DNA from: a virus
Reading direction: 5' to 3' (one strand)
DNA length: 64,000 bases
Virus record (IMG/VR): IMGVR_UViG_3300035698_017437
Location: 32,001-96,000 of that record
A model generated the notes under the pieces. It was not told where the DNA came from and did no database searches. It worked only from the letters and a program-made list of their open reading frames with translations. How positions within the stretch are numbered: the first letter of the stretch is position 1; the number at the start of each line of letters is the position of its first letter. Both the position numbers and the translations under genes were made by a program. This document shows positions 1-64,000 of this stretch, piece by piece.

Positions 1-1
1 T

Positions 2-1216
2 TCTGATTTTCTTGATAAATGTTATGAAGTTTATAGAGATAATTCTGTAACCCCTAAAGAAATAGAAGATATATCAAGAAGTTTAGGAGTCAGAAAGCCA
101 GATTATGGTCCTTTTCTGAAACCTTTTAGAGTAGGCAGAGGAGAATATAAATTTAGATCCTCTTTTTCCTTCTCTAAAAACCCAACATTACGATTTTTAT
201 CAAATAAATGTACAGTCCAAGAGCCTGTTTCTTTACCTGTTGAAAAGAAAGCAGTCTCTCCTAATGAAGTTGAACCAGAAAGAATTCTTGATTATAATCA
301 AACAGGAGTTGCCATCACTTCTGCTATTCGTCAAGGAGATAATATTATCCCCGAAAAAGATAATATGTTTGTTCCTTATGGTATTTTCGGAGATTTGAAT
401 AAAATTATCAAATCAAGACAATTTCTTCCAGTATATGTTTCAGGTGAAACTGGTATTGGTAAAACTTTAGCAACTATTCAATCATGTGCTAGAAACAAGA
501 GGGAATTGATTCGTTTGAATATCACCGTAGATACTGATGAAGCTGATCTCATGGGATCTTTCCAATTAGTTGATGGAAATACTGTATTTGTAAAAGGTCC
601 AGTTGTTGAGGCGATGGAGAGAGGAGCGATTCTTCTCCTTGATGAATTGAGTGTGGCTCATCCTTCTAGAATCATGGCAATTCAGGGAGTTATTGAAGGA
701 AAATCTACATTTCTCAAAAAAGCTGGCGTTACTATTACTCCAAAAGAAGGATTCAATATTATCGCAACAGATAACTCCCTAGGTAGAGGATCATCCGATG
801 GTCGTTATATTGGATTGAATGTATTGAATGAAGCTTTTCTTGATCGTTTTATTATCACATTGATTCATGGATATCCTTCAATCAAGAAAGAAACAGAGAT
901 TTTGAATAATTTTGCTAAAACTATTCCCAATCATAAAGTTGATACAGAATTCATTGATCATCTTTGCTCTTGGGGTTCTATTATTCGTAAAACCTATAAT
1001 GAGGGAGCTATTGAGGATGTAATCTCAACTCGCCGCCTTGTGAGTATTTATAATGTGTTCTCAATATTTGATAATAAAGTGAAATCCATCAAAATGAGTA
1101 TTAGTAGATTTGATGAAATTGTAACCAAATCCTTTATCAATCTCTACTCTAAAATTGATGAGGGTGTAGATTTTTCAGAATATATTGAAAACGAGGAGAA
1201 TAATGATGAAAACTAA
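2..1216 (+). CDS. cobS: AAA+ ATPase, MoxR/CbbQ/CobS-like (5'-partial)
   Basis: Walker A GETGIGKT, Walker B LLLDE, NEAFLDRF, STRRL. Frame is open from position 2, so the true start lies upstream of the window. Confidence 0.8.
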   Translation, partial: SDFLDKCYEVYRDNSVTPKEIEDISRSLGVRKPDYGPFLKPFRVGRGEYKFRSSFSFSKNPTLRFLSNKCTVQEPVSLPVEKKAVSPNEVEPERILDYNQTGVAITSAIRQGDNIIPEKDNMFVPYGIFGDLNKIIKSRQFLPVYVSGETGIGKTLATIQSCARNKRELIRLNITVDTDEADLMGSFQLVDGNTVFVKGPVVEAMERGAILLLDELSVAHPSRIMAIQGVIEGKSTFLKKAGVTITPKEGFNIIATDNSLGRGSSDGRYIGLNVLNEAFLDRFIITLIHGYPSIKKETEILNNFAKTIPNHKVDTEFIDHLCSWGSIIRKTYNEGAIEDVISTRRLVSIYNVFSIFDNKVKSIKMSISRFDEIVTKSFINLYSKIDEGVDFSEYIENEENNDEN

Positions 1217-1497
1217 AATTACTTGTGAGTATTATTGTAGTGGTAATTATTGGAGAAGCTTAGAATCAAAAGGTGTAAAACCCACAGGTCGTTGGGGTAT
1301 GATAGACGATCTTATAACTTTTGAAATTGAAAGTACTAGCTTTTTTGGATTGATCAAAAGTAAAAAATGGCTGGCTGATACCGAAGTCCGATTTTTAGAT
1401 ATGTTCCTTTTTGATTCAAAGAAACATCTTGACAAATGATTGAAATTGTTGTATAATAACTGAAGGAAACAATATAAATTTAACAGAGAGAATTATT

Positions 1498-2181
1498 ATG
1501 GAAAATGTGGTATTATCTGAATCTACTATCAAAATTTTGAACAATTTTGCTTCAATCAATCCTTCTATTTTTATTCGGCCAGGGAATAAACTTATCACTG
1601 TAGCTGAAAATAAAGTGATTGTAGGACAAGCAGAAGTAAAGGAAACATTCCCTGTAGATTGTCCTATCTATGATCTATCAGAATTCCTCAACACAGTAGA
1701 CTTGTTCAATGAACCTGTTCTGGATTTCTCTACATCTGATATGGTCTATATTAGAGAGGCTAAAAGTAAAAAATCTGTAGCTTATCGGTTTGCTGATCCA
1801 AGTATTATTACTACAGTAAATAAAGAAATTACAATTCCTCAAACTAATGTAAATTTCATTCTGGATAAAGATGAATTTGTCCGTATGAATAAAACTGCTA
1901 GAGTTCTTCAACTTGATAATATGGTTATCACCGCTGCCAATGGTGGTCTTGCTGTAACTGTAGAATCTGTTGGTAATCCTACTGGAAATAATTATACTGT
2001 AACCATTGATACTGAAGATGTTCCGGAGGATGATTTTTCTCTTGTATTTCGTATGGAAAATATGAAAATGTTGGATATGGAATATGATATTGGTATTCAT
2101 AAAAATATTATTGCTCATTTCAATAATCCTGTAGTCCAGTATTATGTTGCTCTTGATTCTATTTCTGAGTATGGAGAATAA
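1498..2181 (+). CDS. gp45: DNA polymerase sliding clamp
   Basis: LSESTIKILNNFASINPSI N-terminus, IYDLSEFL and YYVALD; gp45-44-62-regA synteny. Confidence 0.93.
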   Translation: MENVVLSESTIKILNNFASINPSIFIRPGNKLITVAENKVIVGQAEVKETFPVDCPIYDLSEFLNTVDLFNEPVLDFSTSDMVYIREAKSKKSVAYRFADPSIITTVNKEITIPQTNVNFILDKDEFVRMNKTARVLQLDNMVITAANGGLAVTVESVGNPTGNNYTVTIDTEDVPEDDFSLVFRMENMKMLDMEYDIGIHKNIIAHFNNPVVQYYVALDSISEYGE

Positions 2182-2183
2182 AA

Positions 2184-3104
2184 ATGAGTGAACATTTCCT
2201 TTGGATAGAAAAATATAGACCGACAAAGGTAGGAGATTGTATTCTATCTAAAAAAATGAAAGATGAACTCCAAGCTCAAGTTGACTCAGGAGATATCCAG
2301 AATATGCTCTTTCATGGCCCAGCAGGTACAGGAAAAACCTCAATTTCTAAGGCCATAGCAAAAGAGATTGATGCTGATTGTATCGTTATAAACTGTTCTG
2401 ATGAACGTGGTATCGATCTTCTCCGAGTGAAAATCAAACAGTTTGCCTCTACCATGAGTCTTGGAGGTAATAAAAAACTTGTTATCCTTGATGAGTTTGA
2501 GAATACTACAAAAGATCTTCAACTTGGTATGAGGAATTTTCTTGAGGAATATTCTAAAACCACTAGATTTATTGCTACTTGTAATTATCCTTCAAAGATC
2601 ATTCCGGCTCTCCATTCCAGGTTTGCTTCATATGATTTCAATGTTCCATCTGCTGAGAAAATGACTTTAGCAAAAGAGTTTTTTGATCGGGTAGAGGGAA
2701 TTCTTATTGAAAATGGAATTGAGTATAATAAACCTGTTCTTGGTGAGTTTATTGCCTCAACATTTCCAGACTTTCGGAAATGTTTGAATGAGCTTCAGAA
2801 ATATAGTCTCAATGGAAATATAGATGAAGGTATATTTGCTAGAGTAAAATATAAATATGAAGATTATATTGAGGCTTTGAAGAAAAAAGATTTCAAGAAA
2901 TCCCGAATATTTATTGGAGAGAATGATCTTGGTGAGGGTTTCTTCACAGGATTATATGGAAAATTATTGAAGGAATTGGATCCTGGTAAGATACCTCAAA
3001 TGATTCTGATTATAGCGGAGCACCAATATAAGTCAACCTCTGTAGCTGATCCTGAGTTGAATTTAGCATCCATGACAATTTCCCTTATGGCTGAGTGTTT
3101 TTAG
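2184..3104 (+). CDS. gp44: Clamp loader large subunit
   Basis: LWIEKYRP, GPAGTGKT, ILDE, ALHSRF. Confidence 0.95.
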   Translation: MSEHFLWIEKYRPTKVGDCILSKKMKDELQAQVDSGDIQNMLFHGPAGTGKTSISKAIAKEIDADCIVINCSDERGIDLLRVKIKQFASTMSLGGNKKLVILDEFENTTKDLQLGMRNFLEEYSKTTRFIATCNYPSKIIPALHSRFASYDFNVPSAEKMTLAKEFFDRVEGILIENGIEYNKPVLGEFIASTFPDFRKCLNELQKYSLNGNIDEGIFARVKYKYEDYIEALKKKDFKKSRIFIGENDLGEGFFTGLYGKLLKELDPGKIPQMILIIAEHQYKSTSVADPELNLASMTISLMAECF

Positions 3105-3113
3105 GAGATTATT

Positions 3114-3497
3114 TTGAAAAAGGAAATAGGAACATTTGATTATATTACCGATATTTGTCAGAAGAATTTGAATATCACTGATTTTAGTAAATATTCAAAA
3201 TTTCTTGTTTTGAGGGGGTTGAGTAATTATTATGATACAGTATTATTGGCAAATGAAATGAATTTATATCCCAATATTCCAGGTGAATATCAATTCCATT
3301 TCTTGAAAAGTTTGATAACAAAAAAGAAGAGATGGAGTAAATGGTCAAAGAAGAAAAAGGTTGACAATATAGAAATAGTGAAACAATCATATAAAGTGAG
3401 TGACGATAAGGCTATAGGTATCCTTGAATTACTTAGTCCAGATCAATTAGATCAACTAACATATAACATGAGACATGGTGGAAGAGGTAAGAAATGA
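3114..3497 (+). CDS. gp62: Clamp loader small subunit
   Basis: DTVLLANEMN, KKKRWSKW; position after gp44. Confidence 0.9.
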   Translation: MKKEIGTFDYITDICQKNLNITDFSKYSKFLVLRGLSNYYDTVLLANEMNLYPNIPGEYQFHFLKSLITKKKRWSKWSKKKKVDNIEIVKQSYKVSDDKAIGILELLSPDQLDQLTYNMRHGGRGKK

Positions 3498-3919
3498 AAG
3501 AAAAAATGAAAGTATCAGAATGGTATGAAAATTTCGCTCTTGAGGTAGAGCTTGAGGAAGGAAACTTTCTCAAAATCAAAGAAACCCTAACAAGAATTGG
3601 AATAACATCAAAAAAAGATAAATCTATTTTTCAATCTTGTCATATTCTTCAGAAAAAGGGAAAATTTTATATTGTACATTTTCTTGAATTATTCGCTCTT
3701 GATGGAAAAGAAACGTCTATATCAAAAGATGATATTATAAGACGAGATTCTATTATTATTCTTCTTCAAAAATGGGGATTATTGAAAGTTATTGATGAAC
3801 CAAAACTTTCTGAAAAGTCTGTATTTGTTAGAGTGATTCATTTCAATGATAAAGAAAATTGGAATTTAGTTCCAAAGTATTCTATTGGATCTGATAATAA
3901 ACCAAGAGGAGAGAAATAA
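3494..3919 (+). CDS. regA: Translational repressor RegA
   Basis: FLKIKETLTRIGI, QSCHILQKKGKFYIVHFLELFALDG, WNLVPKY. Confidence 0.95.
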   Translation: MKEKMKVSEWYENFALEVELEEGNFLKIKETLTRIGITSKKDKSIFQSCHILQKKGKFYIVHFLELFALDGKETSISKDDIIRRDSIIILLQKWGLLKVIDEPKLSEKSVFVRVIHFNDKENWNLVPKYSIGSDNKPRGEK

Positions 3920-4446
3920 TGAAATTGAAATGTTATAAAATAAATGAAGAAGCAAAACTTCCAACATATGGATCAACATATGCCGCTTGTTTTGATATTT
4001 CTGTTTGTTTACCTAAAGGTGGAATGCCAGTATTAGTTGATAAAAATAGAACAGCTTTAGTGAATGGTGAGGATTCTTCTAGATATATTGTTATTCATCC
4101 TGGAGAGGTTGCTCTAGTTCCTACAGGACTTATATTTGATATTCCAGAAGGATACCAAATGAAGATTTTACCTAGGTCAGGTCTAGCATGGAAAAATAGT
4201 ATTACAGTTTTGAATAGTCCAGGTACAATTGACGAAGATTATTATAATGAAACTTTCGTTCTTTTATATAATTCTTCAAGAAATTTACCTTTCAGAATTC
4301 AACATGGAGATAGAATTGCTCAAGGCGAAATAATGAAATGTAATATGATACAGTTTGAAGAGATATCTGAATTGGAATTGGGTATATCTAAAGAACTTCT
4401 AGAATCCTCTAGAGATGGTGGATTAGGTTCCACTGGAATGAAATAA
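3919..4446 (+). CDS. dut: Trimeric dUTPase
   Basis: Five motifs: AACFD, PRSGL, GTIDEDY, DRIAQ, RDGGLGSTG. Confidence 0.93.
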   Translation: MKLKCYKINEEAKLPTYGSTYAACFDISVCLPKGGMPVLVDKNRTALVNGEDSSRYIVIHPGEVALVPTGLIFDIPEGYQMKILPRSGLAWKNSITVLNSPGTIDEDYYNETFVLLYNSSRNLPFRIQHGDRIAQGEIMKCNMIQFEEISELELGISKELLESSRDGGLGSTGMK

Positions 4447-4467
4447 TAAAAAAGTAAAGGAGAATTT

Positions 4468-4758
4468 ATGAAAATTGGTGAAATGTTAGAATGTATTATT
4501 GAAGGACTGAAATGCGCTAGATCCGGTTGGAACGGTAAAAATCAATTCGTTGTTTATATGTCTGCTCTAAATCTACCACCTTTCAATACCCAAGATACAA
4601 ATAGGAAGGTTAATGATAGGACTGCCAAGTGGATTGGAGAAGATAAACCCTTAAATTCTCAACCATATATTGCTTTATATAATACTCAGGGATTATGGCA
4701 ACCTGGTTGGGTTCCATCTATATCCGATCTCCTAGCTGAAGATTGGGAGGTTGTATAA
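4468..4758 (+). CDS. DUF2829-family protein (Tad2-like nucleotide-signal sponge)
   Basis: ARSGWNGKNQFV and WVPSISDLLAEDWEVV are the DUF2829 signature. Confidence 0.8.
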   Translation: MKIGEMLECIIEGLKCARSGWNGKNQFVVYMSALNLPPFNTQDTNRKVNDRTAKWIGEDKPLNSQPYIALYNTQGLWQPGWVPSISDLLAEDWEVV

Positions 4759-5114
4759 TGTTTAGAATGGAAGATATTGGAAGAATTTGCTATTTAGCAA
4801 ATAAGATGTATTGTGAATCTATAGGAGATAAATCCCAAACATCTTGGGCTTTGTGTGGACCAGAAATTCAAAAATCTGTTGTAAATGGTGTTAAATATAG
4901 ACTTGTAAATCCTCTTGCCACTCCAGAAGGAACTCATGAGAATTGGTACAAATACAAGAAAGATCATGGATGGGTATATGGAGAAGTGAAAGATGGTGAA
5001 AGGAAAACCCATCCTTGTATGTTACCATATGATGAATTGCCTATAGATCAAAAAATTAAAGATGATATTTATGTTTCTGTCTGCGATGCTATGATTCCAT
5101 TTCTTGAAAAATAA
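4758..5114 (+). CDS. Phage RyR-domain protein
   Basis: HENW..YK..HGWVYGEVKD...KTHPCMLPYDELPIDQKIKD; ATG at 4758 overlaps the upstream stop. Confidence 0.85.
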   Translation: MFRMEDIGRICYLANKMYCESIGDKSQTSWALCGPEIQKSVVNGVKYRLVNPLATPEGTHENWYKYKKDHGWVYGEVKDGERKTHPCMLPYDELPIDQKIKDDIYVSVCDAMIPFLEK

Positions 5115-5143
5115 GAGTTGATATTTTTCTTGAATTATGTTAT

Positions 5144-5181
5144 ATTGAAGGAAACAATATTATTTTATTGTTTCCTTCAAT
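5144..5181 (+). promoter_or_regulatory. Perfect 16-bp hairpin upstream of the gp43 RBS (candidate operator)
   Basis: ATTGAAGGAAACAATA (5144-5159) / TATTGTTTCCTTCAAT (5166-5181); AAGGAG RBS follows. Confidence 0.55.
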
Positions 5182-5200
5182 TCGTTTTTAAGGAGTATAT

Positions 5201-7801
5201 ATGTCCAATTTCACATTCGTGGGTAAAAGGGGGAATTCCTTCCTTGTCAGAGAAGTATCAAAGTCTTGTCGCAAAACTCATAAAATAAAAAGCTCAAATT
5301 TATCTCTATATTTGCCATCAAAAGAGGAATCTGAATATAAATCTTTTGATGGGAAAAGAAATCTGGAGAAGGTTGAGTTTGATTCTATTATAGATATGAG
5401 AGAGTTCATAGAGGATAATGGAGGAATTTCAAATTATCCTTTATATGGACAATCAAATCCGGTGGCTCAATGTATAGAAAATCGTTTCGGTAAACAAACA
5501 TTTGATATAAATGATTATCTTATATATGTTATTGATATTGAAACTGGTAGAGATCCAGAAAGGGGATATGCTCCTTCTATGGAACCTTTCAATGAAATAA
5601 CTCTAATCCAACTTCATAATAGCAAGACAAATACATATATTGTTTTTGGTACTGAACCTAATTTCACTCCAAATAAAATGGAAGGAAAGAATATTGTTTA
5701 TCGTTCTTGTGAAGATGAAAGAGAAATGTTGTTGAAATTTGTTCAATATTGGATGGGAGATTATCCGGATATCATTACAGGATGGAATATAGATTCATAT
5801 GATATGACCTATATATCTAATCGTTTGTTGGTCGTGTTTGGAGAAGAAAAAGGAACGAGTCTACGAAAGAATCTTAGTCCATTCAATAATGTTTGGATGA
5901 GAGAAGTGAAAAATTCATTTGGACAAAAAGAAGAGAAATGGACATGGACAGGAATAGTTTGTCTTGATTATCTGGCTCTATATAAAAAGTTTTCTCAAAA
6001 CAGTAGAGATTCATATAAGTTGGATAATATTGCCAATCTTGAATTGGGAACAAAGAAAATTGATTATTCTGAAGTTGAAAATCTTGAAGTTTTGAGATTG
6101 ACAAATTATCCCAAGTTTGTAGAATATGGTATCATTGATTTAGATCTTATTCTTGACTTACAGAAAAAATTGAAATTTCTCAATATTGCTATATCTCTTT
6201 CTTATAAAGCTGGTATCAATTTGGAAGATTCTATGGGAACAGTAGTTCTATGGGAAACAATGTTTCATAATAGATTATCAAGAGATAAAAAATTTATACC
6301 AATTGAACGACCCAAAAGACCTCATGTACCATATATTGGAGCATATGTACAAGATGTTGTCCCTGGTAGATATGATTGGATATTGAGTGTAGATCTTGCT
6401 TCATTGTATCCTCATTGTCAGATGCAATCCAATATCTCTCCTGATAAATTGATTGAAAATCCTCACCAAGAGTTATTGGATTTTCGGGATCAATTGAATA
6501 GTCAACCTATAAATGATCCTATTCATGGAAAAGTCTTAGGTTCTATAGATATGTTGTTACATAAAAAGATGGATACTTCTATATTACGCAAGTATCAGGT
6601 ATCTTTGACACCTAATGGACAATTCTATAAAAAAGATGATATTGGCTTTATTCCTAAAATTCTTAAGGAAGTTTATGCTGAAAGAAAAGCCATAAAGATA
6701 GAAATGATCAAAAAGAAACAAGAGTTGGAAGATACAACAGATCCTATTTCAAAACATAAATTGGATTTTGAAATATCTGCTCTTGATGCTGAACAGATGG
6801 CATTGAAAATTATGATTAATAGCGCATATGGAGCATTAGGAACAAAATATTTCAGATTTTATGATCCAAGAAATGCTGAAGCGATTACTTCATTGGGTAG
6901 AGTAGCAATCCAATGGGTGGCAAGGGATATCAATAATTATATAAAAAGTATTGTTCCTGATATTACTACCGATTCTGTTGTATATACAGATACAGATTCA
7001 AATCTCATTTGTCTTTCTCCTTTAGTGGAGAAATTCTTCAAGGGGAAATCAAATGCTTTCATTAGGGATGCTTTAGTTTCTTTTGGTAAAGAAAAACTTC
7101 AACCTATTATGGATGAAAGTTACAAGAAGTTAGCCATATATCTCAACTCTTATGAACAAGCAATGATCATGAAAATGGAAGTTGTTTCAGATAAAAATAT
7201 CTTCCTCTCCAAAAAGAGATATATAATGTCAAAGTTGTGGGATGAAGGAGTGACTTTCACTGAACCTAAAATGAAAATTATGGGTATAGATGCTATCAAA
7301 TCATCTACACCACCTCTTTGTAGGAAATATTTGACAGATATTATCAAAATCATTTTACATGGAGATGAGGAATCTGTCCAAGATTTTGTAAAAGATTTCA
7401 AAGAGAAATTTTATTCTGCTGATATTTCAGAAATATCATTCCCTAGGTCAGTAAATAACATGGAAAAATATGAAGATTCTATGTTGATATGTAAGAAAGG
7501 AACTCCTATTGCTGTTAGAGGAGCTCTTGTGTATAATCACTTCCTCAATAAACTGAATATCACAGAAATTGAAACAATTAAAAGTAGGGATAAAGTTAAG
7601 TTTATTTATTTGAAAATTCCTAATCATTATAAACATAATGTGATTTCATATGTAAATTCTATACCGAAAGAATTCCCTCATGTTCCTATTGATTATGATA
7701 TCCAATTTTATAAATCCTTTTTGAAACCTGTGGAGGGTATTCTAAATCCTATCGGATGGGAACATGAAAAGACAAATACATTAGAATCATTTTTCAGTTG
7801 A
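5201..7801 (+). CDS. gp43: Family B DNA polymerase
   Basis: Exo DIET, GWNIDSYD, SYKLD; polymerase DLASLYP, KIMINSAYG, YTDTDS; C-terminal clamp-binding TLESFF. Confidence 0.97.
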   Translation: MSNFTFVGKRGNSFLVREVSKSCRKTHKIKSSNLSLYLPSKEESEYKSFDGKRNLEKVEFDSIIDMREFIEDNGGISNYPLYGQSNPVAQCIENRFGKQTFDINDYLIYVIDIETGRDPERGYAPSMEPFNEITLIQLHNSKTNTYIVFGTEPNFTPNKMEGKNIVYRSCEDEREMLLKFVQYWMGDYPDIITGWNIDSYDMTYISNRLLVVFGEEKGTSLRKNLSPFNNVWMREVKNSFGQKEEKWTWTGIVCLDYLALYKKFSQNSRDSYKLDNIANLELGTKKIDYSEVENLEVLRLTNYPKFVEYGIIDLDLILDLQKKLKFLNIAISLSYKAGINLEDSMGTVVLWETMFHNRLSRDKKFIPIERPKRPHVPYIGAYVQDVVPGRYDWILSVDLASLYPHCQMQSNISPDKLIENPHQELLDFRDQLNSQPINDPIHGKVLGSIDMLLHKKMDTSILRKYQVSLTPNGQFYKKDDIGFIPKILKEVYAERKAIKIEMIKKKQELEDTTDPISKHKLDFEISALDAEQMALKIMINSAYGALGTKYFRFYDPRNAEAITSLGRVAIQWVARDINNYIKSIVPDITTDSVVYTDTDSNLICLSPLVEKFFKGKSNAFIRDALVSFGKEKLQPIMDESYKKLAIYLNSYEQAMIMKMEVVSDKNIFLSKKRYIMSKLWDEGVTFTEPKMKIMGIDAIKSSTPPLCRKYLTDIIKIILHGDEESVQDFVKDFKEKFYSADISEISFPRSVNNMEKYEDSMLICKKGTPIAVRGALVYNHFLNKLNITEIETIKSRDKVKFIYLKIPNHYKHNVISYVNSIPKEFPHVPIDYDIQFYKSFLKPVEGILNPIGWEHEKTNTLESFFS

Positions 7802-8157
7802 CAAGTGATATCTAATATGTTATAATGATTGAAATGATTCTAATATAAGGAGAATGAAATGCTAAAGGAAGATAGTTATCCTCAAGAGGGAAATTTGGTT
7901 ACAAGGGCAAGGACTAGAGTAGCTGATGAGATTATGGAAGAGTTGGATGATATGGCAGAATATTCAGATAATTTATCTGATATGGTAGGAGAGAGATTGT
8001 CGCCTATTAGTAGGCAAAATAATAATAAAGTTCTGGCTGAAAAAGATAAAGTATTACTAGAAGAATATCCTCCATTGTTTGATGAAATGAGAACTCTCAT
8101 GGTAAGGATCCAACTAAATCTTACCAGAATTGAAGCTTCTATGGGGAGATTAGAGAT

Positions 8158-9228
8158 ATGAGTAATTTTTTGAAAGGAATGTTGAAATCTACAGGAAATA
8201 TATATGGCGGAATAGCATCTGAAGGATTAGTTGCTGGAGATATCACAGGATATCTTGATACAGGATCGTATCGTCTAAATGCTCTTGTCTCTGGATCTGT
8301 GTTCAAAGGTTGGCCACGAGGTAAAATTAGTATCCTTGGAGCACCTTCAGGAACAGGAAAAACCTTTTTACTTTTATCAGCTATCAAAGAGTTTCTAAAT
8401 GCTGAACCTGATGGAGCTGTTATTCTTTTTGAATCTGAATCAGCTCTTACAAAAGATATGCTAGTTCAAAGAGAAATTGATATTGATAGAGTTTTGATTT
8501 TACCTATTGTAACTGTGGAGGATTTGAAATTTCAAGCAGTTTCTATTATAGATAGATATCAAGCAACTCCAGAAGATGAAAGAATTCCTATTCTCCTTGG
8601 TCTTGATTCAATAGGTATGTTATCAACAGAAAAGGAAATTGGTGATGCTTCTGATGGAAAGGCTACTTTAGATATGACCCGAGCAAAAATGCTCAAAGCA
8701 GTATTTCGTATCCTTACTTTGAAATTGGGTCTATGTGATATTCCTTTCTTAGCCACCAATCATACTTACCAGGAACTTTCCCTCTATCCTAAAACCATCC
8801 AAAGTGGAGGAACAGGATTAGTTTATGCTGGAAGTACAATAATGGCGTTTTCTAAGGCCCAAGAAAAAGAAGGAAAGGAAAAAGTTGGGGCGATAATCAC
8901 AGCAACTCTTCAGAAAGGTCGTCTAACAAAAGAAAACTCTAAAGGTAAATGTCTTATCAATTTTGAAAATGGTTTAGATCGTTATTTTGATTTGATTGAA
9001 CCAGCCGTGGAATCAGGAATTTGGCAGAAAGATGGTAAACGTTTTATAACTACTGTAAATGAGAAACCTGTTTGGGCAAAGACTATAGCTAAAGATCCTG
9101 AAACATATTTTACCAAAGAAGTATTAGAAGCTATTGATAAAGTTTTAGCGAGACAATACCTTTATGGAATAACTAAAACAGAAGATGAAAATTTTGATGA
9201 ATTAGATGGAGAAGAAATTGACCACTGA
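8158..9228 (+). CDS. uvsX: RecA-like recombinase UvsX
   Basis: GAPSGTGKT, DSIGMLST, DMTRAK, NHTY, SGG. Confidence 0.93.
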   Translation: MSNFLKGMLKSTGNIYGGIASEGLVAGDITGYLDTGSYRLNALVSGSVFKGWPRGKISILGAPSGTGKTFLLLSAIKEFLNAEPDGAVILFESESALTKDMLVQREIDIDRVLILPIVTVEDLKFQAVSIIDRYQATPEDERIPILLGLDSIGMLSTEKEIGDASDGKATLDMTRAKMLKAVFRILTLKLGLCDIPFLATNHTYQELSLYPKTIQSGGTGLVYAGSTIMAFSKAQEKEGKEKVGAIITATLQKGRLTKENSKGKCLINFENGLDRYFDLIEPAVESGIWQKDGKRFITTVNEKPVWAKTIAKDPETYFTKEVLEAIDKVLARQYLYGITKTEDENFDELDGEEIDH

Positions 9229-9874
9229 TAATGGAAGAATAGAAACTATTATCATAAATCAACTCATATTCAATCGGGAATATTTCTCCAAATGTGTACC
9301 TTTTATCTCAGAAGAGTATTTTGACCTCAGACCAGAAAAGATAATTGTCAAACATATTGAATCATATTTTCAGAAATATGATTCAAGGATTCCTGATCCT
9401 TCAGTTCTGAAAGTGATGTTAGAACAAGATACCACTATTGGAGAGAAAGAAATTGGAGAAATAAATGAATATGTTGATAATCATTGTTCCTCTACAGGAA
9501 AATATGATTATGACTGGTTATTGATAGAAAGTGAATCCTTTTGCCAAGAGAAAGCAGTTTATAATGGTATAGTTGATTCTATCAATATTATTGAAGGAAG
9601 AGACAAGAATAGGAATAAAGAGGGTATTCCTGAAATATTGAGCGATGCCCTTGGTGTTAATTTTGATGTGAATATTGGACATGATTATTTTGGTCATGCT
9701 AAAGAAAGATTTGAATCTTATAATAATGCTGAAGCCAAGTTTCCATGTGGTCTAGAAATGATTGATAAAATCACTCATGGCGGGTTTGAGGAGAAGACGA
9801 TAAATCTATTAATTGGGGGCCCTGGCTGTGTTTTTTTCAAGACTAAAATACATGTCAGGATCACTGGGAAATAA
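9206..9874 (+). CDS. gp41: Replicative helicase gp41 N-extein + 15-aa N-intein
   Basis: FCQEKAVYNGI, IGHDYF, KITHGG; breaks in Walker A at GGPG|CVFFKTKIHVRITGK* (Cys1 at 9827). Confidence 0.9.
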   Translation: MEKKLTTDNGRIETIIINQLIFNREYFSKCVPFISEEYFDLRPEKIIVKHIESYFQKYDSRIPDPSVLKVMLEQDTTIGEKEIGEINEYVDNHCSSTGKYDYDWLLIESESFCQEKAVYNGIVDSINIIEGRDKNRNKEGIPEILSDALGVNFDVNIGHDYFGHAKERFESYNNAEAKFPCGLEMIDKITHGGFEEKTINLLIGGPGCVFFKTKIHVRITGK

Positions 9875-10007
9875 TATTTAGTGTATTTCCCTTGTTATCC
9901 ATAATCCAGATGATATGATCATAGTCAAGATCAATACAAAAATTGTGTTTTGCTATGTTCATATCGTAATGTAGTTTTAAGGTCCATTCAGATTTTATTT
10001 CTATCAT
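9861..10007 (-). pseudogene. C-terminal remnant of a PD-(D/E)xK-type homing endonuclease
   Basis: Minus strand reads MIEIKSEWTLKLHYDMNIAKHNFCIDLDYDHIIWIMDNKGNTLNIISQ* inside the split-gp41 gap. Confidence 0.55.
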
Positions 10008-10112
10008 TATCCGGTAGATGAAGATTGTACTTTTGAAGAATTCAAGGAGAGGATGAGTATAATGGCAATTGATTTGATAAAATTTGTTGATAAAAAGCTA
10101 TAGAGATAATAT

Positions 10113-11282
10113 ATGGAAAAAGATATAGAAATACATGAAGTAAAGGAATTGTTGGAACATGGATATAAAGTTGAGGTCTCTTCTCCTAACGGTTTTGTGG
10201 AGATTACAGATTTTATAGAAAAGGGATATTTTGAGGTATATCATCTAAACACTTTCACTAAAAAAATAGGATGTAATATAAATCACAAATGGTTGACTTC
10301 TGAGGGATTCAAGAAAACTTCGGAATTACTAGATGGACCATTTCTTGTTGCTGGAGAGGATGAAAAGTTTATTCCTGCCCATATAACAAAATCTGATAAA
10401 ATAGAAAGGATTGTTGACGTTACAGTTGACCATCCTTCTCATACATATTTCACTGATGGAATCGCAAGCCACAATTCCTGTAAAACTTTGACAATGTGTT
10501 CTATGGCTACTCATTATCTCCAACAGGGATATGATGTCCTTTATATCACCATGGAGATGGCTGAAACCAAAATTGCCTCTAGAATTGATGCCAACTTGTT
10601 GGATGTTGATATCAATCGTGTTACTGGTTTATCTGAACAAGATTTCATGGGAAGAATAAATTTAGTCAAGACGAAAGGTATGGGACAATTAGTTATCAAA
10701 GAATATCCTACTGGCTCTGCTCATTGTGGTCATTTTGATTCATTGATGAAGGAATTGAAGATAAAGAAGAATTTTGTTCCAAAGATTATTTTTGTTGATT
10801 ATTTGGGTATTTGTTCGTCTAAATTAGTATCTCCTACTGTTGGTATGTATTCATATGTAAAGAGTATTGCTGAAGAGTTGAGATCGTTCATGGGTAAACA
10901 TAATGCTGTTGGATTTTCTGTTGCTCAATTCAATAGAGGTGGAACAAATAATACCGATGCTGATTATAGTAATATTGCGGAGAGTACAGGAATCCAACAG
11001 ACGGCAGATTTCATTGCTGGTTTAATCCTTACTGAGGAGCTAGAAGAAAAAAAGGTCATTTTGGTGAAACAAATCAAGAATAGATATGGAGATGTTGCCC
11101 ATTATAAAAAATTCTTGGTTGGTCTTGATAAAACAAGGATGAGAGTATACGACACTGAACAAGATTGGGATGAAGATAATGATTCTGTGGATGATGAAGA
11201 TGATATTCCAGAATTTGACAAGGCAACTAAAGGTAGAACCTTAGAAAAAGATGGACCTATGATGGGTGGAATAAGTTTCTAA
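10113..11282 (+). CDS. gp41: 121-aa C-intein + gp41 C-extein
   Basis: Block B (CNINHKW), block F (VDVTVD), block G GIASHN|S (Asn ends 10475), then CKT, YITMEM, IKEYPT, FVDYL, KNRYG. Confidence 0.92.
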   Translation: MEKDIEIHEVKELLEHGYKVEVSSPNGFVEITDFIEKGYFEVYHLNTFTKKIGCNINHKWLTSEGFKKTSELLDGPFLVAGEDEKFIPAHITKSDKIERIVDVTVDHPSHTYFTDGIASHNSCKTLTMCSMATHYLQQGYDVLYITMEMAETKIASRIDANLLDVDINRVTGLSEQDFMGRINLVKTKGMGQLVIKEYPTGSAHCGHFDSLMKELKIKKNFVPKIIFVDYLGICSSKLVSPTVGMYSYVKSIAEELRSFMGKHNAVGFSVAQFNRGGTNNTDADYSNIAESTGIQQTADFIAGLILTEELEEKKVILVKQIKNRYGDVAHYKKFLVGLDKTRMRVYDTEQDWDEDNDSVDDEDDIPEFDKATKGRTLEKDGPMMGGISF

Positions 11283-11539
11283 CTTCCGTAAATATGAACC
11301 TGAGGATCTTTCACTCCTGTGATTGAGTCCTCAAGTTCATTCCTATGGATAAGCACCTCTCCTTTTCCTGTGGAAAATCTTCCTTCAATAATAATATCTC
11401 CTATATGAACCTTATCGTGACATGAGGAACATATTACGGCTATATTATTGGATGAGTTTGATCCGCCATATCTTTTGGATTGGATATGATGTTTATTTAT
11501 TACCTTGAATTTTTCTGAACAAATTTCACACAAAGACAT
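11279..11539 (-). CDS. Small HNH endonuclease
   Basis: CxxC, HHIQSKRYGGSN..NN, CSSCHDKVH. Confidence 0.8.
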   Translation of the reverse strand: MSLCEICSEKFKVINKHHIQSKRYGGSNSSNNIAVICSSCHDKVHIGDIIIEGRFSTGKGEVLIHRNELEDSITGVKDPQVHIYGS

Positions 11540-11945
11540 TTTATCTCTCTTTTAGTATTGACTTCTCATTCTATATATGTTATAATTACTTATGACGAAA
11601 ACAAAAAACATAATCATTATTTCTATCTTAGTTATTTCAGCTATCGTTTGTAATGGAATGAGTAAAAAAGTTATGTATTATGTTGATGAATCAAAACCTA
11701 TTTACACAACATGGAGAACAATATGAGAATATCTGAGTTGATCAAAAATCTTGAGGTTTCTTTATCTTTACATGGAGATCTTGAATGTGTTATTATTCCA
11801 CAGAACACTTCAAGAGTTGTAGATGTCCAGATTGCCACGGAACAAGTAGCGGAAGAATTTATGTCTGAGGAAGATATTCAAATATTTGATGCTGAAGATT
11901 TAGATAAGTTTCTCACTATTGAAGGAGAAATAGTGTAAATAAGTG

Positions 11946-12014
11946 TTGACTTCTCATTCTATACATGTTATAATAGTGTATAGCAAATGAGAAATACCTA
12001 ATTCAAAATGGAGA
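11946..12014 (+). promoter_or_regulatory. Repeated early promoter/stem-loop/RBS cassette (type copy)
   Basis: TTGACT-N17-TATAAT with extended TG; internal IR TTCTCATTCTATACA/TGTATAGCAAATGAGAA; then CCTAATTCAAAATGGAG. Confidence 0.9.
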
Positions 12015-12385
12015 TTCAAAATGAGTAGATATAAAACGAAAAATAAGCATATAAGCCTTATTCGCCAAGGAGACACAATTTTACATAATGGAGAGGAAAG
12101 GACCGTATGTGATAGTGATATATTGATAAGTAGTTTTATGGGTATTTCTATATTTGGAGATTCCTATTCTATGGGAAGAAAGTTGGTAAAGGAAATAACA
12201 TACTTTTAAAAAGGATAATGATAATGAAAGACTTAGAAAAGAAAGTTAAACGATTGTTGATCAAATGGGGAAATTCTGAAGATTCTGTAAATAAAATGAT
12301 TTCTGATAATTATACTCAGGCTGTAAAAATGTATCCAGAGGCAAGAGCCGCAAAAATAGCTGAGGTTATTAGCTCCTTAAGATAA

Positions 12386-12534
12386 TTATTGATTTTCAGC
12401 AAGGTCAAGTACTGAAGTGAAGTCTATCCCATTAGAACTGATAATATAATGAGGATGAGATGAGACTATAACGGGTTATCAGATCTGTTGTCTTGAGTAA
12501 GTATCAACCCTTACACCTTGCTGAAAATCAATAA
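12386..12534 (+). repeat. Perfect 20-bp inverted repeat enclosing a structured ~110-nt core (candidate ncRNA or MITE)
   Basis: TTATTGATTTTCAGCAAGGT (12386-12405) / ACCTTGCTGAAAATCAATAA (12515-12534). Confidence 0.7.
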
Positions 12535-12548
12535 ATATAAAATAAGTG

Positions 12549-12616
12549 TTGACTTCTCATTCTATACATGATATAATAGTGTATACAGAATGAAAAACAC
12601 CTAATTCAATATGGAG
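12549..12616 (+). promoter_or_regulatory. Early promoter cassette driving purZ
   Basis: TTGACTTCTCATTCTATACATGATATAAT...CCTAATTCAATATGGAG. Confidence 0.85.
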
Positions 12617-12633
12617 ATTTTGGAATTTTTGAT

Positions 12634-13626
12634 ATGAAAATTGAAAAAGGAAAACTAAATATCATTATTGATGGTCAGTTTGGTAGCACCGGCAAGGGAG
12701 TTCTTGCGAGTTATATTGGATCAAAGAACTTTATTGATTTAGCTATAACAAACAGTAGTCCTAATGCTGGACATACATTTTATATAGATGGAAAGAAATG
12801 TGTTGTCAAGCATTTACCTGTTTCTGGAATAATCAATAAATGTAGCGTTATTTATCTTTGTGCTGGAGCTATTATTCATCCGAAAACTCTTTTAGATGAA
12901 ATCAAAAAATTCAATATAGATAAAGATAGAATTTTCATTCATCCTAGAGCCGCAATAATAACTCAAAATGATAAGATTTCGGAGGAGAATTCCAGAGGTA
13001 TAATGCAAGAAATCTCTTCAACCCAAAATGGAGTTGGTAGAGCATTATCTAGGAAAATAAATAGGACTGCTGATCTTGCTGAGGATATTCCAGAGTTATC
13101 CCATTTCATAAGAGATGTTGATGTTGAAGCACTTTTGGATGTAGGATGTAAAGCTCTAATGGAAGTCCCTCAGGGAATGGATTTGAGTATCAATTCAGGA
13201 TTATCCTATCCTTATTGTACTTCTAGAGAAATTTCTGTTAGTTCTTCATTATCTGATGTTGGAATACATCCTTCATATCTCGGTAAAGTATGTGTGAGTA
13301 TTAGAACCTTTCCCATTAGAGTTGGAAATCTTGAGGGAGGTAATTCGGGGCCATTTTATCCAGATTCAAAAGAAATTACTTGGGATAATCTTGGTGTAAA
13401 GCCAGAATATACAACAAATACAGATAGAATAAGAAGAGTCTCCACATTTAGTATGATACAATACAGAAAAATGTTGAAGAAATTCAAACCTGATTGTATA
13501 TTTCTAAATTTCTGTAATTATCTTCATCCAGAAGAATTGATGGATTTATTAGAACATCTTCCCGCAGTGACCCATTTAGGATTCGGTAGGGCCAAAGAAG
13601 ATATATTAGTTCGTAATGGAATTTGA
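12634..13626 (+). CDS. purZ: PurZ-like adenylosuccinate synthetase homologue (N6-succino-2-amino-dAMP synthase family)
   Basis: DGQFGSTGKG (Ser where PurA has catalytic Asp, GDEGKG), PNAGHT, YPYCTSR, PIRVGN, NFCNY instead of PurA TKLD. Confidence 0.8.
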   Translation: MKIEKGKLNIIIDGQFGSTGKGVLASYIGSKNFIDLAITNSSPNAGHTFYIDGKKCVVKHLPVSGIINKCSVIYLCAGAIIHPKTLLDEIKKFNIDKDRIFIHPRAAIITQNDKISEENSRGIMQEISSTQNGVGRALSRKINRTADLAEDIPELSHFIRDVDVEALLDVGCKALMEVPQGMDLSINSGLSYPYCTSREISVSSSLSDVGIHPSYLGKVCVSIRTFPIRVGNLEGGNSGPFYPDSKEITWDNLGVKPEYTTNTDRIRRVSTFSMIQYRKMLKKFKPDCIFLNFCNYLHPEELMDLLEHLPAVTHLGFGRAKEDILVRNGI

Positions 13627-14341
13627 AATAAAAGAAAACCTTTAGGAGGAGAAAATGAAAGTATTCAAATCTAAAATAGAATATGATCCTAGGTCCACTT
13701 CAAAAGAGTTAGCTCTATTAACTTCAGAAAGCCAGATAGCTCTGGAAGTAATAAGTTATTTGAGAGGGAAGGAGATTAAGTGGATGAAAGTTCATTCCTA
13801 TACTAATCCCTTAGAGAATAACTTTCTCAGTGTGGCCAAGACTATAATTAAGATACAGGAATCCTAAAATGTTGTCCATATTGTGAATCTAGATGGTATT
13901 TTGCTGTTCAAGATTATGAAACATATTTTGATTTCATTGTTTGAAAATATCAATGTAATACTTGCGATAAACTTTTTGAAATGAATTATAAGTCTTTTTT
14001 ATGACAAATGGGAGAATGATAATGAGTAACTGCTTGAGAATACAATTCTATGATAATGATTTTTGTTTGATTGCCAAAGGAGCAATGGATGCTATTTCTT
14101 GGACTTCACATAAAGAACTGAAAGATTCTGCTAATGATGAATCTATTCTCCTAATGTTTATAAAGCTGATGAATGATCTTTCTGATTGGAGAAAGTCCTT
14201 ACAAAAGTATGGAATGCCATTCAAAAGAGATCCTAAATATTTTGATGATTGTGATTTGGATAGATTAGAAGAGATTCCCTCAGAAAACAATAATAGTGAA
14301 TCGGTTATTTACGTTTATAAAACAGGAAAGGTATTTGTATT

Positions 14342-15292
14342 ATGAGTAACAATAGAAAGATCCAAGGAATTTTTCATTTTGATTGCGACGGGGCAGTTTC
14401 GGAGATAATTATGAAACGGTTCATTCCCAACATTTATTCTTATAGTTGTGGATATTCTAAGATAGATGCTTGGATCAAGAAATTGAAAAAGAATGATAAA
14501 GTTATTGTTGCTGATATTTCTCTTTCTCCAGATCAAGTGGAATCTATTAGAGAAAAAACGGATCAATGGTTCATTATTGATCATCATCAAGATACAGAGG
14601 AAATTCAAAATAATTATCCAGATCATGTTCTTTATGCTTCTGATAAATGTGGTGCTGAACTTTGTGTTGATTTTTGTGAAGAGCGATTTCCAGAAACTTT
14701 TGATGAATTGTATCGGAAAAACGGAAAAATGAGAGTTCTAGTTATGTTGACTGGTATTTATGATCTATGGAAAACAGATCATGAATTGTTTCCGAAAGCT
14801 TACAATCTCAATTATCTTTATTGGGATTTAGTCCATTGGAATTTTGTAAAACGTTTTGCTAATGGTTGGGATGGTTACTCTATATCTGAAGTGGAAACAA
14901 TCAAGAAAAAGCAGGAAGAAAAGGAAATTCTTTGGAATGAGGCAGAATTTGTTGATATTGATGATAAAACCATCGTTTGTTTGGGTAGTCCTGAAATCAC
15001 AAATGATCTAACCTTGAGACTTCCAGAAAAGGAATTATTTTTTGCTATTGTCCACCAACATGATGAATTATCTCTTAGAGTCCGGTATTCTGGAGAGACA
15101 GGTAATGTAGGAGAGGTTCTAGATGAACTAGAACACATGGAAACAGGAATAGGCGCTTATACTCATAGAGCTGGAGGCCATCCTAAGGCTGGAGGAGCAT
15201 CATTCTATCCTGAAGCTGATTTAGATTATATTTTTGAGGTCTGTGAGTATATTTTCGAGTATATGAAAAATTCCTCTGATGTTCCATTTTAG
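14342..15292 (+). CDS. DHH-family phosphoesterase
   Basis: HFDCDG, VADIS, IDHH, YDLW, GGHPKAGG. Confidence 0.88.
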   Translation: MSNNRKIQGIFHFDCDGAVSEIIMKRFIPNIYSYSCGYSKIDAWIKKLKKNDKVIVADISLSPDQVESIREKTDQWFIIDHHQDTEEIQNNYPDHVLYASDKCGAELCVDFCEERFPETFDELYRKNGKMRVLVMLTGIYDLWKTDHELFPKAYNLNYLYWDLVHWNFVKRFANGWDGYSISEVETIKKKQEEKEILWNEAEFVDIDDKTIVCLGSPEITNDLTLRLPEKELFFAIVHQHDELSLRVRYSGETGNVGEVLDELEHMETGIGAYTHRAGGHPKAGGASFYPEADLDYIFEVCEYIFEYMKNSSDVPF

Positions 15293-16092
15293 GAGAATAT
15301 GAATGAAAGCTATTATATTGAATAAAAACCAGCGGAAGTTTCTTGAAGCGGCATTGAAAAAGTTTAGGGATGAAGAGGTTACCTTGAAGCAATTGAGAGG
15401 ATTTTGTAGCTCAAATGATCTTATCCTTTCCCAAACAATTCTCAAGAAATATTGTTCAACAGATAAGCGGGGTAAATATAATCTTTCTGGTTGTGGATTA
15501 GATATTCCAGAAGAAGAAAAACAATCAGAAGGTTTAGAAGATTTCTTGAATGTTGAAAATGATACCCTTGGTGATGTTTCATCTTTTGTTGAACGAAAGT
15601 CTGTTAAAAATGTAATGAAAAAGGCTCTAAAGACCGAATATAATATCAATAAAGATATGGCTAATCCCATATACGTTGTTATGAATGATAATGAGGTTAC
15701 AATTAGAGGTGTTTGTGATAATTTTGATTCCGCTTGGAAATTAGTAGATCAAGTATTACATGCTATTCCATCGGTATCTAAAGAAGAAGCGAGGGCTCAC
15801 CTAGAAAAATATTGTTTTGTGTATTTGAATAGTAATAATGTAAGAAAATTGGTTGCCTCAATTACTGTAAGAGATTTAAACATAAAATAGGAGAATGAAT
15901 AATGAAAGAGGTAATATCTGCTTTAGCCTCAATTGTGCTGATTATTGGATTTGTTTATGGAATTTATTGGGTAGGTAAAACTGTAAGTTATGCGGTTTTC
16001 TATCAGGATATGGTAGAACAAACAATTACTGATATGGTGAAACCTGAATACCTGAAATGATTTTTTTTGTTGACATTATATTCCTAAAATGT

Positions 16093-16112
16093 TATAAATA
16101 TAAATATAAATA
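16093..16112 (+). promoter_or_regulatory. T4-type late promoter TATAAATA (overlapping triplet)
   Basis: TATAAATATAAATATAAATA upstream of ORFs with internal-protein-like N-termini. Confidence 0.6.
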
Positions 16113-16481
16113 TACAAATTTAACCTTAAAAGGAATATCATGAATAAAATGAAAATAACAACCCTATTAGAAAGAAAAAGTCCTTATGTAATATATCACG
16201 ATACCTATTCCGGCGCTATTCAAGAAGTTGAAAACTATATGAACAAGAAAAAATTCATTCTTGATCCTGAGGAAATGTCAAGATCTATTGGAATGGGGCC
16301 CTCAAAGCCAGGTGCAGGCAAGACAAACAGATTTTCTCTGAAGTTATATAAAACGCAAAAAGATCTTGACAATTTCAAAGAACAAAAAAGACATGTTCAT
16401 TTTCAAGTGTATGGAATGGGTTCCCTTAATAATCTATCCTCAGATAGGTATGAGCTAAATTGTTACATAAGTTGATTCAAA

Positions 16482-17162
16482 ATGAAAACATATAATGACT
16501 TTATGAACGAGAATACTCCTAGGATAAAAAATGGAGTATTCTCACGTGAATTGAATAAAGTAAAATCTAAAGTTGTGTCTAGGGATTTATCACCTCAAAA
16601 GTTTACTGATATTATTGCTGGTGTTCTTGATAATTGGTCAATTGAGGTAGATAAATTTGTTGATCCTAATGTAGATTCTGGTACGGTAAATGTAGATGCT
16701 GGATTCGTAGAACCTGATGATGAGAGTGAATCTGGAGTAGATTTGAATGTTGTATTTAGTCCTGAAGATAAGACAATTCAATTAGATGCTAAATCTTGGA
16801 AGGTATTTGTTAATCTTGTTTCTGATGCTTTGGTGCATGAGTTTCTACATTCTGCCCAAAAATCATCTAGAGGAAGTAAAAGTCAAAGAGAATTGACAGG
16901 TAAAGAATTGAAAGGAGTGAACTCTAATGATTCTGATTTTTCTTATTACGGTAATCAAGATGAAATGGAAGCCTTTGCTGTAAATGCCGCATCTGAACTA
17001 AAAAGAAAGTTTGGTTCCAAAAAACGTGTAATGAAAAAGCTTTCCAATTATTCAAAAATAACACTAAAAGATTCTCCATCTTTTGATTCATACCTAGAAC
17101 ATTTCAAAAAAGATAGCATTCTCATGAAAAAATTTGTGAAGATGGTTATCAAATATCTATAA
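16482..17162 (+). CDS. Putative virion-internal zincin metallopeptidase
   Basis: N-terminus MKTYNDFMNE resembles the T4 capsid-targeting sequence; LVHEFLH ... YYGNQDEMEAFA. Confidence 0.55.
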   Translation: MKTYNDFMNENTPRIKNGVFSRELNKVKSKVVSRDLSPQKFTDIIAGVLDNWSIEVDKFVDPNVDSGTVNVDAGFVEPDDESESGVDLNVVFSPEDKTIQLDAKSWKVFVNLVSDALVHEFLHSAQKSSRGSKSQRELTGKELKGVNSNDSDFSYYGNQDEMEAFAVNAASELKRKFGSKKRVMKKLSNYSKITLKDSPSFDSYLEHFKKDSILMKKFVKMVIKYL

Positions 17163-17206
17163 GTAATACCAGAACGCAAAATAATAACCTATATTAGGAG
17201 ATAATA

Positions 17207-17734
17207 ATGGGAACGTCAAAAACTCAACCAGCTGGTTGGATGTATAATAACGGTAATGGATCCACAGCGGTTGGTGATGTAATTGCCACTGAACGAGGAT
17301 GGGAACTAAAAAATCCTGATGGAGAAAATGAGGTACTTCAATGTATGTCAGGACTTCTTGATGCTGTTGTAAACGCAATTGTCACAGGATATAGTACTCC
17401 TGCTGGCGAATATGATGTAACTGCTGGAGACATTGTTTCTTTCTCCTTCTCTTTCAATGAAGCTGTAACAGTTGTTGGAGTACCTCAAATCACTTTCAAT
17501 GCTAATTCTATTCCTGTGGTTGCTGATTATAGTTTTGTAGAAAGTGATGATAATACTTTAGTATTTGAATGGACTGCTGTAGGATTAGCAGGACCGATTG
17601 ATACTGTAGTTACTTCAATCTCACTGAATAGTGGAACAATCCAAGATTCTGATTTGAATAATGTTGAACTTTCATTTGCTACTGTTAGGGGATCTGCTTA
17701 TGTTCAACCTATAGCGACTGTGATAGTATCATAA
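17207..17734 (+). CDS. Putative structural, Ig-like/beta-rich protein
   Basis: FNEAVTVVGVPQI / SISLNSGTIQD pattern; RBS AGGAG. Confidence 0.4.
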   Translation: MGTSKTQPAGWMYNNGNGSTAVGDVIATERGWELKNPDGENEVLQCMSGLLDAVVNAIVTGYSTPAGEYDVTAGDIVSFSFSFNEAVTVVGVPQITFNANSIPVVADYSFVESDDNTLVFEWTAVGLAGPIDTVVTSISLNSGTIQDSDLNNVELSFATVRGSAYVQPIATVIVS

Positions 17735-17737
17735 TAG

Positions 17738-18088
17738 ATGATTCTAACTAAAGAAAACTATACATTCTATGCCATGAGGAATTATAATAATTCTTGCGTC
17801 AATTCTATTGAAGAGTTTCAAAGTGATTTAAATAGGATTGAATGTATGAAAAGGATATTCGGAAAATATACAAATACTGGCAAGATAAATGTCAGATTGA
17901 CAATAAATCATTTCATTATTCTAACGAATGTGTTTGGAAAGTTTGCTGTTGATTTGATATATCTTTTGATTTCTGGATATCCATTATGTGTAAATTCTTT
18001 ATTGCTTTCTATGTCATATCTTGATTTAGAGAAGAATGTGGAATTTGATGTGGAATTATATAGATTGATAAAAGAGGAAATCCGATAA
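17738..18088 (+). CDS. Conserved T4-like hypothetical protein
   Basis: YAMRNYNN..EEFQSDLNRI..RLTINHFIILTNVFG recalled as common in T4-like genomes. Confidence 0.55.
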   Translation: MILTKENYTFYAMRNYNNSCVNSIEEFQSDLNRIECMKRIFGKYTNTGKINVRLTINHFIILTNVFGKFAVDLIYLLISGYPLCVNSLLLSMSYLDLEKNVEFDVELYRLIKEEIR

Positions 18089-18089
18089 T

Positions 18090-18776
18090 ATGTCTACGGC
18101 AATTGATACATATTTTGCATATAGGTTAGTAAGAACTATTGCTACTCCTTGGGTAAAACAGCCAGCATATAAGGCAGGAATAATCAATGAAAAAGGTCAG
18201 GTAATAAAACCAGCTTCAGAAAGATCTGGCGAAGATAATAAAATTTATAATTCTTTTACAAAATTGGGATTTTCTATTAAGCGAATTATAGAAAAAATGC
18301 CTGGTGGTAAAAGTAAAGTTGCTTCCTATGCGTCGGCCATGTTTTTATTGAAAGAAGCATATGAAACTGGTCTATTGAATTCTTTGAATGAAGAAAGTAT
18401 TGTTATGGTAGCTGGCGCTTTACCTTCAGTAGATTTACCTTTAGATGCTCGTTTAGCTAGAAGAAAAACGAAAAAGAAAAACTCCAATAAAGAGGAAGGA
18501 AGAGGAATGAAACTCTTAGATAGAATAAAAAACATATCCATAAAAGATGAAGATATTGATGAGACAGTAGAAACCGTATTCAGGGATGGCAAAAGGATCA
18601 AGAGAACTAAACCTAAAAAATCCCAAGCAAATAAAAATTCTGGAATGTCTAAAGCTGCTAGAAAAGTTTCAGCAAGAAAAGCTGCCAAGACAAAAAAGAA
18701 TAACCCATCTGGACAAAAGAAAGCCCTCAAAAAAAGGAAGAAAACCAATAAGAAGAGATCCCTCTCAGGACTATAA
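18090..18776 (+). CDS. Conserved T4-like hypothetical protein with basic C-terminal tail
   Basis: DTYFAYRLVR..TPW..AYKAGIINEKG; Lys/Arg-rich tail. Confidence 0.5.
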   Translation: MSTAIDTYFAYRLVRTIATPWVKQPAYKAGIINEKGQVIKPASERSGEDNKIYNSFTKLGFSIKRIIEKMPGGKSKVASYASAMFLLKEAYETGLLNSLNEESIVMVAGALPSVDLPLDARLARRKTKKKNSNKEEGRGMKLLDRIKNISIKDEDIDETVETVFRDGKRIKRTKPKKSQANKNSGMSKAARKVSARKAAKTKKNNPSGQKKALKKRKKTNKKRSLSGL

Positions 18777-18815
18777 TTGTATTGACTTCTAGTTCTATAC
18801 ATGATATAATACATT

Positions 18816-19619
18816 ATGATAAAATCAGACAAACATTATACAAGTGGAGTTTTAGTAGAAGAATGCCTGTCCTTATTGAATATAGAGTCTTTTGATGTGA
18901 TCATTGAACCTTCTGCTGGTAATGGGATGTTTTTGAAACAATTGCCTGAGAATACAATAGCTTTTGATATTCTGCCAGAAATGGATGGAATTATAGAAGG
19001 AGATTTCTTAAAGTCAAAAAGTTTAGTTCCGAAAGGAAAAAACGTGTTGACTGTGGGAAATCCTCCTTTTGGTTATAGAAGTCAGTTAGCTATTGAATTT
19101 TTCAATTATGCATCTATCTTCTCTCATACTATAGCTTTCATCCTTCCAAGATCTTTCAGAAAAGTTTATATTCAAAACCAATTAGTTTCTAATTTCCATT
19201 TAGTAAAAGATATTGATTTAGAATCTGATTTCCACACGGGAACAACAGCTAGAACATGTTTTCAAATCTGGACAAAATATCCATACAAAAGAAAGAAAAT
19301 CATATTAGATAAAGAATGTTCAGATTTTAGTATAGTATCTCAAGGAAATTCTTTTGATATATCCAAAGCAGATTTTTCTATTAGAAGAACAGGATGGAAA
19401 GATGTGGGCGAGGTATATTCTTCAGAAGAATCTTTACCAATAACACAGTTTATTTTTATAAATAGTAATATTGATATTGATTTATTGAAAGATAGATTAT
19501 TATCTTTACCTATGATGGAAGTTGCTTTGAATACTTCCATGGCTCCTACTTTCACTATAGGAGAATTATTCACAGAATATAATAAAAAATACTCCTCAAA
19601 CATATTGAAATTCCTATGA
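18816..19619 (+). CDS. Amino-DNA (N6-adenine-type) methyltransferase
   Basis: IEPSAGNG (motif I), GNPPFG (motif IV), AFILP; own early promoter at 18782. Confidence 0.88.
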   Translation: MIKSDKHYTSGVLVEECLSLLNIESFDVIIEPSAGNGMFLKQLPENTIAFDILPEMDGIIEGDFLKSKSLVPKGKNVLTVGNPPFGYRSQLAIEFFNYASIFSHTIAFILPRSFRKVYIQNQLVSNFHLVKDIDLESDFHTGTTARTCFQIWTKYPYKRKKIILDKECSDFSIVSQGNSFDISKADFSIRRTGWKDVGEVYSSEESLPITQFIFINSNIDIDLLKDRLLSLPMMEVALNTSMAPTFTIGELFTEYNKKYSSNILKFL

Positions 19620-19644
19620 AAAATTTAAACATTTTCTATCTGAA

Positions 19645-20913
19645 ATGACTCTTGTAGACAGAACTCAAGGTTCTTATGAAGCAGGAACAAAAATAAAGTT
19701 CTCCTCTTCAATCAATAAAACAGTGAAAGGAGCTTTATTATCTGTTCCTGGTTTTGATATAAAAAATGGTCTTGAAATATCAGATATGTCTATAAATGAT
19801 ATTGAAACTGGTTCAGGAGAGCGTTTCATTTTCTTGAAAAATGGAAAGATCCATATCAAATTGTTTGGCAACTCTTCGGAATTGAATAATGCTTTCAATA
19901 AAATGGGAGGCGGAAAGTCAGATACACATAGACTCACAAGAGTAAAAGAAGCCGCTTCCTTGATAGTATTCAAAGCATATCAAGAAGGCGATTCTACTCC
20001 ATCTTTTGATGAAGTTGAAGCAGATCTACCTTTCTATAATGCGGATCCTAAATTATTTATTGAAAAACATTATACTTCTGCTATTCTCCAATTAACATCT
20101 TATAAGAAAATAGGTGTTCTAAGAGGTGGATCTTATCTATTTGAATTTCAAGGAGATAAATTTTCAAAACCAATATACACCTTAGCAAAAAAGTTGTCTG
20201 GAATAGGTTCTGCTGATAATTGGAATCCTGCTGATTTATGGATATTCCAACATGGATTCACCGGACAGATTCAAGAAGAGTTATCAAGAATAAACAATAT
20301 CGCTCAATTGAATTTTTGGATTAGAGAAAATTTTGTCAAGGGAAATTTATGTCCAATATCACTCAAACAAGCATCTGGGAAATCTATCATTGAATTGGTA
20401 AATCCCATAAAATATAAAAATAGAAAATTGAAATATGATTTTACGTTATCTTCAATAAAAATTACTCCAACAATGAAAGCAATGTTTATTGAGACTAAAT
20501 CTGGATATACTCTCAAAACAAACGCAAGAGCTAAAGAGAATGATCCTACTTTATATTTTGAAGGGACATTCACTAAAGAAAATTTCTCTATGGGAGCTAT
20601 TGGAGCTAAAGAATGGAAACGATACACAAATAATAAATTGAGAAATGGTAAGAAATTTAAATTCAATGATATGGATCTATTCAAAGCAACTTCCATATTT
20701 CTCAAATATAAAAAATATATTCAAATAAAAAAATCTGTGGGATTGTTTGATCCAGATTTTGATTCTTTAGGTGATATCCAGAAACGTCTATATATATCCC
20801 AAGCAGATGTATTGGAGTTTGTGATGAAAGATTATCATGATGTTATCAAATATTCATTTTTTAGTGCGATGAAAGTAACTGACCTCAACTCTATGTATAT
20901 TAAGATCAAGTAA
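19645..20913 (+). CDS. Restriction-endonuclease-like (PD-(D/E)xK) protein, probably virion-internal
   Basis: DNWNPADLWI ... PISLKQ; directly after the MTase; MKKFKHFLSE leader one base out of frame at 19616. Confidence 0.55.
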   Translation: MTLVDRTQGSYEAGTKIKFSSSINKTVKGALLSVPGFDIKNGLEISDMSINDIETGSGERFIFLKNGKIHIKLFGNSSELNNAFNKMGGGKSDTHRLTRVKEAASLIVFKAYQEGDSTPSFDEVEADLPFYNADPKLFIEKHYTSAILQLTSYKKIGVLRGGSYLFEFQGDKFSKPIYTLAKKLSGIGSADNWNPADLWIFQHGFTGQIQEELSRINNIAQLNFWIRENFVKGNLCPISLKQASGKSIIELVNPIKYKNRKLKYDFTLSSIKITPTMKAMFIETKSGYTLKTNARAKENDPTLYFEGTFTKENFSMGAIGAKEWKRYTNNKLRNGKKFKFNDMDLFKATSIFLKYKKYIQIKKSVGLFDPDFDSLGDIQKRLYISQADVLEFVMKDYHDVIKYSFFSAMKVTDLNSMYIKIK

Positions 20914-21024
20914 AAATACATCTTGACAGACGGAAAGAAATCATGTATAATAGATATACATTGGAGCTAAGGCTTATAGAGAACATCTTTATAGACCTTT
21001 TTATTTTAAAAAATAGGAGAAATT

Positions 21025-21333
21025 ATGAGTGAAGAATTTACTGGACTAGGAGAATTTGTAGTCCAGAAAACAGGAAATAGGCAAAGAAAAACGGATATTC
21101 ATTGGCAAGATATGCCTGAATTTGTTCAAGAAAAGGAAGAACCTTATGCTAAGATAATTGTCCGATTTGAAACAAAAGAAGACCTAGACGATTTCTCCTC
21201 TAAAATTGGTCAAGATGTTCCTAAAGGCAATCCTTCTATTTGGCATCCAAAACTTCAAAGAGGGAAAAATTCAAATAAACGTTATGTTGATGATACTCCT
21301 TTTATTGGTGAAACTTTAACAGAGGATGATTGA
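21025..21333 (+). CDS. Small partner of the TAGT/GREB1-like glycosyltransferase
   Basis: WQDMPEFVQE..IIVRFETKEDLDDF...SIWHP; overlaps start of next gene. Confidence 0.55.
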   Translation: MSEEFTGLGEFVVQKTGNRQRKTDIHWQDMPEFVQEKEEPYAKIIVRFETKEDLDDFSSKIGQDVPKGNPSIWHPKLQRGKNSNKRYVDDTPFIGETLTEDD

Positions 21334-22211
21334 TGATATTAGATCCTAATCAGCCCAGATATCCCATTTACGTTGTTTCGAAAGGTAGATGGGAATCAAG
21401 ACTAACAGGCAAAGCTTTAGAAAAATTGAATCTATTTTACTATATGGTAATTGAAGAACAAGAATATGATCAATATGCCGCAGTAATGGATGAAAATAAG
21501 TTACTTGTCCTTGATAAACAATATCAAGTTGATTATGAAACTCTTGACGATTTAGGAGACACAAAAAGTAAAGGGCCTGGACCAGCAAGAAATTTCTGTT
21601 GGAATCATTCTTTAGAGAATGGAGATAAACGCCATTTTGTAATGGATGATAATTTCTCAGCGTTTTATCGCTTGAATAGAAACGTCAGAGTTGAGGTTAC
21701 TTCAGGAAATATATTCAGAGCCGCTGAAGATTTTGTGGATAGATATACTAATGTTCCAATCTCAGGACTCAATTATAGATTCTTCTGTATTCCTACAGAA
21801 TATTATCCTCCTTATGTAACAAACACTAGGATTTATTCTTGTTTGCTTATTGAAAATGATATTCCTTATCGTTGGAGAGGAAGATATAATGAAGATACGA
21901 TAATTTGTCTTGATGTATTGAAAGATGGATTATGTACAATTCAATTCAACGCATTTCTTTGCGGCAAAGTTGGCACCCAGACCCTGAAAGGTGGTAATAC
22001 AGAGGCTTTTTATGATAAGGAAGGCACATTAGCAAAATCTCAAATGTTAGAAGATGTTCATCCCGATGTTGCTAGAGTTGCCTGGAAATTCCGGCGTTGG
22101 CACCATGAGGTCAATTATCGTCCATTCAAGAAGAATATCTTGATAAAAAAAGAAGATATTATTGTTCCTAAAGGGATTAATAATTATAATATGAAACTTA
22201 CGGAGATATAA
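21330..22211 (+). CDS. TET-associated/GREB1-like glycosyltransferase (DNA base hypermodification)
   Basis: YPIYVVSKGR, GPARN, VMDDN, RIYSCLLI, WRGRYNED, KGGNT, RWHH. Confidence 0.8.
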   Translation: MMILDPNQPRYPIYVVSKGRWESRLTGKALEKLNLFYYMVIEEQEYDQYAAVMDENKLLVLDKQYQVDYETLDDLGDTKSKGPGPARNFCWNHSLENGDKRHFVMDDNFSAFYRLNRNVRVEVTSGNIFRAAEDFVDRYTNVPISGLNYRFFCIPTEYYPPYVTNTRIYSCLLIENDIPYRWRGRYNEDTIICLDVLKDGLCTIQFNAFLCGKVGTQTLKGGNTEAFYDKEGTLAKSQMLEDVHPDVARVAWKFRRWHHEVNYRPFKKNILIKKEDIIVPKGINNYNMKLTEI

Positions 22212-22738
22212 AATGAAACAACCCACAGGTAAGATAAATTTTCATTATCAAACGACAAGATGTATTGGATCCGATGGAGAGGTGTTCTCTTATTCAGGGA
22301 CATGGGCATACAAGGGATTTGATCCAGATAAATCTTTTGATTGTCAATGTGGAACAGAAGATATTTCAGAATGTAAATGTGGAAAGGGCCAAACTCCTTG
22401 GTTGAAACCTGATTTGAATCATATCAAAAGATATGGTAGAAAATATCAATCCTTCATGGCAAAAGAATGTGATAATACATGGGAAGATCATGGAAAAGCT
22501 GTTCATGATCCAATTCTTACTTTTGAGTTTATATGTAGAAATGGAACAAAAAGTTTATTTGTTGCTGAAAATAGAATTGAAGCTGAAAACGAGCTTGATA
22601 GAATGAATAGGGAATTTTTGATTCCTTTCTGGTCAGTTGAAGAAAAAACAGAATTTAATAAACCATTAAAGATTGCTAGAAAAACGTTCAATATTATGGT
22701 ACGTGACTGGGAAGACCAGAAAAATATGGAATTATAAA

Positions 22739-23761
22739 ATGAACTCGTCTGTTAGTATAGACCTCAAGTATATATTATTAACAAGTAATAGATTATTACT
22801 CTTCAGAAAAAATTCTGATGGAATTTATAATTGTAGATGTCCGATTTGTCATGAAAATCCTGTGAATCCTTATACTAAGAGATTTTATTTTCTAAGGCAA
22901 CCTACTCATTGGGTAGCATTTTGTCACCGCTGTGGATATGAGGGTAATATTTACTCATATCTACTGAAATGTTTTCCTGACCTACTCAAACAATATAATT
23001 TTGATTGTGTCAAGTCAAAGATAACTTCTCCTAAAAAGGACACTGCAACCATAGACGTTACAAAATTCAAGAATACTCTAAAGAAAATAGTTTATGGTAG
23101 ATTTGAATATGATGATCTAATAAAATTTGAAGATTTGAAAGATGGACATCCAGCAAAAGAATATGTGAGAGGTAGAGGATTATTAGGAAAACCTATATAT
23201 CTCTGTATGAATTTCTTTGAGTTTTTGAGGTCTCAAAAGATTCATGGAGAATATGTTAATTTAAAATATAATAAAGAGCCAAGATTGATTATTCCATTTT
23301 ATAATGAGAATGGAGAAAGTGATATTTTTCAAGGTAGATCATTCTCAAAAAAGGGAATTAGATACTTGACTATTAAATCCAATAATGATATACTAAAGAT
23401 ATATGGATTAGAAAGAGTTGATTGGAATAAGCCGGTATATTGTTTAGAAGGACCCATTGACTCTTTATTCATAGACAATAGCATAGCATTAGCTGGCTCT
23501 GTTTGTGGAGATTCAATGTTTGATGATAAACATGTTGTATTCATTTTTGATAATGAGCCTCGGAGTAGAGAAATAATAAAACAGATGGAAGCTAGGAGGA
23601 TTCAAGGCCATTCAATATTCATTCCTGAATCTGATTGGACATATAATGATATAAATGATGCGGTAATTGCTGGAGTAAAAGATACTCAATCCTATATTGA
23701 TGCTCACATCTATTCTGGATTGAAGGCAAAATTGGAGATGATAAAATGGAAAAAGATTTAG
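22739..23761 (+). CDS. gp61: DNA primase
   Basis: Zn ribbon CRCPIC..CHRCG, RLIIPF, FQGR, EGPIDSLF, DNEPR, NDIND. Confidence 0.93.
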   Translation: MNSSVSIDLKYILLTSNRLLLFRKNSDGIYNCRCPICHENPVNPYTKRFYFLRQPTHWVAFCHRCGYEGNIYSYLLKCFPDLLKQYNFDCVKSKITSPKKDTATIDVTKFKNTLKKIVYGRFEYDDLIKFEDLKDGHPAKEYVRGRGLLGKPIYLCMNFFEFLRSQKIHGEYVNLKYNKEPRLIIPFYNENGESDIFQGRSFSKKGIRYLTIKSNNDILKIYGLERVDWNKPVYCLEGPIDSLFIDNSIALAGSVCGDSMFDDKHVVFIFDNEPRSREIIKQMEARRIQGHSIFIPESDWTYNDINDAVIAGVKDTQSYIDAHIYSGLKAKLEMIKWKKI

Positions 23762-24244
23762 ATTTGGATTTTACTTGTGAAGAGATAATTCCTGAGCCTG
23801 ATATGTGCGGTTGCGAGGAGTGTGATTGGCAAGGAAGAATTGAGGATTGCGAGAAGGAAATGGACTCTGAGGGTTGGGACTATCCAGAATATACTGTATG
23901 GAAATGTCCGGCTTGTGAGGATGGTTATATATCTGATTGGTGGAATAGTGAAGATATTCCAGACTTTGAAGATGGTCCAGAATTTGAGGGATGGGAGGAA
24001 AGAAGTGGGAAATAATATGAAGTGTGTATTGCCAAAAGAAATGTGGTATTCTTATAATAAATCTACCACCTTTCAAAACTGTATACTTTTCTTATAATAT
24101 GGCAAGATTGACAACTACAATAAAGGAAGATATTTCATGTTACGGATATTCACTTAGTGATAGAGGTCGAGTCAGAGAAGGTTATCATAATTGTTGGGAA
24201 AGAGAATTTATCTTCGACAAAGTGAAATAATATGAAGAATAGTG

Positions 24245-24313
24245 TTGACTTCTCATTCTATACATGTTATAATAGTGTATAGCAAATGAGAAATACCTAA
24301 TTCAAAATGAGGA
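24245..24313 (+). promoter_or_regulatory. Early promoter cassette
   Basis: Near-identical to the 11946 copy. Confidence 0.88.
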
Positions 24314-24621
24314 TTCAAAATGAAAATAACCAAAACAGTAAAATTAGAAAGACTTCCTATTTATGCCTCTGCTACTGCCTCTAATGGCAAGATTATAGAA
24401 CGAAAAGTTTCTTTTGATACCGAAAAGGAAGTTGCTATTATCAATCCTGGCAAAAATCAAAAAGTTATGAGTTTTAGTCCTACCCATAACATCCTTGAGA
24501 CTTCTACATTGAAATATCAAATCATCAATTTCTAATAGGAGAGAAAATCAAATATGATTCAGAGAATAAAGAAACGATAACTGAACTTTGTGACATAATT
24601 TCCACAGGGAGAGTATAACTA

Positions 24622-25794
24622 ATGAGTGTTAAAATTGATTCTATTGTAAAATATCAAAAAGATAAGAAAGATAAAATTCGCCTGTGGGAAATCTGGGTAG
24701 AAGGTAATGAAGATGAAACAGCAACAATCTGTTCAAAATCTGGTCTTCTTACAGGAAAACAGAATATAAAAAAAACTCCAATCAAAAAGGGAACTAATAT
24801 CGGAAGAGCGAATGAAAAAACACCTCTTCAAGTTGCTATCGCTAAAATGGAGAAAAAGGCAAAAGAGAAATATGAAGACAACTGGGTAGGGAATATTGAG
24901 GATGTTGATTTGCCTCGAGAATTCACTAAACCTCAGTTGGCTAATAAGATGAAAGATAGTAAAATTGATCCTGATTCTACTCTTTCTCCTAAGATGGACG
25001 GAATTAGAGGAACTCAATTTCTTCATATTGGAGAAAGAGAATTAGTATCAAGAGATAGGAATCAATTTGTAAATGTTCCTCATATTGAGAAAGCTTTATT
25101 AGAAGTGTTTGGTGAATATTCGCCTGATGGGGAGATTTATAAACATGGTCATGTATTTCAGGAGATTAGTAGTAGAGTAAAGAAAGTTCATAATGATCCA
25201 AATGAGGTCAATGATGAAGGTTGGGAACTAATGACAAAGGATCTTGAATTTTGGATATTTGATCTTGCTATTCCTGACAAAACATATATTGAGCGTAAAG
25301 CTATTATTCAAGATCTTGTTCCTGAAGACCATCCTATTATCAAAATTGTTCCATCAATTCCTTATGAAAACTTTGATCAGATGGAAGATTATCATGATGA
25401 AATGTTTCGTCTTGGATTTGAGGGATGTATGATCAATAAGAATCAAGCTGAATATGGATTCAATGATCGTTCTTGGGATCTCCAGAAATATAAAAAATTC
25501 TTTGATAGAGAATATGAAATTGTAGGTGTCTCATATGAAGATTATCATGATGTGTTGAAGGATACTTTTCATAAATCTGTAAAATGGGTATGTGTTACTC
25601 CTGAAGGTATTGAATTTGATGTTCGACCTAAAGGATCTCATGCTTCTAGAATCAAAATTTATGAGAATAATCCAGAACAATTTATTGGATCTGAGGTTAC
25701 GGTTAGATATCAAGAATTATCTGAAGATTTAGTTCCAAGATTTGGTCAGGGAGTTGGAATTATTGAAAGTGAGGGGTTTAGAGATTATGAATAA
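24622..25794 (+). CDS. gp30: ATP-dependent DNA ligase
   Basis: PQLA, PKMDGIR, DGEIY, FDL, EGCM, KYK, VTVRYQEL..PRF. Confidence 0.92.
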   Translation: MSVKIDSIVKYQKDKKDKIRLWEIWVEGNEDETATICSKSGLLTGKQNIKKTPIKKGTNIGRANEKTPLQVAIAKMEKKAKEKYEDNWVGNIEDVDLPREFTKPQLANKMKDSKIDPDSTLSPKMDGIRGTQFLHIGERELVSRDRNQFVNVPHIEKALLEVFGEYSPDGEIYKHGHVFQEISSRVKKVHNDPNEVNDEGWELMTKDLEFWIFDLAIPDKTYIERKAIIQDLVPEDHPIIKIVPSIPYENFDQMEDYHDEMFRLGFEGCMINKNQAEYGFNDRSWDLQKYKKFFDREYEIVGVSYEDYHDVLKDTFHKSVKWVCVTPEGIEFDVRPKGSHASRIKIYENNPEQFIGSEVTVRYQELSEDLVPRFGQGVGIIESEGFRDYE

Positions 25795-26067
25795 TAGCTA
25801 TCTAGCCTTACATAAACGAGTATTATCGGTAATGGATTCTGTTCGGATAGATCTTCCTTTTGATAAAAAAAAGATCTCCTTAGATATGGCAAAAAGATAT
25901 TCCTTTATGTATATCAAAAAATGGGAAAATGATCAAGAAAATAGCCTTACGGCAGTCACGGTTTCTAGAGATTTGAAAGATTGTATCATGTATATCCATT
26001 ATGCGAAGCTATTTGCTCCAAGAGACCTTATAGATTTGAATCAGACTAAAGAAAAGTCAATTTAGTG

Positions 26068-26136
26068 TTGACTTCTTATTCTATACATGATATAATAGTG
26101 TATACAGAATGAAGAATACCTAATTCAAAGAGAGGA
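26068..26136 (+). promoter_or_regulatory. Early promoter cassette
   Basis: TTGACTTCTTATTCTATACATGATATAAT...CCTAATTCAAA. Confidence 0.85.
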
Positions 26137-26447
26137 TCCAAAATGAATTATTGTGAAGATTGTGATTTTTTTACTGGTGAAGAATGTGATGGTGAGTATG
26201 AAGGAACTGAAGTTTATAACGATGATGAAGCTTGTGATTTTTTTGAAGAGTTTGAGGAGGGATCATGGATTTAGAAAAGATAAAGAATATTCAAAGGATA
26301 GCTTCAGAGATTGGCAACTTTAGAGATTGTTATACAGATTGTAATGTTCCTGTCGTGAATGGTCAGGTTCAAATGGAAAGTATTCTCGCTTGGCTTATTG
26401 AGAATCCCCATATGGCTAAGATTGCTATTGATATCAAAAAACTAGAT

Positions 26448-26504
26448 AATGAAACTAAAAATAAAATGAAACTAAAAAATAAAATGAAACTAAAAAATAA
26501 AATG
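26448..26504 (+). repeat. Threefold 17/18-nt tandem repeat (AATGAAACTAAAAAATAA)
   Basis: Seen directly; encodes NKMKLK repeats. Confidence 0.8.
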
Positions 26505-26930
26505 CCAACAGAAGGACAGTTCATAGCAATATGGCATTTTAAGGGTGAGGTGTGGAGTAGGGTATATAAATGGAAAGCTGATGATCTTTTTATTTATGAT
26601 GGTTCTGATGAGGTTGATTCTTTTGTGAATGTATCTGAACCTCCTTTTCCCGAGACAGCAAAATTCATCATAAAATAATATGGACACTCAAACAGCAAAA
26701 GATAATATAGGTAAGCTAGTTATGAGTCGTGATGCTGGATATAAAATGATATATTCTGTTGGAACTTCTCATGGACCTTATAAATTGCTTCAAATAACAA
26801 AAGCAGGTTTAGATATTCTTGAAGGTAGGGAAGAATTTAGAGTTCCACCAACATTACTAAGATTGCCATATGAGGATGAATTGGTTGAAAACTGGATATT
26901 ACCGTGGGAATAATATACGGAGAACAAAGT

Positions 26931-27308
26931 ATGATTTATGACGTTATAAAGAGTGATATGAAAGAATGTATGAAAAATAGGTTGAAAGAAAAAACACCTA
27001 TTCTAAAACTTCTTGTTTCAGATATTCAAAGAGATCCTTATAAGGATTATTCAGATAGTAAATGTATAAAGGTTATTAAGAAAACGATTGGCTACATGAA
27101 AGAGAACGCAGATAATTATGGAATTGCTGTTATATCGGTATATCTGCCTTTCGCTATTACAGAAAATGAGATCAGAACATTCATGAAAACTATTGATTTT
27201 TCTAAGTTGAAGAATCCTAAACAAGCTATTGGTATGGCAATGAAACACTTTCCTGAAGGTTCTGTGGACGGTTCAATTATAAATAAAATTCTAGGAGAAT
27301 TCATATGA
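26931..27308 (+). CDS. GatB/YqeY-domain protein
   Basis: IKSDMKECMK..ILKLLVSDI..YLP...AIGMAMK..DG. Confidence 0.75.
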   Translation: MIYDVIKSDMKECMKNRLKEKTPILKLLVSDIQRDPYKDYSDSKCIKVIKKTIGYMKENADNYGIAVISVYLPFAITENEIRTFMKTIDFSKLKNPKQAIGMAMKHFPEGSVDGSIINKILGEFI

Positions 27309-27683
27309 AGAAATTAAGTGAATTGAAAGTCGGGGATTATGTATACCACGTGGTATGTGGTTGGGTGAAGATAAGAAGTATGGTCGTGAGGAAGCATATC
27401 TGCACTGAAGGGGTTATAGGAAGTTTCCGTATGCCCTTTGGGAAGTTTGATTCAAATGATGTAAACCCCAACGATCTACACGTATAATCCATTTGATAAG
27501 GATGACACACCTCCTTGTAAGTTCAAGAAAGGTGAGGTTATTATGGTGACTGATGATGGTGATGAGCATTGGATTATGGCAAAATTTAAAGAATTTGATG
27601 GTTGCTTTTATATGGATAAACGTAATGCGAAGTGGGACATGGCACGTAAGTTAACCGCTGAAGAACGAGGAGAAACTCCATGA
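27305..27683 (+). pseudogene. Frameshifted paralogue of 27680..28060
   Basis: Colinear with next ORF; extra C in AACCCCAACG (27466-27469) versus AACCCAACG; shifted frame continues TIYTYNPFDKDDTPP...ERGETP*. Confidence 0.75.
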
Positions 27684-28060
27684 AGAAATTAGAAGAATTG
27701 GAAGTGGGAGATTATGTATACCATGCGATACGTGGTTGGAAGAAGATGTTACATATAAACGGAAGATATATCTCTATCGAAGGGACCATGGGAAGTTTCC
27801 ATACATCTTCTGGGAAGTTTGAGCCAAATAATCTAAACCCAACGATCTACCCGTATAACCCTTTCGATGAGAATGACACGCCTCCTCAAGAGTTCAAGAA
27901 AGGTGAGGTTATTATGGTTCAAGATATAGAGGATGATGATAATGATTGGTCCACTGTTAAGTTTGATAATTTCAATGGCGATTATTATATAGACTCCCGT
28001 GAGACTGTTTGGGACAGAGCACGTAAGTTAAACTCCATAGAACGAGGAGAAACAACATGA
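27680..28060 (+). CDS. Hypothetical protein (intact tandem paralogue)
   Basis: ORF with GAGGAG RBS; duplicated upstream. Confidence 0.7.
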   Translation: MKKLEELEVGDYVYHAIRGWKKMLHINGRYISIEGTMGSFHTSSGKFEPNNLNPTIYPYNPFDENDTPPQEFKKGEVIMVQDIEDDDNDWSTVKFDNFNGDYYIDSRETVWDRARKLNSIERGETT

Positions 28061-28403
28061 AAAAATATGGAGGTACACTGAAAAACTGGAAGATTCATAA
28101 TTTGGATTTTACAAAAGAGCAAATAGAAACAGTCTATCCTGGTTGTGGTGCTTTACCTAAAGTTATTACTGCTGAAGTTGTAGAAGATGCCAGGGGTGGA
28201 TGGATTCCAGGTGATACTATGAGATCCTCTCTAATTACACATCTTGATAGAAATTACCGTAAACTTGAAACAATGAATACTTTTTATGATTTGGAAGGTC
28301 CCGAGAGTGATGATCCTGATCTAGGTAACATAGTTCTGACTATGTTCTTCTAATCCTCAATAAATACCTCTATCGTTAACCAATACTTTAGAGGTATTTT
28401 TTC

Positions 28404-28712
28404 ATGGCAGGATTTTTCAGAGAACAAATAGTAAAAAGAGCTACAAGATCCAATGGATGGAGAAAGATTAGAAATAATCATGTAAGTAAATTTGGATATT
28501 GTGCTGTATGTGGTAAAGATAAAAGTCTTCAAGTTCATCATATTGAAGACTTTTCCACGTCTCCAGAGAAAGAATTGGAATCAACTAATTTGATTACATT
28601 ATGTCAAAAACATCATATTTTGTTCGGACACTTAGGAAATTGGAAAAGTATCAATCCTACAGTAGTTCAAGATAGTAGTTATTTTTTAGAGAAGATTAGA
28701 AACAGAAGATAA
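28404..28712 (+). CDS. Small HNH endonuclease
   Basis: CAVCG..LQVHH..NLITLC..HHILFGHLG. Confidence 0.85.
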   Translation: MAGFFREQIVKRATRSNGWRKIRNNHVSKFGYCAVCGKDKSLQVHHIEDFSTSPEKELESTNLITLCQKHHILFGHLGNWKSINPTVVQDSSYFLEKIRNRR

Positions 28713-28743
28713 TTGATTCCAACCTCAGATAATAAAGGTTTCT

Positions 28744-29649
28744 ATGCGTTCAGAAATAATCGTCCTTTCAGGTGCCAATCATCTAAATATAAAATCAACC
28801 TGTGAATTTGAATCAGGACTTTTTGCTTGTGGTGAAAGTTCTTTTCGTCTTTTATGTTCGGTAAGATATAAACCAGTAACAATTATCCAATCATTTCCAA
28901 ACACAAACAATAATCTAATGGAGTTGATCTTGGCTATTGATTCAGCAAAAAGGTCAGGAGCATCAAATATAAATGTTATCTTGATGATATTTCCTTATTC
29001 AAGACAAGATAAGAAACATAAGTCTGGAGTTCCAATCTCCGCAAAGATTGTGTGTGATATGTTGCGAGAAGCCCAAGCAGATCGTGTTATTACTTTTGAT
29101 CTTCATAATGAGGCTATAGAGGGTTTCATGCACCCATCGGTAGTATTTGATCATATAGAATTGACGTCATTCTTAGCATACAATCTCAAAGAGAATATAA
29201 ACGACATTTCAGATTGGACTTTTGTATCTCCTGATGCTGGAGCTATCAAGAGGACGAAAAAATTGATGGATGCTTGTGGAGCATCTAAAATGGCAGTTGT
29301 AGATAAGACGAGAACAACTCCTGGTGTAGTTGATGAAGTGAATCTTATAGGATCAGTAGAATACCAGAATTGTATTGTTGTGGATGATATGGTCTCAAGC
29401 GGAGGAACATTGCTTGCTGTAGAAAAGGAATTGATACATAAAGGCGCTTTATCAGTAACATTATGTTGCTCTCATGGAATATTTACATCAGGTGAGGAAA
29501 TGTTTAGGGAGAGTAATATTTTTGTAACTAATACTCTCCCTCTGAGTGGGCTGGTAGACTTTTTTGATATATCTCCCTTGATAAAAAAATTGGTTATATC
29601 TATAGATAGTGGAACAGATTTAAGGAGTTTTTTCAGATATTCTTCCTAA
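28744..29649 (+). CDS. prs: Ribose-phosphate pyrophosphokinase (or Adps-like)
   Basis: FPYSRQDK, DLH, SPDAGA, VDDMVSSGGT, HGIF. Confidence 0.9.
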   Translation: MRSEIIVLSGANHLNIKSTCEFESGLFACGESSFRLLCSVRYKPVTIIQSFPNTNNNLMELILAIDSAKRSGASNINVILMIFPYSRQDKKHKSGVPISAKIVCDMLREAQADRVITFDLHNEAIEGFMHPSVVFDHIELTSFLAYNLKENINDISDWTFVSPDAGAIKRTKKLMDACGASKMAVVDKTRTTPGVVDEVNLIGSVEYQNCIVVDDMVSSGGTLLAVEKELIHKGALSVTLCCSHGIFTSGEEMFRESNIFVTNTLPLSGLVDFFDISPLIKKLVISIDSGTDLRSFFRYSS

Positions 29650-29791
29650 TACCCATCCTAGGGACAAATATTCTTCTATTTTATATTTTGGGATACTTTT
29701 CTGTTTGAAGGTCGATACATTGATTTGGTGTCTTTGTATGAGGCGTTTTTATTTCTTATGTACATATATCTATAGTAATTGAATTTTAGTG

Positions 29792-29861
29792 TTGACTTCT
29801 TATTCTATACATGTTATAATAGTGTATACCGTAAATGAGAAATATCTATTCAATATGAGGT
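29792..29861 (+). promoter_or_regulatory. Early promoter cassette driving cca
   Basis: TTGACTTCTTATTCTATACATGTTATAAT. Confidence 0.85.
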
Positions 29862-29868
29862 TAGAATA

Positions 29869-31236
29869 ATGTTTGAAGTTCCAAATAAAGAAAGAGGAAT
29901 CATTGAATGTCTTGAATCTAACGGATATGAGACATATTTGGTGGGAGGAGCTGTAAGGGATTATTTCCTAGGACAGACTCCTCATGATTTTGATATTTCC
30001 ACCAATGCTCGTCCTGAGCAGATTATTGAAATTTTCAAAAAAGAATCCTTTATCACAAATATTGATCTTGTTGGAGAATCTTTTGGAGTTGTTCTTATTG
30101 ATGGAATTGAAGTAGCGACATTCAGAGGGGATCATTATTCAGGTACGGGTTCTCAAAAAGATGTTGAAATCACTTATTGTGATACAATTGAGGAAGACCT
30201 TTCCAGAAGAGATTTCACTGTCAACTCAATGGCTATTGATCTGTCTGGTGATTTGATTGATCCTTTCGGAGGCCAAAGAGATTGTGAAGATATGATTCTT
30301 CGTTTTGTTGGTTCTGCTGATAAGAGAATCAAAGAAGATTCAAACCGAATTCTTCGGGCCTTTCGGTTTTCAGCTAAAGGTTTTAAACTTCAGCTTGATC
30401 TAAAGATCGCAATTGTAAGGAATCTTTCTTCTGTAAAGAATATTGCTCCTGAAAGAATTCGTCTTGAACTCTTAAAAACGATGGAATATGAGAAACCTTC
30501 CATCTTCTTTGAAAATGCTTATAAACTTGGAGTTCTTGAGTATATATTTCCTGAATTATGTCTTTCATGGGAACATGATGGAGGAAATCATCATCCTGAA
30601 TCTGTTTGGGAACATGTTATGATTGCTGGAGATTCGGCTTCTCCTAAGTTTCCATTACAACGCCTTGCCGCTTATCTTCATGACATTGCCAAACCTGAAT
30701 GTTTCAAAAGAAATGATGATAGGACCTTTTCCCGTCACGATGTTGTGGGATATAAGATTCTCCAGAAAAATCTTAAATCACTGAAATTCTCTAATGAAGA
30801 AATTGAAAAAGTTTCTGGTTTGTCTAGAATTCATATGAGACATGGGTTTTATGGTGATGATAAAGGAAGTCATAAAGCTTTTCGTAAAACTCTGAGGGCT
30901 CTTTCTGAATTCGGTGTTTCTTGGAGAGAATTTATCCGATTGAGAATTGCTGATACTAAAGGAAACCTTGGAGTTGAAGATCTTACTTTTACTCAATTGA
31001 GAACCATTATCACTCCTTTTGTAAATGGATTATATGCTGATACTCCATTTACTGCTCATGCTCTGGCATTATCTGGTGGAGATATCAAGGATCTTTTTCA
31101 TTTGGAAGGCAAAGAAATTGGAGAGCTTCAGAAACATTTACTCCATTTGGTTGTTGAGGATGGAGTGGAGAATGCTAGGAACGTTTTGATGGAAGTATCT
31201 TTGGATTTCATCAAGGAATCTAAAGTTCGAGAATAA
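29869..31236 (+). CDS. cca: CCA tRNA nucleotidyltransferase with HD domain
   Basis: LVGGAVRD, DFD, DLSRRDFTVN, ED..RILRAFRF, ERI..EL, LHDIAKP. Confidence 0.93.
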   Translation: MFEVPNKERGIIECLESNGYETYLVGGAVRDYFLGQTPHDFDISTNARPEQIIEIFKKESFITNIDLVGESFGVVLIDGIEVATFRGDHYSGTGSQKDVEITYCDTIEEDLSRRDFTVNSMAIDLSGDLIDPFGGQRDCEDMILRFVGSADKRIKEDSNRILRAFRFSAKGFKLQLDLKIAIVRNLSSVKNIAPERIRLELLKTMEYEKPSIFFENAYKLGVLEYIFPELCLSWEHDGGNHHPESVWEHVMIAGDSASPKFPLQRLAAYLHDIAKPECFKRNDDRTFSRHDVVGYKILQKNLKSLKFSNEEIEKVSGLSRIHMRHGFYGDDKGSHKAFRKTLRALSEFGVSWREFIRLRIADTKGNLGVEDLTFTQLRTIITPFVNGLYADTPFTAHALALSGGDIKDLFHLEGKEIGELQKHLLHLVVEDGVENARNVLMEVSLDFIKESKVRE

Positions 31237-31528
31237 ATTTTATTGGAGAAGAAAAATGATTGAACTTATATTGGTTTTTATGTCTGGTAGTCCCTGGCTA
31301 ACTTTCTGTTTGATTTTTATCTTCTTGTGTAGCATTGACGAGTTATACAAGAAAACTATTAGAGGATTAAATATTAGAAAACATGGATGGCCGCCACTCA
31401 ATTGCGATGCTGATGGAGATTTCAGAGGAGAGGAGTAACTTTATTGAAATAACTATTGACTTCTCATTTATTATATGTTATAATAGTGTATGAGAAGTCA
31501 ATAGTCAATTTAAAATGAGGAGAATCAA

Positions 31529-32410
31529 ATGAGTAATCTATTGAAATCAATGAAGGAAGATATGGTAATATCCCCTCCTGAGTGGATTCCGTCATCTACT
31601 ATATATCTGACCAAGATGGGTAGTCAAGCGTATGGAGTAGCAAATTCAGGCTCTGATATAGATTTATATGGAATTTGTGTTCCACCAAAAGAGATTATTT
31701 TTCCTAACCTGAAAGGTCTTATTTCTGGATTTGATGAGATTCCCTCCTTTAATCAATTCCAACAACATGGAATAAATGGATATAAAGGAAAGGATTATGA
31801 TGTTGTAATTTTCAATATCATAAAATTTTTCAAGTTGACAATGGCAAACAATCCAAATATGCTTGATTCTATTTTTACTCCTGATAATTGTGTTATTCAC
31901 ATGAATGAAGTTGGTAAACATATCAGGGATAATAGAAAACTCTTTCTACATAAAGGGTCTTTCCATAAAATGATTGGATATTCATATAGTCAGTTACATA
32001 AAATGGATATCAAGAAACCAAAAGAATGTTCTAACCGATATGAAGATGTAAAGAAACATGGATATTCTACAAAATTTGCCTATCATATAATTCGTTTATT
32101 GAATGAAGCTGAACAAATTCTTATGTATGGAGATTTAGACCTTCAACAAAATAAAGAACAATTGAAATCTGTAAGACGAGGTGAATGGACCTCAAAAGAT
32201 ATTCATGATTATTTTGATAAGAAAGAAGAGGAGTTGACAAAATTATACATATCTTCTGATGCTGTTCCGCATAAACCAGATACTAAAGCTATCAAATCAT
32301 TACTGATGGATTGTTTAGAAATGTATTATGGTTCTCTTGAAAAAATGATGTCTGTTGATACCGAAAACCTTAATAAATTAGACAAGATTGCTAAAATTCT
32401 TGGTAGATAA
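31529..32410 (+). CDS. Pol-beta-superfamily nucleotidyltransferase (NrdC.11/RlaP-like)
   Basis: GSQAYG..SDIDLYG, NPN, KFAYHIIRL, VRRG. Confidence 0.85.
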   Translation: MSNLLKSMKEDMVISPPEWIPSSTIYLTKMGSQAYGVANSGSDIDLYGICVPPKEIIFPNLKGLISGFDEIPSFNQFQQHGINGYKGKDYDVVIFNIIKFFKLTMANNPNMLDSIFTPDNCVIHMNEVGKHIRDNRKLFLHKGSFHKMIGYSYSQLHKMDIKKPKECSNRYEDVKKHGYSTKFAYHIIRLLNEAEQILMYGDLDLQQNKEQLKSVRRGEWTSKDIHDYFDKKEEELTKLYISSDAVPHKPDTKAIKSLLMDCLEMYYGSLEKMMSVDTENLNKLDKIAKILGR

Positions 32411-32659
32411 ATATCTATATGTCACAAAGTAATATAAAATCCATAAGGAGAATAAAATGAACGAATTCATTGAAGTAAAAAGTATTGAAGTAGCTGAAAC
32501 TATTGATGATACTTCCTTATTGCTGAATAGGCTTGCTGTAAATGCCACATTCATAGGCAGTGCTCTTATAGGAATTTGGTCAAGCCTATGTGTTATTTCA
32601 GCTTTTGGTGCTAATGGAGTAATTCCGGTTATCTTAGGTTTATTTGGAGCAATCGTCTA

Positions 32660-33019
32660 ATGGATATAGGAGAATTTTTCAACAGAAAGGAGTTTTCTTG
32701 TCGAGGAAATATGTGTTGTTCTGGATCAAGTCCTATGAATCAGGATCTTATTGATGGTCTTGATGAGTTACGAAGACGAATAGGAGCAATTTATGTTACC
32801 TCTGGCTTCAGGTGTCTAACTCATAATAGAAATATTGGAAGTAATGATACTAGTCAACATCCTTTAGGAACAGCGAGTGATATATGGAGTAAATATTTGA
32901 CTCCTTCTGAAATAGCTGAAGTTGCTGAAGAGATTCCTATTTTCAAGAATGGTGGCATAGGAATCTATAATGACTTTGTCCATGTAGATGTCAGAAAAAC
33001 TGGCCCAGCTAGATGGTAA
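32660..33019 (+). CDS. Peptidase M15A (candidate endolysin)
   Basis: EFSC, TSGFRC..HN, SQH..GTASD, GIGIY..FVHVDVR. Confidence 0.9.
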   Translation: MDIGEFFNRKEFSCRGNMCCSGSSPMNQDLIDGLDELRRRIGAIYVTSGFRCLTHNRNIGSNDTSQHPLGTASDIWSKYLTPSEIAEVAEEIPIFKNGGIGIYNDFVHVDVRKTGPARW

Positions 33020-33054
33020 AGTTTAGAGGAATCCCAGTCCATTTTATAATATTA

Positions 33055-33062
33055 TATAAATA
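33055..33062 (+). promoter_or_regulatory. T4-type late promoter
   Basis: TATAAATA upstream of 33098 and 33454. Confidence 0.55.
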
Positions 33063-33821
33063 TAGTAAATAATATAATTCTATCATAGGAAACAGTAATG
33101 AAAAAGGCAAAAATGTTGGGAATTCTTTCAGAAGAAAAGGTTGGAGTTGATACAGGTCATGAATTAGCTCTTTCTGTCTTTGATGTCAAGATGGGTAAGA
33201 ATAAGGTATCATATAAATTAGGAATTACTCTGGATGATGAAAATGGCAAAAGACGTATGAAAGGCCCTGGTTGGGATAAAATGGCAAAAAAGATTGCTAA
33301 AGATTTTGGAACAAAACAAGTAGATAAAGATATCCAACAGAATCCTGAAATGGGAGATGTAGCTTGGTTTGAGATTATGGAAGAAGAGAAGTTTGATTCT
33401 CCTTGGCGTTATATCAAATTGAACAATAAGAAAATTCCTCTAGGACAATAAATATGTTGACTTATAAAGCATTTTTGAATGAAGAAACTGGCGATAAAAA
33501 AGAATATCAGAAGTTTTTCAATAAAACTTTGAAAAAATATGGTGTTGATGAACCAGATAAACTATCTAAAGAAGATTCCAAGGAATTCTATAACGAAATT
33601 GATTCTGGTTGGTCAGGAGATAAGGAGTCTGACTGATGCTGACCTGTGGACATGAAGAAATATATAATGCCGAATATGATGCCCATTATTGTGGTATTTG
33701 TAATATTTGGGTAGATGTACAATGTGAGGATCCTCAATGTTGTTATTGTATAGATAGACCTGAAACTCCTCTAGCGGATAAAGATTTAGATACCAAAGAG
33801 GTATTAGATAGAAGATAAGTC

Positions 33822-33890
33822 TTGACTTCTCATTCTATACATGTTATAATAGTGTATACTGAATGAGAAATACCTAATTCAAAATAGAGA
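33822..33890 (+). promoter_or_regulatory. Early promoter cassette
   Basis: TTGACTTCTCATTCTATACATGTTATAATAGTGTATACTGAATGAGAAATACCTAATTCAAAAT. Confidence 0.88.
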
Positions 33891-34708
33891 ACAAAATGAA
33901 ATGTTCAGGTAAATTGTTTATGATTATTTATGAAGTAGAGTTTCCTTGTGAGGGACAGACAAATTTCAAAGAAGAATGGTCAACAGGAATAGATGAGTTT
34001 GATGCCGCTGAAAATCTCAAACGGCGCCTGGGTGAGATTGGAATATGTTCTATTACCCCAATGGGATCAAAATAAAAATTTGAATTAGGAGAATTTGTTA
34101 TGTTGTTAGGTAAAAAAGCAGTAGCTATTTGTGAGGGAATTGCCAAGGAGTGGGATAATTATCATTCTTTGAATACTCTTTGTATTGAAAAAGAGGAAAT
34201 TTCGGCTTCAAATGGACATTCTCTATATTGGGTAGAAAATGATGAAGTTGAATTGGATTATCCAGAAAGAAAAGATTATCAAGATATTCAAGAGTTTCCT
34301 GCTTTTATTCCTGTAGATGTTTTGAAGAGAATTATCCCATCAATTCCAAAGGGAAATCTGGATTGTATCAAAAAAATAAATGTTGAGAAGAATAAAGTCT
34401 CTACAAACAATTTAGATTTTGAAACAACTATAGAATATAGAGATATCTCAGATGTTTCTTTCCCTGACATGGATCCTATAAAAAAATATTATGAAAAACC
34501 TCAGAAAGACCCTGTTGTAGAATTCAATCTCTCGGTTACAGAATTAGAAGTTTTATTGAAAATTGCTAAAAAAGTGAAATCCTCAGGATTAGATATTATC
34601 AAATTCAAAGCATCTGGTCAAAACCATCCCGTTTCTGTTGAAATAGATGTAAACGAACCTGGAGAATTTATAAAAGGTATGATCATGCCTTGTCAATCCT
34701 AAAGGCTT

Positions 34709-34787
34709 AGGATTGCCTGTCCGCTCTGTTCCACATCTGCGATACTGTGATATAAAAATTGTATTATCAGTAAGGACAGGCAATCCT
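34709..34787 (+). repeat. Perfect 14-bp inverted repeat, intergenic
   Basis: AGGATTGCCTGTCC (34709-34722) / GGACAGGCAATCCT (34774-34787). Confidence 0.7.
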
Positions 34788-36186
34788 CCACGTTATACCC
34801 ACGTAAGACTGTAATATTATTATAAGAATAATCCCTAAAAACTTTTGGAGAACAATTATGAAGAAAGAAAATGAAGTATCATCCTCACAAATCTATGGCA
34901 ACATCTGTCAAAAATGTAAATCCCACTCCAATAACCCATCTTTCTGTAAAAGGAAAGAATCTTTCGTCGGCCGTAAACAGGATGCTTGTGACTTATTCAA
35001 GGTGAAAAAGTGAATATAATAGTATGTCCAACCCATGAGGTAAAGATATTCTGTGGAACAAAACCAGGATATGAAAATACATCTTTTACTCAACAATCCA
35101 TTATTTCCCTAGAACTTCAAGACCTTTGTGAAAAATATTGTGATGAAATTGGATTAGGATTGACATTTACCAACACAAAGTTTATTTACACTGATGGAAA
35201 GGAAGAGGGTGTAATTGTTGGATTGATCAATTATCCTAGATTTCCTAAAGCTCCTCTTGAAATTGAAGAAATTGCTTTTGATTTAGGTGAAAAAATGATG
35301 ATCCTTGCTAATCAAGAAAGGATTTCTGTCCTTACTCCAACCACAACTTATATGTTGGAGATATAATGGAAAAAATAATTATGTATTGTCCTTCATGCAA
35401 TTTTATGGAATTAGTTGTAAGATCTATATATGATCCTGAAGATGCTACCATTTTAAAAATGAACTGTGATAGTTGCGAATCTTGTAAAGCAGATGAAGCT
35501 AAAAAGGGCCAATATTATGGTCAGAAAGGAGAAATAAATGGATAAGATGTATTGTTATATTCGGACATCCAATAGATCTTTTGATTTTAGGTTATCAAAA
35601 GATTTAGATATCTTGGGTAAATTTGTTATGAGTGATAAGGTTGAATTGGAAGAAGAAGTAAGTTCTTGGCACGTTCTTGAGTATACTACATGTTTCAACT
35701 CTATATTATTCACTTTTGATAAATTTGGTTGTACTAAACCTGAATTGTTCACTTCTAATAATGTGAAAGGAGATAGGATATTTGAAAAATATTCTCAAGG
35801 AAAAGAAAATAAAGTTATAACTTCAATAGAATCATCAATTTTAGGAGAATAAAATGAAAATGGGCCAACAGTGGGAACGAGTTACCGGAAAAGATCTCCA
35901 CGATAAAACAGATCAAACAAATAAAAATGCCTCAACTCGGGTTTCAGGTAAGTTTATTTCAGCTTGTGAGAAAGCTGGGATTCCAGCAACTCGGAGGCAA
36001 GCTTCTAAATGGAACATGAAAAAGGGGCTTGCTTTTTCGGGATGACAATTTTCTGGTATTTTTATTATAGCCAAACTATCATTGTATTTTATTCTTTGGG
36101 TAGTTTGGCTATAATAACAGTAATAGCTAAAATATTGTATGAAATGTATGTACAGTTTAAGGGCATGTTCTGTAAAGGAGAGAAAA

Positions 36187-37077
36187 ATGAAATATGATTT
36201 GATAGATCCTGAAGTAAATTGGTTGGGACAAGTTCCAAAATTAGGTCCAGATAATTTGCTGGAATGTTTAGAATTCATTGAAGTTGCTGGTAGAATAGCT
36301 TATCAATCTCAAGAAAAGATAAAGTCTGGCTCTGCTGAGAAGTTTTGTAATAAAATGATGTCTCATGATCCTAAACATGGAGCTGTGATTGAACATTCCA
36401 ATATGGTTTGGGAAATTTACGATACCGTAGAAGTCATAGATAAAATCAAAGTTTCTATTTCTGGCTCCTTTCTGAAATTAGAATCATATTTCAATGATAG
36501 TTTAGGAGTATATGTTTATTATCTTGGTGGCAATCTCCGAGCTTGGTATGAATTTCTTGAAGTTGAGGATTTGAAGGATATTTATTCAGCTTCAGAGGAA
36601 TATCTTGAAGGTTTCTGTACATGTATATTTACCATTTGTGTTGATGATGATTTTGTTCCTGAAGGATTGGATGCTCATTCTTGTATATTCACAAATGATA
36701 GAGCATTCACTCATGAATTGGTTCGGCATAGACCTTGCTCTTTTCTTATGGCTTCTCAGAGATATATTCCAAATGATGGAAGAATTAAGGTTATTCGACC
36801 TCCATGGATGGTTTTGAATTCCCTATTAGAAGACAATGGAAAAACAAAAGAACTTTTCCTCAATTCTATATCACGATCCTTTGAATGTTATCATATGTTG
36901 AGAAGTCATAAGATGTCGCCTCAATATGCTAGAGGTGTTCTTCCTAATGCCATCAAAACAGAAATTATTGTAACTTGTGATATTACTGAATGGAAATGGA
37001 TAAAACTTCTTAGAAGTGCCTCTGGAGCTCATCCATCAATGAAGGAAGCATTTAAAGAGTTAGATGATGTAATATAA
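36187..37077 (+). CDS. thyX: FAD-dependent thymidylate synthase
   Basis: HGAVIEH, RAFTHELVRHR..SQRY, ARGVLPN, LR..GAHP. Confidence 0.92.
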   Translation: MKYDLIDPEVNWLGQVPKLGPDNLLECLEFIEVAGRIAYQSQEKIKSGSAEKFCNKMMSHDPKHGAVIEHSNMVWEIYDTVEVIDKIKVSISGSFLKLESYFNDSLGVYVYYLGGNLRAWYEFLEVEDLKDIYSASEEYLEGFCTCIFTICVDDDFVPEGLDAHSCIFTNDRAFTHELVRHRPCSFLMASQRYIPNDGRIKVIRPPWMVLNSLLEDNGKTKELFLNSISRSFECYHMLRSHKMSPQYARGVLPNAIKTEIIVTCDITEWKWIKLLRSASGAHPSMKEAFKELDDVI

Positions 37078-37173
37078 GATCTATAACTATTATGATTCCA
37101 GCCGTTTTAGTGTTGACTTTTCATTTCATATATGCTATAATAGTGTATACAAAAATGAAATGGAGGTTACAAA

Positions 37174-37476
37174 ATGAAAATATTTTTGGATGATGTAAGA
37201 GATTGTCCTGAAGGCTTGATTCTCTGTAGAACTGCTGAGGAAGCCATTGAACTAATCAACTCTGAGGATGTAGAGTATATTTCTTTTGATCATGATTTGG
37301 GTCTTGGGAAAACTGGATATGAGGTAGCTTGTCATATTGAACTTCTTGTTCATCTTGATTTTATGTCTGTTCCTGGGTGGAATATTCATTCTTCTAATCC
37401 TGTTGGCCGTAAGAATATTCAAGAAGCAATGGAATCAGCAGAAAGATTTCAAAGGAGAAATGATGGCATTAGTTAG
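37174..37476 (+). CDS. Cyclic-phosphate-processing receiver-domain protein
   Basis: IFLDDVR, ISFDHDLG, TGYEVA, HSSNPVGR. Confidence 0.8.
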   Translation: MKIFLDDVRDCPEGLILCRTAEEAIELINSEDVEYISFDHDLGLGKTGYEVACHIELLVHLDFMSVPGWNIHSSNPVGRKNIQEAMESAERFQRRNDGIS

Positions 37477-37703
37477 AAATTTCTTTTGTACAGTTTGTTT
37501 AGAAGAGAAAGAGGAAATTATTTCCTCTAAACATCCAAATATATGTATGAATTGTTATAGTGAGGAGTTATCTCTAAAAAGAGTTTGTTATCTTATTGGG
37601 GTAAAATCTATTCCTATTGAAGACAGATTATCAAGAGTAGAAGCCTGGATATATGATCACAAACATAATGTTGATCCAATGAATATTAAATATGGGTGAG
37701 AAA

Positions 37704-38702
37704 ATGAAAATAACAAGAAATTTGGAAGTACCAACAGGAAATATCCTTATTGTTGAAGGCGATAAAGGAAATCTTGAATGTTTATCTATTGGAGATTATG
37801 GTAAAGATCTTAACATTAAAGCTGATTTTTTGGGGATCACTAATGAAATTGAAGGAGTTCCTAATTCTGAAATTATGCCTCTTGAAAAGAAATGGGTAAT
37901 AACTCTTTCTACTCAATATGGTTGTTCAATGAATTGTAAATTTTGTGATGTTCCTAGAGTTGGCCCTGGACGTAATGCTACATTTGATGATCTTGTTGGA
38001 CAAGTTAAAACCGCTATGTCTTTACATCCTGAGGTAAAACGAACAGATAGATTGAATATACATTATGCCCGTATGGGAGAACCTACTTTCAATCCAAATG
38101 TTCTTAGGCATAGCGCATATATGAGTATTCAATCAATCTTAAGGGATTCTTTGATTCATCCTGTGATATCTACAATGTTGCCAAGAAAGAATAAAAAATT
38201 AGAGAGTTTCTTGGAAACATGGACAAGAGACATAAAGAATGGATTCTATAATGGCGATGCGGGACTTCAATTTTCAATCAATAGCACAAATAACAATCAG
38301 AGAAAGGAAATGTTTTCTGGAAATTCCTTATCTTTACAGGATATTTCTAAAATTGGCACAGACTTGATTATGCCAAAGGGAAGAAAATATGCTTTGAATA
38401 TTGCCCTTGCTGATAATTATGAAGTTGATGCTAAAGAAATGAAGAGATTATTTTCACCTGATAAATTTATGGTGAAAATTACTCCTCTTCATGTTACGAA
38501 TTCAAGTTCTGACAATAAAATTGTGACTAGTGGTGGATATACAAATTATACACCATATCAATATGTGGAAAGAGATTTAATTGCTGAAGGTTTTGATGTA
38601 TTAGTGTTTGTCCCATCTATGGACGAAGATGAAAGTAGAATTACTTGTGGTAATGCTATACTCAGCGGATCTCTTCCAACTTGTGAATTTAATGAGCTTT
38701 GA
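37704..38702 (+). CDS. Radical SAM protein, RlmN/Cfr-like
   Basis: STQYGCSMNCKFC, MGEP, C-terminal CG. Confidence 0.8.
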   Translation: MKITRNLEVPTGNILIVEGDKGNLECLSIGDYGKDLNIKADFLGITNEIEGVPNSEIMPLEKKWVITLSTQYGCSMNCKFCDVPRVGPGRNATFDDLVGQVKTAMSLHPEVKRTDRLNIHYARMGEPTFNPNVLRHSAYMSIQSILRDSLIHPVISTMLPRKNKKLESFLETWTRDIKNGFYNGDAGLQFSINSTNNNQRKEMFSGNSLSLQDISKIGTDLIMPKGRKYALNIALADNYEVDAKEMKRLFSPDKFMVKITPLHVTNSSSDNKIVTSGGYTNYTPYQYVERDLIAEGFDVLVFVPSMDEDESRITCGNAILSGSLPTCEFNEL

Positions 38703-38979
38703 AATGAATATTGACAATAAAGAGGGAATTAGAGTTATGAAAAAAATTATTGTTTGTATGTTTTGTCTGTTAGTATTTGTTGGATGTGAAAGAGTCCGAC
38801 CAGAATTGATTTATGAGGCCGAAAAGGCTTGTGAGACTCAAGGGGGATTGAAGTTAGTTAAAATAGCCCTTTTCAATAATGAAGCATTTTGTAATAATGG
38901 TGTTATTATGATTGATTATAAACAAACATATATAGAAGACAGAGAAATAAAAGACTAATCAAAACAAAGGACAAAAGAT

Positions 38980-40683
38980 ATGGACCAACTCCAGAAATAC
39001 ATTCACCTGAGCAAGTATTCCAAGTGGGTAGAAGAATTATTACGACGAGAAACTTGGACAGAAACAGTAGATAGATATATTGATTTCTGGAGAAATAGAT
39101 ATGATCTTTCAAATAATGTCCTAAAAGAAATCCGAAAATCTATATTGAATCTTGAAGTAATGCCTTCCATGAGAGCCTTAATGACCGCAGGCAAAGCTCT
39201 TGAAATTGATAATATGGCTGGTTTCAATTGTACAGCAACAGCAATAAATCACCAAGCTGTCTTTTCTGAAGCTTTTTATATTTTAATGTGTGGATCGGGC
39301 CTGGGATTTTCTGCGGAAAGGCAATACATAAACAAACTTCCTGAAGTAGCTGAAACATTGTATCCATCGGATACAATTATCAATGTAAGAGATTCTAAAA
39401 TAGGTTGGGCTACAGCACTCAAAGAATTGATTTCTTCTCTTTATAATGGAACAATTCCAAAATGGAATCTTGAGAAAATTCGTCCTGCTGGTTCAAGATT
39501 GAAAACCTTTGGGGGTAGGGCATCTGGCCCAGCTCCTCTTGGAAAACTATTCAATCAAGTTGTACAAATATTCAAGGGAGCAACAGGAAGAAAATTGAAT
39601 TCCATTGAATGTCATGATCTGATGTGTTTTATAGCCGATGCTGTAATTGTCGGAGGAGTTAGGAGAAGTTCGTTAATTTCTTTATCAAACTTGACAGATG
39701 ATAGGATGAGAAGAGCAAAGAATGGACAATGGTGGGAGATTAATCCTCAAAGAGCTTTAGCTAATAATTCCGTAGCATACACTGAAAAGCCAGATCTTGC
39801 CGCTTTCTCAAAAGAATGGAGATCTCTATACACATCCAAATCTGGAGAAAGAGGTATATATAATAAAGAACATGCTTATCTAAAATGTGAGGCATTAGGT
39901 AGAACAGAAAATTTCAATGGATCATTTATTCCCAATCCTTGTGCTGAGATATTACTTAGAGACACAGGCGGCGGTTGTAACCTATCTTCTAAAATTATTC
40001 GCCAGAATATCTCATTTCAAGAAATGTTGGATGGATTGAGAATAGCAACTATTATCGGAACACTTCAATCAACTTTGACTGATTTCAGGTTTTTGAGGAA
40101 AGTATGGAAGGATAATTGTGAAGAGGAGCGGCTTTTAGGTGTATCTTTGAATGGAATAATGGATAATAAAATCTTTTCTAATATGGCATCAAGAGAGGAG
40201 TTTGTTGAATTTTCGGGTGATGAATCGCTTGATTGTCTTGCTAAAATCCTTGACCATATGAGAGCTTACTGTAGGACTATAAATGTAAAATGGTCAAAGA
40301 AATTGGGAATAACTCCATCTAAAGCTATAACTACAATAAAGCCAGAAGGCTGTTTGGAAATAGGATCAAAAATACGAACCTCAGAAGGAGCAAAATCCAT
40401 TGAGGATTTTTTCAAGGATTCTGGAATAGATTTACTTTTATTTGAAGGTAGTAAGGATATATGGTTTAAACCCGATATTTCATATAAAGTATACAATCGT
40501 AATAATAAGGAAGTGGATGTGTCAAAATTGTATTATAATGGAATACCTAAAGAAACAGTAAAATTAAATTTTGAGGATGGAACAGAACAAAATGTTACTC
40601 CAGATCACAAGTTTGAGACTATTTCGGGAAAATTTGTGAAGGCTAAAGATCTTACAATGATGGATGATATTAAATCCTTTTAA
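38980..40683 (+). CDS. nrdJ: Class II (B12) ribonucleotide reductase N-extein + 110-aa N-intein
   Basis: RRETW, MPSMRALM, FNC, GGVRRS, NPCAEI, CNL, IKPEG|CLEIGSKI..TPDHKF (Cys1 at 40351). Confidence 0.93.
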   Translation: MDQLQKYIHLSKYSKWVEELLRRETWTETVDRYIDFWRNRYDLSNNVLKEIRKSILNLEVMPSMRALMTAGKALEIDNMAGFNCTATAINHQAVFSEAFYILMCGSGLGFSAERQYINKLPEVAETLYPSDTIINVRDSKIGWATALKELISSLYNGTIPKWNLEKIRPAGSRLKTFGGRASGPAPLGKLFNQVVQIFKGATGRKLNSIECHDLMCFIADAVIVGGVRRSSLISLSNLTDDRMRRAKNGQWWEINPQRALANNSVAYTEKPDLAAFSKEWRSLYTSKSGERGIYNKEHAYLKCEALGRTENFNGSFIPNPCAEILLRDTGGGCNLSSKIIRQNISFQEMLDGLRIATIIGTLQSTLTDFRFLRKVWKDNCEEERLLGVSLNGIMDNKIFSNMASREEFVEFSGDESLDCLAKILDHMRAYCRTINVKWSKKLGITPSKAITTIKPEGCLEIGSKIRTSEGAKSIEDFFKDSGIDLLLFEGSKDIWFKPDISYKVYNRNNKEVDVSKLYYNGIPKETVKLNFEDGTEQNVTPDHKFETISGKFVKAKDLTMMDDIKSF

Positions 40684-40699
40684 ATCCTTAGACCTATAG

Positions 40700-40897
40700 T
40701 TAGAAATCAAATTTCATAAAGAAATACGACAAGGAGATAAATTGAGGTATCTGTTTGTTTTAGATAGGATTAAGAACCATTTAATCATTTGGGAATCGGA
40801 ATACAATAAGGACAGAAACAAATGTTTAGAAGATTTAATAATAACAATAAAGGAAATGAGAAATGAGATTGAGCCAAAATCCAGTAATAGAGAGTAA
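40700..40897 (+). pseudogene. C-terminal remnant of a Vsr-like homing endonuclease
   Basis: Start-less frame EIRQGDKLRYLFVLDRIKNHLIIWESEYNKDRNKCLEDLI in the split-nrdJ gap. Confidence 0.6.
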
Positions 40898-41519
40898 TGG
40901 AATACTTACATTAGACATAGAAACAGACGATACTCATACCTACCAATTGGCTAATGGATGTGTTAGTCATAACACGTCTTCTCTTCTTGTTGCTAGTTCA
41001 TCTGGTATTCATCCAAGAGAATCTTATTGGTATATCCGAAGAGTTCGCCAAGATAAAAAAGATCCTCTATCCATGTTGATGATTGATCAAGGAGTTCCCT
41101 ATGTAGATGATGGAGATAAATATATTTTCACTTTCTATATTGAATCTCCTTCACATTCAATAACTAAAGAGCAAATGGGCGCAATAGATCAATTGGAATT
41201 GTGGAAGATTTATGCTACTCATTGGACGGATCATAATGTTAGCCAGACTATATATTATACAGAAGATGAGTATTTTGCTGTTGCTGATTGGGTATGGAAA
41301 AATTGGGATATCATATGTGGATTGAGTTTCTTTCCATCTTCTGATCATATATATGAAAATGCTCCTTTAGAAACTATTACCAAAGAAGAATATGATAAAG
41401 CAATGGAAACCTATCCAATAATTGATTTTAGTAAATTAGTAAATTTTGAACATGAAGATAATACCAGTACCAATGAATTAGGAGTTGCCTGCACGGGCGG
41501 GACTTGTGAAGTACTCTAA
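40863..41519 (+). CDS. nrdJ: 37-aa C-intein + NrdJ C-extein
   Basis: LDIETDDTHTYQLANGCVSHN|TSSLL..SSGIHP; C-terminal ACTGGTCE. Confidence 0.93.
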   Translation: MRLSQNPVIESNGILTLDIETDDTHTYQLANGCVSHNTSSLLVASSSGIHPRESYWYIRRVRQDKKDPLSMLMIDQGVPYVDDGDKYIFTFYIESPSHSITKEQMGAIDQLELWKIYATHWTDHNVSQTIYYTEDEYFAVADWVWKNWDIICGLSFFPSSDHIYENAPLETITKEEYDKAMETYPIIDFSKLVNFEHEDNTSTNELGVACTGGTCEVL

Positions 41520-41547
41520 CAGATAATAAACCTTAACGGAGAAGTAA

Positions 41548-41715
41548 ATGAGTGAATCAACCGAAGTAATGAAAGAATTATGTGAAGATTTTATCCTTGA
41601 ACTAGAAACCTGTGAGAAAACTAAAGCCAGTGGACAACGAGCAAGAAAGCTTTCAAATACCCTTACTAAGGCAATGAAAGATTTCCGAAAAGAAAACGTC
41701 GCAATCCATAAATAA
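41548..41715 (+). CDS. Histone-H1-like (Hc1-family) small protein
   Basis: Hand-translated 55 aa including KASGQRARKLSNTLTKAMKDFRK; GGAG RBS. Confidence 0.65.
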   Translation: MSESTEVMKELCEDFILELETCEKTKASGQRARKLSNTLTKAMKDFRKENVAIHK

Positions 41716-41723
41716 ACAACATT

Positions 41724-41760
41724 GAAAGCCTTAACTATACCAAGTTAAGGCTTTCCCCTT
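41724..41760 (+). terminator. Probable intrinsic terminator
   Basis: GAAAGCCTTAACT-ATACCA-AGTTAAGGCTTTC; weak U-tail. Confidence 0.55.
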
Positions 41761-41779
41761 AAGAGATATATATATATAT

Positions 41780-41953
41780 ATGGTAACTAATATAACCCTG
41801 TCCTGTACCTCCTGTATGGGAGAACTAAAGATCAATCATGAAATGGATCCTAAAAGATATTTAGTGGAATCTTGTCCCTTTTGCTCCAGCGAACATGTGG
41901 ATGTGGAGATTGAAGATGAAGATGATTATGATTGGAAATTTGTAGAAGACTAA
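41780..41953 (+). CDS. Small Zn-ribbon protein
   Basis: CTSC..CPFC with acidic tail (hand-translated). Confidence 0.55.
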   Translation: MVTNITLSCTSCMGELKINHEMDPKRYLVESCPFCSSEHVDVEIEDEDDYDWKFVED

Positions 41954-41976
41954 CCAAAATGAAATGAAAATAAGCG

Positions 41977-42048
41977 TTGACTTCTAATTCTATACATGTT
42001 ATAATAGTGTATACCGTAAAGGAGAAATACACATAATTCAAAATGGAG
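41977..42048 (+). promoter_or_regulatory. Early promoter cassette
   Basis: TTGACTTCTAATTCTATACATGTTATAAT...ATAATTCAAAATGGAG. Confidence 0.85.
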
Positions 42049-42912
42049 AACAAAATGAACGATAGAATTTCAAGTCAGAGGGATGTTGCTGTAAATCTTG
42101 TAAAATTAGCCATGAGAGAAGTTGCTGAATCTGAGAGTGATATACATTCTGGAAACGGAACGAAATCTTTCTGGTGGAATAATCCTTTGATTTGTTCTGC
42201 TCTTTTTATTGGTCAATCCGAAGGTTGGATTATTAGAACAAGTACAACTCAAGTTGAATGGACAGAAGAAGGTGTAAGGGAATACAACATATGAAAACTG
42301 ATATAAAATTGATCCACGAATCGTTAGAGTGGACTCAAGAAATAGCTGACCAGGGAATAATTATTCTGGCTAAGAATGCCACTGCCAATCATTTCAGATC
42401 TACAGGAAGAGTAATGACTGAAAAGGAATGCTTCAGATCCTCTAATATTTTCCTATCCTTTCTGACCAAATTCAACAACATAAAAGAGGAGTATGATCAA
42501 ACCTCATGAGTACAATTATTACATTATTTTTCATCATAACATTTTTGTTGATATTCAAGATTATTTCAGATGGAATAAAAATTCATAAATTATCTACTGA
42601 TATGAGAGCTTTGACTATTTCAAATTCTAGGGTTATAGGACAGATCGGAGTGATTGTTATGAAATATATACCTACGGATGATGGTTCCTATTTGGCAGAT
42701 TTTATGTTGAAAGAAGGATTCAAATTCAAAGATCCACTAACTGATGAACTTATTGGTACTACAAAGAATTGATTATTCATATTTCCTATTTGGCAGAAGC
42801 TTCCTAGTTTCTGCCAAACATCGTTTGTGGAGAGGAATGAAAATCCTTGAATCAGGTGAGGAGTTTTATATTGAATCCTTAATAAATATCATAAACAATA
42901 AGGAGATTCAAA

Positions 42913-43365
42913 TTGAAAACATATAAAAAATTTATCACAGAAGCCGCAAAAGTTGTAGGATTTGTAAAATTACCAAAAGAAAAAGAATCCACTTGTGATT
43001 CTTCAAAATTTATTTCAAAAAAACAGTTATCATCATTAGAATCAATATTGGATAAATTGTTTGCCAATTATAATATTGATGTTGATCTAATGAAGAAACA
43101 TTTCGGCCAACGTATTAATGATTGCCGGAATAAAGAACAAATAACAATTCCAGAATTGAAGAAAATATTCTCTTCTCTTCATAAAAAATTTGGTAAAGAA
43201 TTAAGTAACGCAAAAGATATGGAAGCTGTTCTTACAGATATTCAATCCAAAATCAATATTCCTTTTGTTCTGAAACTAGACAAGAAAGGCGAGTTTGACC
43301 TGGTGGCAAAAACCGTAATGAGAAAACCAAATTTCAAAACTCCAGATAAAAGATACAAAGTATAA
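42913..43365 (+). CDS. Putative virion-internal protein
   Basis: MKTYKKFITEA leader; HFGQRINDCRN..VAKTVMRK; AAGGAG RBS. Confidence 0.55.
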   Translation: MKTYKKFITEAAKVVGFVKLPKEKESTCDSSKFISKKQLSSLESILDKLFANYNIDVDLMKKHFGQRINDCRNKEQITIPELKKIFSSLHKKFGKELSNAKDMEAVLTDIQSKINIPFVLKLDKKGEFDLVAKTVMRKPNFKTPDKRYKV

Positions 43366-46223
43366 AATAAAGTAAAGAAAAGTGTTGACTTTCTCTGTGG
43401 GAAATGTTATAATTACATATACCAAATGAGAAAGACTAATTTAGATTGAGGCTTCAAAATGAATAGAGAAACACTTGAAAATCTTCTTTGCGAGTTATCC
43501 ACTTCTGCTATGTCCTCGGACCGATGGTTAGAGTTTTTTGGTATTATTTATAAAGCAGAAGTTGGTGGCATCGAAGTTGCTCCAATGATTTCGCCCATTA
43601 CCAATTACAATTATGAGAATTGGAAAAAACAAAAGGGGTATTTAGTATGAAAGATAAAGAATTTGCGGTTACCTATTATGATGAACAAGGAGAGATCCAT
43701 AGTCATTATGTGATGGGTGAGAATAAAATGGATGCTATGGATATATTTGACCAGAGGACAAATGGTAAATATATTATTGAGACTGTAAGAGAAACCTATC
43801 AAGGAAATTGATCATGAATATTTATATGCCCATTCTTATGTTTTGGATTTCAATATCAACAATTCTAATTTTGGTTGCGAGGAGCCTATGAAATTCAAAC
43901 GTCAAAGTACAACTAAAATCAAAAAGTATGAAGGTGAAACCTATATTTTCAAAAATGGTGTAGCAAAGGTTCCTAAAATGTTCCATAGACCTAGACGTCC
44001 TTATACTATTACTTTGAAAGAATTCGAGGAGTTTACAAATGTTTAATAGAGAAAGTGATGAAAGATTGTTGATTCAGTTTGTTGAAGATCAGGGTTTTGA
44101 TATTCCAGAATTAGTGGAAGCGGCTAGACGACTAAGTGTAGGTCTTGATGATGGACTACAAGATTATTCTGTTCCTTTTGATGAATCAGCCTCAACCGGT
44201 AAGGTGAGGAAAGGTATACAGTAGAAATATTTTATAGAACTGGAAACTCATTTGGTTCAGAAGAAAGAACAGAGAAAATAGGTTGTTGTTGGGAGTCTAA
44301 AGATTTAGCCAGAAAAGCCTTACAATCAATAAAGGAACATTATTCTCTGTTTGATAGTTGTGGTGATAAAATAAAAGATAAGAAACCAAGTGATTTTGAT
44401 TGGTTTGACAAGACTTATTCTTCACAGAGGATTCTAGTAGAACTAGATGATGGAACAAGAACTAAAATATCCGTTTTTTGGATTGGTTATTTTGAGGCAT
44501 TACTTTCAGCAAAAATAGTGGTTGATGAGGATGATGAGGATGATGAGGATTGTTTTGAAACGGGTATATATATTAAGGATTGACTTCTGATTCTATACAT
44601 GTTATAATAGTGTATACCAATATCTAATTCAAAATGGAGAATATGTCTATATGACCACATTATATATTGTAAAGGCTGAAGGTTCCTCCCAATGGGTAGA
44701 ATCCTATACAAATGGTCCTTACGCAAAAAAAGTAGCGAAAAAATTATCAAAGAAACATAAACCAATAAAGTATGTAGTTGAAAAGAGGAGATAAAAATGA
44801 AGAAAACTGTTGCCCTTTCCTGTCTAGTAGGATTATTCTTATTTTCCTGTGAAACTTGTCCAGCTGTTACCTGTAAAGTAATCAATGTATTTACTACTCA
44901 AACAGGTCAGGTTGTCGCTAAAGTTTCATGTGAAGATTATATTGGTGAACCAGGAACTTTGATCAAAGTCAGAAAAGCAAAGAAAGAACCTCAAATAGAA
45001 GGATGTTGATATGAGTTGGATGAAAAGTCCTATAGCTCACACATGGGAAGGTTGGAGAGGTATTGAAAAGTATAATAAACAAAATCATCCCTTTCAATAT
45101 TTCTTTAGAGAATCTATTCCTGATGTTTGTGAAACGTTCAAAAGTAGAGTAAACAATTTTTATTGGAATATTCAATATAGACTGAATCCAAATCATAGAT
45201 ATCATATGGTTCATACAGGATTCAAGCCTGGTTATTACGATATCCCTGAATTACTTTTAGCATCTTCATTTTCTCTGTTGGTCAGATATGTAGAGGATGA
45301 AAATGGTTTAGACTATATTGATGAATCTTCCTGTTTTGACGATGATGTGAATGATTTATATATTTGGTGGACAGAAGTATATCCTTCATATGAATCTCAA
45401 AGAGATGATTTATATGAATTATTCAAAGGTAATTCTGAAGATTTTTTTGGAGAAGATCCTAAGGAATACAAGGAATACAATAATAAATTATTCAACCGCA
45501 TAAATCATATGGAATCTTTATGGGATAATATTGCTGACTATCAATTGAGGAGATTGATAGGGTTAAGATTGAGACTTTGGACATAGTCATTATTTGATAG
45601 CTGAGGATAAAAAAGATACACATTATGGAATAAAGTGAATTTAGTTGTTGACAAGTGATCCTAAATATGTTATAATACGTCATACAGAAAAGAATAAAAC
45701 AAACATTCAAAATGGAGAACAAAATGAAAAACTGTGATATTAAAGTAGAAGATTTGACCTCAAGCCAAGTCTATTGTCTTGGTAGTGTTTCGTTTATTAC
45801 TCTTGATTATATTAGAAAAGTTTATGATGTAAAGAGCACTAGACGATTTGAAAAAAAGAAGATTACTATAAACATTATTGATTTTCTTGATTCCTCAACT
45901 ACCAACTCAGAGGAATCTTTACAAGATTTTATAAGCATTTTGATCAAGAAACTCCATGATGGATTCAGTATCATAAAATCAGATTCCGGGTATGATACGG
46001 ATATATTGATTGAAAAAGAATATGACTCTGAATATTTAGAAGATATTCTAAAAACGGAAATGAGATTACAGAAAAAAGTGAAAAAATTGATGGGTTCAAA
46101 ACTCAAAGATTATAAGGATTATGAGAAATACCTTGATTTGAAGAAAAGATTTGAAAATGAAGTTAGTTGTTGACTTTTCGTTCCAGAAATGATACATAGA
46201 ATAAATAAAGATAAAGTTTCTAA

Positions 46224-46297
46224 GCCGGTATAGCTAAGTGGTTAAGCGCAAGATTTGTATTCTTGAAACGGGGGTTCGATTCCCTCTACCGGCTCCA
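46224..46297 (+). tRNA. tRNA-Thr(UGU)
   Basis: GCCGGTA/TACCGGC acceptor, CAAGA-TTTGTAT-TCTTG, TTCGATT, CCA. Confidence 0.92.
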
Positions 46298-46341
46298 ATA
46301 ACGAGGAGCTCAAATCCGAACGGAGGCTCCAAAACAATTAT

Positions 46342-46417
46342 AGATCTGTAACTCAGTGGATAGAGTAGATGCCTTCTAAGCATTTTGTCGGGAGTTCAAA
46401 TCTCTCCAGGTCTACCA
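46342..46417 (+). tRNA. tRNA-Arg(UCU)
   Basis: AGATCTG/CAGGTCT, GATGC-CTTCTAA-GCATT, CCA. Confidence 0.92.
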
Positions 46418-46426
46418 AGGATTAGT

Positions 46427-47496
46427 ATGAGTAAATGTTTATTCTATATGGCTCGACCCATTTCAGGAGTAGATGGAATACGGATGCTTTCCCATCTAAA
46501 AATTCTTGAAACAACAGCAGATGAAGTTTTCCATTTATCAAACACAAAGACGAACAAAGGCAAGGAAGTAATTGAATTCCACAGTGGATTAAGAATATCA
46601 AAATCAATCAACTATTTTGGTGAAGTATATACCAACGAGTTGAAACATCTTGATTCTTGGATGAATGTTTATAATGCTCTTGATGTATCTCCTTTAAAGA
46701 TATATATGATAAACTATTCATAATGGGAGGTATATGTTTTAGAAGTTCAGGATTTTGTAGAGGTGGTAAACGAGAAGATTCATTTCCTAATGATAAAGGT
46801 CAAATAAAATTTATCAGTCAAGGAACTCATTTTGTAAATATTCTCGCAATATTGAAAGCCCATAGGGAGTATGGAATTCCACTTCACGAATACTCTTATG
46901 ATACTGATGAGTTGCCTTGTTCATCTTTTCATCCTGATGTGTCACCAAAATTGAATTATTATCTATATTATGGACATTCAATAAAAGATTACGATATATC
47001 CCGTTTGGATTGTCACCAATATTATATGAAGAATAATAGGAAGAATACTATATTTGATGATATTCCTGAAAAGGTTCATGATCTAACTAGTGGATATACA
47101 AACATAAACGATACAAGAAATAGATATTCAGTTGAGCTAGATGATTTAGCATCAAATTGTAAAACGTCTAATATATACATAAGAGATAAAATTCAAGGAA
47201 TAGATACATTTCTTGATAAAGATCAATATAATCGGATGATTTCAGAATCCAGGTTTACTTTTATATTTCCTGCCTATGATCTTCATGTAATATCTATTGA
47301 TAGGATGCTTGGAGCTATACACCGAGACTGTCTACCTCTATTCCATAGTGAATGTGTCTTGACGGATGTAGAGGAATCGTTCGGTGTTGATCTAAAATAC
47401 TTAGTTAGAACAAAACTCTTATCTGAAGAGGACCGGTTAAGATGGTTGAATATATTGAAAGAAAAGTTTACTGCCTTTCGAATAGGATTCAAATAA
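46427..47496 (+). pseudogene. GT-B-like glycosyltransferase split by a 2-nt frameshift
   Basis: Deleting one AT from ATATATAT (46700-46707) fuses both ORFs (..SPLKIYDKLFIMGG..); C-terminal YNRMISESRFTFIFPAYD..DRM..AI..CLPL. Confidence 0.55.
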
Positions 47497-47555
47497 GGTG
47501 TATTTATATGTTGACAAGTAATATCCAATATGTTATAATAGAGTATACAGAATGA

Positions 47556-47627
47556 AGACCCGTAGTTCAGCGGTAGAACCTCACCCTTTGAAGGTGATTG
47601 TCGGATGTTCAAATCATCCCGGGTCTG
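47556..47627 (+). tRNA. tRNA-Gln(UUG), no encoded CCA
   Basis: AGACCCG/CGGGTCT, TCACC-CTTTGAA-GGTGA; promoter at 47511. Confidence 0.88.
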
Positions 47628-47636
47628 AATATAATC

Positions 47637-47710
47637 GGGAGATTAGCTCAGTTGGTTAGAGCCGTGTTCTCATAAATCACAGGTCACTGGTTCAAATCCA
47701 GTATCTCCCA
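47637..47710 (+). tRNA. tRNA-Met/Ile2(CAU)
   Basis: GGGAGAT/ATCTCCC, loop CTCATAA; one mismatch in anticodon stem. Confidence 0.82.
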
Positions 47711-48162
47711 AAATACTTTAGTTTCTTCATCAAAGGAATATTATGAAAGCTTATGGAGTTCCTAGAATAAAAGACGCCGAATGTCCTGATAAAGCGGATA
47801 TCAAACGTTTCGGGTATTCATCAACTGATCGTTGTTCCAGAAAAGATAGAGGCAAAAATACATCAAGACGGATATGGAAGAAAAAGTTCAGAGCAGATCA
47901 AAAGAAATTATGTAATTACAAAGAATTCCTTTAGGAATCACAATTTAACCTAAAAAGGAACCAAATGTTACATAAAATGAAAGTTGTACTTGATAACACA
48001 TCTAGTCCAAAAGTTTATAAAAGAACTAGATGGACACATTATGAGGGATATAAATTTATTTGTTGTATGTGTAAACCTCATAGAGGATGTAACAGAAAAA
48101 GAAATCCAAGCCTATCTTGGAAAGATCAAAGCAAAAAAAGAAATTCATGGGAGAAATAGAAT

Positions 48163-49254
48163 ATGAGAAAGTTAGCAACAATCAGAAGAATTGAAAATAT
48201 CCTGCCTATTCAAGGAGCTGATAGGATTGAAGTAGCTTATATTGATGGTTGGGAATGTGTTATCAAAAAAGATCAATTCATAGTAGGTGATTTCTGTGTT
48301 TATTTTGAAATTGATTCTATGCTTGATAAAGATAATCCCGTTTTTGAATTTATGGCTCAACGAAAGTTTAGAGTAAGAACTATCAAACTGAGAAAACAGA
48401 TTTCTCAGGGACTTGCTCTTGCTCTTGAGGATTTCCCTGAATTGAAAAATCCTATAGTTGGTGATGATGTAACCTCTCTACTGAAGATCACTAAACATGA
48501 TCCTCATGCACAAAGAGAGCGAAATCAACAGGTTAGCACTAGGAAGAAGCCTCCATTGCGCTGGATGCTCCGATTTGGTGTAGGACGATATCTACATCAA
48601 AAGATTTGGAACAGAGCTTCAGGATCATGGCCCGGACTTTTTCCCAAAACCGATGAAGAAAGAATTCAAAATCTTTCTCTATATAATCTTGAAAGTATTC
48701 TCAAAGATGAAGTGGTTGTTACAGAGAAATTGGACGGACAATCAGTATCAATTTTCTATGATAGAAAAGCAAAAACGGGATTCTTCAAACGAGGAGTTTT
48801 TGGAGTATGCTCTAGGAATATTTGGTATAAAAACCAAGCAAATAATAATTGGTGGAATATAGCAATCAAAGAAAACCTCCAATTGACTCTTCCTGAATAT
48901 TGTAATCAAGAAAAGATGTCGCTTGTCATTCAAGGAGAAATAGTAGGAGAGGGAATTCAAAAGAATAGATATAATCTGAAAGGACAACATCTATATGTTT
49001 TTTCTGTATATGATATTGAAAATCAGAAATATATTGATCCAAAAGATGAGACTTTATCTTTGGGTTTGACAAGAGTTCCAGATCTAGGAACTTGCGTCTT
49101 AGAACCAAATAAAAAACTTATCCTTGAATTCGCTGAAGGTAAATCTGTAGTTGGATCTAAATCTCTTAGAGAAGGAATTGTTATTCGTTCTGAGAAAGAT
49201 CAATCCAAATCATTCAAAGCTATTTCTAATAAATGGCTTCTCAAAAATGAATAA
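48163..49254 (+). CDS. RNA ligase (Rnl2/DRB0094-like)
   Basis: RKLATIRRI..ADRIE, QISQGL, KTDEERIQN, EKLDGQS, QGEIVGEGIQKN, REGIV, FKAIS. Confidence 0.9.
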   Translation: MRKLATIRRIENILPIQGADRIEVAYIDGWECVIKKDQFIVGDFCVYFEIDSMLDKDNPVFEFMAQRKFRVRTIKLRKQISQGLALALEDFPELKNPIVGDDVTSLLKITKHDPHAQRERNQQVSTRKKPPLRWMLRFGVGRYLHQKIWNRASGSWPGLFPKTDEERIQNLSLYNLESILKDEVVVTEKLDGQSVSIFYDRKAKTGFFKRGVFGVCSRNIWYKNQANNNWWNIAIKENLQLTLPEYCNQEKMSLVIQGEIVGEGIQKNRYNLKGQHLYVFSVYDIENQKYIDPKDETLSLGLTRVPDLGTCVLEPNKKLILEFAEGKSVVGSKSLREGIVIRSEKDQSKSFKAISNKWLLKNE

Positions 49255-49541
49255 TGTGTATACAAAATAAGAAACATATAATTCAAAAGGAGAGAGATAT
49301 GAAATTTGTTATCGGAATGAACGGAGCACCAAAAGCACCAAAAACCAAAGAAGAAGAAAAGTCTATTGAAGAAAGTATGGGATTCTTCATTAAATTTATC
49401 GCTTGGAGTATTGTCGGTATTGCTCTTATTGGAGCATTTCTTGTTTGTGTAGCTGATGTACAAAGTGAAAGCAATGTAACAAAAACAGAAATAAGTGTTG
49501 ACAAATGATTCTAAATATGTTATAATTACATATACCAAATG

Positions 49542-49608
49542 AATAAGACTATAACAGTGAGTTAACCTTGTAAATGCCACCGTGCTCTAGGCACTGTTAT
49601 ATCTTGTT
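49542..49608 (+). ncRNA. Candidate small structured RNA
   Basis: TATAACAGTG (49550-59) / CACTGTTATA (49592-601); own promoter at 49498; no ORF. Confidence 0.4.
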
Positions 49609-49684
49609 TATATATACAAAATAAAATGAATTTAGTTGTTGACAAGTGATTCTAAATATGTTATAATTACATATATATCAAATT

Positions 49685-49792
49685 TTGTTGTGTTGTAAAA
49701 ACAAACCTCACACAGTATAAGCGGTGATAAGGTAGAGAATCGCCAAAGACATTATAGTCTTTGCTTGGAGAGAGCGATTTCCCACACAACAA
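49685..49792 (+). ncRNA. Candidate small structured RNA
   Basis: TTGTTGTGT/ACACAACAA closing stem, inner AATCGC/GCGATT and CAAAGAC/GTCTTTG; promoter at 49639. Confidence 0.45.
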
Positions 49793-49799
49793 TAAACAT

Positions 49800-49882
49800 G
49801 GAGAGTTATACCGTAGGGGTAGCGGGATAGACTGTAAATCTATTGTCCTTTGGCTCGGGTGGTTCGACTCCACCACTCTCCA
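49800..49882 (+). tRNA. tRNA-Tyr(GUA), no encoded CCA
   Basis: GGAGAGT/ACTCTCC, ATAGA-CTGTAAA-TCTAT, long variable arm. Confidence 0.9.
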
Positions 49883-49939
49883 CTTAAAATTAATTTAGTT
49901 GTTGACGAGAAATAGAAAATATGTTATGTTTCTTTATAA

Positions 49940-50107
49940 TAATATGCTTTCTGTGGTCGGGTAGTCCCGTATGAACGTGTAGGATTTATCAATAGAGTAA
50001 GATGATCATCCTCTATAATTTGATAGGCAGCCTTGCTTCAGAGGCAGATCTTGAATTCGCTAAGAAACGGTTCAATGATGATCTGCCCGCACACCGAAAG
50101 CATATTA
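49940..50107 (+). ncRNA. 6S-like rod-shaped RNA (candidate)
   Basis: 12-bp closing stem, CGGGTAG/CTGCCCG, central bubble with TTGAA..TTCAA hairpin, terminal TATCAA/TTGATA and ATAGAG/CTCTAT; promoter at 49902. Confidence 0.5.
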
Positions 50108-50111
50108 GTAT

Positions 50112-50186
50112 GACCATATAATCCAACGGTTAGGATACGAGGTTTTCATCCTCGTAATCGGAGTTCAATTCTCCGTATGGTCACCA
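50112..50186 (+). tRNA. tRNA-Glu(UUC)
   Basis: GACCATA/TATGGTC, CGAGG-TTTTCAT-CCTCG, CCA. Confidence 0.92.
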
Positions 50187-50197
50187 GATTGTAGATT

Positions 50198-50260
50198 AGA
50201 GATTTAGCTTATGTAAAGCGGGTATTTTGACAGATCTTGGTTCAACCCCAAGAATCTCCT
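50198..50260 (+). pseudogene. Degenerate tRNA lacking a proper anticodon arm
   Basis: GAGATT/AATCTC, D-arm GCTT/AAGC, T-arm CTTGG-TTCAACC-CCAAG. Confidence 0.45.
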
Positions 50261-50276
50261 TTCTACATACAATTAT

Positions 50277-50351
50277 TGCGGAGTAGAGTATTGGTAACTC
50301 TCTTGTCTCATAAGCAAGGATATGTTGGTTCAATTCCAACCTCCGCAACCA
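50277..50351 (+). tRNA. tRNA-Met(CAU)
   Basis: TGCGGAG/CTCCGCA, CTTGT-CTCATAA-GCAAG, CCA. Confidence 0.9.
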
Positions 50352-50361
50352 ATTTTTATAT

Positions 50362-50591
50362 CTCTCTATAGCTCAATAGGTAGAGCTTCTGAGGAATATT
50401 GAGTGTGAATTTTTGGGTTGCTCCTCAAATTCCTTCAATAATAATCAGAGCAAGTATTTCAATAATCCTACACTGGTCGGCAGATCATAACCTTGACCTC
50501 TTTTCTCTGGATAGCCATGGAACAAAGAGAAAAATTGTCATTGAAGTAGATTAGAGAAATCGTGAAGGTTCAAATCCTTCTAGAGAGACCA
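50362..50591 (+). ncRNA. 230-nt tRNA-like RNA with large internal insertion(s)
   Basis: Acceptor CTCTCTA/TAGAGAG-A-CCA, D-arm GCTC/GAGC, T-arm GAAGG-TTCAAAT-CCTTC; ~155 extra nt between D and T arms. Confidence 0.75.
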
Positions 50592-50606
50592 ATTAGTTTT
50601 AAATGC

Positions 50607-50694
50607 TCCCGCCTGACAGAGTGGTAATGTGCCTGGCTGTTAACCAGAGACCTAGAGTAATCTAGCGGTTGTTCGACCCAACCGGCGGGAGCCA
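50607..50694 (+). tRNA. tRNA-Asn(GUU) with long variable arm
   Basis: TCCCGCC/GGCGGGA, loop CTGTTAA, variable hairpin CTAGA-GTAA-TCTAG, CCA. Confidence 0.85.
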
Positions 50695-51019
50695 ATTGTC
50701 CCACTAACTTTTAGAGAGAATAGAATGACAAAACATTGGTGCGATGCTTGTGAAAGAGAGATAGTAGATAATAACTATAAGAATGTTGGAATACCTTGTC
50801 ATTTATATTCTATGAGTAGATCAGGAAATCTCCAGGGAGGGTATGTTGATAGGGAATTTCAACCAATATCAGGAAGAGATGATAATGTCCTTTTATGTCA
50901 TAAGTGTTTGAACAAAGGATGGTCGGCATTCTTGACTAAATTGGACTTAAATGGAGAGAAAAGGACAGAAACAGTTGAAACAGAGAGACTAAACGCCTTT
51001 ATTTATTAAGAGTATATGT

Positions 51020-51095
51020 GCGCTTGTAGTCCAACGGCAGAGACAACAGGTTTAAGCCCTGTCCAGTGAAGGTTCAAATCCTTCCAGGCGTACCA
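51020..51095 (+). tRNA. tRNA-Leu(UAA), short variable loop
   Basis: GCGCTTG/CAGGCGT, ACAGG-TTTAAGC-CCTGT, CCA. Confidence 0.88.
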
Positions 51096-51112
51096 AATAA
51101 TTATATTGACAA

Positions 51113-51199
51113 AGAAGATGCCGTCCGTTGGTGGACAGCTAGACTTGAAATCTGGTGGCGTGTTAGAAATAGCATGGGGTTCAACTCCCACATCTTCTT
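51113..51199 (+). tRNA. tRNA-Ser(UGA), no encoded CCA
   Basis: GAAGATG/CATCTTC, CTAGA-CTTGAAA-TCTGG, long variable arm. Confidence 0.8.
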
Positions 51200-51259
51200 C
51201 TTATAGAAAATAAATGTTGACAAATAAATGTTGACATATCATTTACAGGGAACTTTAAT

Positions 51260-51748
51260 ATGACGAATTTGCTTGAATTTATTCCTGAGGAACTTTTGGC
51301 TCCACATTCTATTGATGATAGATGGTATACTTCCAAATTTTATAATTTGAAGATTATGCCTTGTAGATCTATGGGTTGTAGGGGAGAAAAGATAGTTGAA
51401 TCAATATATTCCATTTTTGAAAGAGATGTATTGAAAGCATTGAATAAGGGACATGATAGACTAATTGATTCCAAGAAAGTTGAAATAAAAACCTCAATGG
51501 TAAGTAAAGGAAAGAAAGAGAAATATAGTTTCCTTCAAATCCGTCCTTCAGATGATTATGAAGTGATTATATTCTTTACTATCAATTATGATTCTTGTTC
51601 CTTTTATGAATTGACCAAAGAGGAAGTGCTGGAACGAATAGAGAATGGATTATTCAAACGTCAACATTTAGGAAAGAATGGAGATTCAGGCACCTTTTCA
51701 TATAATGGCACTATGGAGAATCTTGGTGCTAGGGAGATTGTTTTTTGA
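51260..51748 (+). CDS. Type II restriction-endonuclease-like protein
   Basis: GCRGEK..HDRLI..VEIKTS (D..ExK), FLQIRP..YE; overlaps MTase start. Confidence 0.6.
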   Translation: MTNLLEFIPEELLAPHSIDDRWYTSKFYNLKIMPCRSMGCRGEKIVESIYSIFERDVLKALNKGHDRLIDSKKVEIKTSMVSKGKKEKYSFLQIRPSDDYEVIIFFTINYDSCSFYELTKEEVLERIENGLFKRQHLGKNGDSGTFSYNGTMENLGAREIVF

Positions 51749-52827
51749 GCAAAAGACATACTTCACAAGATTTTCAACAAGCCAATGGACAATATTATTC
51801 CTCTAATACCGGAACTCTCTTATCTGGTTTTGAGAATTTCCTTGATAATATGAATATCATTGAGCCTTTTGCTGGAAATAAAGATCTAATAAACTGGACT
51901 ATTGAAAATTGTGATAATGTTTCTTTTTCAATGTATGATCTATATCCAACTGATGAGTCAATAACAAAAAATGATTCAATAAAATATCCTCCTTATAAGG
52001 ATGAAAATGGTATAATATCAAATCCCCCTTATCTTTCAAAGAACAAAAGTAAAGATAAGGAAGTTTTTGATCAATGGAATCAAAGTGATTTATATAAATG
52101 CCATCTTGCTTCAATAGTTGATAGTAAAATAGAAGGGGGTATTCTAATACTTCCATCAAATTTTATAAGTGAAAGCAGATCAAAAATAAGAGATTTATTT
52201 TTCTCAAAATATAAGATAGAGATGATCAAATATTTCTCTTATCCAGTTTTTGATGATGCAACGACAGGAATTATATCTTTCTCTTTCTCTTTATGGAAGG
52301 AAAAAAATGTTATGATTATTCCTTTTCATTTATATTCCAGCGAAAATGTAGTAAAGGTCAAAGAATATTCTTTGATTAGGAAATATGGCTGGTTAGTAGG
52401 AAAGAATTTCTTTGATTATATTTTAGAAGATGATTATCCTTTGAAATTAGAAATGTTGGAAGAACAACCGCAATCTAATTCAAATATTGTTATCGGTTTA
52501 TTGACAAATGGTAAATATTGTTTGGGAGCCCATTATAACGAAAAGGAAGCAATACGATCTAATGGGAAAGCATTTACAACATATCAAATATTCCTGAATA
52601 ATGACCTTTATTTATCTGAAGACGACCAAAAAGCTATTATAAAAAGATACAATAAGGTATTGAATGGTTTTATTGAAGAATATTCAGGATTATTCCTTGC
52701 CAATTATATGGGAGCAAACCAGAAAATCAAGAGTAGAAAATACTCAAGCCTTTTATTGAGTAGATGTATAAAGGAAATAAAAGGTATATACAAAGAAAAA
52801 AACGATTTATCTGAATTTATGACTTGA
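51745..52827 (+). CDS. Amino-DNA (N6-adenine-type) methyltransferase
   Basis: GQYYS, IEPFAGNKDL, SNPPY, DLYK, LILPSNF. Confidence 0.85.
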   Translation: MSKRHTSQDFQQANGQYYSSNTGTLLSGFENFLDNMNIIEPFAGNKDLINWTIENCDNVSFSMYDLYPTDESITKNDSIKYPPYKDENGIISNPPYLSKNKSKDKEVFDQWNQSDLYKCHLASIVDSKIEGGILILPSNFISESRSKIRDLFFSKYKIEMIKYFSYPVFDDATTGIISFSFSLWKEKNVMIIPFHLYSSENVVKVKEYSLIRKYGWLVGKNFFDYILEDDYPLKLEMLEEQPQSNSNIVIGLLTNGKYCLGAHYNEKEAIRSNGKAFTTYQIFLNNDLYLSEDDQKAIIKRYNKVLNGFIEEYSGLFLANYMGANQKIKSRKYSSLLLSRCIKEIKGIYKEKNDLSEFMT

Positions 52828-52894
52828 CTTCTGATTCTATACATGGTATAATAGTATATACAGAATGAGAAAGATACATAATTCAAAGTGGAGA
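52824..52894 (+). promoter_or_regulatory. Early promoter cassette
   Basis: TTGACTTCTGATTCTATACATGGTATAAT...CAGAATGAGAAA. Confidence 0.8.
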
Positions 52895-53499
52895 AACCCA
52901 TGAGACTTTCAAAAACAAGTGATTATATTGAGATTGATGAAAATGAAGATGTTGAAATTCTGTTCCTTTCAGATGAAGAATGGCAATCAAGTTTGAGTAA
53001 TAAATCTGCTTTAGCTTCTGTAAAGGATGAGGTTGCCTTTGCTGTAATGTCTGAGGAAATAAAATATTCAAGAATATTCGTCAATATAGATAAAGTTTAT
53101 GGAGTAGATTATGAGGTTGTTATTGCCCATGAATATTCACATATTCTTTTTCATGAAGTAGATGAAGAGAAAACAGATAGAAATTGTTTTCAATTTCTGG
53201 TAGAGAGTGAAATTGGTTGGTTGAAAAGTCAATGGGAAATCCGTCATGGACATAAATTTGAGGAGATTTAGAATGTTTGAAAAAGAACCTAAAGGATCAA
53301 TGTTTTTCTATTCTGGAAACACAAACAGAAAAAATAATGAGAATTGGTTCCAGTTCTCAGGAATTTACCAATTACAGGAAAAAAGGAAAATTGAAGATGT
53401 TTTCTGTGACATAATCAAACTCAAAGAAGATGAACTGAAAGAACAAGTTGTCCTCACAAGCATGAATAAAATATAATAATATCTTTGGAGGATATTAAG

Positions 53500-54141
53500 A
53501 TGAGTGAAATTTCAATTACAAGAGCTTTAGTGAAAATCAAAACCCTTCGGTCTAAGATAGAAAAAGGATCAAAGGCAATGGCAGTTTGTTCAGGATATCA
53601 AATTCAGGGACAACCAATTATTACAAGAGCTGGTCAAGTAAAAAATGCTGATATTCTTCAAACAGATATTAGTAAACGATGGCAAGCTGTGAATGATTTG
53701 ATGGATCTATATATCAAAATTCGAGAGGAGATCCAGAAATCTAATGCCGTTACTTTAGTTACAGTTGGAAAAAATAAAATGACCGTAGCAAAAGCCATTT
53801 TCATGAAAGAATTAATCTCGGATGAACGAGTTCCCCTTGCCTCTGTTGTTCTGAAAGATATCAATAACTCTAAACTACTGGTTCAGAAAAGGATAGAGGA
53901 TAATGATGAACGACTAACCGAACTTATCAAAAGCTCATTTCAAGGGAAATCAACTAAAATCTCTGATTCTGAATTTGAAGCAATTGCCAAACCTTTCAAT
54001 AAGAATAACAAAGTTGAATTCATTGATCCTTTTGGTATGGAAACAAAAATTGAAAAGGTTATTAATCAAAATGAAGAATTCCTTGAGGATATTGATGTTG
54101 TGTTAAGTGAATCTAACGCAAAAACAACGATTGAAATATAA
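53500..54141 (+). CDS. Conserved long coiled-coil phage protein
   Basis: SITRALVKIKTL..SNAVT..MTVAKAI..IDP..FLEDIDVVLSESNAKTTIEI; GGAGG RBS. Confidence 0.65.
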   Translation: MSEISITRALVKIKTLRSKIEKGSKAMAVCSGYQIQGQPIITRAGQVKNADILQTDISKRWQAVNDLMDLYIKIREEIQKSNAVTLVTVGKNKMTVAKAIFMKELISDERVPLASVVLKDINNSKLLVQKRIEDNDERLTELIKSSFQGKSTKISDSEFEAIAKPFNKNNKVEFIDPFGMETKIEKVINQNEEFLEDIDVVLSESNAKTTIEI

Positions 54142-54175
54142 GGGGAGTCATATCTAACAGATATAAATAAGTACA

Positions 54176-54476
54176 TAAAGTATTATATTGAAACTGACTA
54201 AAAAGATATTCTCCTCAAATTGGAATAAGAGGTTAACATAAATTCCGCAACTAATTGCCTCAAACGCAATCTATTGATACAGCCTATAAAGCTGAACCGT
54301 TTCTGTAAAGTTTACAAAATCAAAAGATTAATGTTCAACAATTAGCGAGAAAAGTTTATACAATTACACCAAGAAAAATTAGAGAATAAAGATTGATTGA
54401 ATCTTGTGTATGGGTTTAGTAGGAAATTAGAATATCACGTCCTCAGTCAGTACCATCAAGCTGATAGAATACTTTA
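54176..54476 (+). ncRNA. Candidate ~300-nt structured RNA
   Basis: Three nested long-range helices (9, 7 and 8 bp); TATAAATA at 54162; no ORF. Confidence 0.6.
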
Positions 54477-54484
54477 CTTTTTAT

Positions 54485-54561
54485 GGCGCAATAGCCCAAT
54501 TGGCAGAGGCAATGGTTTTAGAAATCATGTGTTGTAGGTTCAACTCCTACTTGCGCTACCA
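54485..54561 (+). tRNA. tRNA-Leu(UAG), short variable loop
   Basis: GGCGCAA/TTGCGCT, ATGGT-TTTAGAA-ATCAT, CCA. Confidence 0.88.
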
Positions 54562-54577
54562 TAAATTATAAATAAGA

Positions 54578-54652
54578 GCGTTCTTAGTATAAAGGTTATT
54601 ATTCTTGGCTTCCACCCAGGAGATGAGGTTTCGAGATCCTCAGAACGCTCCA
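54578..54652 (+). tRNA. tRNA-Gly(UCC)
   Basis: GCGTTCT/AGAACGC, CTTGG-CTTCCAC-CCAGG, TCCA. Confidence 0.85.
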
Positions 54653-54664
54653 ATAGTTTTATGT

Positions 54665-54730
54665 TCCTCAGGAGGCAGAGTCGATGACTTAATCATATTG
54701 TCGGAGATTCGAATCCTTCCTGAGGAACCA
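54665..54730 (+). pseudogene. Degenerate tRNA (reduced D and anticodon arms)
   Basis: TCCTCAG/CTGAGGA-A-CCA, TTCGAAT T-loop, shortened ATGACTTAATCAT. Confidence 0.55.
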
Positions 54731-54738
54731 AATTTTAT

Positions 54739-54814
54739 AGCGGGATAGAGCAGTTGGTAGCTTGCCAGCCTCATAAGCTGGAGGTCGGGAGTTCGAATCT
54801 CCCTCCCGCCACCA
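54739..54814 (+). tRNA. Initiator-like tRNA-fMet(CAU)
   Basis: A1:C72 mismatch, CCAGC-CTCATAA-GCTGG, CCA. Confidence 0.88.
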
Positions 54815-54837
54815 AATTTTTATTCATAGGATACATT

Positions 54838-54999
54838 ATGAAAGAAGAAAAGACAGTGAATAAAGAAAAGAAGCCTTATACCTCTCCTAAACTTGTTATC
54901 TTTGGTTCTGTCACAGAACTAACTCAAGGTACAGGTGGATCATGTTATCCTCCTCAACCTCCTGGCTCTCCAGGTATGCCTTGGGATCCTTGCTCCTAA
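54838..54999 (+). CDS. RiPP precursor-like peptide with lasso-type leader
   Basis: KKPYTSPKLVIFGSVTELTQG matches YxxPxLxxxGxxxxxTxG; AGGA RBS. Confidence 0.7.
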   Translation: MKEEKTVNKEKKPYTSPKLVIFGSVTELTQGTGGSCYPPQPPGSPGMPWDPCS

Positions 55000-55056
55000 A
55001 TGAAATAAAGTGTATAGCGTAAATGAGAATACCTAATTCAAAATGGAGAATCCAAA

Positions 55057-55662
55057 ATGAAATATTCAGTAACTAAAAATGGCGAAGCTTTATCTACTAA
55101 ACTTTATTCCTTTGATGAAAAAACCAGAACATTTTCTTCAAACGAGGAAGGTCTTGTTTTGGATTTCCATACTTTACATTGCGTTACATTCAATACAGGA
55201 TCATCTTGTACATTCAATACAGGATCATCTTGTACATTCACTACAGGATCATCTTGTACATTCACTACAGAATATAATTGTACATTCAATATAGGATCAT
55301 ATTGTACATTCAACTGTGGATCAGATTGTACATTCAAAACTGGATCATTTTGTACTTTCAAAACTGGAATATATTGTACATTCAATACAGGATCATCTTG
55401 TACATTCAATACAGGATCATCTTGTACATTCAATACAGAATATGATTGTACATTCAATACAGGAGCACATTGTATATTCAATACAGGATCCGATAGTGTA
55501 TTCCTTACAGAATATGATTGTACATTCCTTACTGGGTCTAACGGTGTGATTGTCCGTAGAGATATTTTAGAAGTTATTCATCTAGAAGCGGATGTACCAA
55601 TTGTACTGAATGGATATGAAGAAATGGGATACAAAGAGGTAAAGCAGTCAAAAATGAAATAA
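55057..55662 (+). CDS. Octapeptide-repeat (CTFNTGSS) beta-solenoid protein
   Basis: About 15 degenerate 24-nt tandem units at ~55180-55540. Confidence 0.8.
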   Translation: MKYSVTKNGEALSTKLYSFDEKTRTFSSNEEGLVLDFHTLHCVTFNTGSSCTFNTGSSCTFTTGSSCTFTTEYNCTFNIGSYCTFNCGSDCTFKTGSFCTFKTGIYCTFNTGSSCTFNTGSSCTFNTEYDCTFNTGAHCIFNTGSDSVFLTEYDCTFLTGSNGVIVRRDILEVIHLEADVPIVLNGYEEMGYKEVKQSKMK

Positions 55663-55676
55663 ATTGTATTTTAGTG

Positions 55677-55745
55677 TTGACTTCTCATTCTATACATGTT
55701 ATAATTACATATACCGAATGAGAAATACCTAATTCAAAATGGAGA
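55677..55745 (+). promoter_or_regulatory. Early promoter cassette
   Basis: TTGACTTCTCATTCTATACATGTTATAAT...CCTAATTCAAAATGGAG. Confidence 0.88.
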
Positions 55746-55750
55746 TCAAA

Positions 55751-56074
55751 ATGAGCAATTCAATTACAGTAGAACATCCTTCCTTCCGACAATGGTTTTC
55801 CGATTGTCAACTCATGTGTGACAAATATAACGCAAAGCAATTTCCCAACCTTGTAAAAAACAATGAAATTCCTGACCTTATAATTTCAAATAGGGGCCGA
55901 AAATATATCAAAATAATTCTTAGCAATTCTGTATGGGCTTTCATCAACAAAGAAAACGGTGATATTTTGAAACCTGCTTCTTGGAAAGCTCCTGCCAAAA
56001 TAGCCAGGGGAAATATATTTGATGAATATAAAGGAATGAAATCAATGAGTCCTTATGGACCAGCTTATCTTTAG
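55751..56074 (+). CDS. Conserved phage hypothetical protein
   Basis: GRKYIKI..AFI..GDILKPASWKAPAK.ARGNI. Confidence 0.6.
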   Translation: MSNSITVEHPSFRQWFSDCQLMCDKYNAKQFPNLVKNNEIPDLIISNRGRKYIKIILSNSVWAFINKENGDILKPASWKAPAKIARGNIFDEYKGMKSMSPYGPAYL

Positions 56075-56561
56075 GAGAGAAATATATGTTAGGTGTAATA
56101 TTTCCAAACGGAAGAAAATTCAAACTTGAAGTAGCTGAGTATGATATAGCCACTCATAGATCTATTATGAGATTTTCTAATATTGTTATTGAAGAGAAAA
56201 CAGGAAAGGTTATAAAAGATAGGTATCACAATTATATTGAAAATTATCATAATAGTTGGTGTATAAAGAATTGGCCTAATTTGGAGGATGTTTTAGATTT
56301 ATCAAATAAAAACATCTTTGAAAATGTGGACAGTAGCTTAATGATGTTGGCAATATACTAACAAACGTAATTCAATAATAGCTGGAGAGAAGCAATGGAA
56401 GATAGAAAAGAGATCCTCTTGAAAGCATCCTATGATATTCTCAAGAAATGTAGTGAGGGAATGTATGTTTTTGAAGCTACAGCCAAATGGGATGAGGCTA
56501 CATATGATGGATATTGTCTCATGGAAGATATTAAGGATGAACTCAACTTGGAAGATGAATA

Positions 56562-57224
56562 ATGAAAATGAAAAAGAAACTTGTTTATATTTCTAGTAGA
56601 TATCTCAACGGAAATCAGGCTGAAAATGTAGCTATCCAATTAGATATAGCACATAAGATTATGGATCTAGGTGGTATTCCAATTGTTCCTCATTTACATC
56701 ATTTCCTTCATATCCATAAACAACGTCCTTATGAAGAATGGACGGAAATGATGTTGAGATATATAGATACTGCTGATTGTGTATTTCATGTTCCATGTAT
56801 ATCCTCAAGAGTTGATAAAGAGATTTCTTATGCTAGAAAAAAGGATATTATGGTTTTTCATGATATCCTGTACCTTGAGCAATTTCTTCAGAGTCGTACA
56901 GGAAGAACGACTAAAATTCTTGAAGATGTCTTGGATATTGCTGATACAACGAAAGATGGTTTTATGTGTTTTTGTTGTAATACTATTGGTCATAGGAATG
57001 TGTTAATCTCTATGGCCAAGAAAATTGCTAGGTCAAAAGGTATCAATTTTCTATTAAAGGAAAATATTCTGAGAATAGGATCAACTATCATAGTTTTCAC
57101 TGTTGAATTGCGGACCTTAGATTCCTTCATTCAGCATGCTATGAGAATACCTAAATTTGGAGTTTGGAAGGATCATTGTAACATGTATGATTGGTTACCT
57201 CAGAATGGATGGATAGATAAATAA
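56562..57224 (+). CDS. Nucleoside-deoxyribosyltransferase-like (DUF4406/DUF1937-type) domain protein
   Basis: VYISSRY..PIVPH..W..ADCV..S.RVDKEI..A. Confidence 0.5.
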   Translation: MKMKKKLVYISSRYLNGNQAENVAIQLDIAHKIMDLGGIPIVPHLHHFLHIHKQRPYEEWTEMMLRYIDTADCVFHVPCISSRVDKEISYARKKDIMVFHDILYLEQFLQSRTGRTTKILEDVLDIADTTKDGFMCFCCNTIGHRNVLISMAKKIARSKGINFLLKENILRIGSTIIVFTVELRTLDSFIQHAMRIPKFGVWKDHCNMYDWLPQNGWIDK

Positions 57225-57870
57225 TATGAATACAACTACATTAGTGCAAAAGAAAGCTTTTATCAAAAAGTTATCTGCTCTACTCAAGAGGTCAAAGGTT
57301 ATCATTGAAATTGATGTTGAGGAAAGTCCTACAATTATGGCAGTTTTTGAGGATGGGACAGAAACAGAACTTTTAGGTATATTCAATAACAAAACCCTAG
57401 ATAAATTACTAAAGGACATCAAATGAAATCATACGACGAAATAAACGAGGAAACTCCTCTTGACAGAGCAATGAAGAATATTGGAGTAAAAGTAATCAAG
57501 AACCCGAAATATAAAAGTACGATGTCTAAAAATGATTATATTCATCATATTCAAGCTTTAGATCAAATTACTTCTACACATAAAGATGCCATTCAAATGG
57601 TCAATGACAAGAAAACTCTTGATGATACCAGTAGAAAATGGATCACTAAAGCAGTAAATGCTATTGAAAAATTAGATTCTAAAGATTCCGCTCCTTTTGA
57701 GAAACTTATGAAAAAATCCTCTGGAATCAATTTCAAAGAGTTTTTGAAACTGACAAAGAAAAAGTGACATATCTTCATTTTTATAAAGAAAATGGTTGAC
57801 TTCTCATTTCTTATATGTTATAATTGTGTATAAGAAATGATAAACACCTAATTCAATATGGAGATTCATT

Positions 57871-58755
57871 ATGGGCGGAAACATTTTCCAAAACACTACA
57901 ACCATCAAAAAAGAAAATATCACTTTCACTGTTGAAGCATATATCCAGGAAATGAGGAAAATGTTTTCTTGGTTTCCTGAAACTTCCCTCCTTGGTTCTG
58001 CTGGCAAAAAAGATATATCTGGCGATATTGATATGGCTGTGGATATGTCTATCCTTCGTTCTAACGCTAGGGATACCTTTGGTAATAGTACCATTCAAAA
58101 AACCTTTGAAGTGCTCAAGAACCGATCAAGAACATCTTCAGATGAACAATTGGAAGACAAAGCAATCCTCCAATTGATGGGAGGGATAATTTCTTCAGAA
58201 AGTAGTATGATAAAAGTCGATGAGAAAAAGATTGGATTGAATTGTCTTTTTTCTTGTTTTCCTATTCATGATGAAAATGGAATCACTGAGGAATGGGTCC
58301 AAGTTGATTGGCTTGTGGGTAATATTGAGTGGTTGAATTTTTCATATTATTCAGATGTATATGATGAGAATGTTCGGGGGCTCCATAGGACACAACTAAT
58401 GTTAGCAACATTCAAAGCTTTTGATCTTTCATTTATTCACGGATCAGGAATCAAAAATAGTAAACATGAATTTCTTGCTTCCACTCCTAGAGAAGCAATT
58501 TATCTTTTGAATGGAGTATCTGGAGCAGAATTCAATCAAGATATTCTCTCAAATTTCTTCCTTCTTTATAATCATATAGAAAAATATCTTTTCACTAAGG
58601 ATATTCAAAAAATCAAAAATATTTATTTGTCTATTTTAGATAAAACTAGATGTGATATTCCAGAATGTCTCCAAGATTATTGGTCCTCACATAAAGAAGA
58701 TCTGAAGTTGACAGGAAAATTTCTCCCTGCTGATTCAAACTTATATCATAATTGA
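57871..58755 (+). CDS. Pol-beta-type nucleotidyltransferase
   Basis: LLGSAGKKDISGDIDMAVD, VQVD; own cassette at 57796. Confidence 0.7.
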   Translation: MGGNIFQNTTTIKKENITFTVEAYIQEMRKMFSWFPETSLLGSAGKKDISGDIDMAVDMSILRSNARDTFGNSTIQKTFEVLKNRSRTSSDEQLEDKAILQLMGGIISSESSMIKVDEKKIGLNCLFSCFPIHDENGITEEWVQVDWLVGNIEWLNFSYYSDVYDENVRGLHRTQLMLATFKAFDLSFIHGSGIKNSKHEFLASTPREAIYLLNGVSGAEFNQDILSNFFLLYNHIEKYLFTKDIQKIKNIYLSILDKTRCDIPECLQDYWSSHKEDLKLTGKFLPADSNLYHN

Positions 58756-58825
58756 TTTTACTGTTGACTTATCATTCTATACATGTTATAATAGTATACA
58801 CCTAATTCAAAATGGAGAAAATATT

Positions 58826-59671
58826 ATGAGTGGAGTTTGCGGTTCGCCTAAGATAACAAGAGAAGATTTCAAATTCATCTATAGAAACTGGATTGATATG
58901 ATTCGTCAAGAATATGAACCTTTCAAATATTCTTTGCTTACAGGTTCTTACTTTGATGAAACAAAACAACTCTTCGGTGATATTGATAATATATTTCTTG
59001 TTGAAGGAGATAATAAAAAACAATCCAAACTTGATTTCATTGAATGGCTGAAAACCATTCCTGAAGGAATTCTTGAACCTTTTGAGAATCCAAAACATCT
59101 TGGAAAACTCTGGTACAATTCTGGAGAAATCGTTTCTGTTCGTTTCCAAGGAGCTCAAATAGATAATATTTTCGCTTTATCTGAAAATGAAGCTAAATAC
59201 AAGAAAGCGTTCCTAGATATGGAAGCTCCTAAACAAGGACTAATTCTAGGACTTATCAAGACTATTTTGCTTGAACTTCCTGTGAGACAAACATTACATG
59301 ATATGGCTATTATTGTTGCTCCATTGAATGAAAATTGGGAATATGAATTTAATATTTCTCCTTGTGAACTTCAATTGAGAAAAGTTCATATGGATTATGT
59401 GACAATGAAAACAATCCATAGTGAAATTGTTTGGAGGAGTAAAGATTGGAATTATGTACTAGGGCTCCTAAAGGATTATGCTATTCAAAATAAATCTTTT
59501 GAATCTCTTTTGACTCTTTCCGGAGACTTGATAAAAAAGGAAAGAAGCCGTAAAAGAATCATAGGACTGTTTCAAGCAATGATCACCATTAAAAGTGGTG
59601 AGGTTGGAACACCTAAAGGACAACGCAAAACAGATACTCTACAAATGATCAAGGATAAATTTGAAAAATAA
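58826..59671 (+). CDS. Pol-beta-type nucleotidyltransferase
   Basis: LTGSY..FGDIDNI, AQIDN; own cassette at 58764. Confidence 0.65.
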   Translation: MSGVCGSPKITREDFKFIYRNWIDMIRQEYEPFKYSLLTGSYFDETKQLFGDIDNIFLVEGDNKKQSKLDFIEWLKTIPEGILEPFENPKHLGKLWYNSGEIVSVRFQGAQIDNIFALSENEAKYKKAFLDMEAPKQGLILGLIKTILLELPVRQTLHDMAIIVAPLNENWEYEFNISPCELQLRKVHMDYVTMKTIHSEIVWRSKDWNYVLGLLKDYAIQNKSFESLLTLSGDLIKKERSRKRIIGLFQAMITIKSGEVGTPKGQRKTDTLQMIKDKFEK

Positions 59672-60146
59672 AATAGGAATTTATTTAGGAAGGTTTCAGC
59701 CTCCTACAAAAGCACATTTAGCAATAATCAAACAAATGTCTGGTGATGGTCCAGGAACAGTTTATATTGTAGAAGGTAAGAAATCTAATCCTAAAAAGAA
59801 TCCATGGACAGGAAAAGAAAGAAAAGATCTTCTGAAAAAGATGTTGCCATCAAATATCAAAGTTGAAATAGTTCCAACAGGTTTCTATCCAGGTATATGT
59901 AACAAATCCAAACATAATGATTTTGCTTTGTATTGCGGTTCTGATAGAATTGCTACATATGAAAAACAAGAACAATATCTAGAACCTGGTAAAACCATTA
60001 GCTATAGAGAGGTAAAGCGAACTGATGAAGATATAAGTGCTACAAGACTTAGAAGAGCACTCCAGAGTGATAATGAAAAAGTGTTCAGAGAAATGGCTCC
60101 TAAAGAAATATGGGACCAATATGAAACAATGAAGGGTAAATACTAG
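59661..60146 (+). CDS. HIGH-superfamily cytidyltransferase-like protein
   Basis: GRFQPPTKAH, KNPW, GSDR, ISATRLR. Confidence 0.85.
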   Translation: MKNKIGIYLGRFQPPTKAHLAIIKQMSGDGPGTVYIVEGKKSNPKKNPWTGKERKDLLKKMLPSNIKVEIVPTGFYPGICNKSKHNDFALYCGSDRIATYEKQEQYLEPGKTISYREVKRTDEDISATRLRRALQSDNEKVFREMAPKEIWDQYETMKGKY

Positions 60147-60159
60147 GACTAGGACTAAC

Positions 60160-61422
60160 ATGAAAAATTATATTGAAGTAAACAAAGAACATGAAAAGGC
60201 TATTCAGGAATCCCTATTTGAATCTCAAGGATATGGACAATATGAATGTGGCGCCATTGAAAATTTAGATGAAGCTTTGATCACTTTTGGCAAATCTGCT
60301 TATCCTAGAGGTGGTCACGTGGTTATACTTGCTGGTGGGGCATCTTCCGGAAAAGGATTTATTACAGATAAACTTCTTGGTATTGAAGGGAAAACTTTTG
60401 ATGTTGATATATTGAAACAGCTTGCCGCAGGTCATTCTAAATTTAGAGGAGTATTAGAAGATTCATTCAAAGATTTAATTAATGCTGGGGAAATTGATAA
60501 AATGCCAGATATTAACAAAATCTTGACTGATCCTAATGCTTTGCGAGATCCAGATAATGTTCACGCTTTTCATCTGGCATTGGAGAAAACCCAATGGTCA
60601 GATAAAATTCAAAAAAATGTTTTCAAGAATATTGCCGGAAAGAAAGTTGAAGATAAAATCAATCTTATTTTTGATGTTACTTTAGCAAATATCTCAAAAT
60701 TGAAATCTATTACATATGATATAAATCTTCTTGGTTATCCTAAAGAAAATATTCATATCGTTTGGATTGTCAATGATGTGGAAATTGCTAAAGTTCAAAA
60801 CTCAAAAAGAGATAGAGTTGTTCCTGAGGATATCCTAGTTGATACACATAAAGGTGCTTCTAGAACAATGTCAGATATTATTGGAATGGGGACTAAACTC
60901 AGAAAATATATGGATGGAGCAATCTATATTGCTTTCAATAAAATTGGTGTTGATGCGGATGTTGAATTCGGTGATAGAACTAAATGGACAAAAGAAACTT
61001 TAGTTGTTGTCAATAAATCAAATTATGTTCGTATCAAAGATCAAGGAAAACCTATCAAAGCTGACCAAATAGGTAGATCTATAATATCAAAAGTAAAACG
61101 ATATGTTCCTAGAGATACTTTTTTTGTTCCTAAGCAAAAAGGAAAGGGATCCAAGAAGATGAAAGATTTTTCAAAGAAGAAAAAAGTTAATAAAGGAGAT
61201 TGTATGGAAATTTTATTGAAATTTAATACGAAGGATAAAGAGATTATCCTCACCAAAGAAGAAGCAAAAACACTCTATAATGAATTGAAAGAAATTTTTG
61301 AGGCAAAGATAACCGCTCCTTCTTTTCCGTATACTGGTATAAGAAAAATTTCTGAACCTCTAGAAACTAATCCTTATTCTTTTCCATATCTTGATGATGT
61401 ACCACCCCGGATAATATACTAG
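60160..61422 (+). CDS. P-loop kinase (zeta-toxin/AAA_33-like), possibly virion-internal
   Basis: LAGGASSGKG, DVD, IFDVT, N..RDRVVP; N-terminal LFE/LDE possible gp21 sites. Confidence 0.65.
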   Translation: MKNYIEVNKEHEKAIQESLFESQGYGQYECGAIENLDEALITFGKSAYPRGGHVVILAGGASSGKGFITDKLLGIEGKTFDVDILKQLAAGHSKFRGVLEDSFKDLINAGEIDKMPDINKILTDPNALRDPDNVHAFHLALEKTQWSDKIQKNVFKNIAGKKVEDKINLIFDVTLANISKLKSITYDINLLGYPKENIHIVWIVNDVEIAKVQNSKRDRVVPEDILVDTHKGASRTMSDIIGMGTKLRKYMDGAIYIAFNKIGVDADVEFGDRTKWTKETLVVVNKSNYVRIKDQGKPIKADQIGRSIISKVKRYVPRDTFFVPKQKGKGSKKMKDFSKKKKVNKGDCMEILLKFNTKDKEIILTKEEAKTLYNELKEIFEAKITAPSFPYTGIRKISEPLETNPYSFPYLDDVPPRIIY

Positions 61423-61721
61423 ACATATATTCAACCAATAGGCATGAAACATAATCATGAAGAATATGAAACGAGCAGAAAGACGAGGACATTATAATAG
61501 ATTGAAAAGAAATCGTAAGAATTATTATGGAAGGGGTTTGGAAGGAAGTACTCCTATGTCAGAAGGTCAATTAGGTTGTACTGTCAATACTCCAACTCCT
61601 TGCTCTTGTTCTATGTGTACTAATGGAAGGAGAAATTCTTGGAATAACTCAAAAGAGAAATTAACCTTACAAGAACAGAAACAGCTTTTTGAATCTAAGG
61701 AAGAATTAGAGACAGAACATT

Positions 61722-62435
61722 ATGAGTAATGGCATATACATTGTTGGAGATCTCCATTGTGATTGGGGATCACTCAACACATTCATAAACAAAAAGAATC
61801 CTGCTATGATTTTACAGGTTGGTGATTTTGGTTTTTGGCCCAATGAAACGTATACAAAAAGAGAATTGTATACAGGATATACAGATATTCCAAAGAAGAA
61901 ATATAAATATTGGGATGAAGGACTAATCAAGAATAAAGGAACAAAAATCCATTGGTGTGATGGGAATCATGAAAACCATACTGAATTAGAAAAGTTGGAG
62001 GATAATGAAATATTTCCGGGTATCATTTATCAACCTAGAGGATCTGTTCTAACCTTACCTGATGGAAGAAATGTGTTGTTTATCGGAGGAGCTTTATCAA
62101 TAGATAAACAGTATAGAACTATCGGTAAGGATTGGTTCCCTCAAGAATTGATAACTCAAAGACAAATATATGATTTACCAGATATTCATATTGATATTGT
62201 GATATCTCACACCTGTCCAATAGAATTTCTTTATGGACTTGATTTGGGTATAAAATTACAAGATCCATGTAATAGAGCGTTATCTATGGTATTAGAAAAA
62301 TATAAACCCAAAGAATGGTTCTTTGGACACTTCCATCAAACAAAATCTGGATATAAAAATGAATGTAAATGGACTTGTCTAGATATGCCCAGAAACTCTG
62401 GTAAATGGTGGACTAAATTAGGAGAGAGATTATAA
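61722..62435 (+). CDS. Calcineurin-like metallophosphoesterase
   Basis: GDLH, VGDFG, DGNHE, SHTCP, FGHFH. Confidence 0.9.
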   Translation: MSNGIYIVGDLHCDWGSLNTFINKKNPAMILQVGDFGFWPNETYTKRELYTGYTDIPKKKYKYWDEGLIKNKGTKIHWCDGNHENHTELEKLEDNEIFPGIIYQPRGSVLTLPDGRNVLFIGGALSIDKQYRTIGKDWFPQELITQRQIYDLPDIHIDIVISHTCPIEFLYGLDLGIKLQDPCNRALSMVLEKYKPKEWFFGHFHQTKSGYKNECKWTCLDMPRNSGKWWTKLGERL

Positions 62436-62893
62436 TGAATTATTGTGGAGAAGTGATAGGATGGTTGTTGGTAGCTGTTCTGATTTTGGTTATAGGAGGA
62501 ATTATAGTACACTCAGCTGGATATAAATCAGGACAATTAGAAGCAATGAAAGATAAGTATCATTACCAATTAGTCCAAGAGAAGGATCAAGAAACAAAAT
62601 GGAAGAGAAAAACCGAATCAATAACCCTAAAAGAAACAGGATACAATAATGAAAACCTATAGTGAAGTAAACGAAGCCAAGAAAGATAGAACAATCCTCC
62701 TTTCAGAACTGCCAGATAAACATAAGAAATTTGCCGAAAAGAATATAATGAAAGATAAAGTATATTATTCCTCTTCGGATGATTTTGTTGATGTTTGGTC
62801 CAATATGAAAAAGGAAGTAGAGGGATTCAAAGAGCTTTTCCAATATACTGATTTCCGCCAAGTTATTAGAGACAAATAAGGTGAAGAAATGTG

Positions 62894-62964
62894 TTGACTT
62901 CTCATTCTATACATGTTATAATAGTGTATACAGAATGAGAAAACCACATAATTCAAAATGAGGA
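62894..62964 (+). promoter_or_regulatory. Early promoter cassette
   Basis: TTGACTTCTCATTCTATACATGTTATAATAGTGTATACAGAATGAGAA. Confidence 0.88.
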
Positions 62965-63136
62965 TTCAAAATGGATATGACTGATTATGGCATTACTATT
63001 CTACCAGATGAAGATGCGGTATATTTGGATATTGATAATGAAGGAGTATACCTATCGTCTTCAATGTTAGAAATATATATTGAGGAACTTGTGAAGGCTA
63101 AAGTAGAGATTGATCATATAATTTTGGAGAGTTCAA

Positions 63137-63655
63137 ATGAATAGTAATAAAAGGGTATATATTGTGAATGGTCGTCCTAGAGCAGGAAAAGGAACTCTAA
63201 TCCAAATCATGAAGGATAATTATCCTGTTCATCATCTTTCAACCGTGGATACAGTGAAAGTTCTAGCTAGACAAATGGGTTGGAATGGGACTAAAACTCC
63301 TGAAAATCGCCAAATGCTTTCTGACCTAAAAGATTTCTATTCAAAGAATTTTGATGGACCTTTTAGAGAGATGACTGAAGCTACCAACTCCCATGATTAT
63401 TGTGTCTTTGAGATTAGGGAACCAAAAGAAATTGAAAGACTCCAAAAATGGTGTGAACTTAATTGGATTATTTGTGATACTATTTTGGTACAATCCGACA
63501 AACATGATGCCACCTCTACTTGCCATTCAGATGTAAATGTTGATGGTTTTGATTATCGTTATATAGTAAACAATTACAATTCATTAGATGATTATGAACA
63601 TAACTGTAAAGAATTCTTAAAATCTATTATGGATGAAGATGAAGAAGATGAATAA
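63137..63655 (+). CDS. dNMP-kinase-like P-loop protein
   Basis: NGRPRAGKGT, GWNG.K...RQMLSDLK, IREPKEI. Confidence 0.75.
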   Translation: MNSNKRVYIVNGRPRAGKGTLIQIMKDNYPVHHLSTVDTVKVLARQMGWNGTKTPENRQMLSDLKDFYSKNFDGPFREMTEATNSHDYCVFEIREPKEIERLQKWCELNWIICDTILVQSDKHDATSTCHSDVNVDGFDYRYIVNNYNSLDDYEHNCKEFLKSIMDEDEEDE

Positions 63656-64000
63656 AACAATTTTGATTCTTAGTGGAGTTTTGATCGGGTTTAGTTCGCC
63701 TGTATTAGCTGAAAATCCTTTTTCGGGATTGAGCGACGTTGGAAAGATATTACAAGGAGTTTCTATAGTTAGAGGATTAACAGATGGAACTCCTATAGAA
63801 AAAAGACTCCAAACTAGTGCTTTTGATTATAACTCTCAAATTTCCCATTATGTTCGTCCTGTACATGTAGAAACCTATTATAAACAAAAATTAGAAATAG
63901 CAACTTCCAATATCGCATGGGAAGCAAGGAAATCATTATATAAAGGGAGAGAATAATGAATAATGAATACCGAATCAAACATTACCGATTTTATGAGAGG

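Follow-up and report, generated by a model that had tools for sequence, protein, structure and literature searches.

Natural split inteins with an N-terminal fragment (IntN) that can be made by peptide synthesis are sought for protein semisynthesis and labelling, and only a handful have been characterised, including VidaL with an IntN of 16 aa, PolB16 OarG (15 aa), AceL-TerL (25 aa) and GOS-TerL (37 aa) (PMC13014065, PMC10189870). VidaL, for which PMC13014065 gives Neugebauer 2017 and Burton 2020 as sources, is presented there as a natural, cysteine-dependent intein that is atypically split after strand beta2, the S1 split position of the same paper, and that splices with a half-time of about 1 min. 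PolB16 OarG is a natural, cysteine-less, atypically split intein, and its IntN is described as the shortest characterised (PMC10189870). Another set of split inteins occurs in the 'fractured genes' of Dassa et al. (2009), which include gp41-1 to gp41-9, NrdJ-1 and others, and whose origin was modelled as the invasion of intein coding sequence by a free-standing endonuclease gene (PMC2677866).

The locus described here belongs to an uncultured T4-like phage represented by a 141,960-bp IMG/VR entry, with a CheckV completeness of 78%. The window that we analysed is a stretch of 64,000 nucleotides of this entry (bases 32001-96000) with T4-like gene content, in which the gene for the helicase gp41 is broken into two ORFs. 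The interrupting element belongs to the VidaL family and is a natural class 1 mini-intein with an atypical split, located inside the Walker A motif of the phage's single gp41 gene, and we consider it likely to be a real and functional trans-splicing intein. The features of the locus are as follows.

8158-9228: UvsX (Pfam RecA-like), adjoining the split helicase on the upstream side
9206-9874, plus strand: N-ORF, 222 aa, consisting of 207 helicase residues (ending ...LLIGGPG) and 15 intein residues
9206-9826, plus strand: gp41 N-extein, 207 aa, which runs into Walker A as far as GGPG, the first half of the motif; assigned by PHROG phrog_19
9827-9871, plus strand: IntN, 15 aa, CVFFKTKIHVRITGK, comprising Cys1 and the first two beta-strands; assigned by the family motif and the VidaL register
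9872-9874, plus strand: TAA stop closing the N-fragment, read from the sequence
9875-10112, no strand: spacer of 238 nt without an endonuclease gene, from six-frame translation
10113-11282, plus strand: C-ORF, 389 aa, consisting of 121 intein residues and a 268-aa C-extein
10113-10475, plus strand: IntC, 121 aa, ending ...DGIASHN (His120-Asn121); assigned by VidaL match, profile and fold
10476-10478, plus strand: Ser+1, the C-extein nucleophile, aligned to phrog_19 position 364
10479-10481, plus strand: Cys+2 (TGT), where Walker A has an invariant Gly ahead of the P-loop Lys; from alignments of relatives
10476-11282, plus strand: gp41 C-extein, 268 aa and stop, comprising the remainder of Walker A together with the RecA-like ATPase domain; assigned by Pfam DnaB_C and phrog_19

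A preliminary description of this DNA had the helicase breaking inside Walker A at GGPG and resuming 238 nt later in a second ORF, in which an intein ending HN|SCKT is followed by the rest of the helicase. Our analysis agrees with this base for base, and the coordinates given for the start of the Cys1 codon (9827) and the end of the Ser+1 codon (10478) are exact. The second ORF also carries, as claimed, block B (CNINH), block F (IVDVTVDHPSH) and block G (SHN|S), and after the intein end it continues with Ser-Cys-Lys-Thr and 264 further helicase residues.

Both helicase pieces match gp41 or DnaB-like helicase genes annotated in cultured T4-like phages. The N-extein aligned with phrog_19, 'DnaB-like replicative helicase' (E 2e-33, residues 11-207 on family positions 162-363), the C-extein aligned with the same family (E 2.5e-64, residues 124-369 on positions 366-596) and with Pfam DnaB_C (E 4.4e-12), and Ser122 and Cys123 of the C-ORF fill positions 364-365. 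The N-extein is about 40-43% identical to 80 uninterrupted gp41 genes from IMG/VR, and the fit of the exteins is exact: in each of the 80 nearest gp41 genes without an interruption, the two extein matches are separated by exactly two residues, namely V, A or I and then G within G-[TP]-G-x-G-K-[ST], with Ser+1 standing at the V/A/I position. Judged from these alignments, splicing would yield a helicase of 475 residues, which is a normal length.

At the end of the N-ORF, Cys208 directly follows the last extein residue, Gly207, and represents intein Cys1, which is invariant among 21 aligned N-fragments. An intein-start motif was derived from unsplit relatives and is matched at Cys1 by 36 of 42 of them; when all six frames of the 64 kb were searched with it, residue 208 of the N-ORF was the single hit. 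The 15-mer matches the first 13 residues of unsplit relatives such as L086, which opens with Cys-Val, has T-K-I-x-V-R-I-T at residues 6-13 as in this IntN, and then runs into E-K-[ED]-I, as at the start of this IntC. A 13-column HMM of the intein start gave 6.9 bits on the 15-mer (E about 1), which is not significant alone, as expected because the piece is so short. A profile of 42 unsplit inteins matched the C-ORF at profile positions 21-141 of 141 (E 1.4e-33); the positions absent from the C-ORF are exactly the first 20, and the 15-mer matches positions 1-13. The 15-mer thus appears to supply the intein start that is missing from the C-ORF, and the earlier reading of it as an N-intein is upheld by the motif, the register and the gap in the profile, which make it block A.

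The remaining intein piece, IntC, had its best solved match in VidaL (6vgv/6vgw, phmmer E 3.6e-9, residues 2-121), with weaker matches to the DnaX and DnaB mini-inteins. An alignment to intein HMMs and known atypically split inteins had been suggested as a check, and this match, together with the unsplit-intein profile, confirmed the assignment. The AlphaFold2 model of IntC (pLDDT 92.3) retrieved VidaL as the top Foldseek match (TM 0.85, rmsd 1.8 A) out of 41 matches at E <= 0.001, with inteins and intein-like (BIL) domains among the matches listed; IntC is accordingly predicted to have the HINT (Hedgehog/intein) fold. All of the catalytic residues are kept: in an alignment of 23 IntC pieces His58 (block B), Asp102 (block F), His120 and Asn121 do not vary, and H107 and H110 (block F His110) hardly do.

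VidaL is therefore the nearest described system by both its sequence match and its structural match, and the two inteins are divided at the same loop. Both have the conserved [IV]-R-[LI]-T at residues 10-13 of IntN, in a register taken from the alignment of the fused VidaL construct of the crystal structure with an unsplit relative (VidaL ...IRLTKKG), and they have in common Cys1, the block B His, the terminal HN and the build of a small HINT mini-intein without an endonuclease domain. However, the identity between them is only about 27-30%, the IntN of VidaL has 16 aa compared with 15 here, VidaL breaks three residues past [IV]-R-[LI]-T and this intein two, and IntC starts two residues later here. 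Splicing has been measured for VidaL, whereas the present intein is known from its sequence and predicted fold. PolB16 OarG resembles our intein in its 15-aa IntN and in being split after beta2 (PMC13014065), but it has a PolB host, Ser1/Ser+1 rather than Cys1/Ser+1, and an IntC of 168 aa, and it gave no detectable sequence match to our intein in the searches made. The fractured genes of Dassa et al. offer a parallel, being essential phage replication genes that a split intein divides into two ORFs, and one of them, gp41-7, is without an endonuclease gene, as here. Those inteins, in contrast, are canonically split, with a long IntN and a short IntC, and the ones in gp41 lie at other positions, such as 356 of P-SSM2 gp41, and not in Walker A. 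Overall, the intein in our phage is a genuine but fairly ordinary relative of VidaL, with one oddity, the Cys at the P-loop Gly.

The split itself is robust to errors in the reading frame. A run of seven T residues lies at 9831-9837; the two frames that an indel in it would open stop 5 and 17 codons from the Cys codon, and only the assembled frame fits the family consensus C-V-x-x-x-T-K-[IV]-x-[IV]-R. Because several stops occur in each plus-strand frame across 9875-10112, no single sequencing slip, such as a miscount in the T7 run, can fuse the two ORFs. The ATG at 10113 is preceded in frame by stops 2 and 4 codons upstream and is therefore the sole possible start of the C-ORF; the ribosome-binding site ahead of it is weak (GAGA), which counts against the explanation that we favour. 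The spacer has a G+C content of 28%, its largest ORF (48 aa, minus strand) has no PHROG match, no endonuclease ORF is present in its 238 nt, and blastn and tblastx comparisons with the spacers of relatives and with the rest of the window found no likeness. An HNH ORF of 86 aa does occur at 11279-11539, but this is not within the break.

Group I introns are known from T4-like phages, and the spacer RNA folds somewhat better than shuffled sequences (z = -2.2), as might be seen if the gene were not truly split and a contiguous intein were made after the spacer had been removed as a self-splicing intron, or bypassed by frameshifting or read-through. We regard this as highly improbable. A scan of 9500-10500 against Rfam at E <= 10 returned only chance-level snoRNA and sRNA matches and no group I or group II intron, and there are several stops in every frame. 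Furthermore, the ATG that opens the C-ORF coincides exactly with the start of the C-fragment in 52 split relatives, and no intron model fits the spacers of these relatives, which range from -1 (a 1-nt overlap) to 1224 nt and in some cases contain antisense endonuclease-like genes. The two ORFs are instead likely to be translated separately, probably from one transcript, and no terminator-like site was found between them.

Relatives of this intein are numerous. An exhaustive search of 1.84 billion cluster representatives yielded 163 IntC relatives, 40 of them at E <= 1e-10, including ~600-aa helicases in which an unsplit intein occupies residues ~205-340, and ~390-aa proteins that start with an intein piece, as the C-ORF does here. 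Residues 1-140 of the C-ORF had retrieved no matches in a word-indexed protein search, and a single-protein locus search with IntC found nothing in viral contigs. With a 9-row alignment as the query, the IMG/VR locus search identified 230 loci that encode an IntC relative. Among the best 80 of these 230 loci both parts of the intein were visible in 70, of which 52 are broken in the same loop as our intein and the other 18 have an unsplit one. The preliminary description correctly placed this intein in a known class of natural split inteins with a short IntN, valued for peptide synthesis (PMC13014065, PMC10189870), but it overstated the rarity of that class, as atypically split gp41 inteins are common in IMG/VR and VidaL has already been solved and used as a tool.

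The gp41 VidaL-like inteins of IMG/VR (for example L095 and L111, which are split, and L086 and L143, which are unsplit) have the same host gene, P-loop and split loop as our intein, and the same catalytic residues and charge pattern. The two fragments are oppositely charged in this pair and in its relatives: the net charge of IntN is +4 here (+2 to +7 in relatives), and that of IntC is -9 (-7 to -17 in 18 aligned IMG/VR C-fragments). The IMG/VR inteins differ in their insertion site (phrog_19 361|362, compared with 363|364 here), in the length of IntN, which is 16-23 aa in 29 distinct relatives, so that the 15 aa found here are one residue below the shortest, and in the spacer, where many keep an antisense HNH-like ORF while the spacer here is empty. 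In several of the long spacers this antisense ORF has about 220-230 aa and an HNH-like motif that was recognised only on visual inspection and through weak blastp similarity to the window's HNH ORF (E 0.02); a Pfam search with two of the relatives' spacer ORFs gave no family at E <= 0.01. The antisense ORFs fit the 'fractured gene' model (PMC2677866). The split most likely arose in an unsplit ancestor whose loop after strand 2 was invaded by a free-standing endonuclease gene; subsequent loss of that gene would have left the 238-nt spacer. By analogy with gp41-7, the empty spacer would be a later stage of the fractured-gene route. Considered beside its unsplit and endonuclease-bearing relatives, the intein illustrates this route to splitting, and the general picture of how such elements work is unchanged by it.

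The insertion site shows a further departure from the usual pattern. All 80 of the IMG/VR loci examined, as well as L095 and L111, have the intein at phrog_19 361|362 (site A, AG|TGVGKS), where the native Thr serves as the +1 residue. The intein in our phage lies two residues downstream, at 363|364 (site B, GGPG|SCKT), a position that it has in common with the library proteins P0017, P0037 and P0097; a locus search with P0017 found no close relative. Across relatives the +1 residue is Thr, Ser or Cys, and here it is Ser122. In a tree of 93 inteins our intein fell inside the gp41 site-A clade (33 rows, of which 27 are site A and 2 site B), within which the branching is poorly resolved, and it stood apart from the large site-B group, whose exteins differ from the gp41 pattern. 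Three features are particular to this intein: an IntN that is one residue shorter, a site shifted by two residues, and Cys in place of Gly. The locus documents site drift within one intein lineage, whose members are inserted into the same P-loop at either of two points separated by two residues. The intein is also a candidate 15-residue Cys1/Ser+1 variant with different junctions (G|C ... N|SC), and the new junction residues could widen the extein tolerance of the VidaL family.

Based on the anatomy of the two ORFs and on what is conserved in the family, we can postulate a course for the reaction. The basic 15-residue tail of the N-ORF would dock on the acidic IntC, bringing the first two beta-strands and Cys1 to the HINT fold. 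A thioester would then form between Cys1 and Gly207, the N-extein would pass to Ser+1, and cyclisation of Asn121 with an O-to-N shift would release the 475-residue helicase, with a P-loop reading GGPG-SC-KT. Complex prediction with the N-ORF tail and IntC gave weak support for docking: it scored 0.45, compared with 0.01 for the best of 3 controls, a pass that may merely reproduce a similar complex, that of VidaL, which is already solved. The mark used was reached by 58 of 80 solved complexes and by 2 of 110 mismatched pairs, and a score of 0.60 or under, as here, by only 7 of the 80 solved complexes and by both of the passing mismatches. The prediction runs had at least 56% of contacts in common and a partner pLDDT of at least 44, with a score of only 0.45. 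We infer that the fragments associate, that they splice, and that the spliced product is active. It is also a reasonable inference from the gene content that trans-splicing is essential for replication, because the 142-kb record, which is 78% complete, contains no DnaB-type helicase gene other than this split gp41.

The residue after the splice junction requires separate consideration. That the ligated P-loop would read GGPGSCKT, with Cys at the usual Gly, had been predicted, and the alignments support this prediction. The Gly before the P-loop Lys is present in all 80 uninterrupted gp41 genes, in 80 of 80 genes in a further check, in all 80 intein-bearing loci, and in all exteins of the GK[ST] type among the library matches, so that it is invariant in the several hundred relatives examined altogether. 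Owing to Cys123 (TGT, 10479-10481), the predicted spliced helicase departs from the canonical Walker A GxxxxGK[ST]. In P-loop NTPases the Gly that precedes the P-loop Lys is needed for the shape of the loop, and the spliced helicase might therefore be a poor ATPase. The Cys may be genuine, may have been introduced by an assembly error or may mark a defect, and the doubt that remains about this locus falls mostly on a defective allele or on a base error at this codon.

TGT is one base change, a transversion, from the Gly codon GGT, and all other inteins at site B have [S/T/C]-G-K-[S/T], as would be expected if a base-call or assembly error had turned an ordinary site-B junction, HN|SGKT, into the one observed. 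Substitution errors are, however, rare in an assembled consensus, and nothing else in the two ORFs looks damaged, and we consider such an error unlikely; even if it had occurred, the main conclusion would stand. The split and the Cys both rest on one assembly, since no near-identical contig was found in viral and metagenome collections. A junction pattern back-translated from DGIASHNSxKTLTMC had no matches in viral and metagenome contigs, and the best relative in a metagenome locus search with the whole C-ORF was 45% identical, with no independent assembly of the phage.

This lack of a second assembly, the incompleteness of the record and the invariance of the Gly are also compatible with a genuine intein in a defective allele, in which the change from Gly to Cys, perhaps together with the short IntN, has left the helicase inactive or nearly so, in a crippled genome or a minor variant. 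Against this, both ORFs are otherwise intact across 611 codons, no catalytic residue of the intein has been lost, and the extein is ordinary in every other motif. In addition, there is no second helicase gene in the record to act as a replacement, and a metagenome consensus usually represents the dominant, viable genotype. We regard a defective allele as quite improbable, and favour an intein that splices in a viable phage.

It is conceivable, with a similarly low probability, that the P-loop Cys is both real and functional, either by forming a redox-gating disulfide with Cys1 in the precursor or as part of a working GxxxxCK[T] Walker A. The Cys stands two residues from the splice junction, and a mycobacterial DnaB intein located in a P-loop has been shown to be under redox control (PMC6195587). 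If it were true, a functional Cys would link a two-residue shift of the intein within the P-loop with an alteration of the helicase's most conserved motif. A disulfide with Cys1 would place the maturation of the helicase under the control of the redox state, and a GxxxxCK[T] Walker A would be unprecedented.

Besides the helicase, the window appears to hold a second fractured gene, encoding a ribonucleotide reductase, in two reading frames separated by 179 nt:

38980-40683, + strand: B12-dependent ribonucleotide reductase, N-terminal part followed by IntN (Pfam RNR-II_ins_dom and Ribonuc_red_lgC)
40863-41519, + strand: downstream ORF starting with IntC

The extein/intein junction of the first ORF reads ...TTIKPEG|CLEIGSK..., and an IntN of about 100 aa occupies its end. 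At the start of the second ORF lies an IntC, about 37 aa long, whose junction with the following extein reads ...GCVSHN|TSS. This intein looks to be canonically split and of the NrdJ type, resembling the canonical split described by Dassa 2009 (PMC2677866).

Four of the 163 library relatives of the helicase IntC (P0001, P0013, P0058 and P0085) carry the VidaL-like piece at the N-terminus of proteins of 700-1150 aa. Because these proteins contain additional matched stretches, they suggest either that several inteins share one host protein or that the family also occupies genes besides gp41, judging by UvsX-like SGKS exteins and others.

Two further features adjoin the helicase fragments:

11279-11539, - strand: HNH endonuclease ORF, 86 aa (Pfam HNH, E 1e-9; several PHROG HNH families)
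9866-9891, + strand: hairpin GGGAAAUA...UAUUUCCC, enclosing the TAA stop of the helicase N-fragment

The HNH ORF lies tail-to-tail with the helicase C-fragment, overlapping its stop codon, and matches weakly (E about 0.02) the antisense HNH-like ORFs within the intein break of relatives. It may be a relocated or truncated homing endonuclease of the helicase intein locus. The whole 238-nt spacer RNA between the helicase fragments folds slightly better than its shuffles (z = -2.2).

Split gp41 inteins at L123, L140, L142 and similar IMG/VR loci have the C-extein TGCGKS, with Cys at a variable P-loop position that is mostly Val, and retain the Gly preceding Lys. Judging from these exteins, the variable position, adjoining the invariant Gly, evidently tolerates Cys, whereas, among the genes examined, Cys at the invariant Gly itself occurs only in the gp41 of the window.

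What the first reader, a model, noticed from the sequence alone, without database searches (positions are those of the whole stretch)
12634..13626. PurZ-signature enzyme in a T4-like PolB phage with no visible DatZ/MazZ and a deviant substrate loop
Seen: GSTGKG and NFCNY, which separate PurZ from PurA (GDEGKG, TKLD), under an early promoter. Known: PurZ makes the dZMP precursor in 2-aminoadenine genomes, mostly sipho/podophages with family A polymerase or primase-polymerase plus DatZ and MazZ/DutZ. Here the loop reads TTNTDRIRR; as I recall PurZ has TTVTKLPRR, so this keeps the PurA-type Arg and has Asn for Val. The same window has two N6-adenine-type MTases and DNA glycosyltransferases. Inference: a Z-genome T4-like lineage, partial substitution, or a different modified purine pathway.
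Basis: partly seen in the sequence, partly recalled or inferred. Interest (0 to 1): 0.85.

Follow-up and report, generated by a model that had tools for sequence, protein, structure and literature searches.

The report
Solitary PurZ in T4-like phage
An uncultured salt-lake phage of the T4 type carries an intact, early-expressed gene for PurZ, the enzyme that small phages use to replace adenine with 2-aminoadenine (Z) in DNA. It has none of the known helper enzymes, so Z in its DNA is plausible but unproven.

Summary
Window 12634-13626(+) is a 330-aa adenylosuccinate-synthetase homologue with GSTGKG, TTNTDRIRR and NFCNY, 57 nt behind one of 24 copies of a conserved early-type promoter. The genome is T4-like (gp23, gp43 PolB, gp45/44, RegA, UvsX).

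The protein keeps almost every substrate-contacting residue of the S-2L and phiVC8 PurZ structures. It nests inside the PurZ crown, apart from PurZ0 and PurA, and its model best matches PurZ structures. Two formal criteria fail: it scores 215 bits against the 300-bit NCBIfam PurZ cutoff, and the "strictly conserved" TTVT loop tip reads TTNT.

The loop is not peculiar to this gene. Asn is the commonest state in its clade, and the "PurA-type Arg" also occurs in canonical Z-cluster phages.

No DatZ, MazZ/MazG, DUF550, DUF5664, PolA, PurB or Gmk was found in the 142-kb record (78% complete). All 11 large-phage relatives tested also lack DatZ, and their PurZs form one sublineage. That sublineage also holds resident chromosomal genes of Bdellovibrionales-type bacteria; the Micavibrio gene falls just outside it. 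A dUTPase-family gene and an NDT-like gene are weak candidates for dATP removal.

Verdict: genuine PurZ-type enzyme; extent of Z substitution unknown. The scan has noted orphan PurZ genes in large phages on other DNA.

The parts
12549..12577 (+). Early-type sigma-70 promoter (TTGACT, 17 nt, TATAAT, with TG) driving the PurZ gene
   Evidence: 11 of 12 consensus plus an extended -10. It is one of 24 near-identical copies in the window, all on the + strand, against 0.14 expected by chance.
12634..13626 (+). PurZ-type succino-amino-deoxyadenylate synthase homologue, 330 aa
   Evidence: Pfam PF00709 and PHROG 1211. Best PDB sequence hits are phiVC8 and S-2L PurZ. Pocket residues are conserved. It lies inside the PurZ crown in three trees. 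The AF2 model (pLDDT 90) best matches 7ODX and 6TNH. NCBIfam PurZ scores 215.5 bits, below the 300 cutoff.
5201..7801 (+). gp43-type family-B DNA polymerase, the only replicative polymerase found, which would have to copy any Z-containing DNA
   Evidence: Pfam PF00136 and PF03104. Best matches are T4-like cyanophage gp43 at 39% identity. No PolA in the genome.
3919..4446 (+). dUTPase-family protein between regA and gene 43. A weak candidate for a DutZ-like dATP/dGTP pyrophosphatase, but probably an ordinary dUTPase
   Evidence: PF00692. NCBIfam dUTPase 118 bits against a cutoff of 103. Atypical motif III GTIDEDYYNE and a ~20-aa insertion. Across PurZ-bearing records, Dut is found only in DatZ-negative ones.
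56562..57224 (+). NDT-like (nucleoside 2-deoxyribosyltransferase / N-hydrolase fold) protein. A weak candidate for removing dA nucleotides or nucleosides
   Evidence: PHROG 355 E 1.2e-9 and Pfam DUF7768. No detectable similarity to Wayne DmtZ. Shared with only 1 of 42 other PurZ records.
63137..63655 (+). Weak dNMP-kinase-like P-loop protein, possibly phosphorylating dZMP (speculative)
   Evidence: PHROG 139 E 3.8e-6 and Pfam ADK E 1e-3, N-terminal P-loop region only.

Best explanation
The gene encodes an active PurZ-type enzyme. [quoted passage not shown] The host adenylosuccinate lyase and host kinases (perhaps helped by the phage's dNMP-kinase-like protein) then turn this into dZTP. The phage's gp43-type family-B polymerase inserts Z opposite T.

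A T4-like phage would be expected to obtain dGMP from breakdown of host DNA, so a MazZ-type dGTPase would be dispensable. With no DatZ, dATP is not obviously removed. I therefore expect partial A-to-Z substitution, unless the dUTPase-family and NDT-like proteins, or PurZ's own use of dATP, clear the dATP pool.

Shown here: the enzyme's family, residues, phylogeny, fold and promoter, and the absence of the helper genes. Inferred: the substrates, the downstream host steps, polymerase acceptance of dZTP, and any Z in virion DNA.
For: Motifs and residues. Ser18 replaces the PurA catalytic Asp. N292, F293, N295 and Y296 replace the GTP-binding T-K-x-D. All dGMP-pocket residues listed for S-2L PurZ are kept (F16, G17, S18, N44, A45, H47, T130, R144, Q180, Y194, C195, T196, R229). 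So are V230, which clashes with a ribose 2'-OH, and the PurZ-specific insertion after it (residue roles from PMC8342488, and bioRxiv 10.1101/2025.10.22.683976).

Similarity. PDB sequence hits are phiVC8 PurZ E 1e-53 and S-2L PurZ 1e-45, against P. horikoshii PurA 7e-36, PurZ0 1e-27 and bacterial PurA 1e-19 or weaker. PHROG 1211 gives E 3e-57.

Trees. The window clade (support 99) lies inside the PurZ crown (95-98), with PurZ0 and canonical PurA outside. It is nested among PurZs of small phages that carry PolA and DatZ.

Fold. The model has pLDDT 90, and its top hits are 7ODX and 6TNH/6FKO at TM 0.87.

Expression and conservation. The gene has a dedicated early promoter. It is intact and matches the contigs of four salt-lake samples exactly where they cover it. 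More than 100 relatives at 54-64% identity keep the motifs.

Literature. S-2L PurZ can use dATP as donor, and most polymerases accept dZTP (PMC8342488).
Against: NCBIfam PurZ NF038379 scores 215.5 bits, below its curated cutoff of 300. The archaeal-type PurA model is close behind at 191 bits.

The aspartate-loop tip, described as strictly conserved TTVT, reads TTNT. Lys is replaced by Asp264, and the adenine-stacking Pro by Arg319.

No DatZ, MazZ/MazG, DUF550, DUF5664 or PolA was found. In E. coli, incomplete Z-clusters gave lower substitution (PMC8342488).

Close relatives are resident chromosomal genes in Micavibrio, Bdellovibrionales and UBA6503 MAGs. No cellular Z-DNA is known, so the signature alone does not prove a Z genome.

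Two methyltransferase-like genes are present (only one typed, Eco57I N6-adenine family). Any adenine methyltransferase would have to act on Z. The record is 78% complete, so 22% of the genome is unseen.
Confidence: 0.55

Rival explanations
1. The enzyme has PurZ chemistry (dGMP to dSMP), but its job is to manage nucleotide pools or to counter a host defence, not to rewrite the genome. It might drain dGMP/dGTP and (d)ATP, or make Z-nucleotides as small molecules. Virion DNA would hold little or no Z.
For: All 11 large-phage records lack DatZ, four of them at least 91% complete. The gene stands alone in every large-phage context read. Related genes sit in bacterial chromosomes beside MazG or Ham1 and alongside a canonical PurA and PurB. 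In the metaGPA study, 3 of 17 synthetase homologues on unmodified contigs did not cluster with PurA.
Against: dZTP, once made, is accepted by most polymerases (PMC8342488), so some incorporation is hard to avoid. No precedent exists for a PurZ with a non-genomic role. The early promoter among replication genes fits DNA precursor synthesis.
Confidence: 0.2
2. The enzyme works as an ATP-dependent PurA-like synthetase on IMP or dIMP. It would boost AMP or dAMP supply for a 32% G+C genome, and no Z is made.
For: The archaeal-type PurA model scores nearly as well as the PurZ model, 191 against 215 bits. The fold matches P. horikoshii PurA with the same TM of 0.87. The UBA6503 homologue lies between cmk and a Ham1/RdgB ITPase in a genome where no canonical PurA was found. 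The loop tip and Arg265 (equivalent to E. coli R303) depart from S-2L and phiVC8. The genome is AT-rich.
Against: The catalytic Asp of PurA is a Ser here. In the NAR 2026 survey Asp13 was conserved in 99% of the sequences grouping with E. coli PurA, and all phage PurZ-group sequences had Ser (PMC12884076). V230 and the insertion that disfavour a 2'-OH are kept. The gene nests among PurZs of phages with full Z clusters. Micavibrio and Bdellovibrionales keep a canonical PurA besides this gene. Arg at the R303 position also occurs in the Z-cluster phages OH, Bm1 and ZP6.
Confidence: 0.15
3. The altered aspartate loop (TTNT, Asp264) changes the amino-acid donor or the product, giving a purine modification other than Z.
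For: Position 262 aligns with E. coli Thr300, in the loop that contacts aspartate (PMC8342488). The window also holds other DNA-modification genes: TAGT, a ThyX-like protein and a radical-SAM protein.
Against: Position 262 alternates among N, V, R and C in proteins about 60% identical. That looks like a tolerant site, not a specificity switch. Thr260, Thr261, Thr263, Arg267 and Arg268 are invariant. No partner enzyme for an alternative product was identified.
Confidence: 0.05

Closest known systems
PurZ of Vibrio phage phiVC8 (PDB 6FM1, 6FKO, 6TNH) and cyanophage S-2L (PDB 7ODX)
   Same: Same fold (TM 0.87), 34-37% identity, Ser in GSTGKG, the NFxNY ATP motif, the dGMP pocket, the Val that excludes 2'-OH, and the PurZ insertion. 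Same phylogenetic crown.
   Different: The loop tip is TTNT rather than TTVT. Asp264 and Arg319 differ. The protein is below the NCBIfam PurZ cutoff. It stands alone in a ~142+ kb T4-like genome with PolB, instead of beside DatZ, MazZ and PolA or PrimPol in a 40-45 kb genome.
PurZ of Ochrobactrum phage vB_OspP_OH, the nearest cultured relative (41.7% identity)
   Same: GSTGKG and Arg at the E. coli R303 position (TTVTKRVRR). It falls on the same side of the PurZ crown as the window clade.
   Different: OH has the full cluster of PolA, PurZ, NTP pyrophosphohydrolase and dATP triphosphohydrolase in 41 kb.
PurZ0 + DutZ + DmtZ pathway of actinophages Wayne and Ghobes (Poubanne et al., NAR 2026, PMC12884076)
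   Same: A Z pathway without DatZ or MazZ, in which a dUTPase-family enzyme and an NDT-family enzyme handle dATP and dAMP. This genome also has one dUTPase-family gene and one NDT-like gene.
   Different: The synthetase here is PurZ, not PurZ0. The Dut and NDT-like genes are 8 kb and 43 kb away, are not fused, and show no specific similarity to DutZ or DmtZ. The NDT-like gene is not a consistent partner.
Solitary PurZ genes of large and jumbo phages in metagenomes
   Same: The same PurZ sublineage, 44-64% identity, no DatZ, and the gene isolated among unrelated genes.
   Different: Only this genome, and the 8.7-kb fragment L028, show T4-type head genes. Three of the others (G001, G003, G010) use PolA.
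Archaeal-type short adenylosuccinate synthetase (Pyrococcus horikoshii PurA, PDB 5K7X and 2D7U; NCBIfam NF003295)
   Same: Same short ~330-340 aa architecture and fold (TM 0.87). The HMM score of 191 bits is close to the PurZ score.
   Different: P. horikoshii has GDEGKG and GTVTGRRRR and lacks the insertion after the conserved Val. The sequence alignment stops before the nucleotide-base motif.

Membership tests
PurZ (succino-amino-deoxyadenylate synthase) | Ser replaces the catalytic Asp13 of PurA (GSTGKG instead of GDEGKG) | tested here: met
   Ser18. E. coli PurA has GDEGKG. PMC12884076 reports Ser in 100% of phage PurZ-group sequences.
PurZ (succino-amino-deoxyadenylate synthase) | ATP/dATP-type base pocket (N-F-x-N/Q-Y) in place of the GTP motif T-K-x-D | tested here: met
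   N292, F293, N295 and Y296 align with S-2L N305, F306, Q308, Y309 and with E. coli T331, K332, D334.
PurZ (succino-amino-deoxyadenylate synthase) | dGMP pocket residues, the Val that clashes with a ribose 2'-OH, and the PurZ-specific insertion after it | tested here: met
   All listed residues are conserved except Ser128 for Gly130 (the clade has Ala or Ser; OH has Ala). V230 and the insertion are present (roles from PMC8342488).
PurZ (succino-amino-deoxyadenylate synthase) | [quoted passage not shown] | tested here: not met
   It reads T-T-N-T. In the clade the third position is N 58, V 31, R 20, C 9 of 120.
PurZ (succino-amino-deoxyadenylate synthase) | Phylogenetic placement with characterised PurZ, apart from PurZ0 and PurA | tested here: met
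   The PurZ crown has SH-aLRT 98, 97 and 95 in three trees, with PurZ0 and canonical PurA outside. Caveats: quick searches only, and no archaeal PurA sequence was in the trees.
PurZ (succino-amino-deoxyadenylate synthase) | Score over the curated cutoff of NCBIfam NF038379 | tested here: not met
   215.5 bits against a cutoff of 300. phiVC8 scores 397 and Wayne 367. The clade members P0034 (238) and P0119 (218) are also below the cutoff.
PurZ (succino-amino-deoxyadenylate synthase) | Catalysis of dGMP + Asp + ATP to dSMP | not testable with these tools
   Needs an enzyme assay.
Canonical Z-cluster system (PurZ + DatZ + MazZ, usually with DpoZ) | DatZ HD-domain dATP triphosphohydrolase | tested here: not met
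   tblastn with phiVC8 and S-2L DatZ found nothing better than E 2.4. The only HD proteins are a CCA-adding enzyme and a SpoT-type hydrolase. The genome search DatZ query found 25 other records but not G000. The record is 78% complete.
Canonical Z-cluster system (PurZ + DatZ + MazZ, usually with DpoZ) | MazZ, DUF550 or DUF5664 (d)GTP pyrophosphohydrolase | tested here: not met
   No match for PF03819, PF04447, PF18909 or S-2L MazZ. The PF04447 search over the 43 records rang nowhere, controls included, so that call is uninformative.
Canonical Z-cluster system (PurZ + DatZ + MazZ, usually with DpoZ) | Family-A DpoZ polymerase (or PrimPol) | tested here: not met
   No PF00476 match. The genome has a gp43-type PolB instead.
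Canonical Z-cluster system (PurZ + DatZ + MazZ, usually with DpoZ) | 2-aminoadenine in virion DNA | not testable with these tools
   The public runs that hold this DNA are kept only as contigs.
PurZ0-type system (PurZ0 + DutZ + DmtZ) | Synthetase of the PurZ0 clade | tested here: not met
   The PurZ0 clade (support 99-100) excludes the window protein.
PurZ0-type system (PurZ0 + DutZ + DmtZ) | dUTPase-family enzyme specialised for dATP and dGTP, and an NDT-family dAMP hydrolase/transferase | tested here: inconclusive
   A Dut-family gene (3919-4446) and an NDT-like gene (56562-57224) exist. Their specificity cannot be read from sequence, and there is no similarity to Wayne DmtZ.
Canonical PurA (adenylosuccinate synthetase) | Catalytic Asp13, the GTP motif, and a TIGR00184 score over its cutoff | tested here: not met
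   Ser18 and NFCNY are present instead. TIGR00184 scores 126 bits against a cutoff of 395.
T4-like phages | gp23 major capsid protein; gp43 PolB; gp45 clamp, gp44 loader, RegA, UvsX and gp41 in T4-like order | tested here: met
   gp23 E 1e-131. PF00136, PF09116, PF21328, PF01818, RecA and DnaB_C hits. gp43 is 39% identical to that of T4-like cyanophages.

The most novel reading that the evidence does not exclude
A DatZ-less 'large-genome' sublineage of PurZ gives T4-like and jumbo phages Z-containing DNA that is copied by non-DpoZ replisomes (here a T4-type family-B polymerase). dATP would be cleared by unrelated enzymes such as the dUTPase-family and NDT-like proteins. The same sublineage has been domesticated in predatory bacteria beside NTP pyrophosphatases, which would imply Z-nucleotide metabolism in cells.
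Probability: 0.2. Interest if true: 0.85.

Novelty: new variant of a known kind. Interest (0 to 1): 0.6.

Why it matters
Z-DNA is known from small sipho- and podophages with a tight PurZ-DatZ-MazZ cluster and usually a dedicated family-A polymerase. The two recent surveys I read (NAR 2026 and a 2025 bioRxiv preprint) do not mention family-B or T4-like hosts of PurZ.

If this phage puts Z in its DNA, three things follow. The trait extends to the best-studied class of large lytic phages. A family-B replisome copes with Z. dATP exclusion is either unnecessary or solved in a new way.

If it does not, then PurZ chemistry has a second, non-genomic role. The chromosomal copies beside MazG and Ham1 in predatory bacteria would support that. 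Either outcome can be tested with one enzyme assay and one Z-aware sequencing or LC-MS experiment on salt-lake viromes.

Tried and rejected
- **Near-identical phage record:** megablast of 12 kb found none.
- **DatZ, MazZ and DpoZ:** tblastn against the genome found nothing.
- **DUF550, DUF5664, MazG and PF05014 NDT:** nothing in the genome. The PF04447 search of the 43 records rang nowhere, controls included, so it is uninformative.
- **The two HD proteins as DatZ:** rejected. One is a CCA-adding enzyme, the other a SpoT/RelA-type hydrolase.
- **DHH phosphoesterase next to PurZ (14342-15292) as a partner:** rejected, because it is not found near PurZ in any of about 85 related loci.
- **NDT-like protein versus Wayne DmtZ:** no similarity, and no consistent co-occurrence.
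- **Phage PurB or guanylate kinase:** none found.
- **Sequencing runs:** no RNA holder was listed. The DNA runs are Logan contigs of salt-lake metagenomes, so nothing can be learned about base modification or expression.
- **Archaeal PurA in the trees:** I could not obtain a sequence by reference. Only PDB pairwise, HMM and fold comparisons were possible.
- **Fold comparison:** it does not separate PurZ from archaeal short PurA, since both give TM 0.87.

Full report
**1. The observation.**
The window has an ORF at 12634-13626(+) of 330 aa. It contains GSTGKG (residues 17-22), TTNTDRIRR (260-268) and FLNFCNY (290-296). Pfam assigns it to adenylosuccinate synthetase (PF00709, E 6e-28). PHROGs assigns it to family 1211, the PurZ family (E 3e-57).

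A TTGACT-17-TATAAT promoter with an extended -10 TG lies at 12549-12577, 57 nt upstream. It belongs to a set of 24 near-identical 29-nt elements in the window, all on the + strand, against 0.14 expected by chance. So the gene has its own copy of the phage's repeated sigma-70-type promoter, which I read as its early promoter.

**2. The genome.**
The window is bases 32001-96000 of a 141,960-bp IMG/VR record that CheckV puts at 78% complete. It is a T4-type phage:
- gp45 clamp, gp44 loader, RegA, a dUTPase-family gene, gp43-type PolB, UvsX and a split gp41 helicase lie in T4-like order.
- A gp23 major capsid gene scores E 1e-131.
- The polymerase is only ~39% identical to its best matches, T4-like cyanophages, and no near DNA relative exists among 50,697 phage records. 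This is a deeply divergent lineage.

The runs that hold the DNA are salt-lake metagenomes.

**3. Is it PurZ?**
*Sequence similarity.* The best solved relatives are phiVC8 PurZ (E 1e-53) and S-2L PurZ (1e-45). They are ahead of Pyrococcus PurA (7e-36), PurZ0 (1e-27) and bacterial PurA.

*Residue map.* I mapped the residues that the S-2L structure paper names (PMC8342488) and those from the metaGPA study onto the protein.
- The whole dGMP pocket is conserved. So are the Ser that replaces Asp13, the Val that clashes with a 2'-OH, the PurZ-specific insertion, and the ATP-adenine pocket (N292, F293, N295, Y296).
- The exceptions are Ser128 for Gly, Asn262 for Val in the aspartate-loop tip, Asp264 for Lys, and Arg319 for the stacking Pro.

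*Trees.* In trees rooted on canonical PurA, PurZ0 separates first (support 99-100). The window protein lies inside the PurZ crown (95-98) with every characterised PurZ.

*Fold.* An AlphaFold model (pLDDT 90.2, pTM 0.90) best matches 7ODX and 6TNH/6FKO (TM 0.87).

*Two formal tests fail.*
- The NCBIfam PurZ model scores 215.5 bits against a cutoff of 300, with the archaeal-type PurA model close at 191.
- The TTVT tip is not kept.

The fold also matches Pyrococcus PurA with the same TM. I therefore call it a PurZ-type enzyme of a divergent sublineage, not a textbook member.

**4. The 'deviant loop'.**
Other PurZs from full Z clusters read TTVTKRVRR (OH, Bm1), TTVTKRARR (ZP6) and TTVTKKVRR (phiVC8). 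The Arg that aligns with E. coli R303 is therefore not a PurA relic.

Among 120 homologues at 54-64% identity, that position is Arg in 118. The tip's third position is N 58, V 31, R 20, C 9. Such alternation among close relatives suggests a tolerant position.

**5. The helpers are absent, and not only here.**
In the 142-kb record I found no DatZ, MazZ, MazG, DUF550, DUF5664, PF05014 NDT, PolA, PurB or guanylate kinase. The two HD proteins are a CCA-adding enzyme and a SpoT-type hydrolase.

I then searched 42 IMG/VR records that carry a PurZ relative:
- Of 32 small records (30-91 kb), 31 have PolA and 25 have DatZ.
- Of 11 large-phage records, counting the window's own genome (67-287 kb, four at least 91% complete), none has DatZ and 3 have PolA. 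Fisher p is 5.5e-6 and 9.5e-6, not corrected for relatedness.

On a tree, all 11 large-phage PurZs fall in one group (support 93), nested among PurZs of small PolA+DatZ phages. So there is a distinct DatZ-less sublineage that has spread among unrelated large phages. Only this genome and the 8.7-kb fragment L028 show T4-type head genes. In every large-phage context that could be read, the gene is isolated.

**6. Candidates for dATP control.**
*dUTPase family.* dUTPase-family genes occur in 7 of 11 large records and in 0 of 25 DatZ-positive records. Large phages often carry dUTPases anyway. The window's copy passes the NCBIfam dUTPase cutoff, with an atypical motif III and an insertion.

*NDT-like protein.* One lies at 56562-57224 (PHROG 355, DUF7768). 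This is the enzyme class that two recent papers link to dA removal in Z phages (PMC12884076; bioRxiv preprint). It shows no similarity to Wayne DmtZ and recurs in only one other record.

These are leads, not findings. PurZ itself can burn dATP (PMC8342488).

**7. An unexpected complication.**
A scan of 185,579 species genomes found GSTGKG relatives at 44-48% identity on megabase contigs of Micavibrio, Bdellovibrionales and UBA6503 MAGs. They are not in prophages:
- In Micavibrio the gene lies beside hflX and an inositol monophosphatase, 3 bp downstream of a MazG.
- In UBA6503 it lies between cmk and a Ham1/RdgB ITPase, followed by rpsA.

Micavibrio and Bdellovibrionales also have a canonical PurA and PurB. 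UBA6503 showed neither. In the trees these genes are the nearest outgroups of, or lie inside, the large-phage sublineage. Their pairing with an NTP pyrophosphatase echoes MazZ-PurZ. What they do in a cell is unknown, and they weaken any automatic step from 'PurZ signature' to 'Z genome'.

**8. Reading.**
Most likely (0.55) the enzyme makes dSMP from dGMP, and the phage ends up with some Z in its DNA, copied by a family-B polymerase. With no recognised dATPase, I expect partial substitution unless another enzyme does that job.

The rivals are:
- PurZ chemistry without genomic Z (0.2).
- A PurA-like role on IMP or dIMP (0.15).
- A changed donor or product (0.05).

**9. Novelty.**
The two most recent surveys I could read do not mention family-B or T4-like carriers. 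The nearest cultured PurZ is 41.7% identical. Other reports of this scan have noted orphan PurZ genes in large phages on other DNA, and my IMG/VR analysis agrees with them. I class this as a new variant of a known kind.

**Limits.**
- The trees are quick searches with SH-aLRT support only.
- No archaeal PurA sequence could be placed in them.
- The genome is incomplete.
- The look-up of encoding contigs closed.

Noticed in passing
L139:9166-11171 (Micavibrio MAG, G043); L141:9033-13440 (UBA6503 MAG, G045); L140 (Bdellovibrionales MAG, G044): GSTGKG PurZ-type genes are resident chromosomal genes in predatory-type bacteria. Each lies beside an NTP pyrophosphatase: a MazG 3 bp upstream in Micavibrio, and the order cmk, PurZ-like, Ham1/RdgB, rpsA in UBA6503. 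Two of the three genomes also have a canonical PurA and PurB. Their function in a cell is unknown.
   Followed up: partly
L112-L123 (Hydrogenophaga, Mycobacterium, Sphingomonas, Microbacterium, Dehalococcoidia and other genomes): There is a separate bacterial paralogue family with GSEGKG and LTF[AV]DY, in long open frames of 530-750 aa. It groups with phage PurZ0 (support 88). The two genomes tested also have a canonical PurA.
   Followed up: partly
window 12382-12405 and 12515-12538: A 24-nt inverted repeat, 96% complementary with 109 nt between the arms, lies directly upstream of the PurZ promoter.
   Followed up: partly
window, 24 sites (e.g. 11558, 11946, 12549, 18782, 24245, 62894): A highly conserved 29-nt early-type promoter, TTGACTTCTCATTCTATACATGnTATAAT, is repeated 24 times, all on the + strand. 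A TTGACAAGTGAT variant is found at five sites (7798, 45648, 47511, 49498, 49639).
   Followed up: partly
window 21330-22211, 36139-37077, 37692-38702: A TET-associated glycosyltransferase (PF20691, E 1e-39), a ThyX-like protein with a ~185-aa N-terminal extension, and a radical-SAM-like protein (PHROG 24834). These hint at a pyrimidine hypermodification in the same phage. No TET/JBP search was run.
   Followed up: no
window 9206-9874 and 10113-11282; 38980-40683 and 40863-41519: The gp41-type helicase and the class II ribonucleotide reductase each appear as two separate ORFs. Earlier notes of this scan read both as split inteins.
   Followed up: no
L014:8983-10326 (Flavobacterium phage MaF61, 168 kb): A cultured large phage carries a 447-aa PurZ-crown homologue (GSSGKG, TTLTKLPRR) with a very long insertion after the conserved Val. 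It lies among head and terminase genes. This could be a cultivable system for testing Z in a large phage.
   Followed up: partly
G000:C1:103209-103814 (L005:1336-1941), outside the window: A 201-aa stand-alone SpoT/RelA-type HD hydrolase (TIGR00691, E 2.5e-30). It is a likely alarmone hydrolase, not a DatZ.
   Followed up: partly
window 28744-29649, 29869-31236, 48163-49254, 59661-60146: The phage also encodes a PRPP synthetase, a CCA-adding enzyme, an RNA ligase and a cytidylyltransferase-like protein.
   Followed up: no

Follow-up and report, generated by a model that had tools for sequence, protein, structure and literature searches.

The RNAs closest to the element described here are small stable RNAs encoded in the tRNA clusters of bacteriophages T5 and T4, which form a kind of RNA and not a homologous family. 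The record of T5 (NC_005859) holds four stable RNAs in the tRNA cluster (RNA1, RNAI, RNAIII and RNA2H), and RNA1 (30501-30644, 144 nt) is annotated there as 'tRNA-like stable RNA with unknown functions'. Its T arm is GAAGG-UUCAACU-CCUUC, its D arm is of the Leu type and its variable arm is of class II. In T4, RNA C and RNA D (species 1 and 2 RNAs; NC_000866, 70908-71171) are small stable RNAs of 139 and 119 nt at the end of the tRNA cluster, and RNA C combines the canonical T arm CCGGG-UUCGAAU-CCCGG with paired ends and two internal hairpins. Both T4 RNAs are reported, in reviews and an omics study, to be transcribed and to have unknown roles (PMC3014915, PMC9697503). The 230-nt element analysed here shares with the T4 and T5 kind a tRNA-like acceptor and T arm and the lack of a decoding anticodon loop. 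An artificial counterpart also exists, as Ponchon and Dardel reportedly engineered tRNA scaffolds for recombinant RNA in which the cargo replaces the anticodon arm; the acceptor, D and T arms of such scaffolds supply processing and nuclease resistance.

The 230-nt element (50362-50591) was found in a window of 64,000 nt, the whole stretch of DNA that was analysed, which corresponds to bases 32001-96000 of a 141,960-bp IMG/VR viral contig. It belongs to a tRNA operon within the phage tRNA cluster, shares the strand of the tRNA genes and shows tRNA-like spacing, with AT-rich spacers of 10 nt towards tRNA-Met (50277-50351) and 15 nt towards tRNA-Asn, as elsewhere in the operon. A perfect tRNA frame encloses ~176 nt (Table 1). 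Like T5 RNA1, the element combines a position inside a phage tRNA cluster with a tRNA-type acceptor, D arm and T arm and with a larger folded domain that replaces the anticodon arm. However, it measures 230 nt as against 144 nt, its frame is Asn-like with two expansions whereas that of RNA1 is a Leu-like class II frame with one, and RNA1 has no BLAST similarity to its insert. T4 RNA C and D resemble it as small stable RNAs of the tRNA cluster of a T4-type phage, but they lack a canonical D arm and an encoded CCA and share no sequence similarity with the 230-nt element, whose tRNA frame is far more complete. In contrast to the artificial scaffolds, the element occurs in nature and has a second cargo, placed at the variable position.

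Table 1 Features of the 230-nt element, of its surroundings and of related loci (window coordinates, except for L-numbered loci on other phage contigs)
Feature	Position	Strand	Description
Acceptor stem, 5' strand CTCTCTA	50362..50368	+	7/7 Watson-Crick pairs with 50581-87; pair probability 0.88-1.0
D arm GCTC-AATAGGTA-GAGC	50371..50386	+	A14, G18, G19, A21; 4-bp stem, probability 0.99
Extended 'anticodon' arm	50388..50449	+	Stem TCTGA/TCAGA closing 52 nt; 62-nt hairpin
Giant 'variable' domain	50450..50563	+	114 nt; predicted branched fold
T arm GAAGG-TTCAAAT-CCTTC	50564..50580	+	5-bp stem, probability 1.0
Acceptor stem, 3' strand TAGAGAG, A73 and encoded CCA	50581..50591	+	TAGAGAG 50581-87; A73 50588; CCA 50589-91
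tRNA-Asn(GUU), intact	50607..50694	+	88 nt; ARAGORN; Rfam tRNA 34.5 bits only
Three near-identical sigma-70-type promoters	49498..49940	+	TTGACA-17-TATAAT at 49498 and 49639, weaker copy at ~49902; pattern matches
RNA ligase, Rnl5-type	48163-49254		Among tRNA genes; N-terminal OB domain (PHA02142) and PF09414
CCA-adding enzyme with HD domain	29869-31236		20 kb upstream
tRNA-framed RNAs of 112-126 nt	L076:10274-10389; L076:10535-10651; L100:1951-2080; L109:819-939; L109:939-1063; L158:1689-1814; L158:2119-2236	L100 member -
tRNAs with 22-40-nt inserts	L065 6270-6378; L065 5892-5994; L112 1470-1585; L169 11458-11557	L065 members -	Plus-strand coordinates

The source phage is, as its replication genes mark it (gp43-type DNA polymerase, UvsX, primase, helicase and DNA ligase), a deep-branching T4-like phage, and its DNA polymerase is 39% identical to cyanomyovirus polymerases. 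The host is bacterial, because the phage tRNA-Tyr is of class II (84 nt) and perfect sigma-70-type promoters (TTGACA-17-TATAAT) stand before the tRNA run. Public runs with this sequence are almost exclusively salt-lake metagenomes, none of those listed is an RNA run, and the contigs examined are DNA only. ARAGORN found 13 canonical tRNAs in the cluster, at 46.2-54.8 kb.

All universal tertiary nucleotides outside the anticodon arm are kept in the element (U8, A14, G18, G19, A21, G53, T54, T55, C56, A58 and C61), and position 3-70 is C-G. We searched the whole 142-kb genome with our own frame scanner, which looks for T arms, for a complementary 7-mer at a distance of 95-450 nt upstream and for a D arm containing GG, and the 230-nt element was the only oversized frame (95-450 nt) obtained, thus excluding a chance frame. 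Contigs from two runs, which belong to different studies, extend across the element without a single difference, although one of the runs is possibly the source sample; the element is thus not an assembly chimera, a concern voiced in the preliminary description of the locus. The intact outer arms and CCA reported there were confirmed, and so were all the strings that it quoted, including TCTGA (50388-92), TCAGA (50445-49) and TTAGA (50551-55).

No canonical anticodon hairpin (5-bp stem, 7-nt loop, Y32-U33...R37) is present in place, and the extended anticodon arm has neither a 7-nt anticodon loop nor U33. Two partners had been proposed for TCTGA. In the partition function the pairing with TCAGA reached p=0.98, and the alternative with TTAGA, which would make one large anticodon-loop insert, received p=0. 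In both the MFE and the centroid structure, the 52 nt closed by the former pairing form an irregular hairpin of ~22 bp (helix probabilities 0.94-0.98), whose apical loop of 14 nt is UUGGGUUGCUCCUC. The variable domain is closed in the partition function by a 13-bp interrupted helix (50456-71/50546-60, p 0.88-0.95) with the strands ATTTC-AA-TAATC-C-TAC and GTA-GATTA-GA-GAAAT, inside which the sub-hairpins TGGTC-GGCA-GATCA (50474-87) and 50494-50540, the latter with the palindrome CCATGG in its loop, are predicted. This inner fold should be read as a prediction and not as a finding. The complementary strings named earlier for this region, TATTTCAAT/ATTGAAGTA and TTTTCTCT/AGAGAAAA, are indeed present, but the helix TATTTCAAT/ATTGAAGTA has a probability of only 0.02.

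Compared with shuffled sequences, the first hairpin gave z=-2.5 and the full 230-nt RNA z=-2.1. The variable domain folds at shuffle level (z=-0.8), and for the whole insert z was -1.06, with 34 of 200 shuffles folding equally well. By energy only the first hairpin stands out, and folding energy lends the description of the insert as structured no more than weak support.

Neither ARAGORN in default mode nor Rfam at its gathering thresholds called the element, and its only tRNA match in Rfam was a truncated one of 14.1 bits, against a threshold of 29 bits (RF00005). A permissive Rfam scan of 701 nt at E<=10 gave no match to group I introns, self-cleaving ribozymes or tmRNA, while the same Rfam library detected the group I intron (RF00028) with 70.9 bits on the phage locus L042:2820-3138, used as the positive control. 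Both a tmRNA and a group I intron had been dismissed in the preliminary description, and our data agree: a tmRNA is rejected by C3-G70, the full D arm, the absence of a tmRNA call by ARAGORN or Rfam and the lack of a tag-like frame, and a group I intron in a tRNA gene is rejected by the missing RF00028 match and by the fact that excision restores no anticodon loop. YrlA, a bacterial Y RNA (RF02553), was scored at 20 bits against a gathering score of 69 bits, the match covering only the T arm of the neighbouring tRNA and the D arm of the element, and was rejected; RNAs of that class have their ends in a Ro-binding stem and not in an acceptor. A mobile element or repeat was also rejected, since the insert occurs only once in the genome and lacks terminal repeats. 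No significant similarity of the insert to the rest of the tRNA cluster was detected, and a 12-nt repeat, GTAGATTAGAGA, at 50191 and 50546 is near chance expectation.

The 5' half of the element (acceptor, D arm, position 26 and TCTGA) has its best full-length matches in the tRNA-Asn of T4-like cyanophages. It is identical at 26 of 31 positions to the tRNA-Asn of cyanophage S-RIM50 (E ~0.01 for the 31-nt match), the query being short and the D arm common to many isotypes, which limits how far Asn ancestry can be read from it. The anticodon arm of the S-RIM50 tRNA is TCTGA-CTGTTAA-TCAGA; the element keeps TCTGA and TCAGA, and 52 nt replace CTGTTAA. The discriminator is G73 in S-RIM50 tRNA-Asn versus A73 in the element. 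Because its 5' half is nearest to cyanophage tRNA-Asn and the TCAGA partner is found at 50445-49, the element is, with moderate support, an apparent ex-tRNA-Asn in which 52 nt have come to occupy the place of a 7-nt anticodon loop and 114 nt that of a 5-nt variable loop. Together with the 2 nt before it, the T arm is identical at 19 of 19 positions to that of the phage's own tRNA-Leu(UAA) (51066-84), which suggests exchange between members of the cluster.

Upstream of the tRNA run Tyr-Glu-Met-giant-Asn-Leu-Ser, in which 'giant' denotes the 230-nt element, pattern matches gave three putative promoters, which would be the likely source of its transcript. They belong to a 54-nt repeated cassette with three copies within 49481-50111 (at 49498, 49639 and ~49902), each followed by a structured stretch without an ORF or tRNA, and the third such stretch (49936-50111) has closing arms of 29 nt with 83% complementarity. 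The RNA ligase gene is found 1.1 kb upstream of the element. Taken together, the RNA ligase and the CCA-adding enzyme make up a tRNA repair and maintenance kit of the phage.

Other members of the cluster are also atypical. The tRNA-Asn(GUU) is the decoding Asn tRNA beside the ex-tRNA-Asn; it has G73, a GC content of 57% versus ~45% in its neighbours, and a class-II-like variable arm, CTAGA-GTAA-TCTAG with a GNRA loop, which is unusually long for Asn. Both tRNA-Leu genes, 51020-51095 (UAA) and 54485-54561 (UAG), are class I genes of 76-77 nt with G1-U72 and A73, without the long variable arm that is normal in bacterial tRNA-Leu. Between tRNA-Glu and tRNA-Met, a mini tRNA-like element of 62 nt (50198-50260) without CCA was observed, which neither ARAGORN nor Rfam called. 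Its acceptor is AGAGATT/AATCTCC (A1xC72), extendable by the flanking GTAGA/TCTAC, its D arm GCTT-ATGTA-AAGC lacks GG, its T arm CTTGG-TTCAACC-CCAAG is canonical, and 16 nt replace the anticodon arm and variable loop (22-23 nt). Directly 3' of tRNA-Asn, ORF94 (50725-51009) encodes a small protein with two CxxC pairs, one of a family of zinc-finger proteins that are 70-95 aa long and number 63 cluster representatives at E<=0.001; the Atlas clusters that resemble it most are viral, and it received no Pfam or PHROG assignment. ORF94 has, besides the CxxC pairs, the string 'NVLLCHKC'. A homing-endonuclease cassette was nevertheless rejected, as ORF94 has no HNH match in Pfam, PHROGs or the Atlas and no GIY-YIG match.

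With slightly better than even confidence, we read the 230-nt element as a non-decoding stable RNA in a tRNA frame, with the two expanded arms as its cargo. It would have descended from a tRNA-Asn-like gene in which both loops expanded into folded arms and the frame and CCA stayed intact. It would be co-transcribed with the flanking tRNAs, and the intact acceptor/T-arm minihelix and elbow would lead RNase P to cut the 5' end at 50362; the 3' end would be set by 3' trimming or CCA repair, and a tRNA-like stability may be expected. The RNA cannot read codons, and its work would fall to the two expanded arms. The earlier proposal of a tRNA scaffold carrying a domain survives to the extent that it agrees with the anatomy and that T5 RNA1 and T4 RNA C are precedents for it. 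As the most likely use, we prefer protein binding or a decoy function in the conflict over tRNAs, because the phage has an RNA ligase in its tRNA cluster, several atypical tRNAs and a CCA-adding enzyme of its own.

Oversized tRNA frames are common in phage tRNA clusters. Among ~117 phage loci chosen by a D-arm...T-loop pattern, our scanner identified ~25 further genuine oversized frames of 99-155 nt. They include a family of tRNA-framed RNAs of 112-126 nt on four unrelated IMG/VR phage contigs, in which a covarying 7-bp hairpin, with an invariant (C/T)GCAA motif after it, replaces the anticodon arm; for two of these RNAs the Rfam call is tRNA with a large insertion. The covariation in the insert hairpin indicates that at least some such RNAs are under selection. 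Class II tRNAs and phage tRNAs with a very long variable arm (for example L088:155-292 and L088:1926-2062) resemble the 230-nt element in carrying an extra domain that arises from the variable position, between the anticodon and T arms, but they have a normal anticodon stem-loop and Rfam tRNA scores of 47-48 bits versus 14 bits. The two at L088 are 134-nt tRNAs with ~65-nt variable arms of similar sequence, and one has the loop ATTTAGA with the anticodon TTA, which would read the ochre stop codon.

Further kinds of tRNA-associated RNA were observed in the same material. In four tRNAs (Table 1, last row), the insert is placed just after position 37 or 38 and the 5' side of the anticodon loop is normal (CTGTTA, CTTTTA or TTGTAA); this position matches that of protein-spliced introns in archaea and eukaryotes. 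GOLLD RNAs were found in the phage tRNA clusters L084:455-917(-) and L087:5418-5825, one of them overlapping a tRNA. The group I intron at L042 is carried by a 230-kb phage contig.

The competing explanation that fares best, although we regard it as unlikely, is that the element is a dead tRNA gene: an ancestral tRNA-Asn whose anticodon and variable regions were disrupted by insertion or replaced, and whose job was taken by the foreign-looking downstream tRNA-Asn(GUU), with a frame that is perfect only through recency and an RNA that, if made, is inert. An intact tRNA-Asn(GUU) of different make, distinguished by its GC content and long variable arm, does stand 15 nt downstream, the folding energy of the insert is at chance level, and conservation was seen neither in phage records nor in fetched loci or pattern searches. 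BLAST against 50,697 phage records, a collection that includes T4 and T5, gave no homologue of the insert; nhmmer and BLAST found no match to it in 174 fetched phage loci, and exact and degenerate DNA patterns returned nothing from IMG/VR and JGI metagenome contigs. By the proteins around the locus, the nearest relatives show 38-55% identity, on contigs without synteny. The RNA ligase search yielded 46 IMG/VR loci with a best protein match of 55%, their contigs being DNA-polymerase-A phages without synteny, and the DNA polymerase search yielded no IMG/VR relative. Best identities of the neighbouring proteins were 48% for a 162-aa protein, 38% for a 218-aa protein and 52% for ORF94 (contigs <1 kb). 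On present evidence, the 230-nt element is so far a single, unconserved instance. The missing insert homologue and the shuffle-level folding of the insert also count against a non-decoding stable RNA, and the intact frame could reflect a recent event.

However, the two expansions, the loss of the anticodon loop and the change from G73 to A73 point to a longer history than a recent disruption. An unselected frame should show at least one mismatch in 16 stem pairs and ~13 universal positions, and it shows none. Neither an endonuclease nor any other ORF is present in or beside the insert, ORF94 being a small zinc-finger protein without HNH or GIY-YIG, and the spare tRNA stands outside the frame, not inside it. 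Moreover, phage genomes rarely retain 230 nt of junk in a tightly spaced operon.

Very improbable, in our judgement, is an interrupted functional tRNA, from which one or two intervening sequences would be removed by an endonuclease and the Rnl5-type ligase, or by an unrecognised ribozyme, to give a ~76-nt tRNA. Splicing by the phage RNA ligase had been suggested in the preliminary description, and the nearby ligase gene, together with other phage loci that have short inserts after position 37 and one true group I intron, is in its favour. ARAGORN with introns allowed also reports a tRNA here, 'tRNA-Tyr(ata)', with an intron of 151 nt, but the loop that it leaves, GGATAGA, lacks U33. Every possible single deletion between the D and T arms was also tried, allowing variable loops of 3-23 nt, and none yielded a 5-bp stem with a Y32-U33...R37 loop; a normal tRNA with a simple insertion is thereby rejected, and the ligase-splicing proposal is left unsupported by this result, by the ARAGORN loop and by the lack of a bulge-helix-bulge. 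The latter motif is absent from the extended hairpin, which has 2x2 and 1x1 internal loops and single-base bulges instead of 3-nt bulges 4 bp apart. With a bacterial host, an archaeal or eukaryal protein-spliced intron was likewise rejected. Rnl5-type ligases, moreover, seal nicks in duplex RNA. Removal by a ribozyme is opposed by the lack of a group I or self-cleaving ribozyme match at E<=10 with a control that scored 70.9 bits. Comparison with tRNA genes that have a group I intron in the anticodon loop (bacterial tRNA-Leu(UAA) type) gave the same picture: at L042:2820-3138 the frame is also oversized and the insert is also in the anticodon region, but that insert matches RF00028 and its exon junction leaves a UAA-type loop, neither of which applies to the 230-nt element. 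To our knowledge, the smallest group I introns are ~200 nt long, and the insert is below that at 151-155 nt.

Least probable of all is that the insert holds a trans-acting antisense RNA or a small coding RNA, for which the tRNA frame would serve as a processing handle: a tRNA frame would release and stabilise any cargo, the principle behind engineered tRNA scaffolds, and a 51-codon TTG-started frame runs through the insert, but that TTG stands only 3 nt after GAGGA and the frame shows no tag or known-peptide features, a coding insert was rejected as its reading frames are not convincing, and the longest antisense matches to the phage genome (13-15 nt) are at the expectation for an AT-rich genome, those of 13-16 nt (TTCCTTCAATAAT and similar) falling inside coding sequence, not at ribosome-binding sites.

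Returning to the non-decoding stable RNA in a tRNA frame, the kind to which it is closest has been known from T4 and T5 for decades without a function, and no other RNA compared has as complete a tRNA frame or as large a cargo as the 230-nt element. Its value is that of one more member of a recurring, uncharacterised class. If it is expressed and stable, phages would use the tRNA frame as a natural scaffold. Phage tRNAs are now being linked to the evasion of host defences that cleave tRNAs (for example PMC10264068). A further step, which we offer tentatively and with the chances somewhat against it, is that the element is a functional, selected tRNA mimic and belongs to an undescribed class of tRNA-framed RNAs without an anticodon that would be widespread in large phages. 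In such a mimic the frame would attract tRNA-handling proteins of host or phage, or divert defence nucleases or toxins that target tRNAs, and the expanded arms would give specificity. The 230-nt element would be a clean construct for finding the proteins bound by such mimics, and the mimic reading, if true, would supply a testable function for the 50-year-old puzzle of the stable RNAs of T4 and T5.

Follow-up and report, generated by a model that had tools for sequence, protein, structure and literature searches.

A stretch of a large virulent phage genome (54176-54476, + strand; Table 1) is confirmed as belonging to a family of structured RNAs which is widespread, has members of 275-448 nt and adjoins the gene of one phage protein family, that of T5.085. 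We consider it probable that this unnamed family of phage RNAs is co-transcribed with the protein gene, trimmed, and acts with a dimer of the T5.085-family protein as a ribonucleoprotein. The RNA has no match in Rfam 15 and neither it nor the gap after T5.085 is described in the open-access papers searched, which points to a new family; nor is it named in the main text of a catalog of 10,006 candidate viral RNAs (PMC10690425). In intricacy the fold is comparable to a riboswitch or a small ribozyme, and the partner gene is present in about 700 deposited phage genomes, with E. coli, Salmonella, Pseudomonas, Vibrio, Bacillus and C. difficile among the hosts. T5 itself, a model phage for seventy years, carries a copy in the gap of about 360 nt (359-363) after T5.085 (NC_005859 43139-43497, minus strand), where that record has no RNA annotation. 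Following GOLLD and ROOL, this would be the third case of large phage RNAs which lie among tRNA genes and are able to enclose tRNAs, and may point to a shared theme. If our reading is true, RNA and protein would make up a hitherto undescribed machine, open to direct tests in T5.

The window, by which we mean the whole 64-kb stretch of DNA analyzed, comprises bases 32001-96000 of an IMG/VR virus record of 141,960 bp which is 78% complete. Its base composition is 33% G+C, its + strand carries nearly all genes, and 13 tRNA genes are found between 46 and 55 kb. An RNA ligase gene (PHA02142 and RNA_ligase; 48163-49254) and an Eco57I-type methylase gene lie near the RNA locus. The phage collection contained no close relative of this phage, and a DNA search of it with the locus as query returned tRNA similarity only. 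The partner gene has a GGAGG 8 nt upstream, and the ORF-free stretch remarked on beforehand was borne out: it occupies 343 bases (54142-54484) directly 3' of the stop codon, up to the first base of tRNA-Leu(tag).

Table 1. Features of the RNA locus, in coordinates of the window
Feature	Position	Strand	Remarks
Promoter-like site (TTGTCC, 18 nt, TATAAT)	53448..53477	+	candidate from a consensus scan only; precedes the protein gene
Partner gene P0001	53500..54141	+	213 aa; phrog_1491 / T5.085 family
Structured RNA	54176..54476	+	301 nt, P1 first base to P1 last base
P1 5' arm, TAAAGTATT(ATAT)	54176..54188	+	pairs with 54464-54476; 12/13 complementary; P1 covaries in 41 relatives
Conserved GAAAC junction leading into P2 5' strand	54190..54199	+	ACUGACU 54193-99 pairs with 54445-54451
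PKa 5' strand, GAUAUUCU	54205..54212	+	pairs with the P6 hairpin loop (54429-54436)
H-type pseudoknot	54213..54247	+	P3 CCUC 54213-16 / GAGG 54229-32
Variable region	54248..54304	+	small hairpins in the window; some relatives have an entire tRNA here, others a tRNA mimic of permuted, YrlA-like form
A-rich array	54305..54402	+	about 13 units of 7-8 nt; family consensus (U/C)AAAGNU
P5 5' strand, CUUG	54403..54406	+	pairs with CAAG 54457-54460
P6 hairpin (AGGA / UCCU)	54421..54443	+	loop has the PKa 3' strand AGAAUAUC 54429-36
P2 3' strand, AGUCAGU	54445..54451	+	
P5 3' strand CAAG and invariant CUG	54457..54463	+	family GGCUG, window AGCUG; adjoins the P1 3' arm on its 5' side
P1 3' arm, (ATAG)AATACTTTA	54464..54476	+	
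tRNA-Leu(tag)	54485..54561	+	8 nt past the RNA end

Architecture, covariation and strand of the RNA

Helix statistics are based on 41 non-redundant full-length copies, which share one plan. The two RNA ends pair to form P1, the 3' arm of which starts directly after an invariant GGCUG. Following the P1 5' arm, the sequence (C)GAAA(A)C leads into P2 (GAA is found at most 5 nt from the arm in 37/41 copies), and the P2 partner strand lies just 5' of the P5 3' strand. The PKa segment pairs with the loop of P6, a hairpin in the 3' domain, while the loop of P3 pairs a few bases past an A-rich linker, often UUAA, to give an H-type pseudoknot. After P3 come the variable arm, the heptad array ending in a conserved U-N-A-A-A-U motif, and P5, in which CC-NNN pairs with NNN-GG. 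P5 encloses P6 and the P2 3' strand; it therefore crosses P2 and PKa, and is itself a pseudoknot. The fold amounts to five helices and three crossing interactions, with invariant junction bases.

The RNA of the window has this architecture, with P1, (C)GAAA, P2, PKa, the H-type pseudoknot and the heptads at homologous places. Three nested helices proposed in the preliminary description are present at the coordinates it gives and correspond to the family-wide P1, P2 and PKa, the last reading GATATTCT (54205-12) and AGAATATC (54429-36) at the DNA level. The CCTC/GAGG hairpin, with its suggested pairing of GGAAT and ATTCC, is P3 with its H-type pseudoknot: the loop UGGAAU (54221-26) pairs with AUUCCG (54242-47), spanning the A-rich linker UUAACAUAA, an arrangement which recurs in relatives. 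A further helix, pairing TACACCAAGA (54365-74) with TCTTGTGTA (54402-10), competes with the conserved P5 (54403-06 / 54457-60), has no counterpart in relatives and was abandoned. Departures of the window from the family are the AGCUG given in Table 1, GAAUCU in place of AAAUCC, with a C-G pair changed to U-A, and UGAAU as its version of the motif which ends the array.

The window alone leaves the structure undecided because its + strand fold is no better than those of shuffled sequences (MFE z-score -0.51, and -2.43 for the - strand); its pseudoknot, taken alone, has p = 0.17. The weight comes from the relatives, because the same elements recur there at the same places with different sequences. 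Cognate P1 arms form duplexes with a mean of -19.6 kcal/mol, compared with -5.5 when an arm is matched to one from a different locus, and the cognate arm ranked first in 33/41 cases. Pairing in P1 and P5 was tested on a plain MAFFT alignment of the 41 full-length copies, not fitted to structure. Here 87.3% of cells pair, compared with 54.3% in shuffles, of which none in 500 attained the real value, and 36-42% after displacement of the partners by 1-3 columns; covariation scores 0.788 versus 0.208, and in 16 of 17 pairs both members vary. P5 displays four pair types at each of two positions and is broken in a single copy of the 41. At least 6 bp of P2 are formed by 27/41 cognate pairs but by only 8.4% of non-cognate ones, and at least 6 bp of PKa by 22/41 cognate pairs versus 17.7%. 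For the H-type pseudoknot, the linker of which is 54% A, an unrestricted search proved too permissive, in that real and shuffled sequences were inseparable, and it was replaced by a search confined to the homologous place. There, 20/41 copies reach p <= 0.05 against shuffles where 2 are expected (Fisher p 2e-12). Covariation behind homologues of the upstream protein had been named beforehand as a check on the proposal; once run, it yielded conserved, covarying structure in the 41 copies.

Since single-sequence folds are uninformative as to strand, this question was settled by the G-U asymmetry of the relatives. The gene strand gives the more stable P1 in 31 copies and its complement in 7 (means of -19.6 and -15.3 kcal/mol), U-G and G-U pairs are common in the counted columns of the P1 and P5 alignment, and several relatives have an intrinsic terminator on the + strand past the element, in place of the tRNA. 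It follows that the RNA has the orientation of the gene.

A covariance model of the 3' domain, R1, following the pattern U-N-A-A-A-U-CC-NNN ... NNN-GG-CUG, was built from 40 relatives with the window left out. It nevertheless recovers the window RNA at 54377-54469 (+) with 35.4 bits and E 1.5e-5, the next match having E 1.4, and this is the sole copy both in the 64 kb and in the whole 142-kb genome record.

The A-rich units of 7-8 nt noticed at the center of the RNA are real. Across the family, distances from one AAAG to the next peak at 7 nt (65 cases), 14 nt (24) and 21 nt (9), with a side peak at 8 (15 cases), and each RNA has about 8-14 heptads of the consensus (U/C)AAAGNU. The periodicity of the window's own array is weaker (z 2.0), 7 being its strongest period. 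We regard the array as a putative run of evenly spaced, single-stranded A-rich units, and to our knowledge no other RNA has a regular 7-nt single-stranded array.

Linkage to the T5.085-family gene

Homologues of the partner protein were found by tblastn in 697 phage records at 23-37% identity, the carriers including T5 and T5-like phages, Pseudomonas, Vibrio, Klebsiella, Bacillus and Erwinia phages, and a C. difficile phage. The homologue in T5 is T5.085, which lies among early genes and tRNAs and is labeled 'tail fiber protein'. The first three genomic contexts fetched had the same gene-free gap after the stop codon, as did most of 80 IMG/VR loci fetched through the protein, where it measures 300-560 nt and begins right after the stop. 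R1 matches 79 of 83 protein-anchored loci, always downstream of the gene and on its strand. Among named phages, the scores are 55 bits in C. difficile LIBA2945, 40 in T5, 29 in Salmonella 7-11 and 25 in Pseudomonas Pyxpy02, with a weak match in Erwinia phage AH06 (17 bits, E 0.05); a Sporosarcina chromosome likewise has a copy of the RNA (30.9 bits) together with the gene.

The association was also approached from the RNA. A bare sequence pattern, scanned against the viral collection, gave 115 stretches, of which 80 were examined as loci and 12 were confirmed by R1; all ten confirmed RNAs with enough flank adjoin the protein gene on the same strand. One locus, in a complete 165-kb phage (L159), has the reversed order, with the RNA at 4958-5345 and the gene at 5380-6039, so that the RNA lies 35 nt 5' of the start codon and only 50 nt follow the gene. 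The tie between structured RNA and upstream protein which the preliminary description proposed thus holds from both directions. As the linkage survives rearrangement, it is the best evidence that RNA and protein work together, their binding being our inference.

With respect to neighboring genes, the 'smpB' label beside the homologue in Pseudomonas phage Pyxpy02 was without Pfam support and was set aside. A ProQ/FinO-domain gene was seen beside the homologue only in Salmonella phage 7-11 among the loci examined.

P1 starts a median of 9 nt past the stop codon across the family. In the window, a consensus scan found no promoter-like site between stop codon and RNA, and the TATAAATA at 54162, to which attention had been drawn, has no -35 partner in that scan. 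The candidate site ahead of the protein gene (Table 1) may be the start of a transcript of gene and RNA, and possibly of the tRNA, since a scan of the window also found no terminator between RNA and tRNA-Leu. The 3' end of the window RNA could be produced by 5' processing of tRNA-Leu. The simplest reading would be that gene and RNA are co-transcribed, the 3' end being trimmed through tRNA processing in the window and set by termination in other members.

The partner protein matches phrog_1491 over its full length (E 9.6e-42; residues 1-213 align with profile positions 2-209 of 211), and no family for it was found in Pfam, NCBIfam or PADLOC. It had been described as a coiled coil; its AlphaFold2 model (pLDDT 87.8) is better described as a predicted helical bundle with small beta hairpins. 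The one clear relative in fold is PDB 3kdq, an uncharacterized conserved protein of Corynebacterium diphtheriae (chain A; VIA Z 12.3, 151/152 residues aligned, rmsd 4.8; next match 8.4), which is also matched by Foldseek (E 1.3e-3) and by profile (E 0.013). The two would share a fold at 13% identity, the phage protein being about 60 residues longer. BFVD and the ESM Atlas returned uncharacterized phage proteins only, and no function emerged from the PDB by sequence, from Foldseek on PDB and BFVD, or from the ESM Atlas. The expectation that the protein is an oligomer finds support in a two-copy model, with a homodimer score of 0.70 as compared with 0.00 for the best control, a mark reached by 20/30 proteins solved as pairs and 1/23 solved as single chains. 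At least 99% of contacts are common to the runs, with a partner pLDDT of 89 or more, and a symmetric homodimer is accordingly what the models predict. With a median pI of 6.3 the family is not basic; K/R are conserved at positions 8, 14, 19, 22, 75, 103 and 153, and the protein contains no recognizable RNA-binding domain. We regard the name 'tail fiber' on phrog_1491 and T5.085 as unsupported: the listed fold matches include no tail-fiber structure, though the protein may still have such a role, and in T5 and the window the gene sits among tRNA and nucleic-acid metabolism genes.

Known RNAs and the tRNA-like arm

Searched against Rfam 15, the core gave no match in the copies of the window and of T5 up to E 10, nor in 12 relatives up to E 1. 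The cmscan that had been suggested as a check gave no family match: for the window, T5 and the 12 relatives it returned only tRNAs, chance snoRNA or miRNA matches at E > 1, and sub-threshold YrlA inserts. RNase P, tmRNA and group I introns, of which no signature had been recognized at the outset, are absent from these match lists, and neither RNase P nor any ribozyme model, group I included, reaches E <= 10 in the window or T5. RNase P RNA was rejected as an identity on this ground and because the 5' strand of the long-range helix follows the heptad array, not P3, which leaves a likeness of topology only. A tmRNA forms a tRNA-like acceptor and T arm from its ends and carries a tag reading frame; ARAGORN and Rfam give none at the locus, and a 7-nt period is not a reading frame. 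Type III toxin-antitoxin systems of the ToxIN kind have tandem repeats of about 34-36 nt ahead of a ToxN-type endoribonuclease. They too were discounted, as the repeats here are of 7 nt and usually come after the gene, the protein of which has no PADLOC family.

Regularly repeated protein sites have precedents in CsrB and RsmZ, which bind CsrA through them, and in the TRAP-binding leader with its 11 spaced triplets. The family resembles these in its evenly spaced, short single-stranded motifs, which may bind many protein copies, but differs in its AAAG motif at a 7-nt period, its folded core and its different partner; such binding is only a proposal here. GOLLD and ROOL are large, ornate RNAs of phages or prophages, often found by tRNA genes, and form RNA-only assemblies (PMC12286853). 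They are the closest in kind to the present family, which is likewise large for a phage RNA, heavily structured, adjoins tRNA genes and sometimes encloses a tRNA. Nevertheless, they are unrelated to it in sequence and fold: their Rfam models do not match, and the family is smaller (275-448 nt), has the heptad array and is tied to one protein gene. Stable or abundant phage RNAs beside tRNAs have also been described in phage K (lnc001/lnc002) and T5 (rnaX), in the same kind of genomic setting (PMC9241854). R1 finds nothing at the phage K lnc001/lnc002 loci, and rnaX, at 40848-41566, is distinct from the family copy in T5.

At the variable arm, five loci (L006, L010, L024, L084, L085) have whole tRNAs inside the RNA, and three others have a permuted tRNA-like module which matches the Rfam model of YrlA with 41.6 (L159), 36.7 (L013) and 29.5 bits (L021). 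None of the three reaches the gathering score of 69, and the matches are confined to an optional insert, which is absent from the window, where there are small hairpins only. The insert of L014 appears similar by eye to this module. Bacterial YrlA is a tRNA mimic which is bound by Ro60 and encoded near it (PMC4201824). The likeness to YrlA with Ro60/Rsr (RF02553) extends to the end-to-end stem, the permuted tRNA-like module of some members and the nearby RNA-ligase genes; in contrast to the family, YrlA has no pseudoknotted core or heptads. No TROVE/Ro60 gene was found in six phage genomes (that of the window and five other carriers, four of them at least 99% complete) in which positive controls were detected, and the Rsr-binding motif GNCGAAN0-1G near the 5' end (PMC4201824) occurs in only 3/41 copies. 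On account of these sub-threshold scores, the missing TROVE gene and the missing Rsr motif, we read the likeness as that of one module and not as membership.

A proposed ribonucleoprotein and its rivals

An RNA-protein machine is our leading reading because the linkage to one protein holds even when the gene order flips. The RNA would be transcribed together with the T5.085-family gene and then trimmed, in the window by tRNA-Leu processing. In its fold P1, as closing stem, is stacked on P2, and P5, PKa and the H-type pseudoknot at P3 lock the core; the variable arm projects from this core next to the putatively single-stranded array of about 8-14 heptads. With the protein envisaged as a dimer-forming helical bundle, the folded core may then act as a specific handle and the heptads as a multivalent platform which takes up several protein copies or a host RNA-binding factor. 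Counterpoints are that the partner protein is not basic, that adjacency also fits a cis-regulatory element, and that the heptads could serve a host factor. When the preliminary description interpreted the locus as a new ribonucleoprotein system, with the repeats as binding sites and the 3' end released by tRNA processing, it was right about a new structured RNA linked to a protein; the binding and the 3'-end processing we continue to infer. A more elaborate version, which we offer tentatively and would not ourselves expect to hold in every part, has the core recruiting the T5.085-family dimer, the heptads loading more copies or capturing a host factor or nuclease, and the exchangeable arm carrying a tRNA or its mimic, in a particle of large virulent phages which acts on tRNA or RNA metabolism, or against RNA-targeting defence, early in infection.

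Several other explanations draw on the same observations. The RNA might be a cis-acting element of the untranslated region which controls the stability or translation of its own mRNA, for instance by the protein binding its own message, and have no role in trans. The median of 9 nt between stop codon and P1, the scan's finding of no separate promoter in the window and the near-perfect linkage to one gene would suit this, and the RNA placed 35 nt before the start codon in L159 would suit a leader. We nevertheless judge it unlikely, as a length of 275-448 nt, three crossings, heptads and embedded tRNAs or mimics exceed the needs of known phage autoregulatory sites, and the same fold would have to act from either side of the gene. 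Somewhat harder to credit is a decoy or sponge, the heptads of which sequester a nuclease or single-strand RNA-binding protein of the host while the neighboring protein is a helper or unrelated. The 8-14 evenly spaced A-rich units and a neighborhood rich in tRNA and RNA-ligase genes speak for it, and many of the heptads, of the form AAAG-A/U-U-U, may resemble the reported RN|WUU preference of RNase E. The hosts, however, differ in their RNA decay machinery (E. coli, Pseudomonas, Vibrio, C. difficile, Sporosarcina), and a sponge would not account for the strict linkage to one phage protein.

Very unlikely, in our view, is a tRNA mimic resembling Y RNA and engaged in the repair or quality control of RNA, the T5.085-family protein standing in for Ro60. 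The ends do form a long stem as in Y RNAs, inserts match YrlA and RNA ligase genes are nearby, but the optional insert, the YrlA scores, the six genomes without TROVE/Ro60 and the rarity of the Rsr motif tell against it as detailed above. We would give hardly any credence to a ribozyme, such as a much reduced RNase P-like RNA serving the phage tRNA clusters. This idea is prompted by a similar topology (P1, P2, a hairpin, and a long-range helix with its 3' strand between P2 and P1) and by the position of the RNA, which adjoins tRNAs and sometimes contains one. The flanking AAAUCC and GGCUG also recall the P4 strands of E. coli RNase P, presumably AAAGUCC and GGCUU, a resemblance we treat as a lead only; in addition to the failure of every ribozyme model at E <= 10 and the placing of the helix 5' strand after the heptads, the G of AAAGUCC is replaced. 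Least credible of all is an element acting at the level of DNA, whether origin iterons, a recombination site or chance inverted repeats. Short A-rich repeats occur here with inverted repeats, and the lower z-score of the window's - strand (-2.43) might be cited in its favor. Against this, five helices including pseudoknots are kept by compensatory changes in 41 diverged copies, the G-U asymmetry favors the + strand, and the 7-nt period is unlike the DNA helical repeat.

Large RNA genes near the pair

On a 100-kb phage contig, the homologue of T5.085 (phrog_1491), the protein gene that adjoins the structured RNA, is immediately preceded on its 5' side by a tmRNA-like gene which scores 45.1 bits (E 9.7e-15) against Rfam RF00023, relative to a gathering score of 47. 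Since this gene abuts the homologue, a second large RNA gene is present in the same module. In phage T5, rnaX, annotated as a 'stable RNA with unknown functions', lies beside a tRNA-Arg gene; it is a locus separate from the T5 copy of our RNA, 1.6 kb away. Another ORF-free stretch, G+C-rich and 450 nt long, occurs just 5' of the RNA in the complete 165-kb phage of reversed gene order (L159), and an Rfam search of it returned nothing at E ≤ 0.01.

Features observed in and around loci carrying the gene or the RNA
Sequence	Coordinates	Strand	Feature
L013, phage contig	1534-1941	+	tmRNA-like gene
L086, phage T5	349-1067 (NC_005859 40848-41566)	minus	rnaX, 719 nt
L159, phage	4510-4957	+	ORF-free stretch
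L090, Salmonella phage 7-11	796-1500	+	ProQ/FinO-domain gene
L089, Erwinia phage AH06	2531-2716		AH06_218, 61-aa CDS
L091, Pseudomonas phage Pyxpy02	1212-1436		'smpB', 74 aa
L092, Sporosarcina chromosome	4001-4930	+	gene-RNA pair
L068, phage tRNA cluster	762-834	+	tRNA, anticodon UUA
Window	51113-51200	+	tRNA-Ser(tga)
Window	54150-54164	+	perfect hairpin

Neighbouring proteins, annotations and a chromosomal copy

The ProQ/FinO-domain gene (PF04352, 36.8 bits, E 4e-9), which encodes an RNA-binding neighbour, abuts the start codon of the homologue in a single locus among those collected. Two deposited annotations look doubtful: AH06_218 overlaps a weak match (17.2 bits, E 0.05) to R1, our covariance model of the RNA's 3' domain, and Pfam gives no support for the 'smpB' of Pyxpy02. 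The gene-RNA pair is also present on a 2.8-Mb bacterial contig, from Sporosarcina, where metabolic genes surround it together with one gene of the YoqH family and one for an ECF sigma factor.

The window hairpin and tRNA genes

Between the stop codon and the closing stem (P1) of the window copy lies a small hairpin (AUAUCU, loop AAC, AGAUAU), of which none was seen in relatives. The tRNA detected by ARAGORN in L068, whose anticodon reads the UAA stop, may be a phage suppressor tRNA. The window's tRNA-Ser(tga) also scores 39.4 bits against the tRNA-Sec model (gathering score 47), which probably reflects merely its long variable arm.
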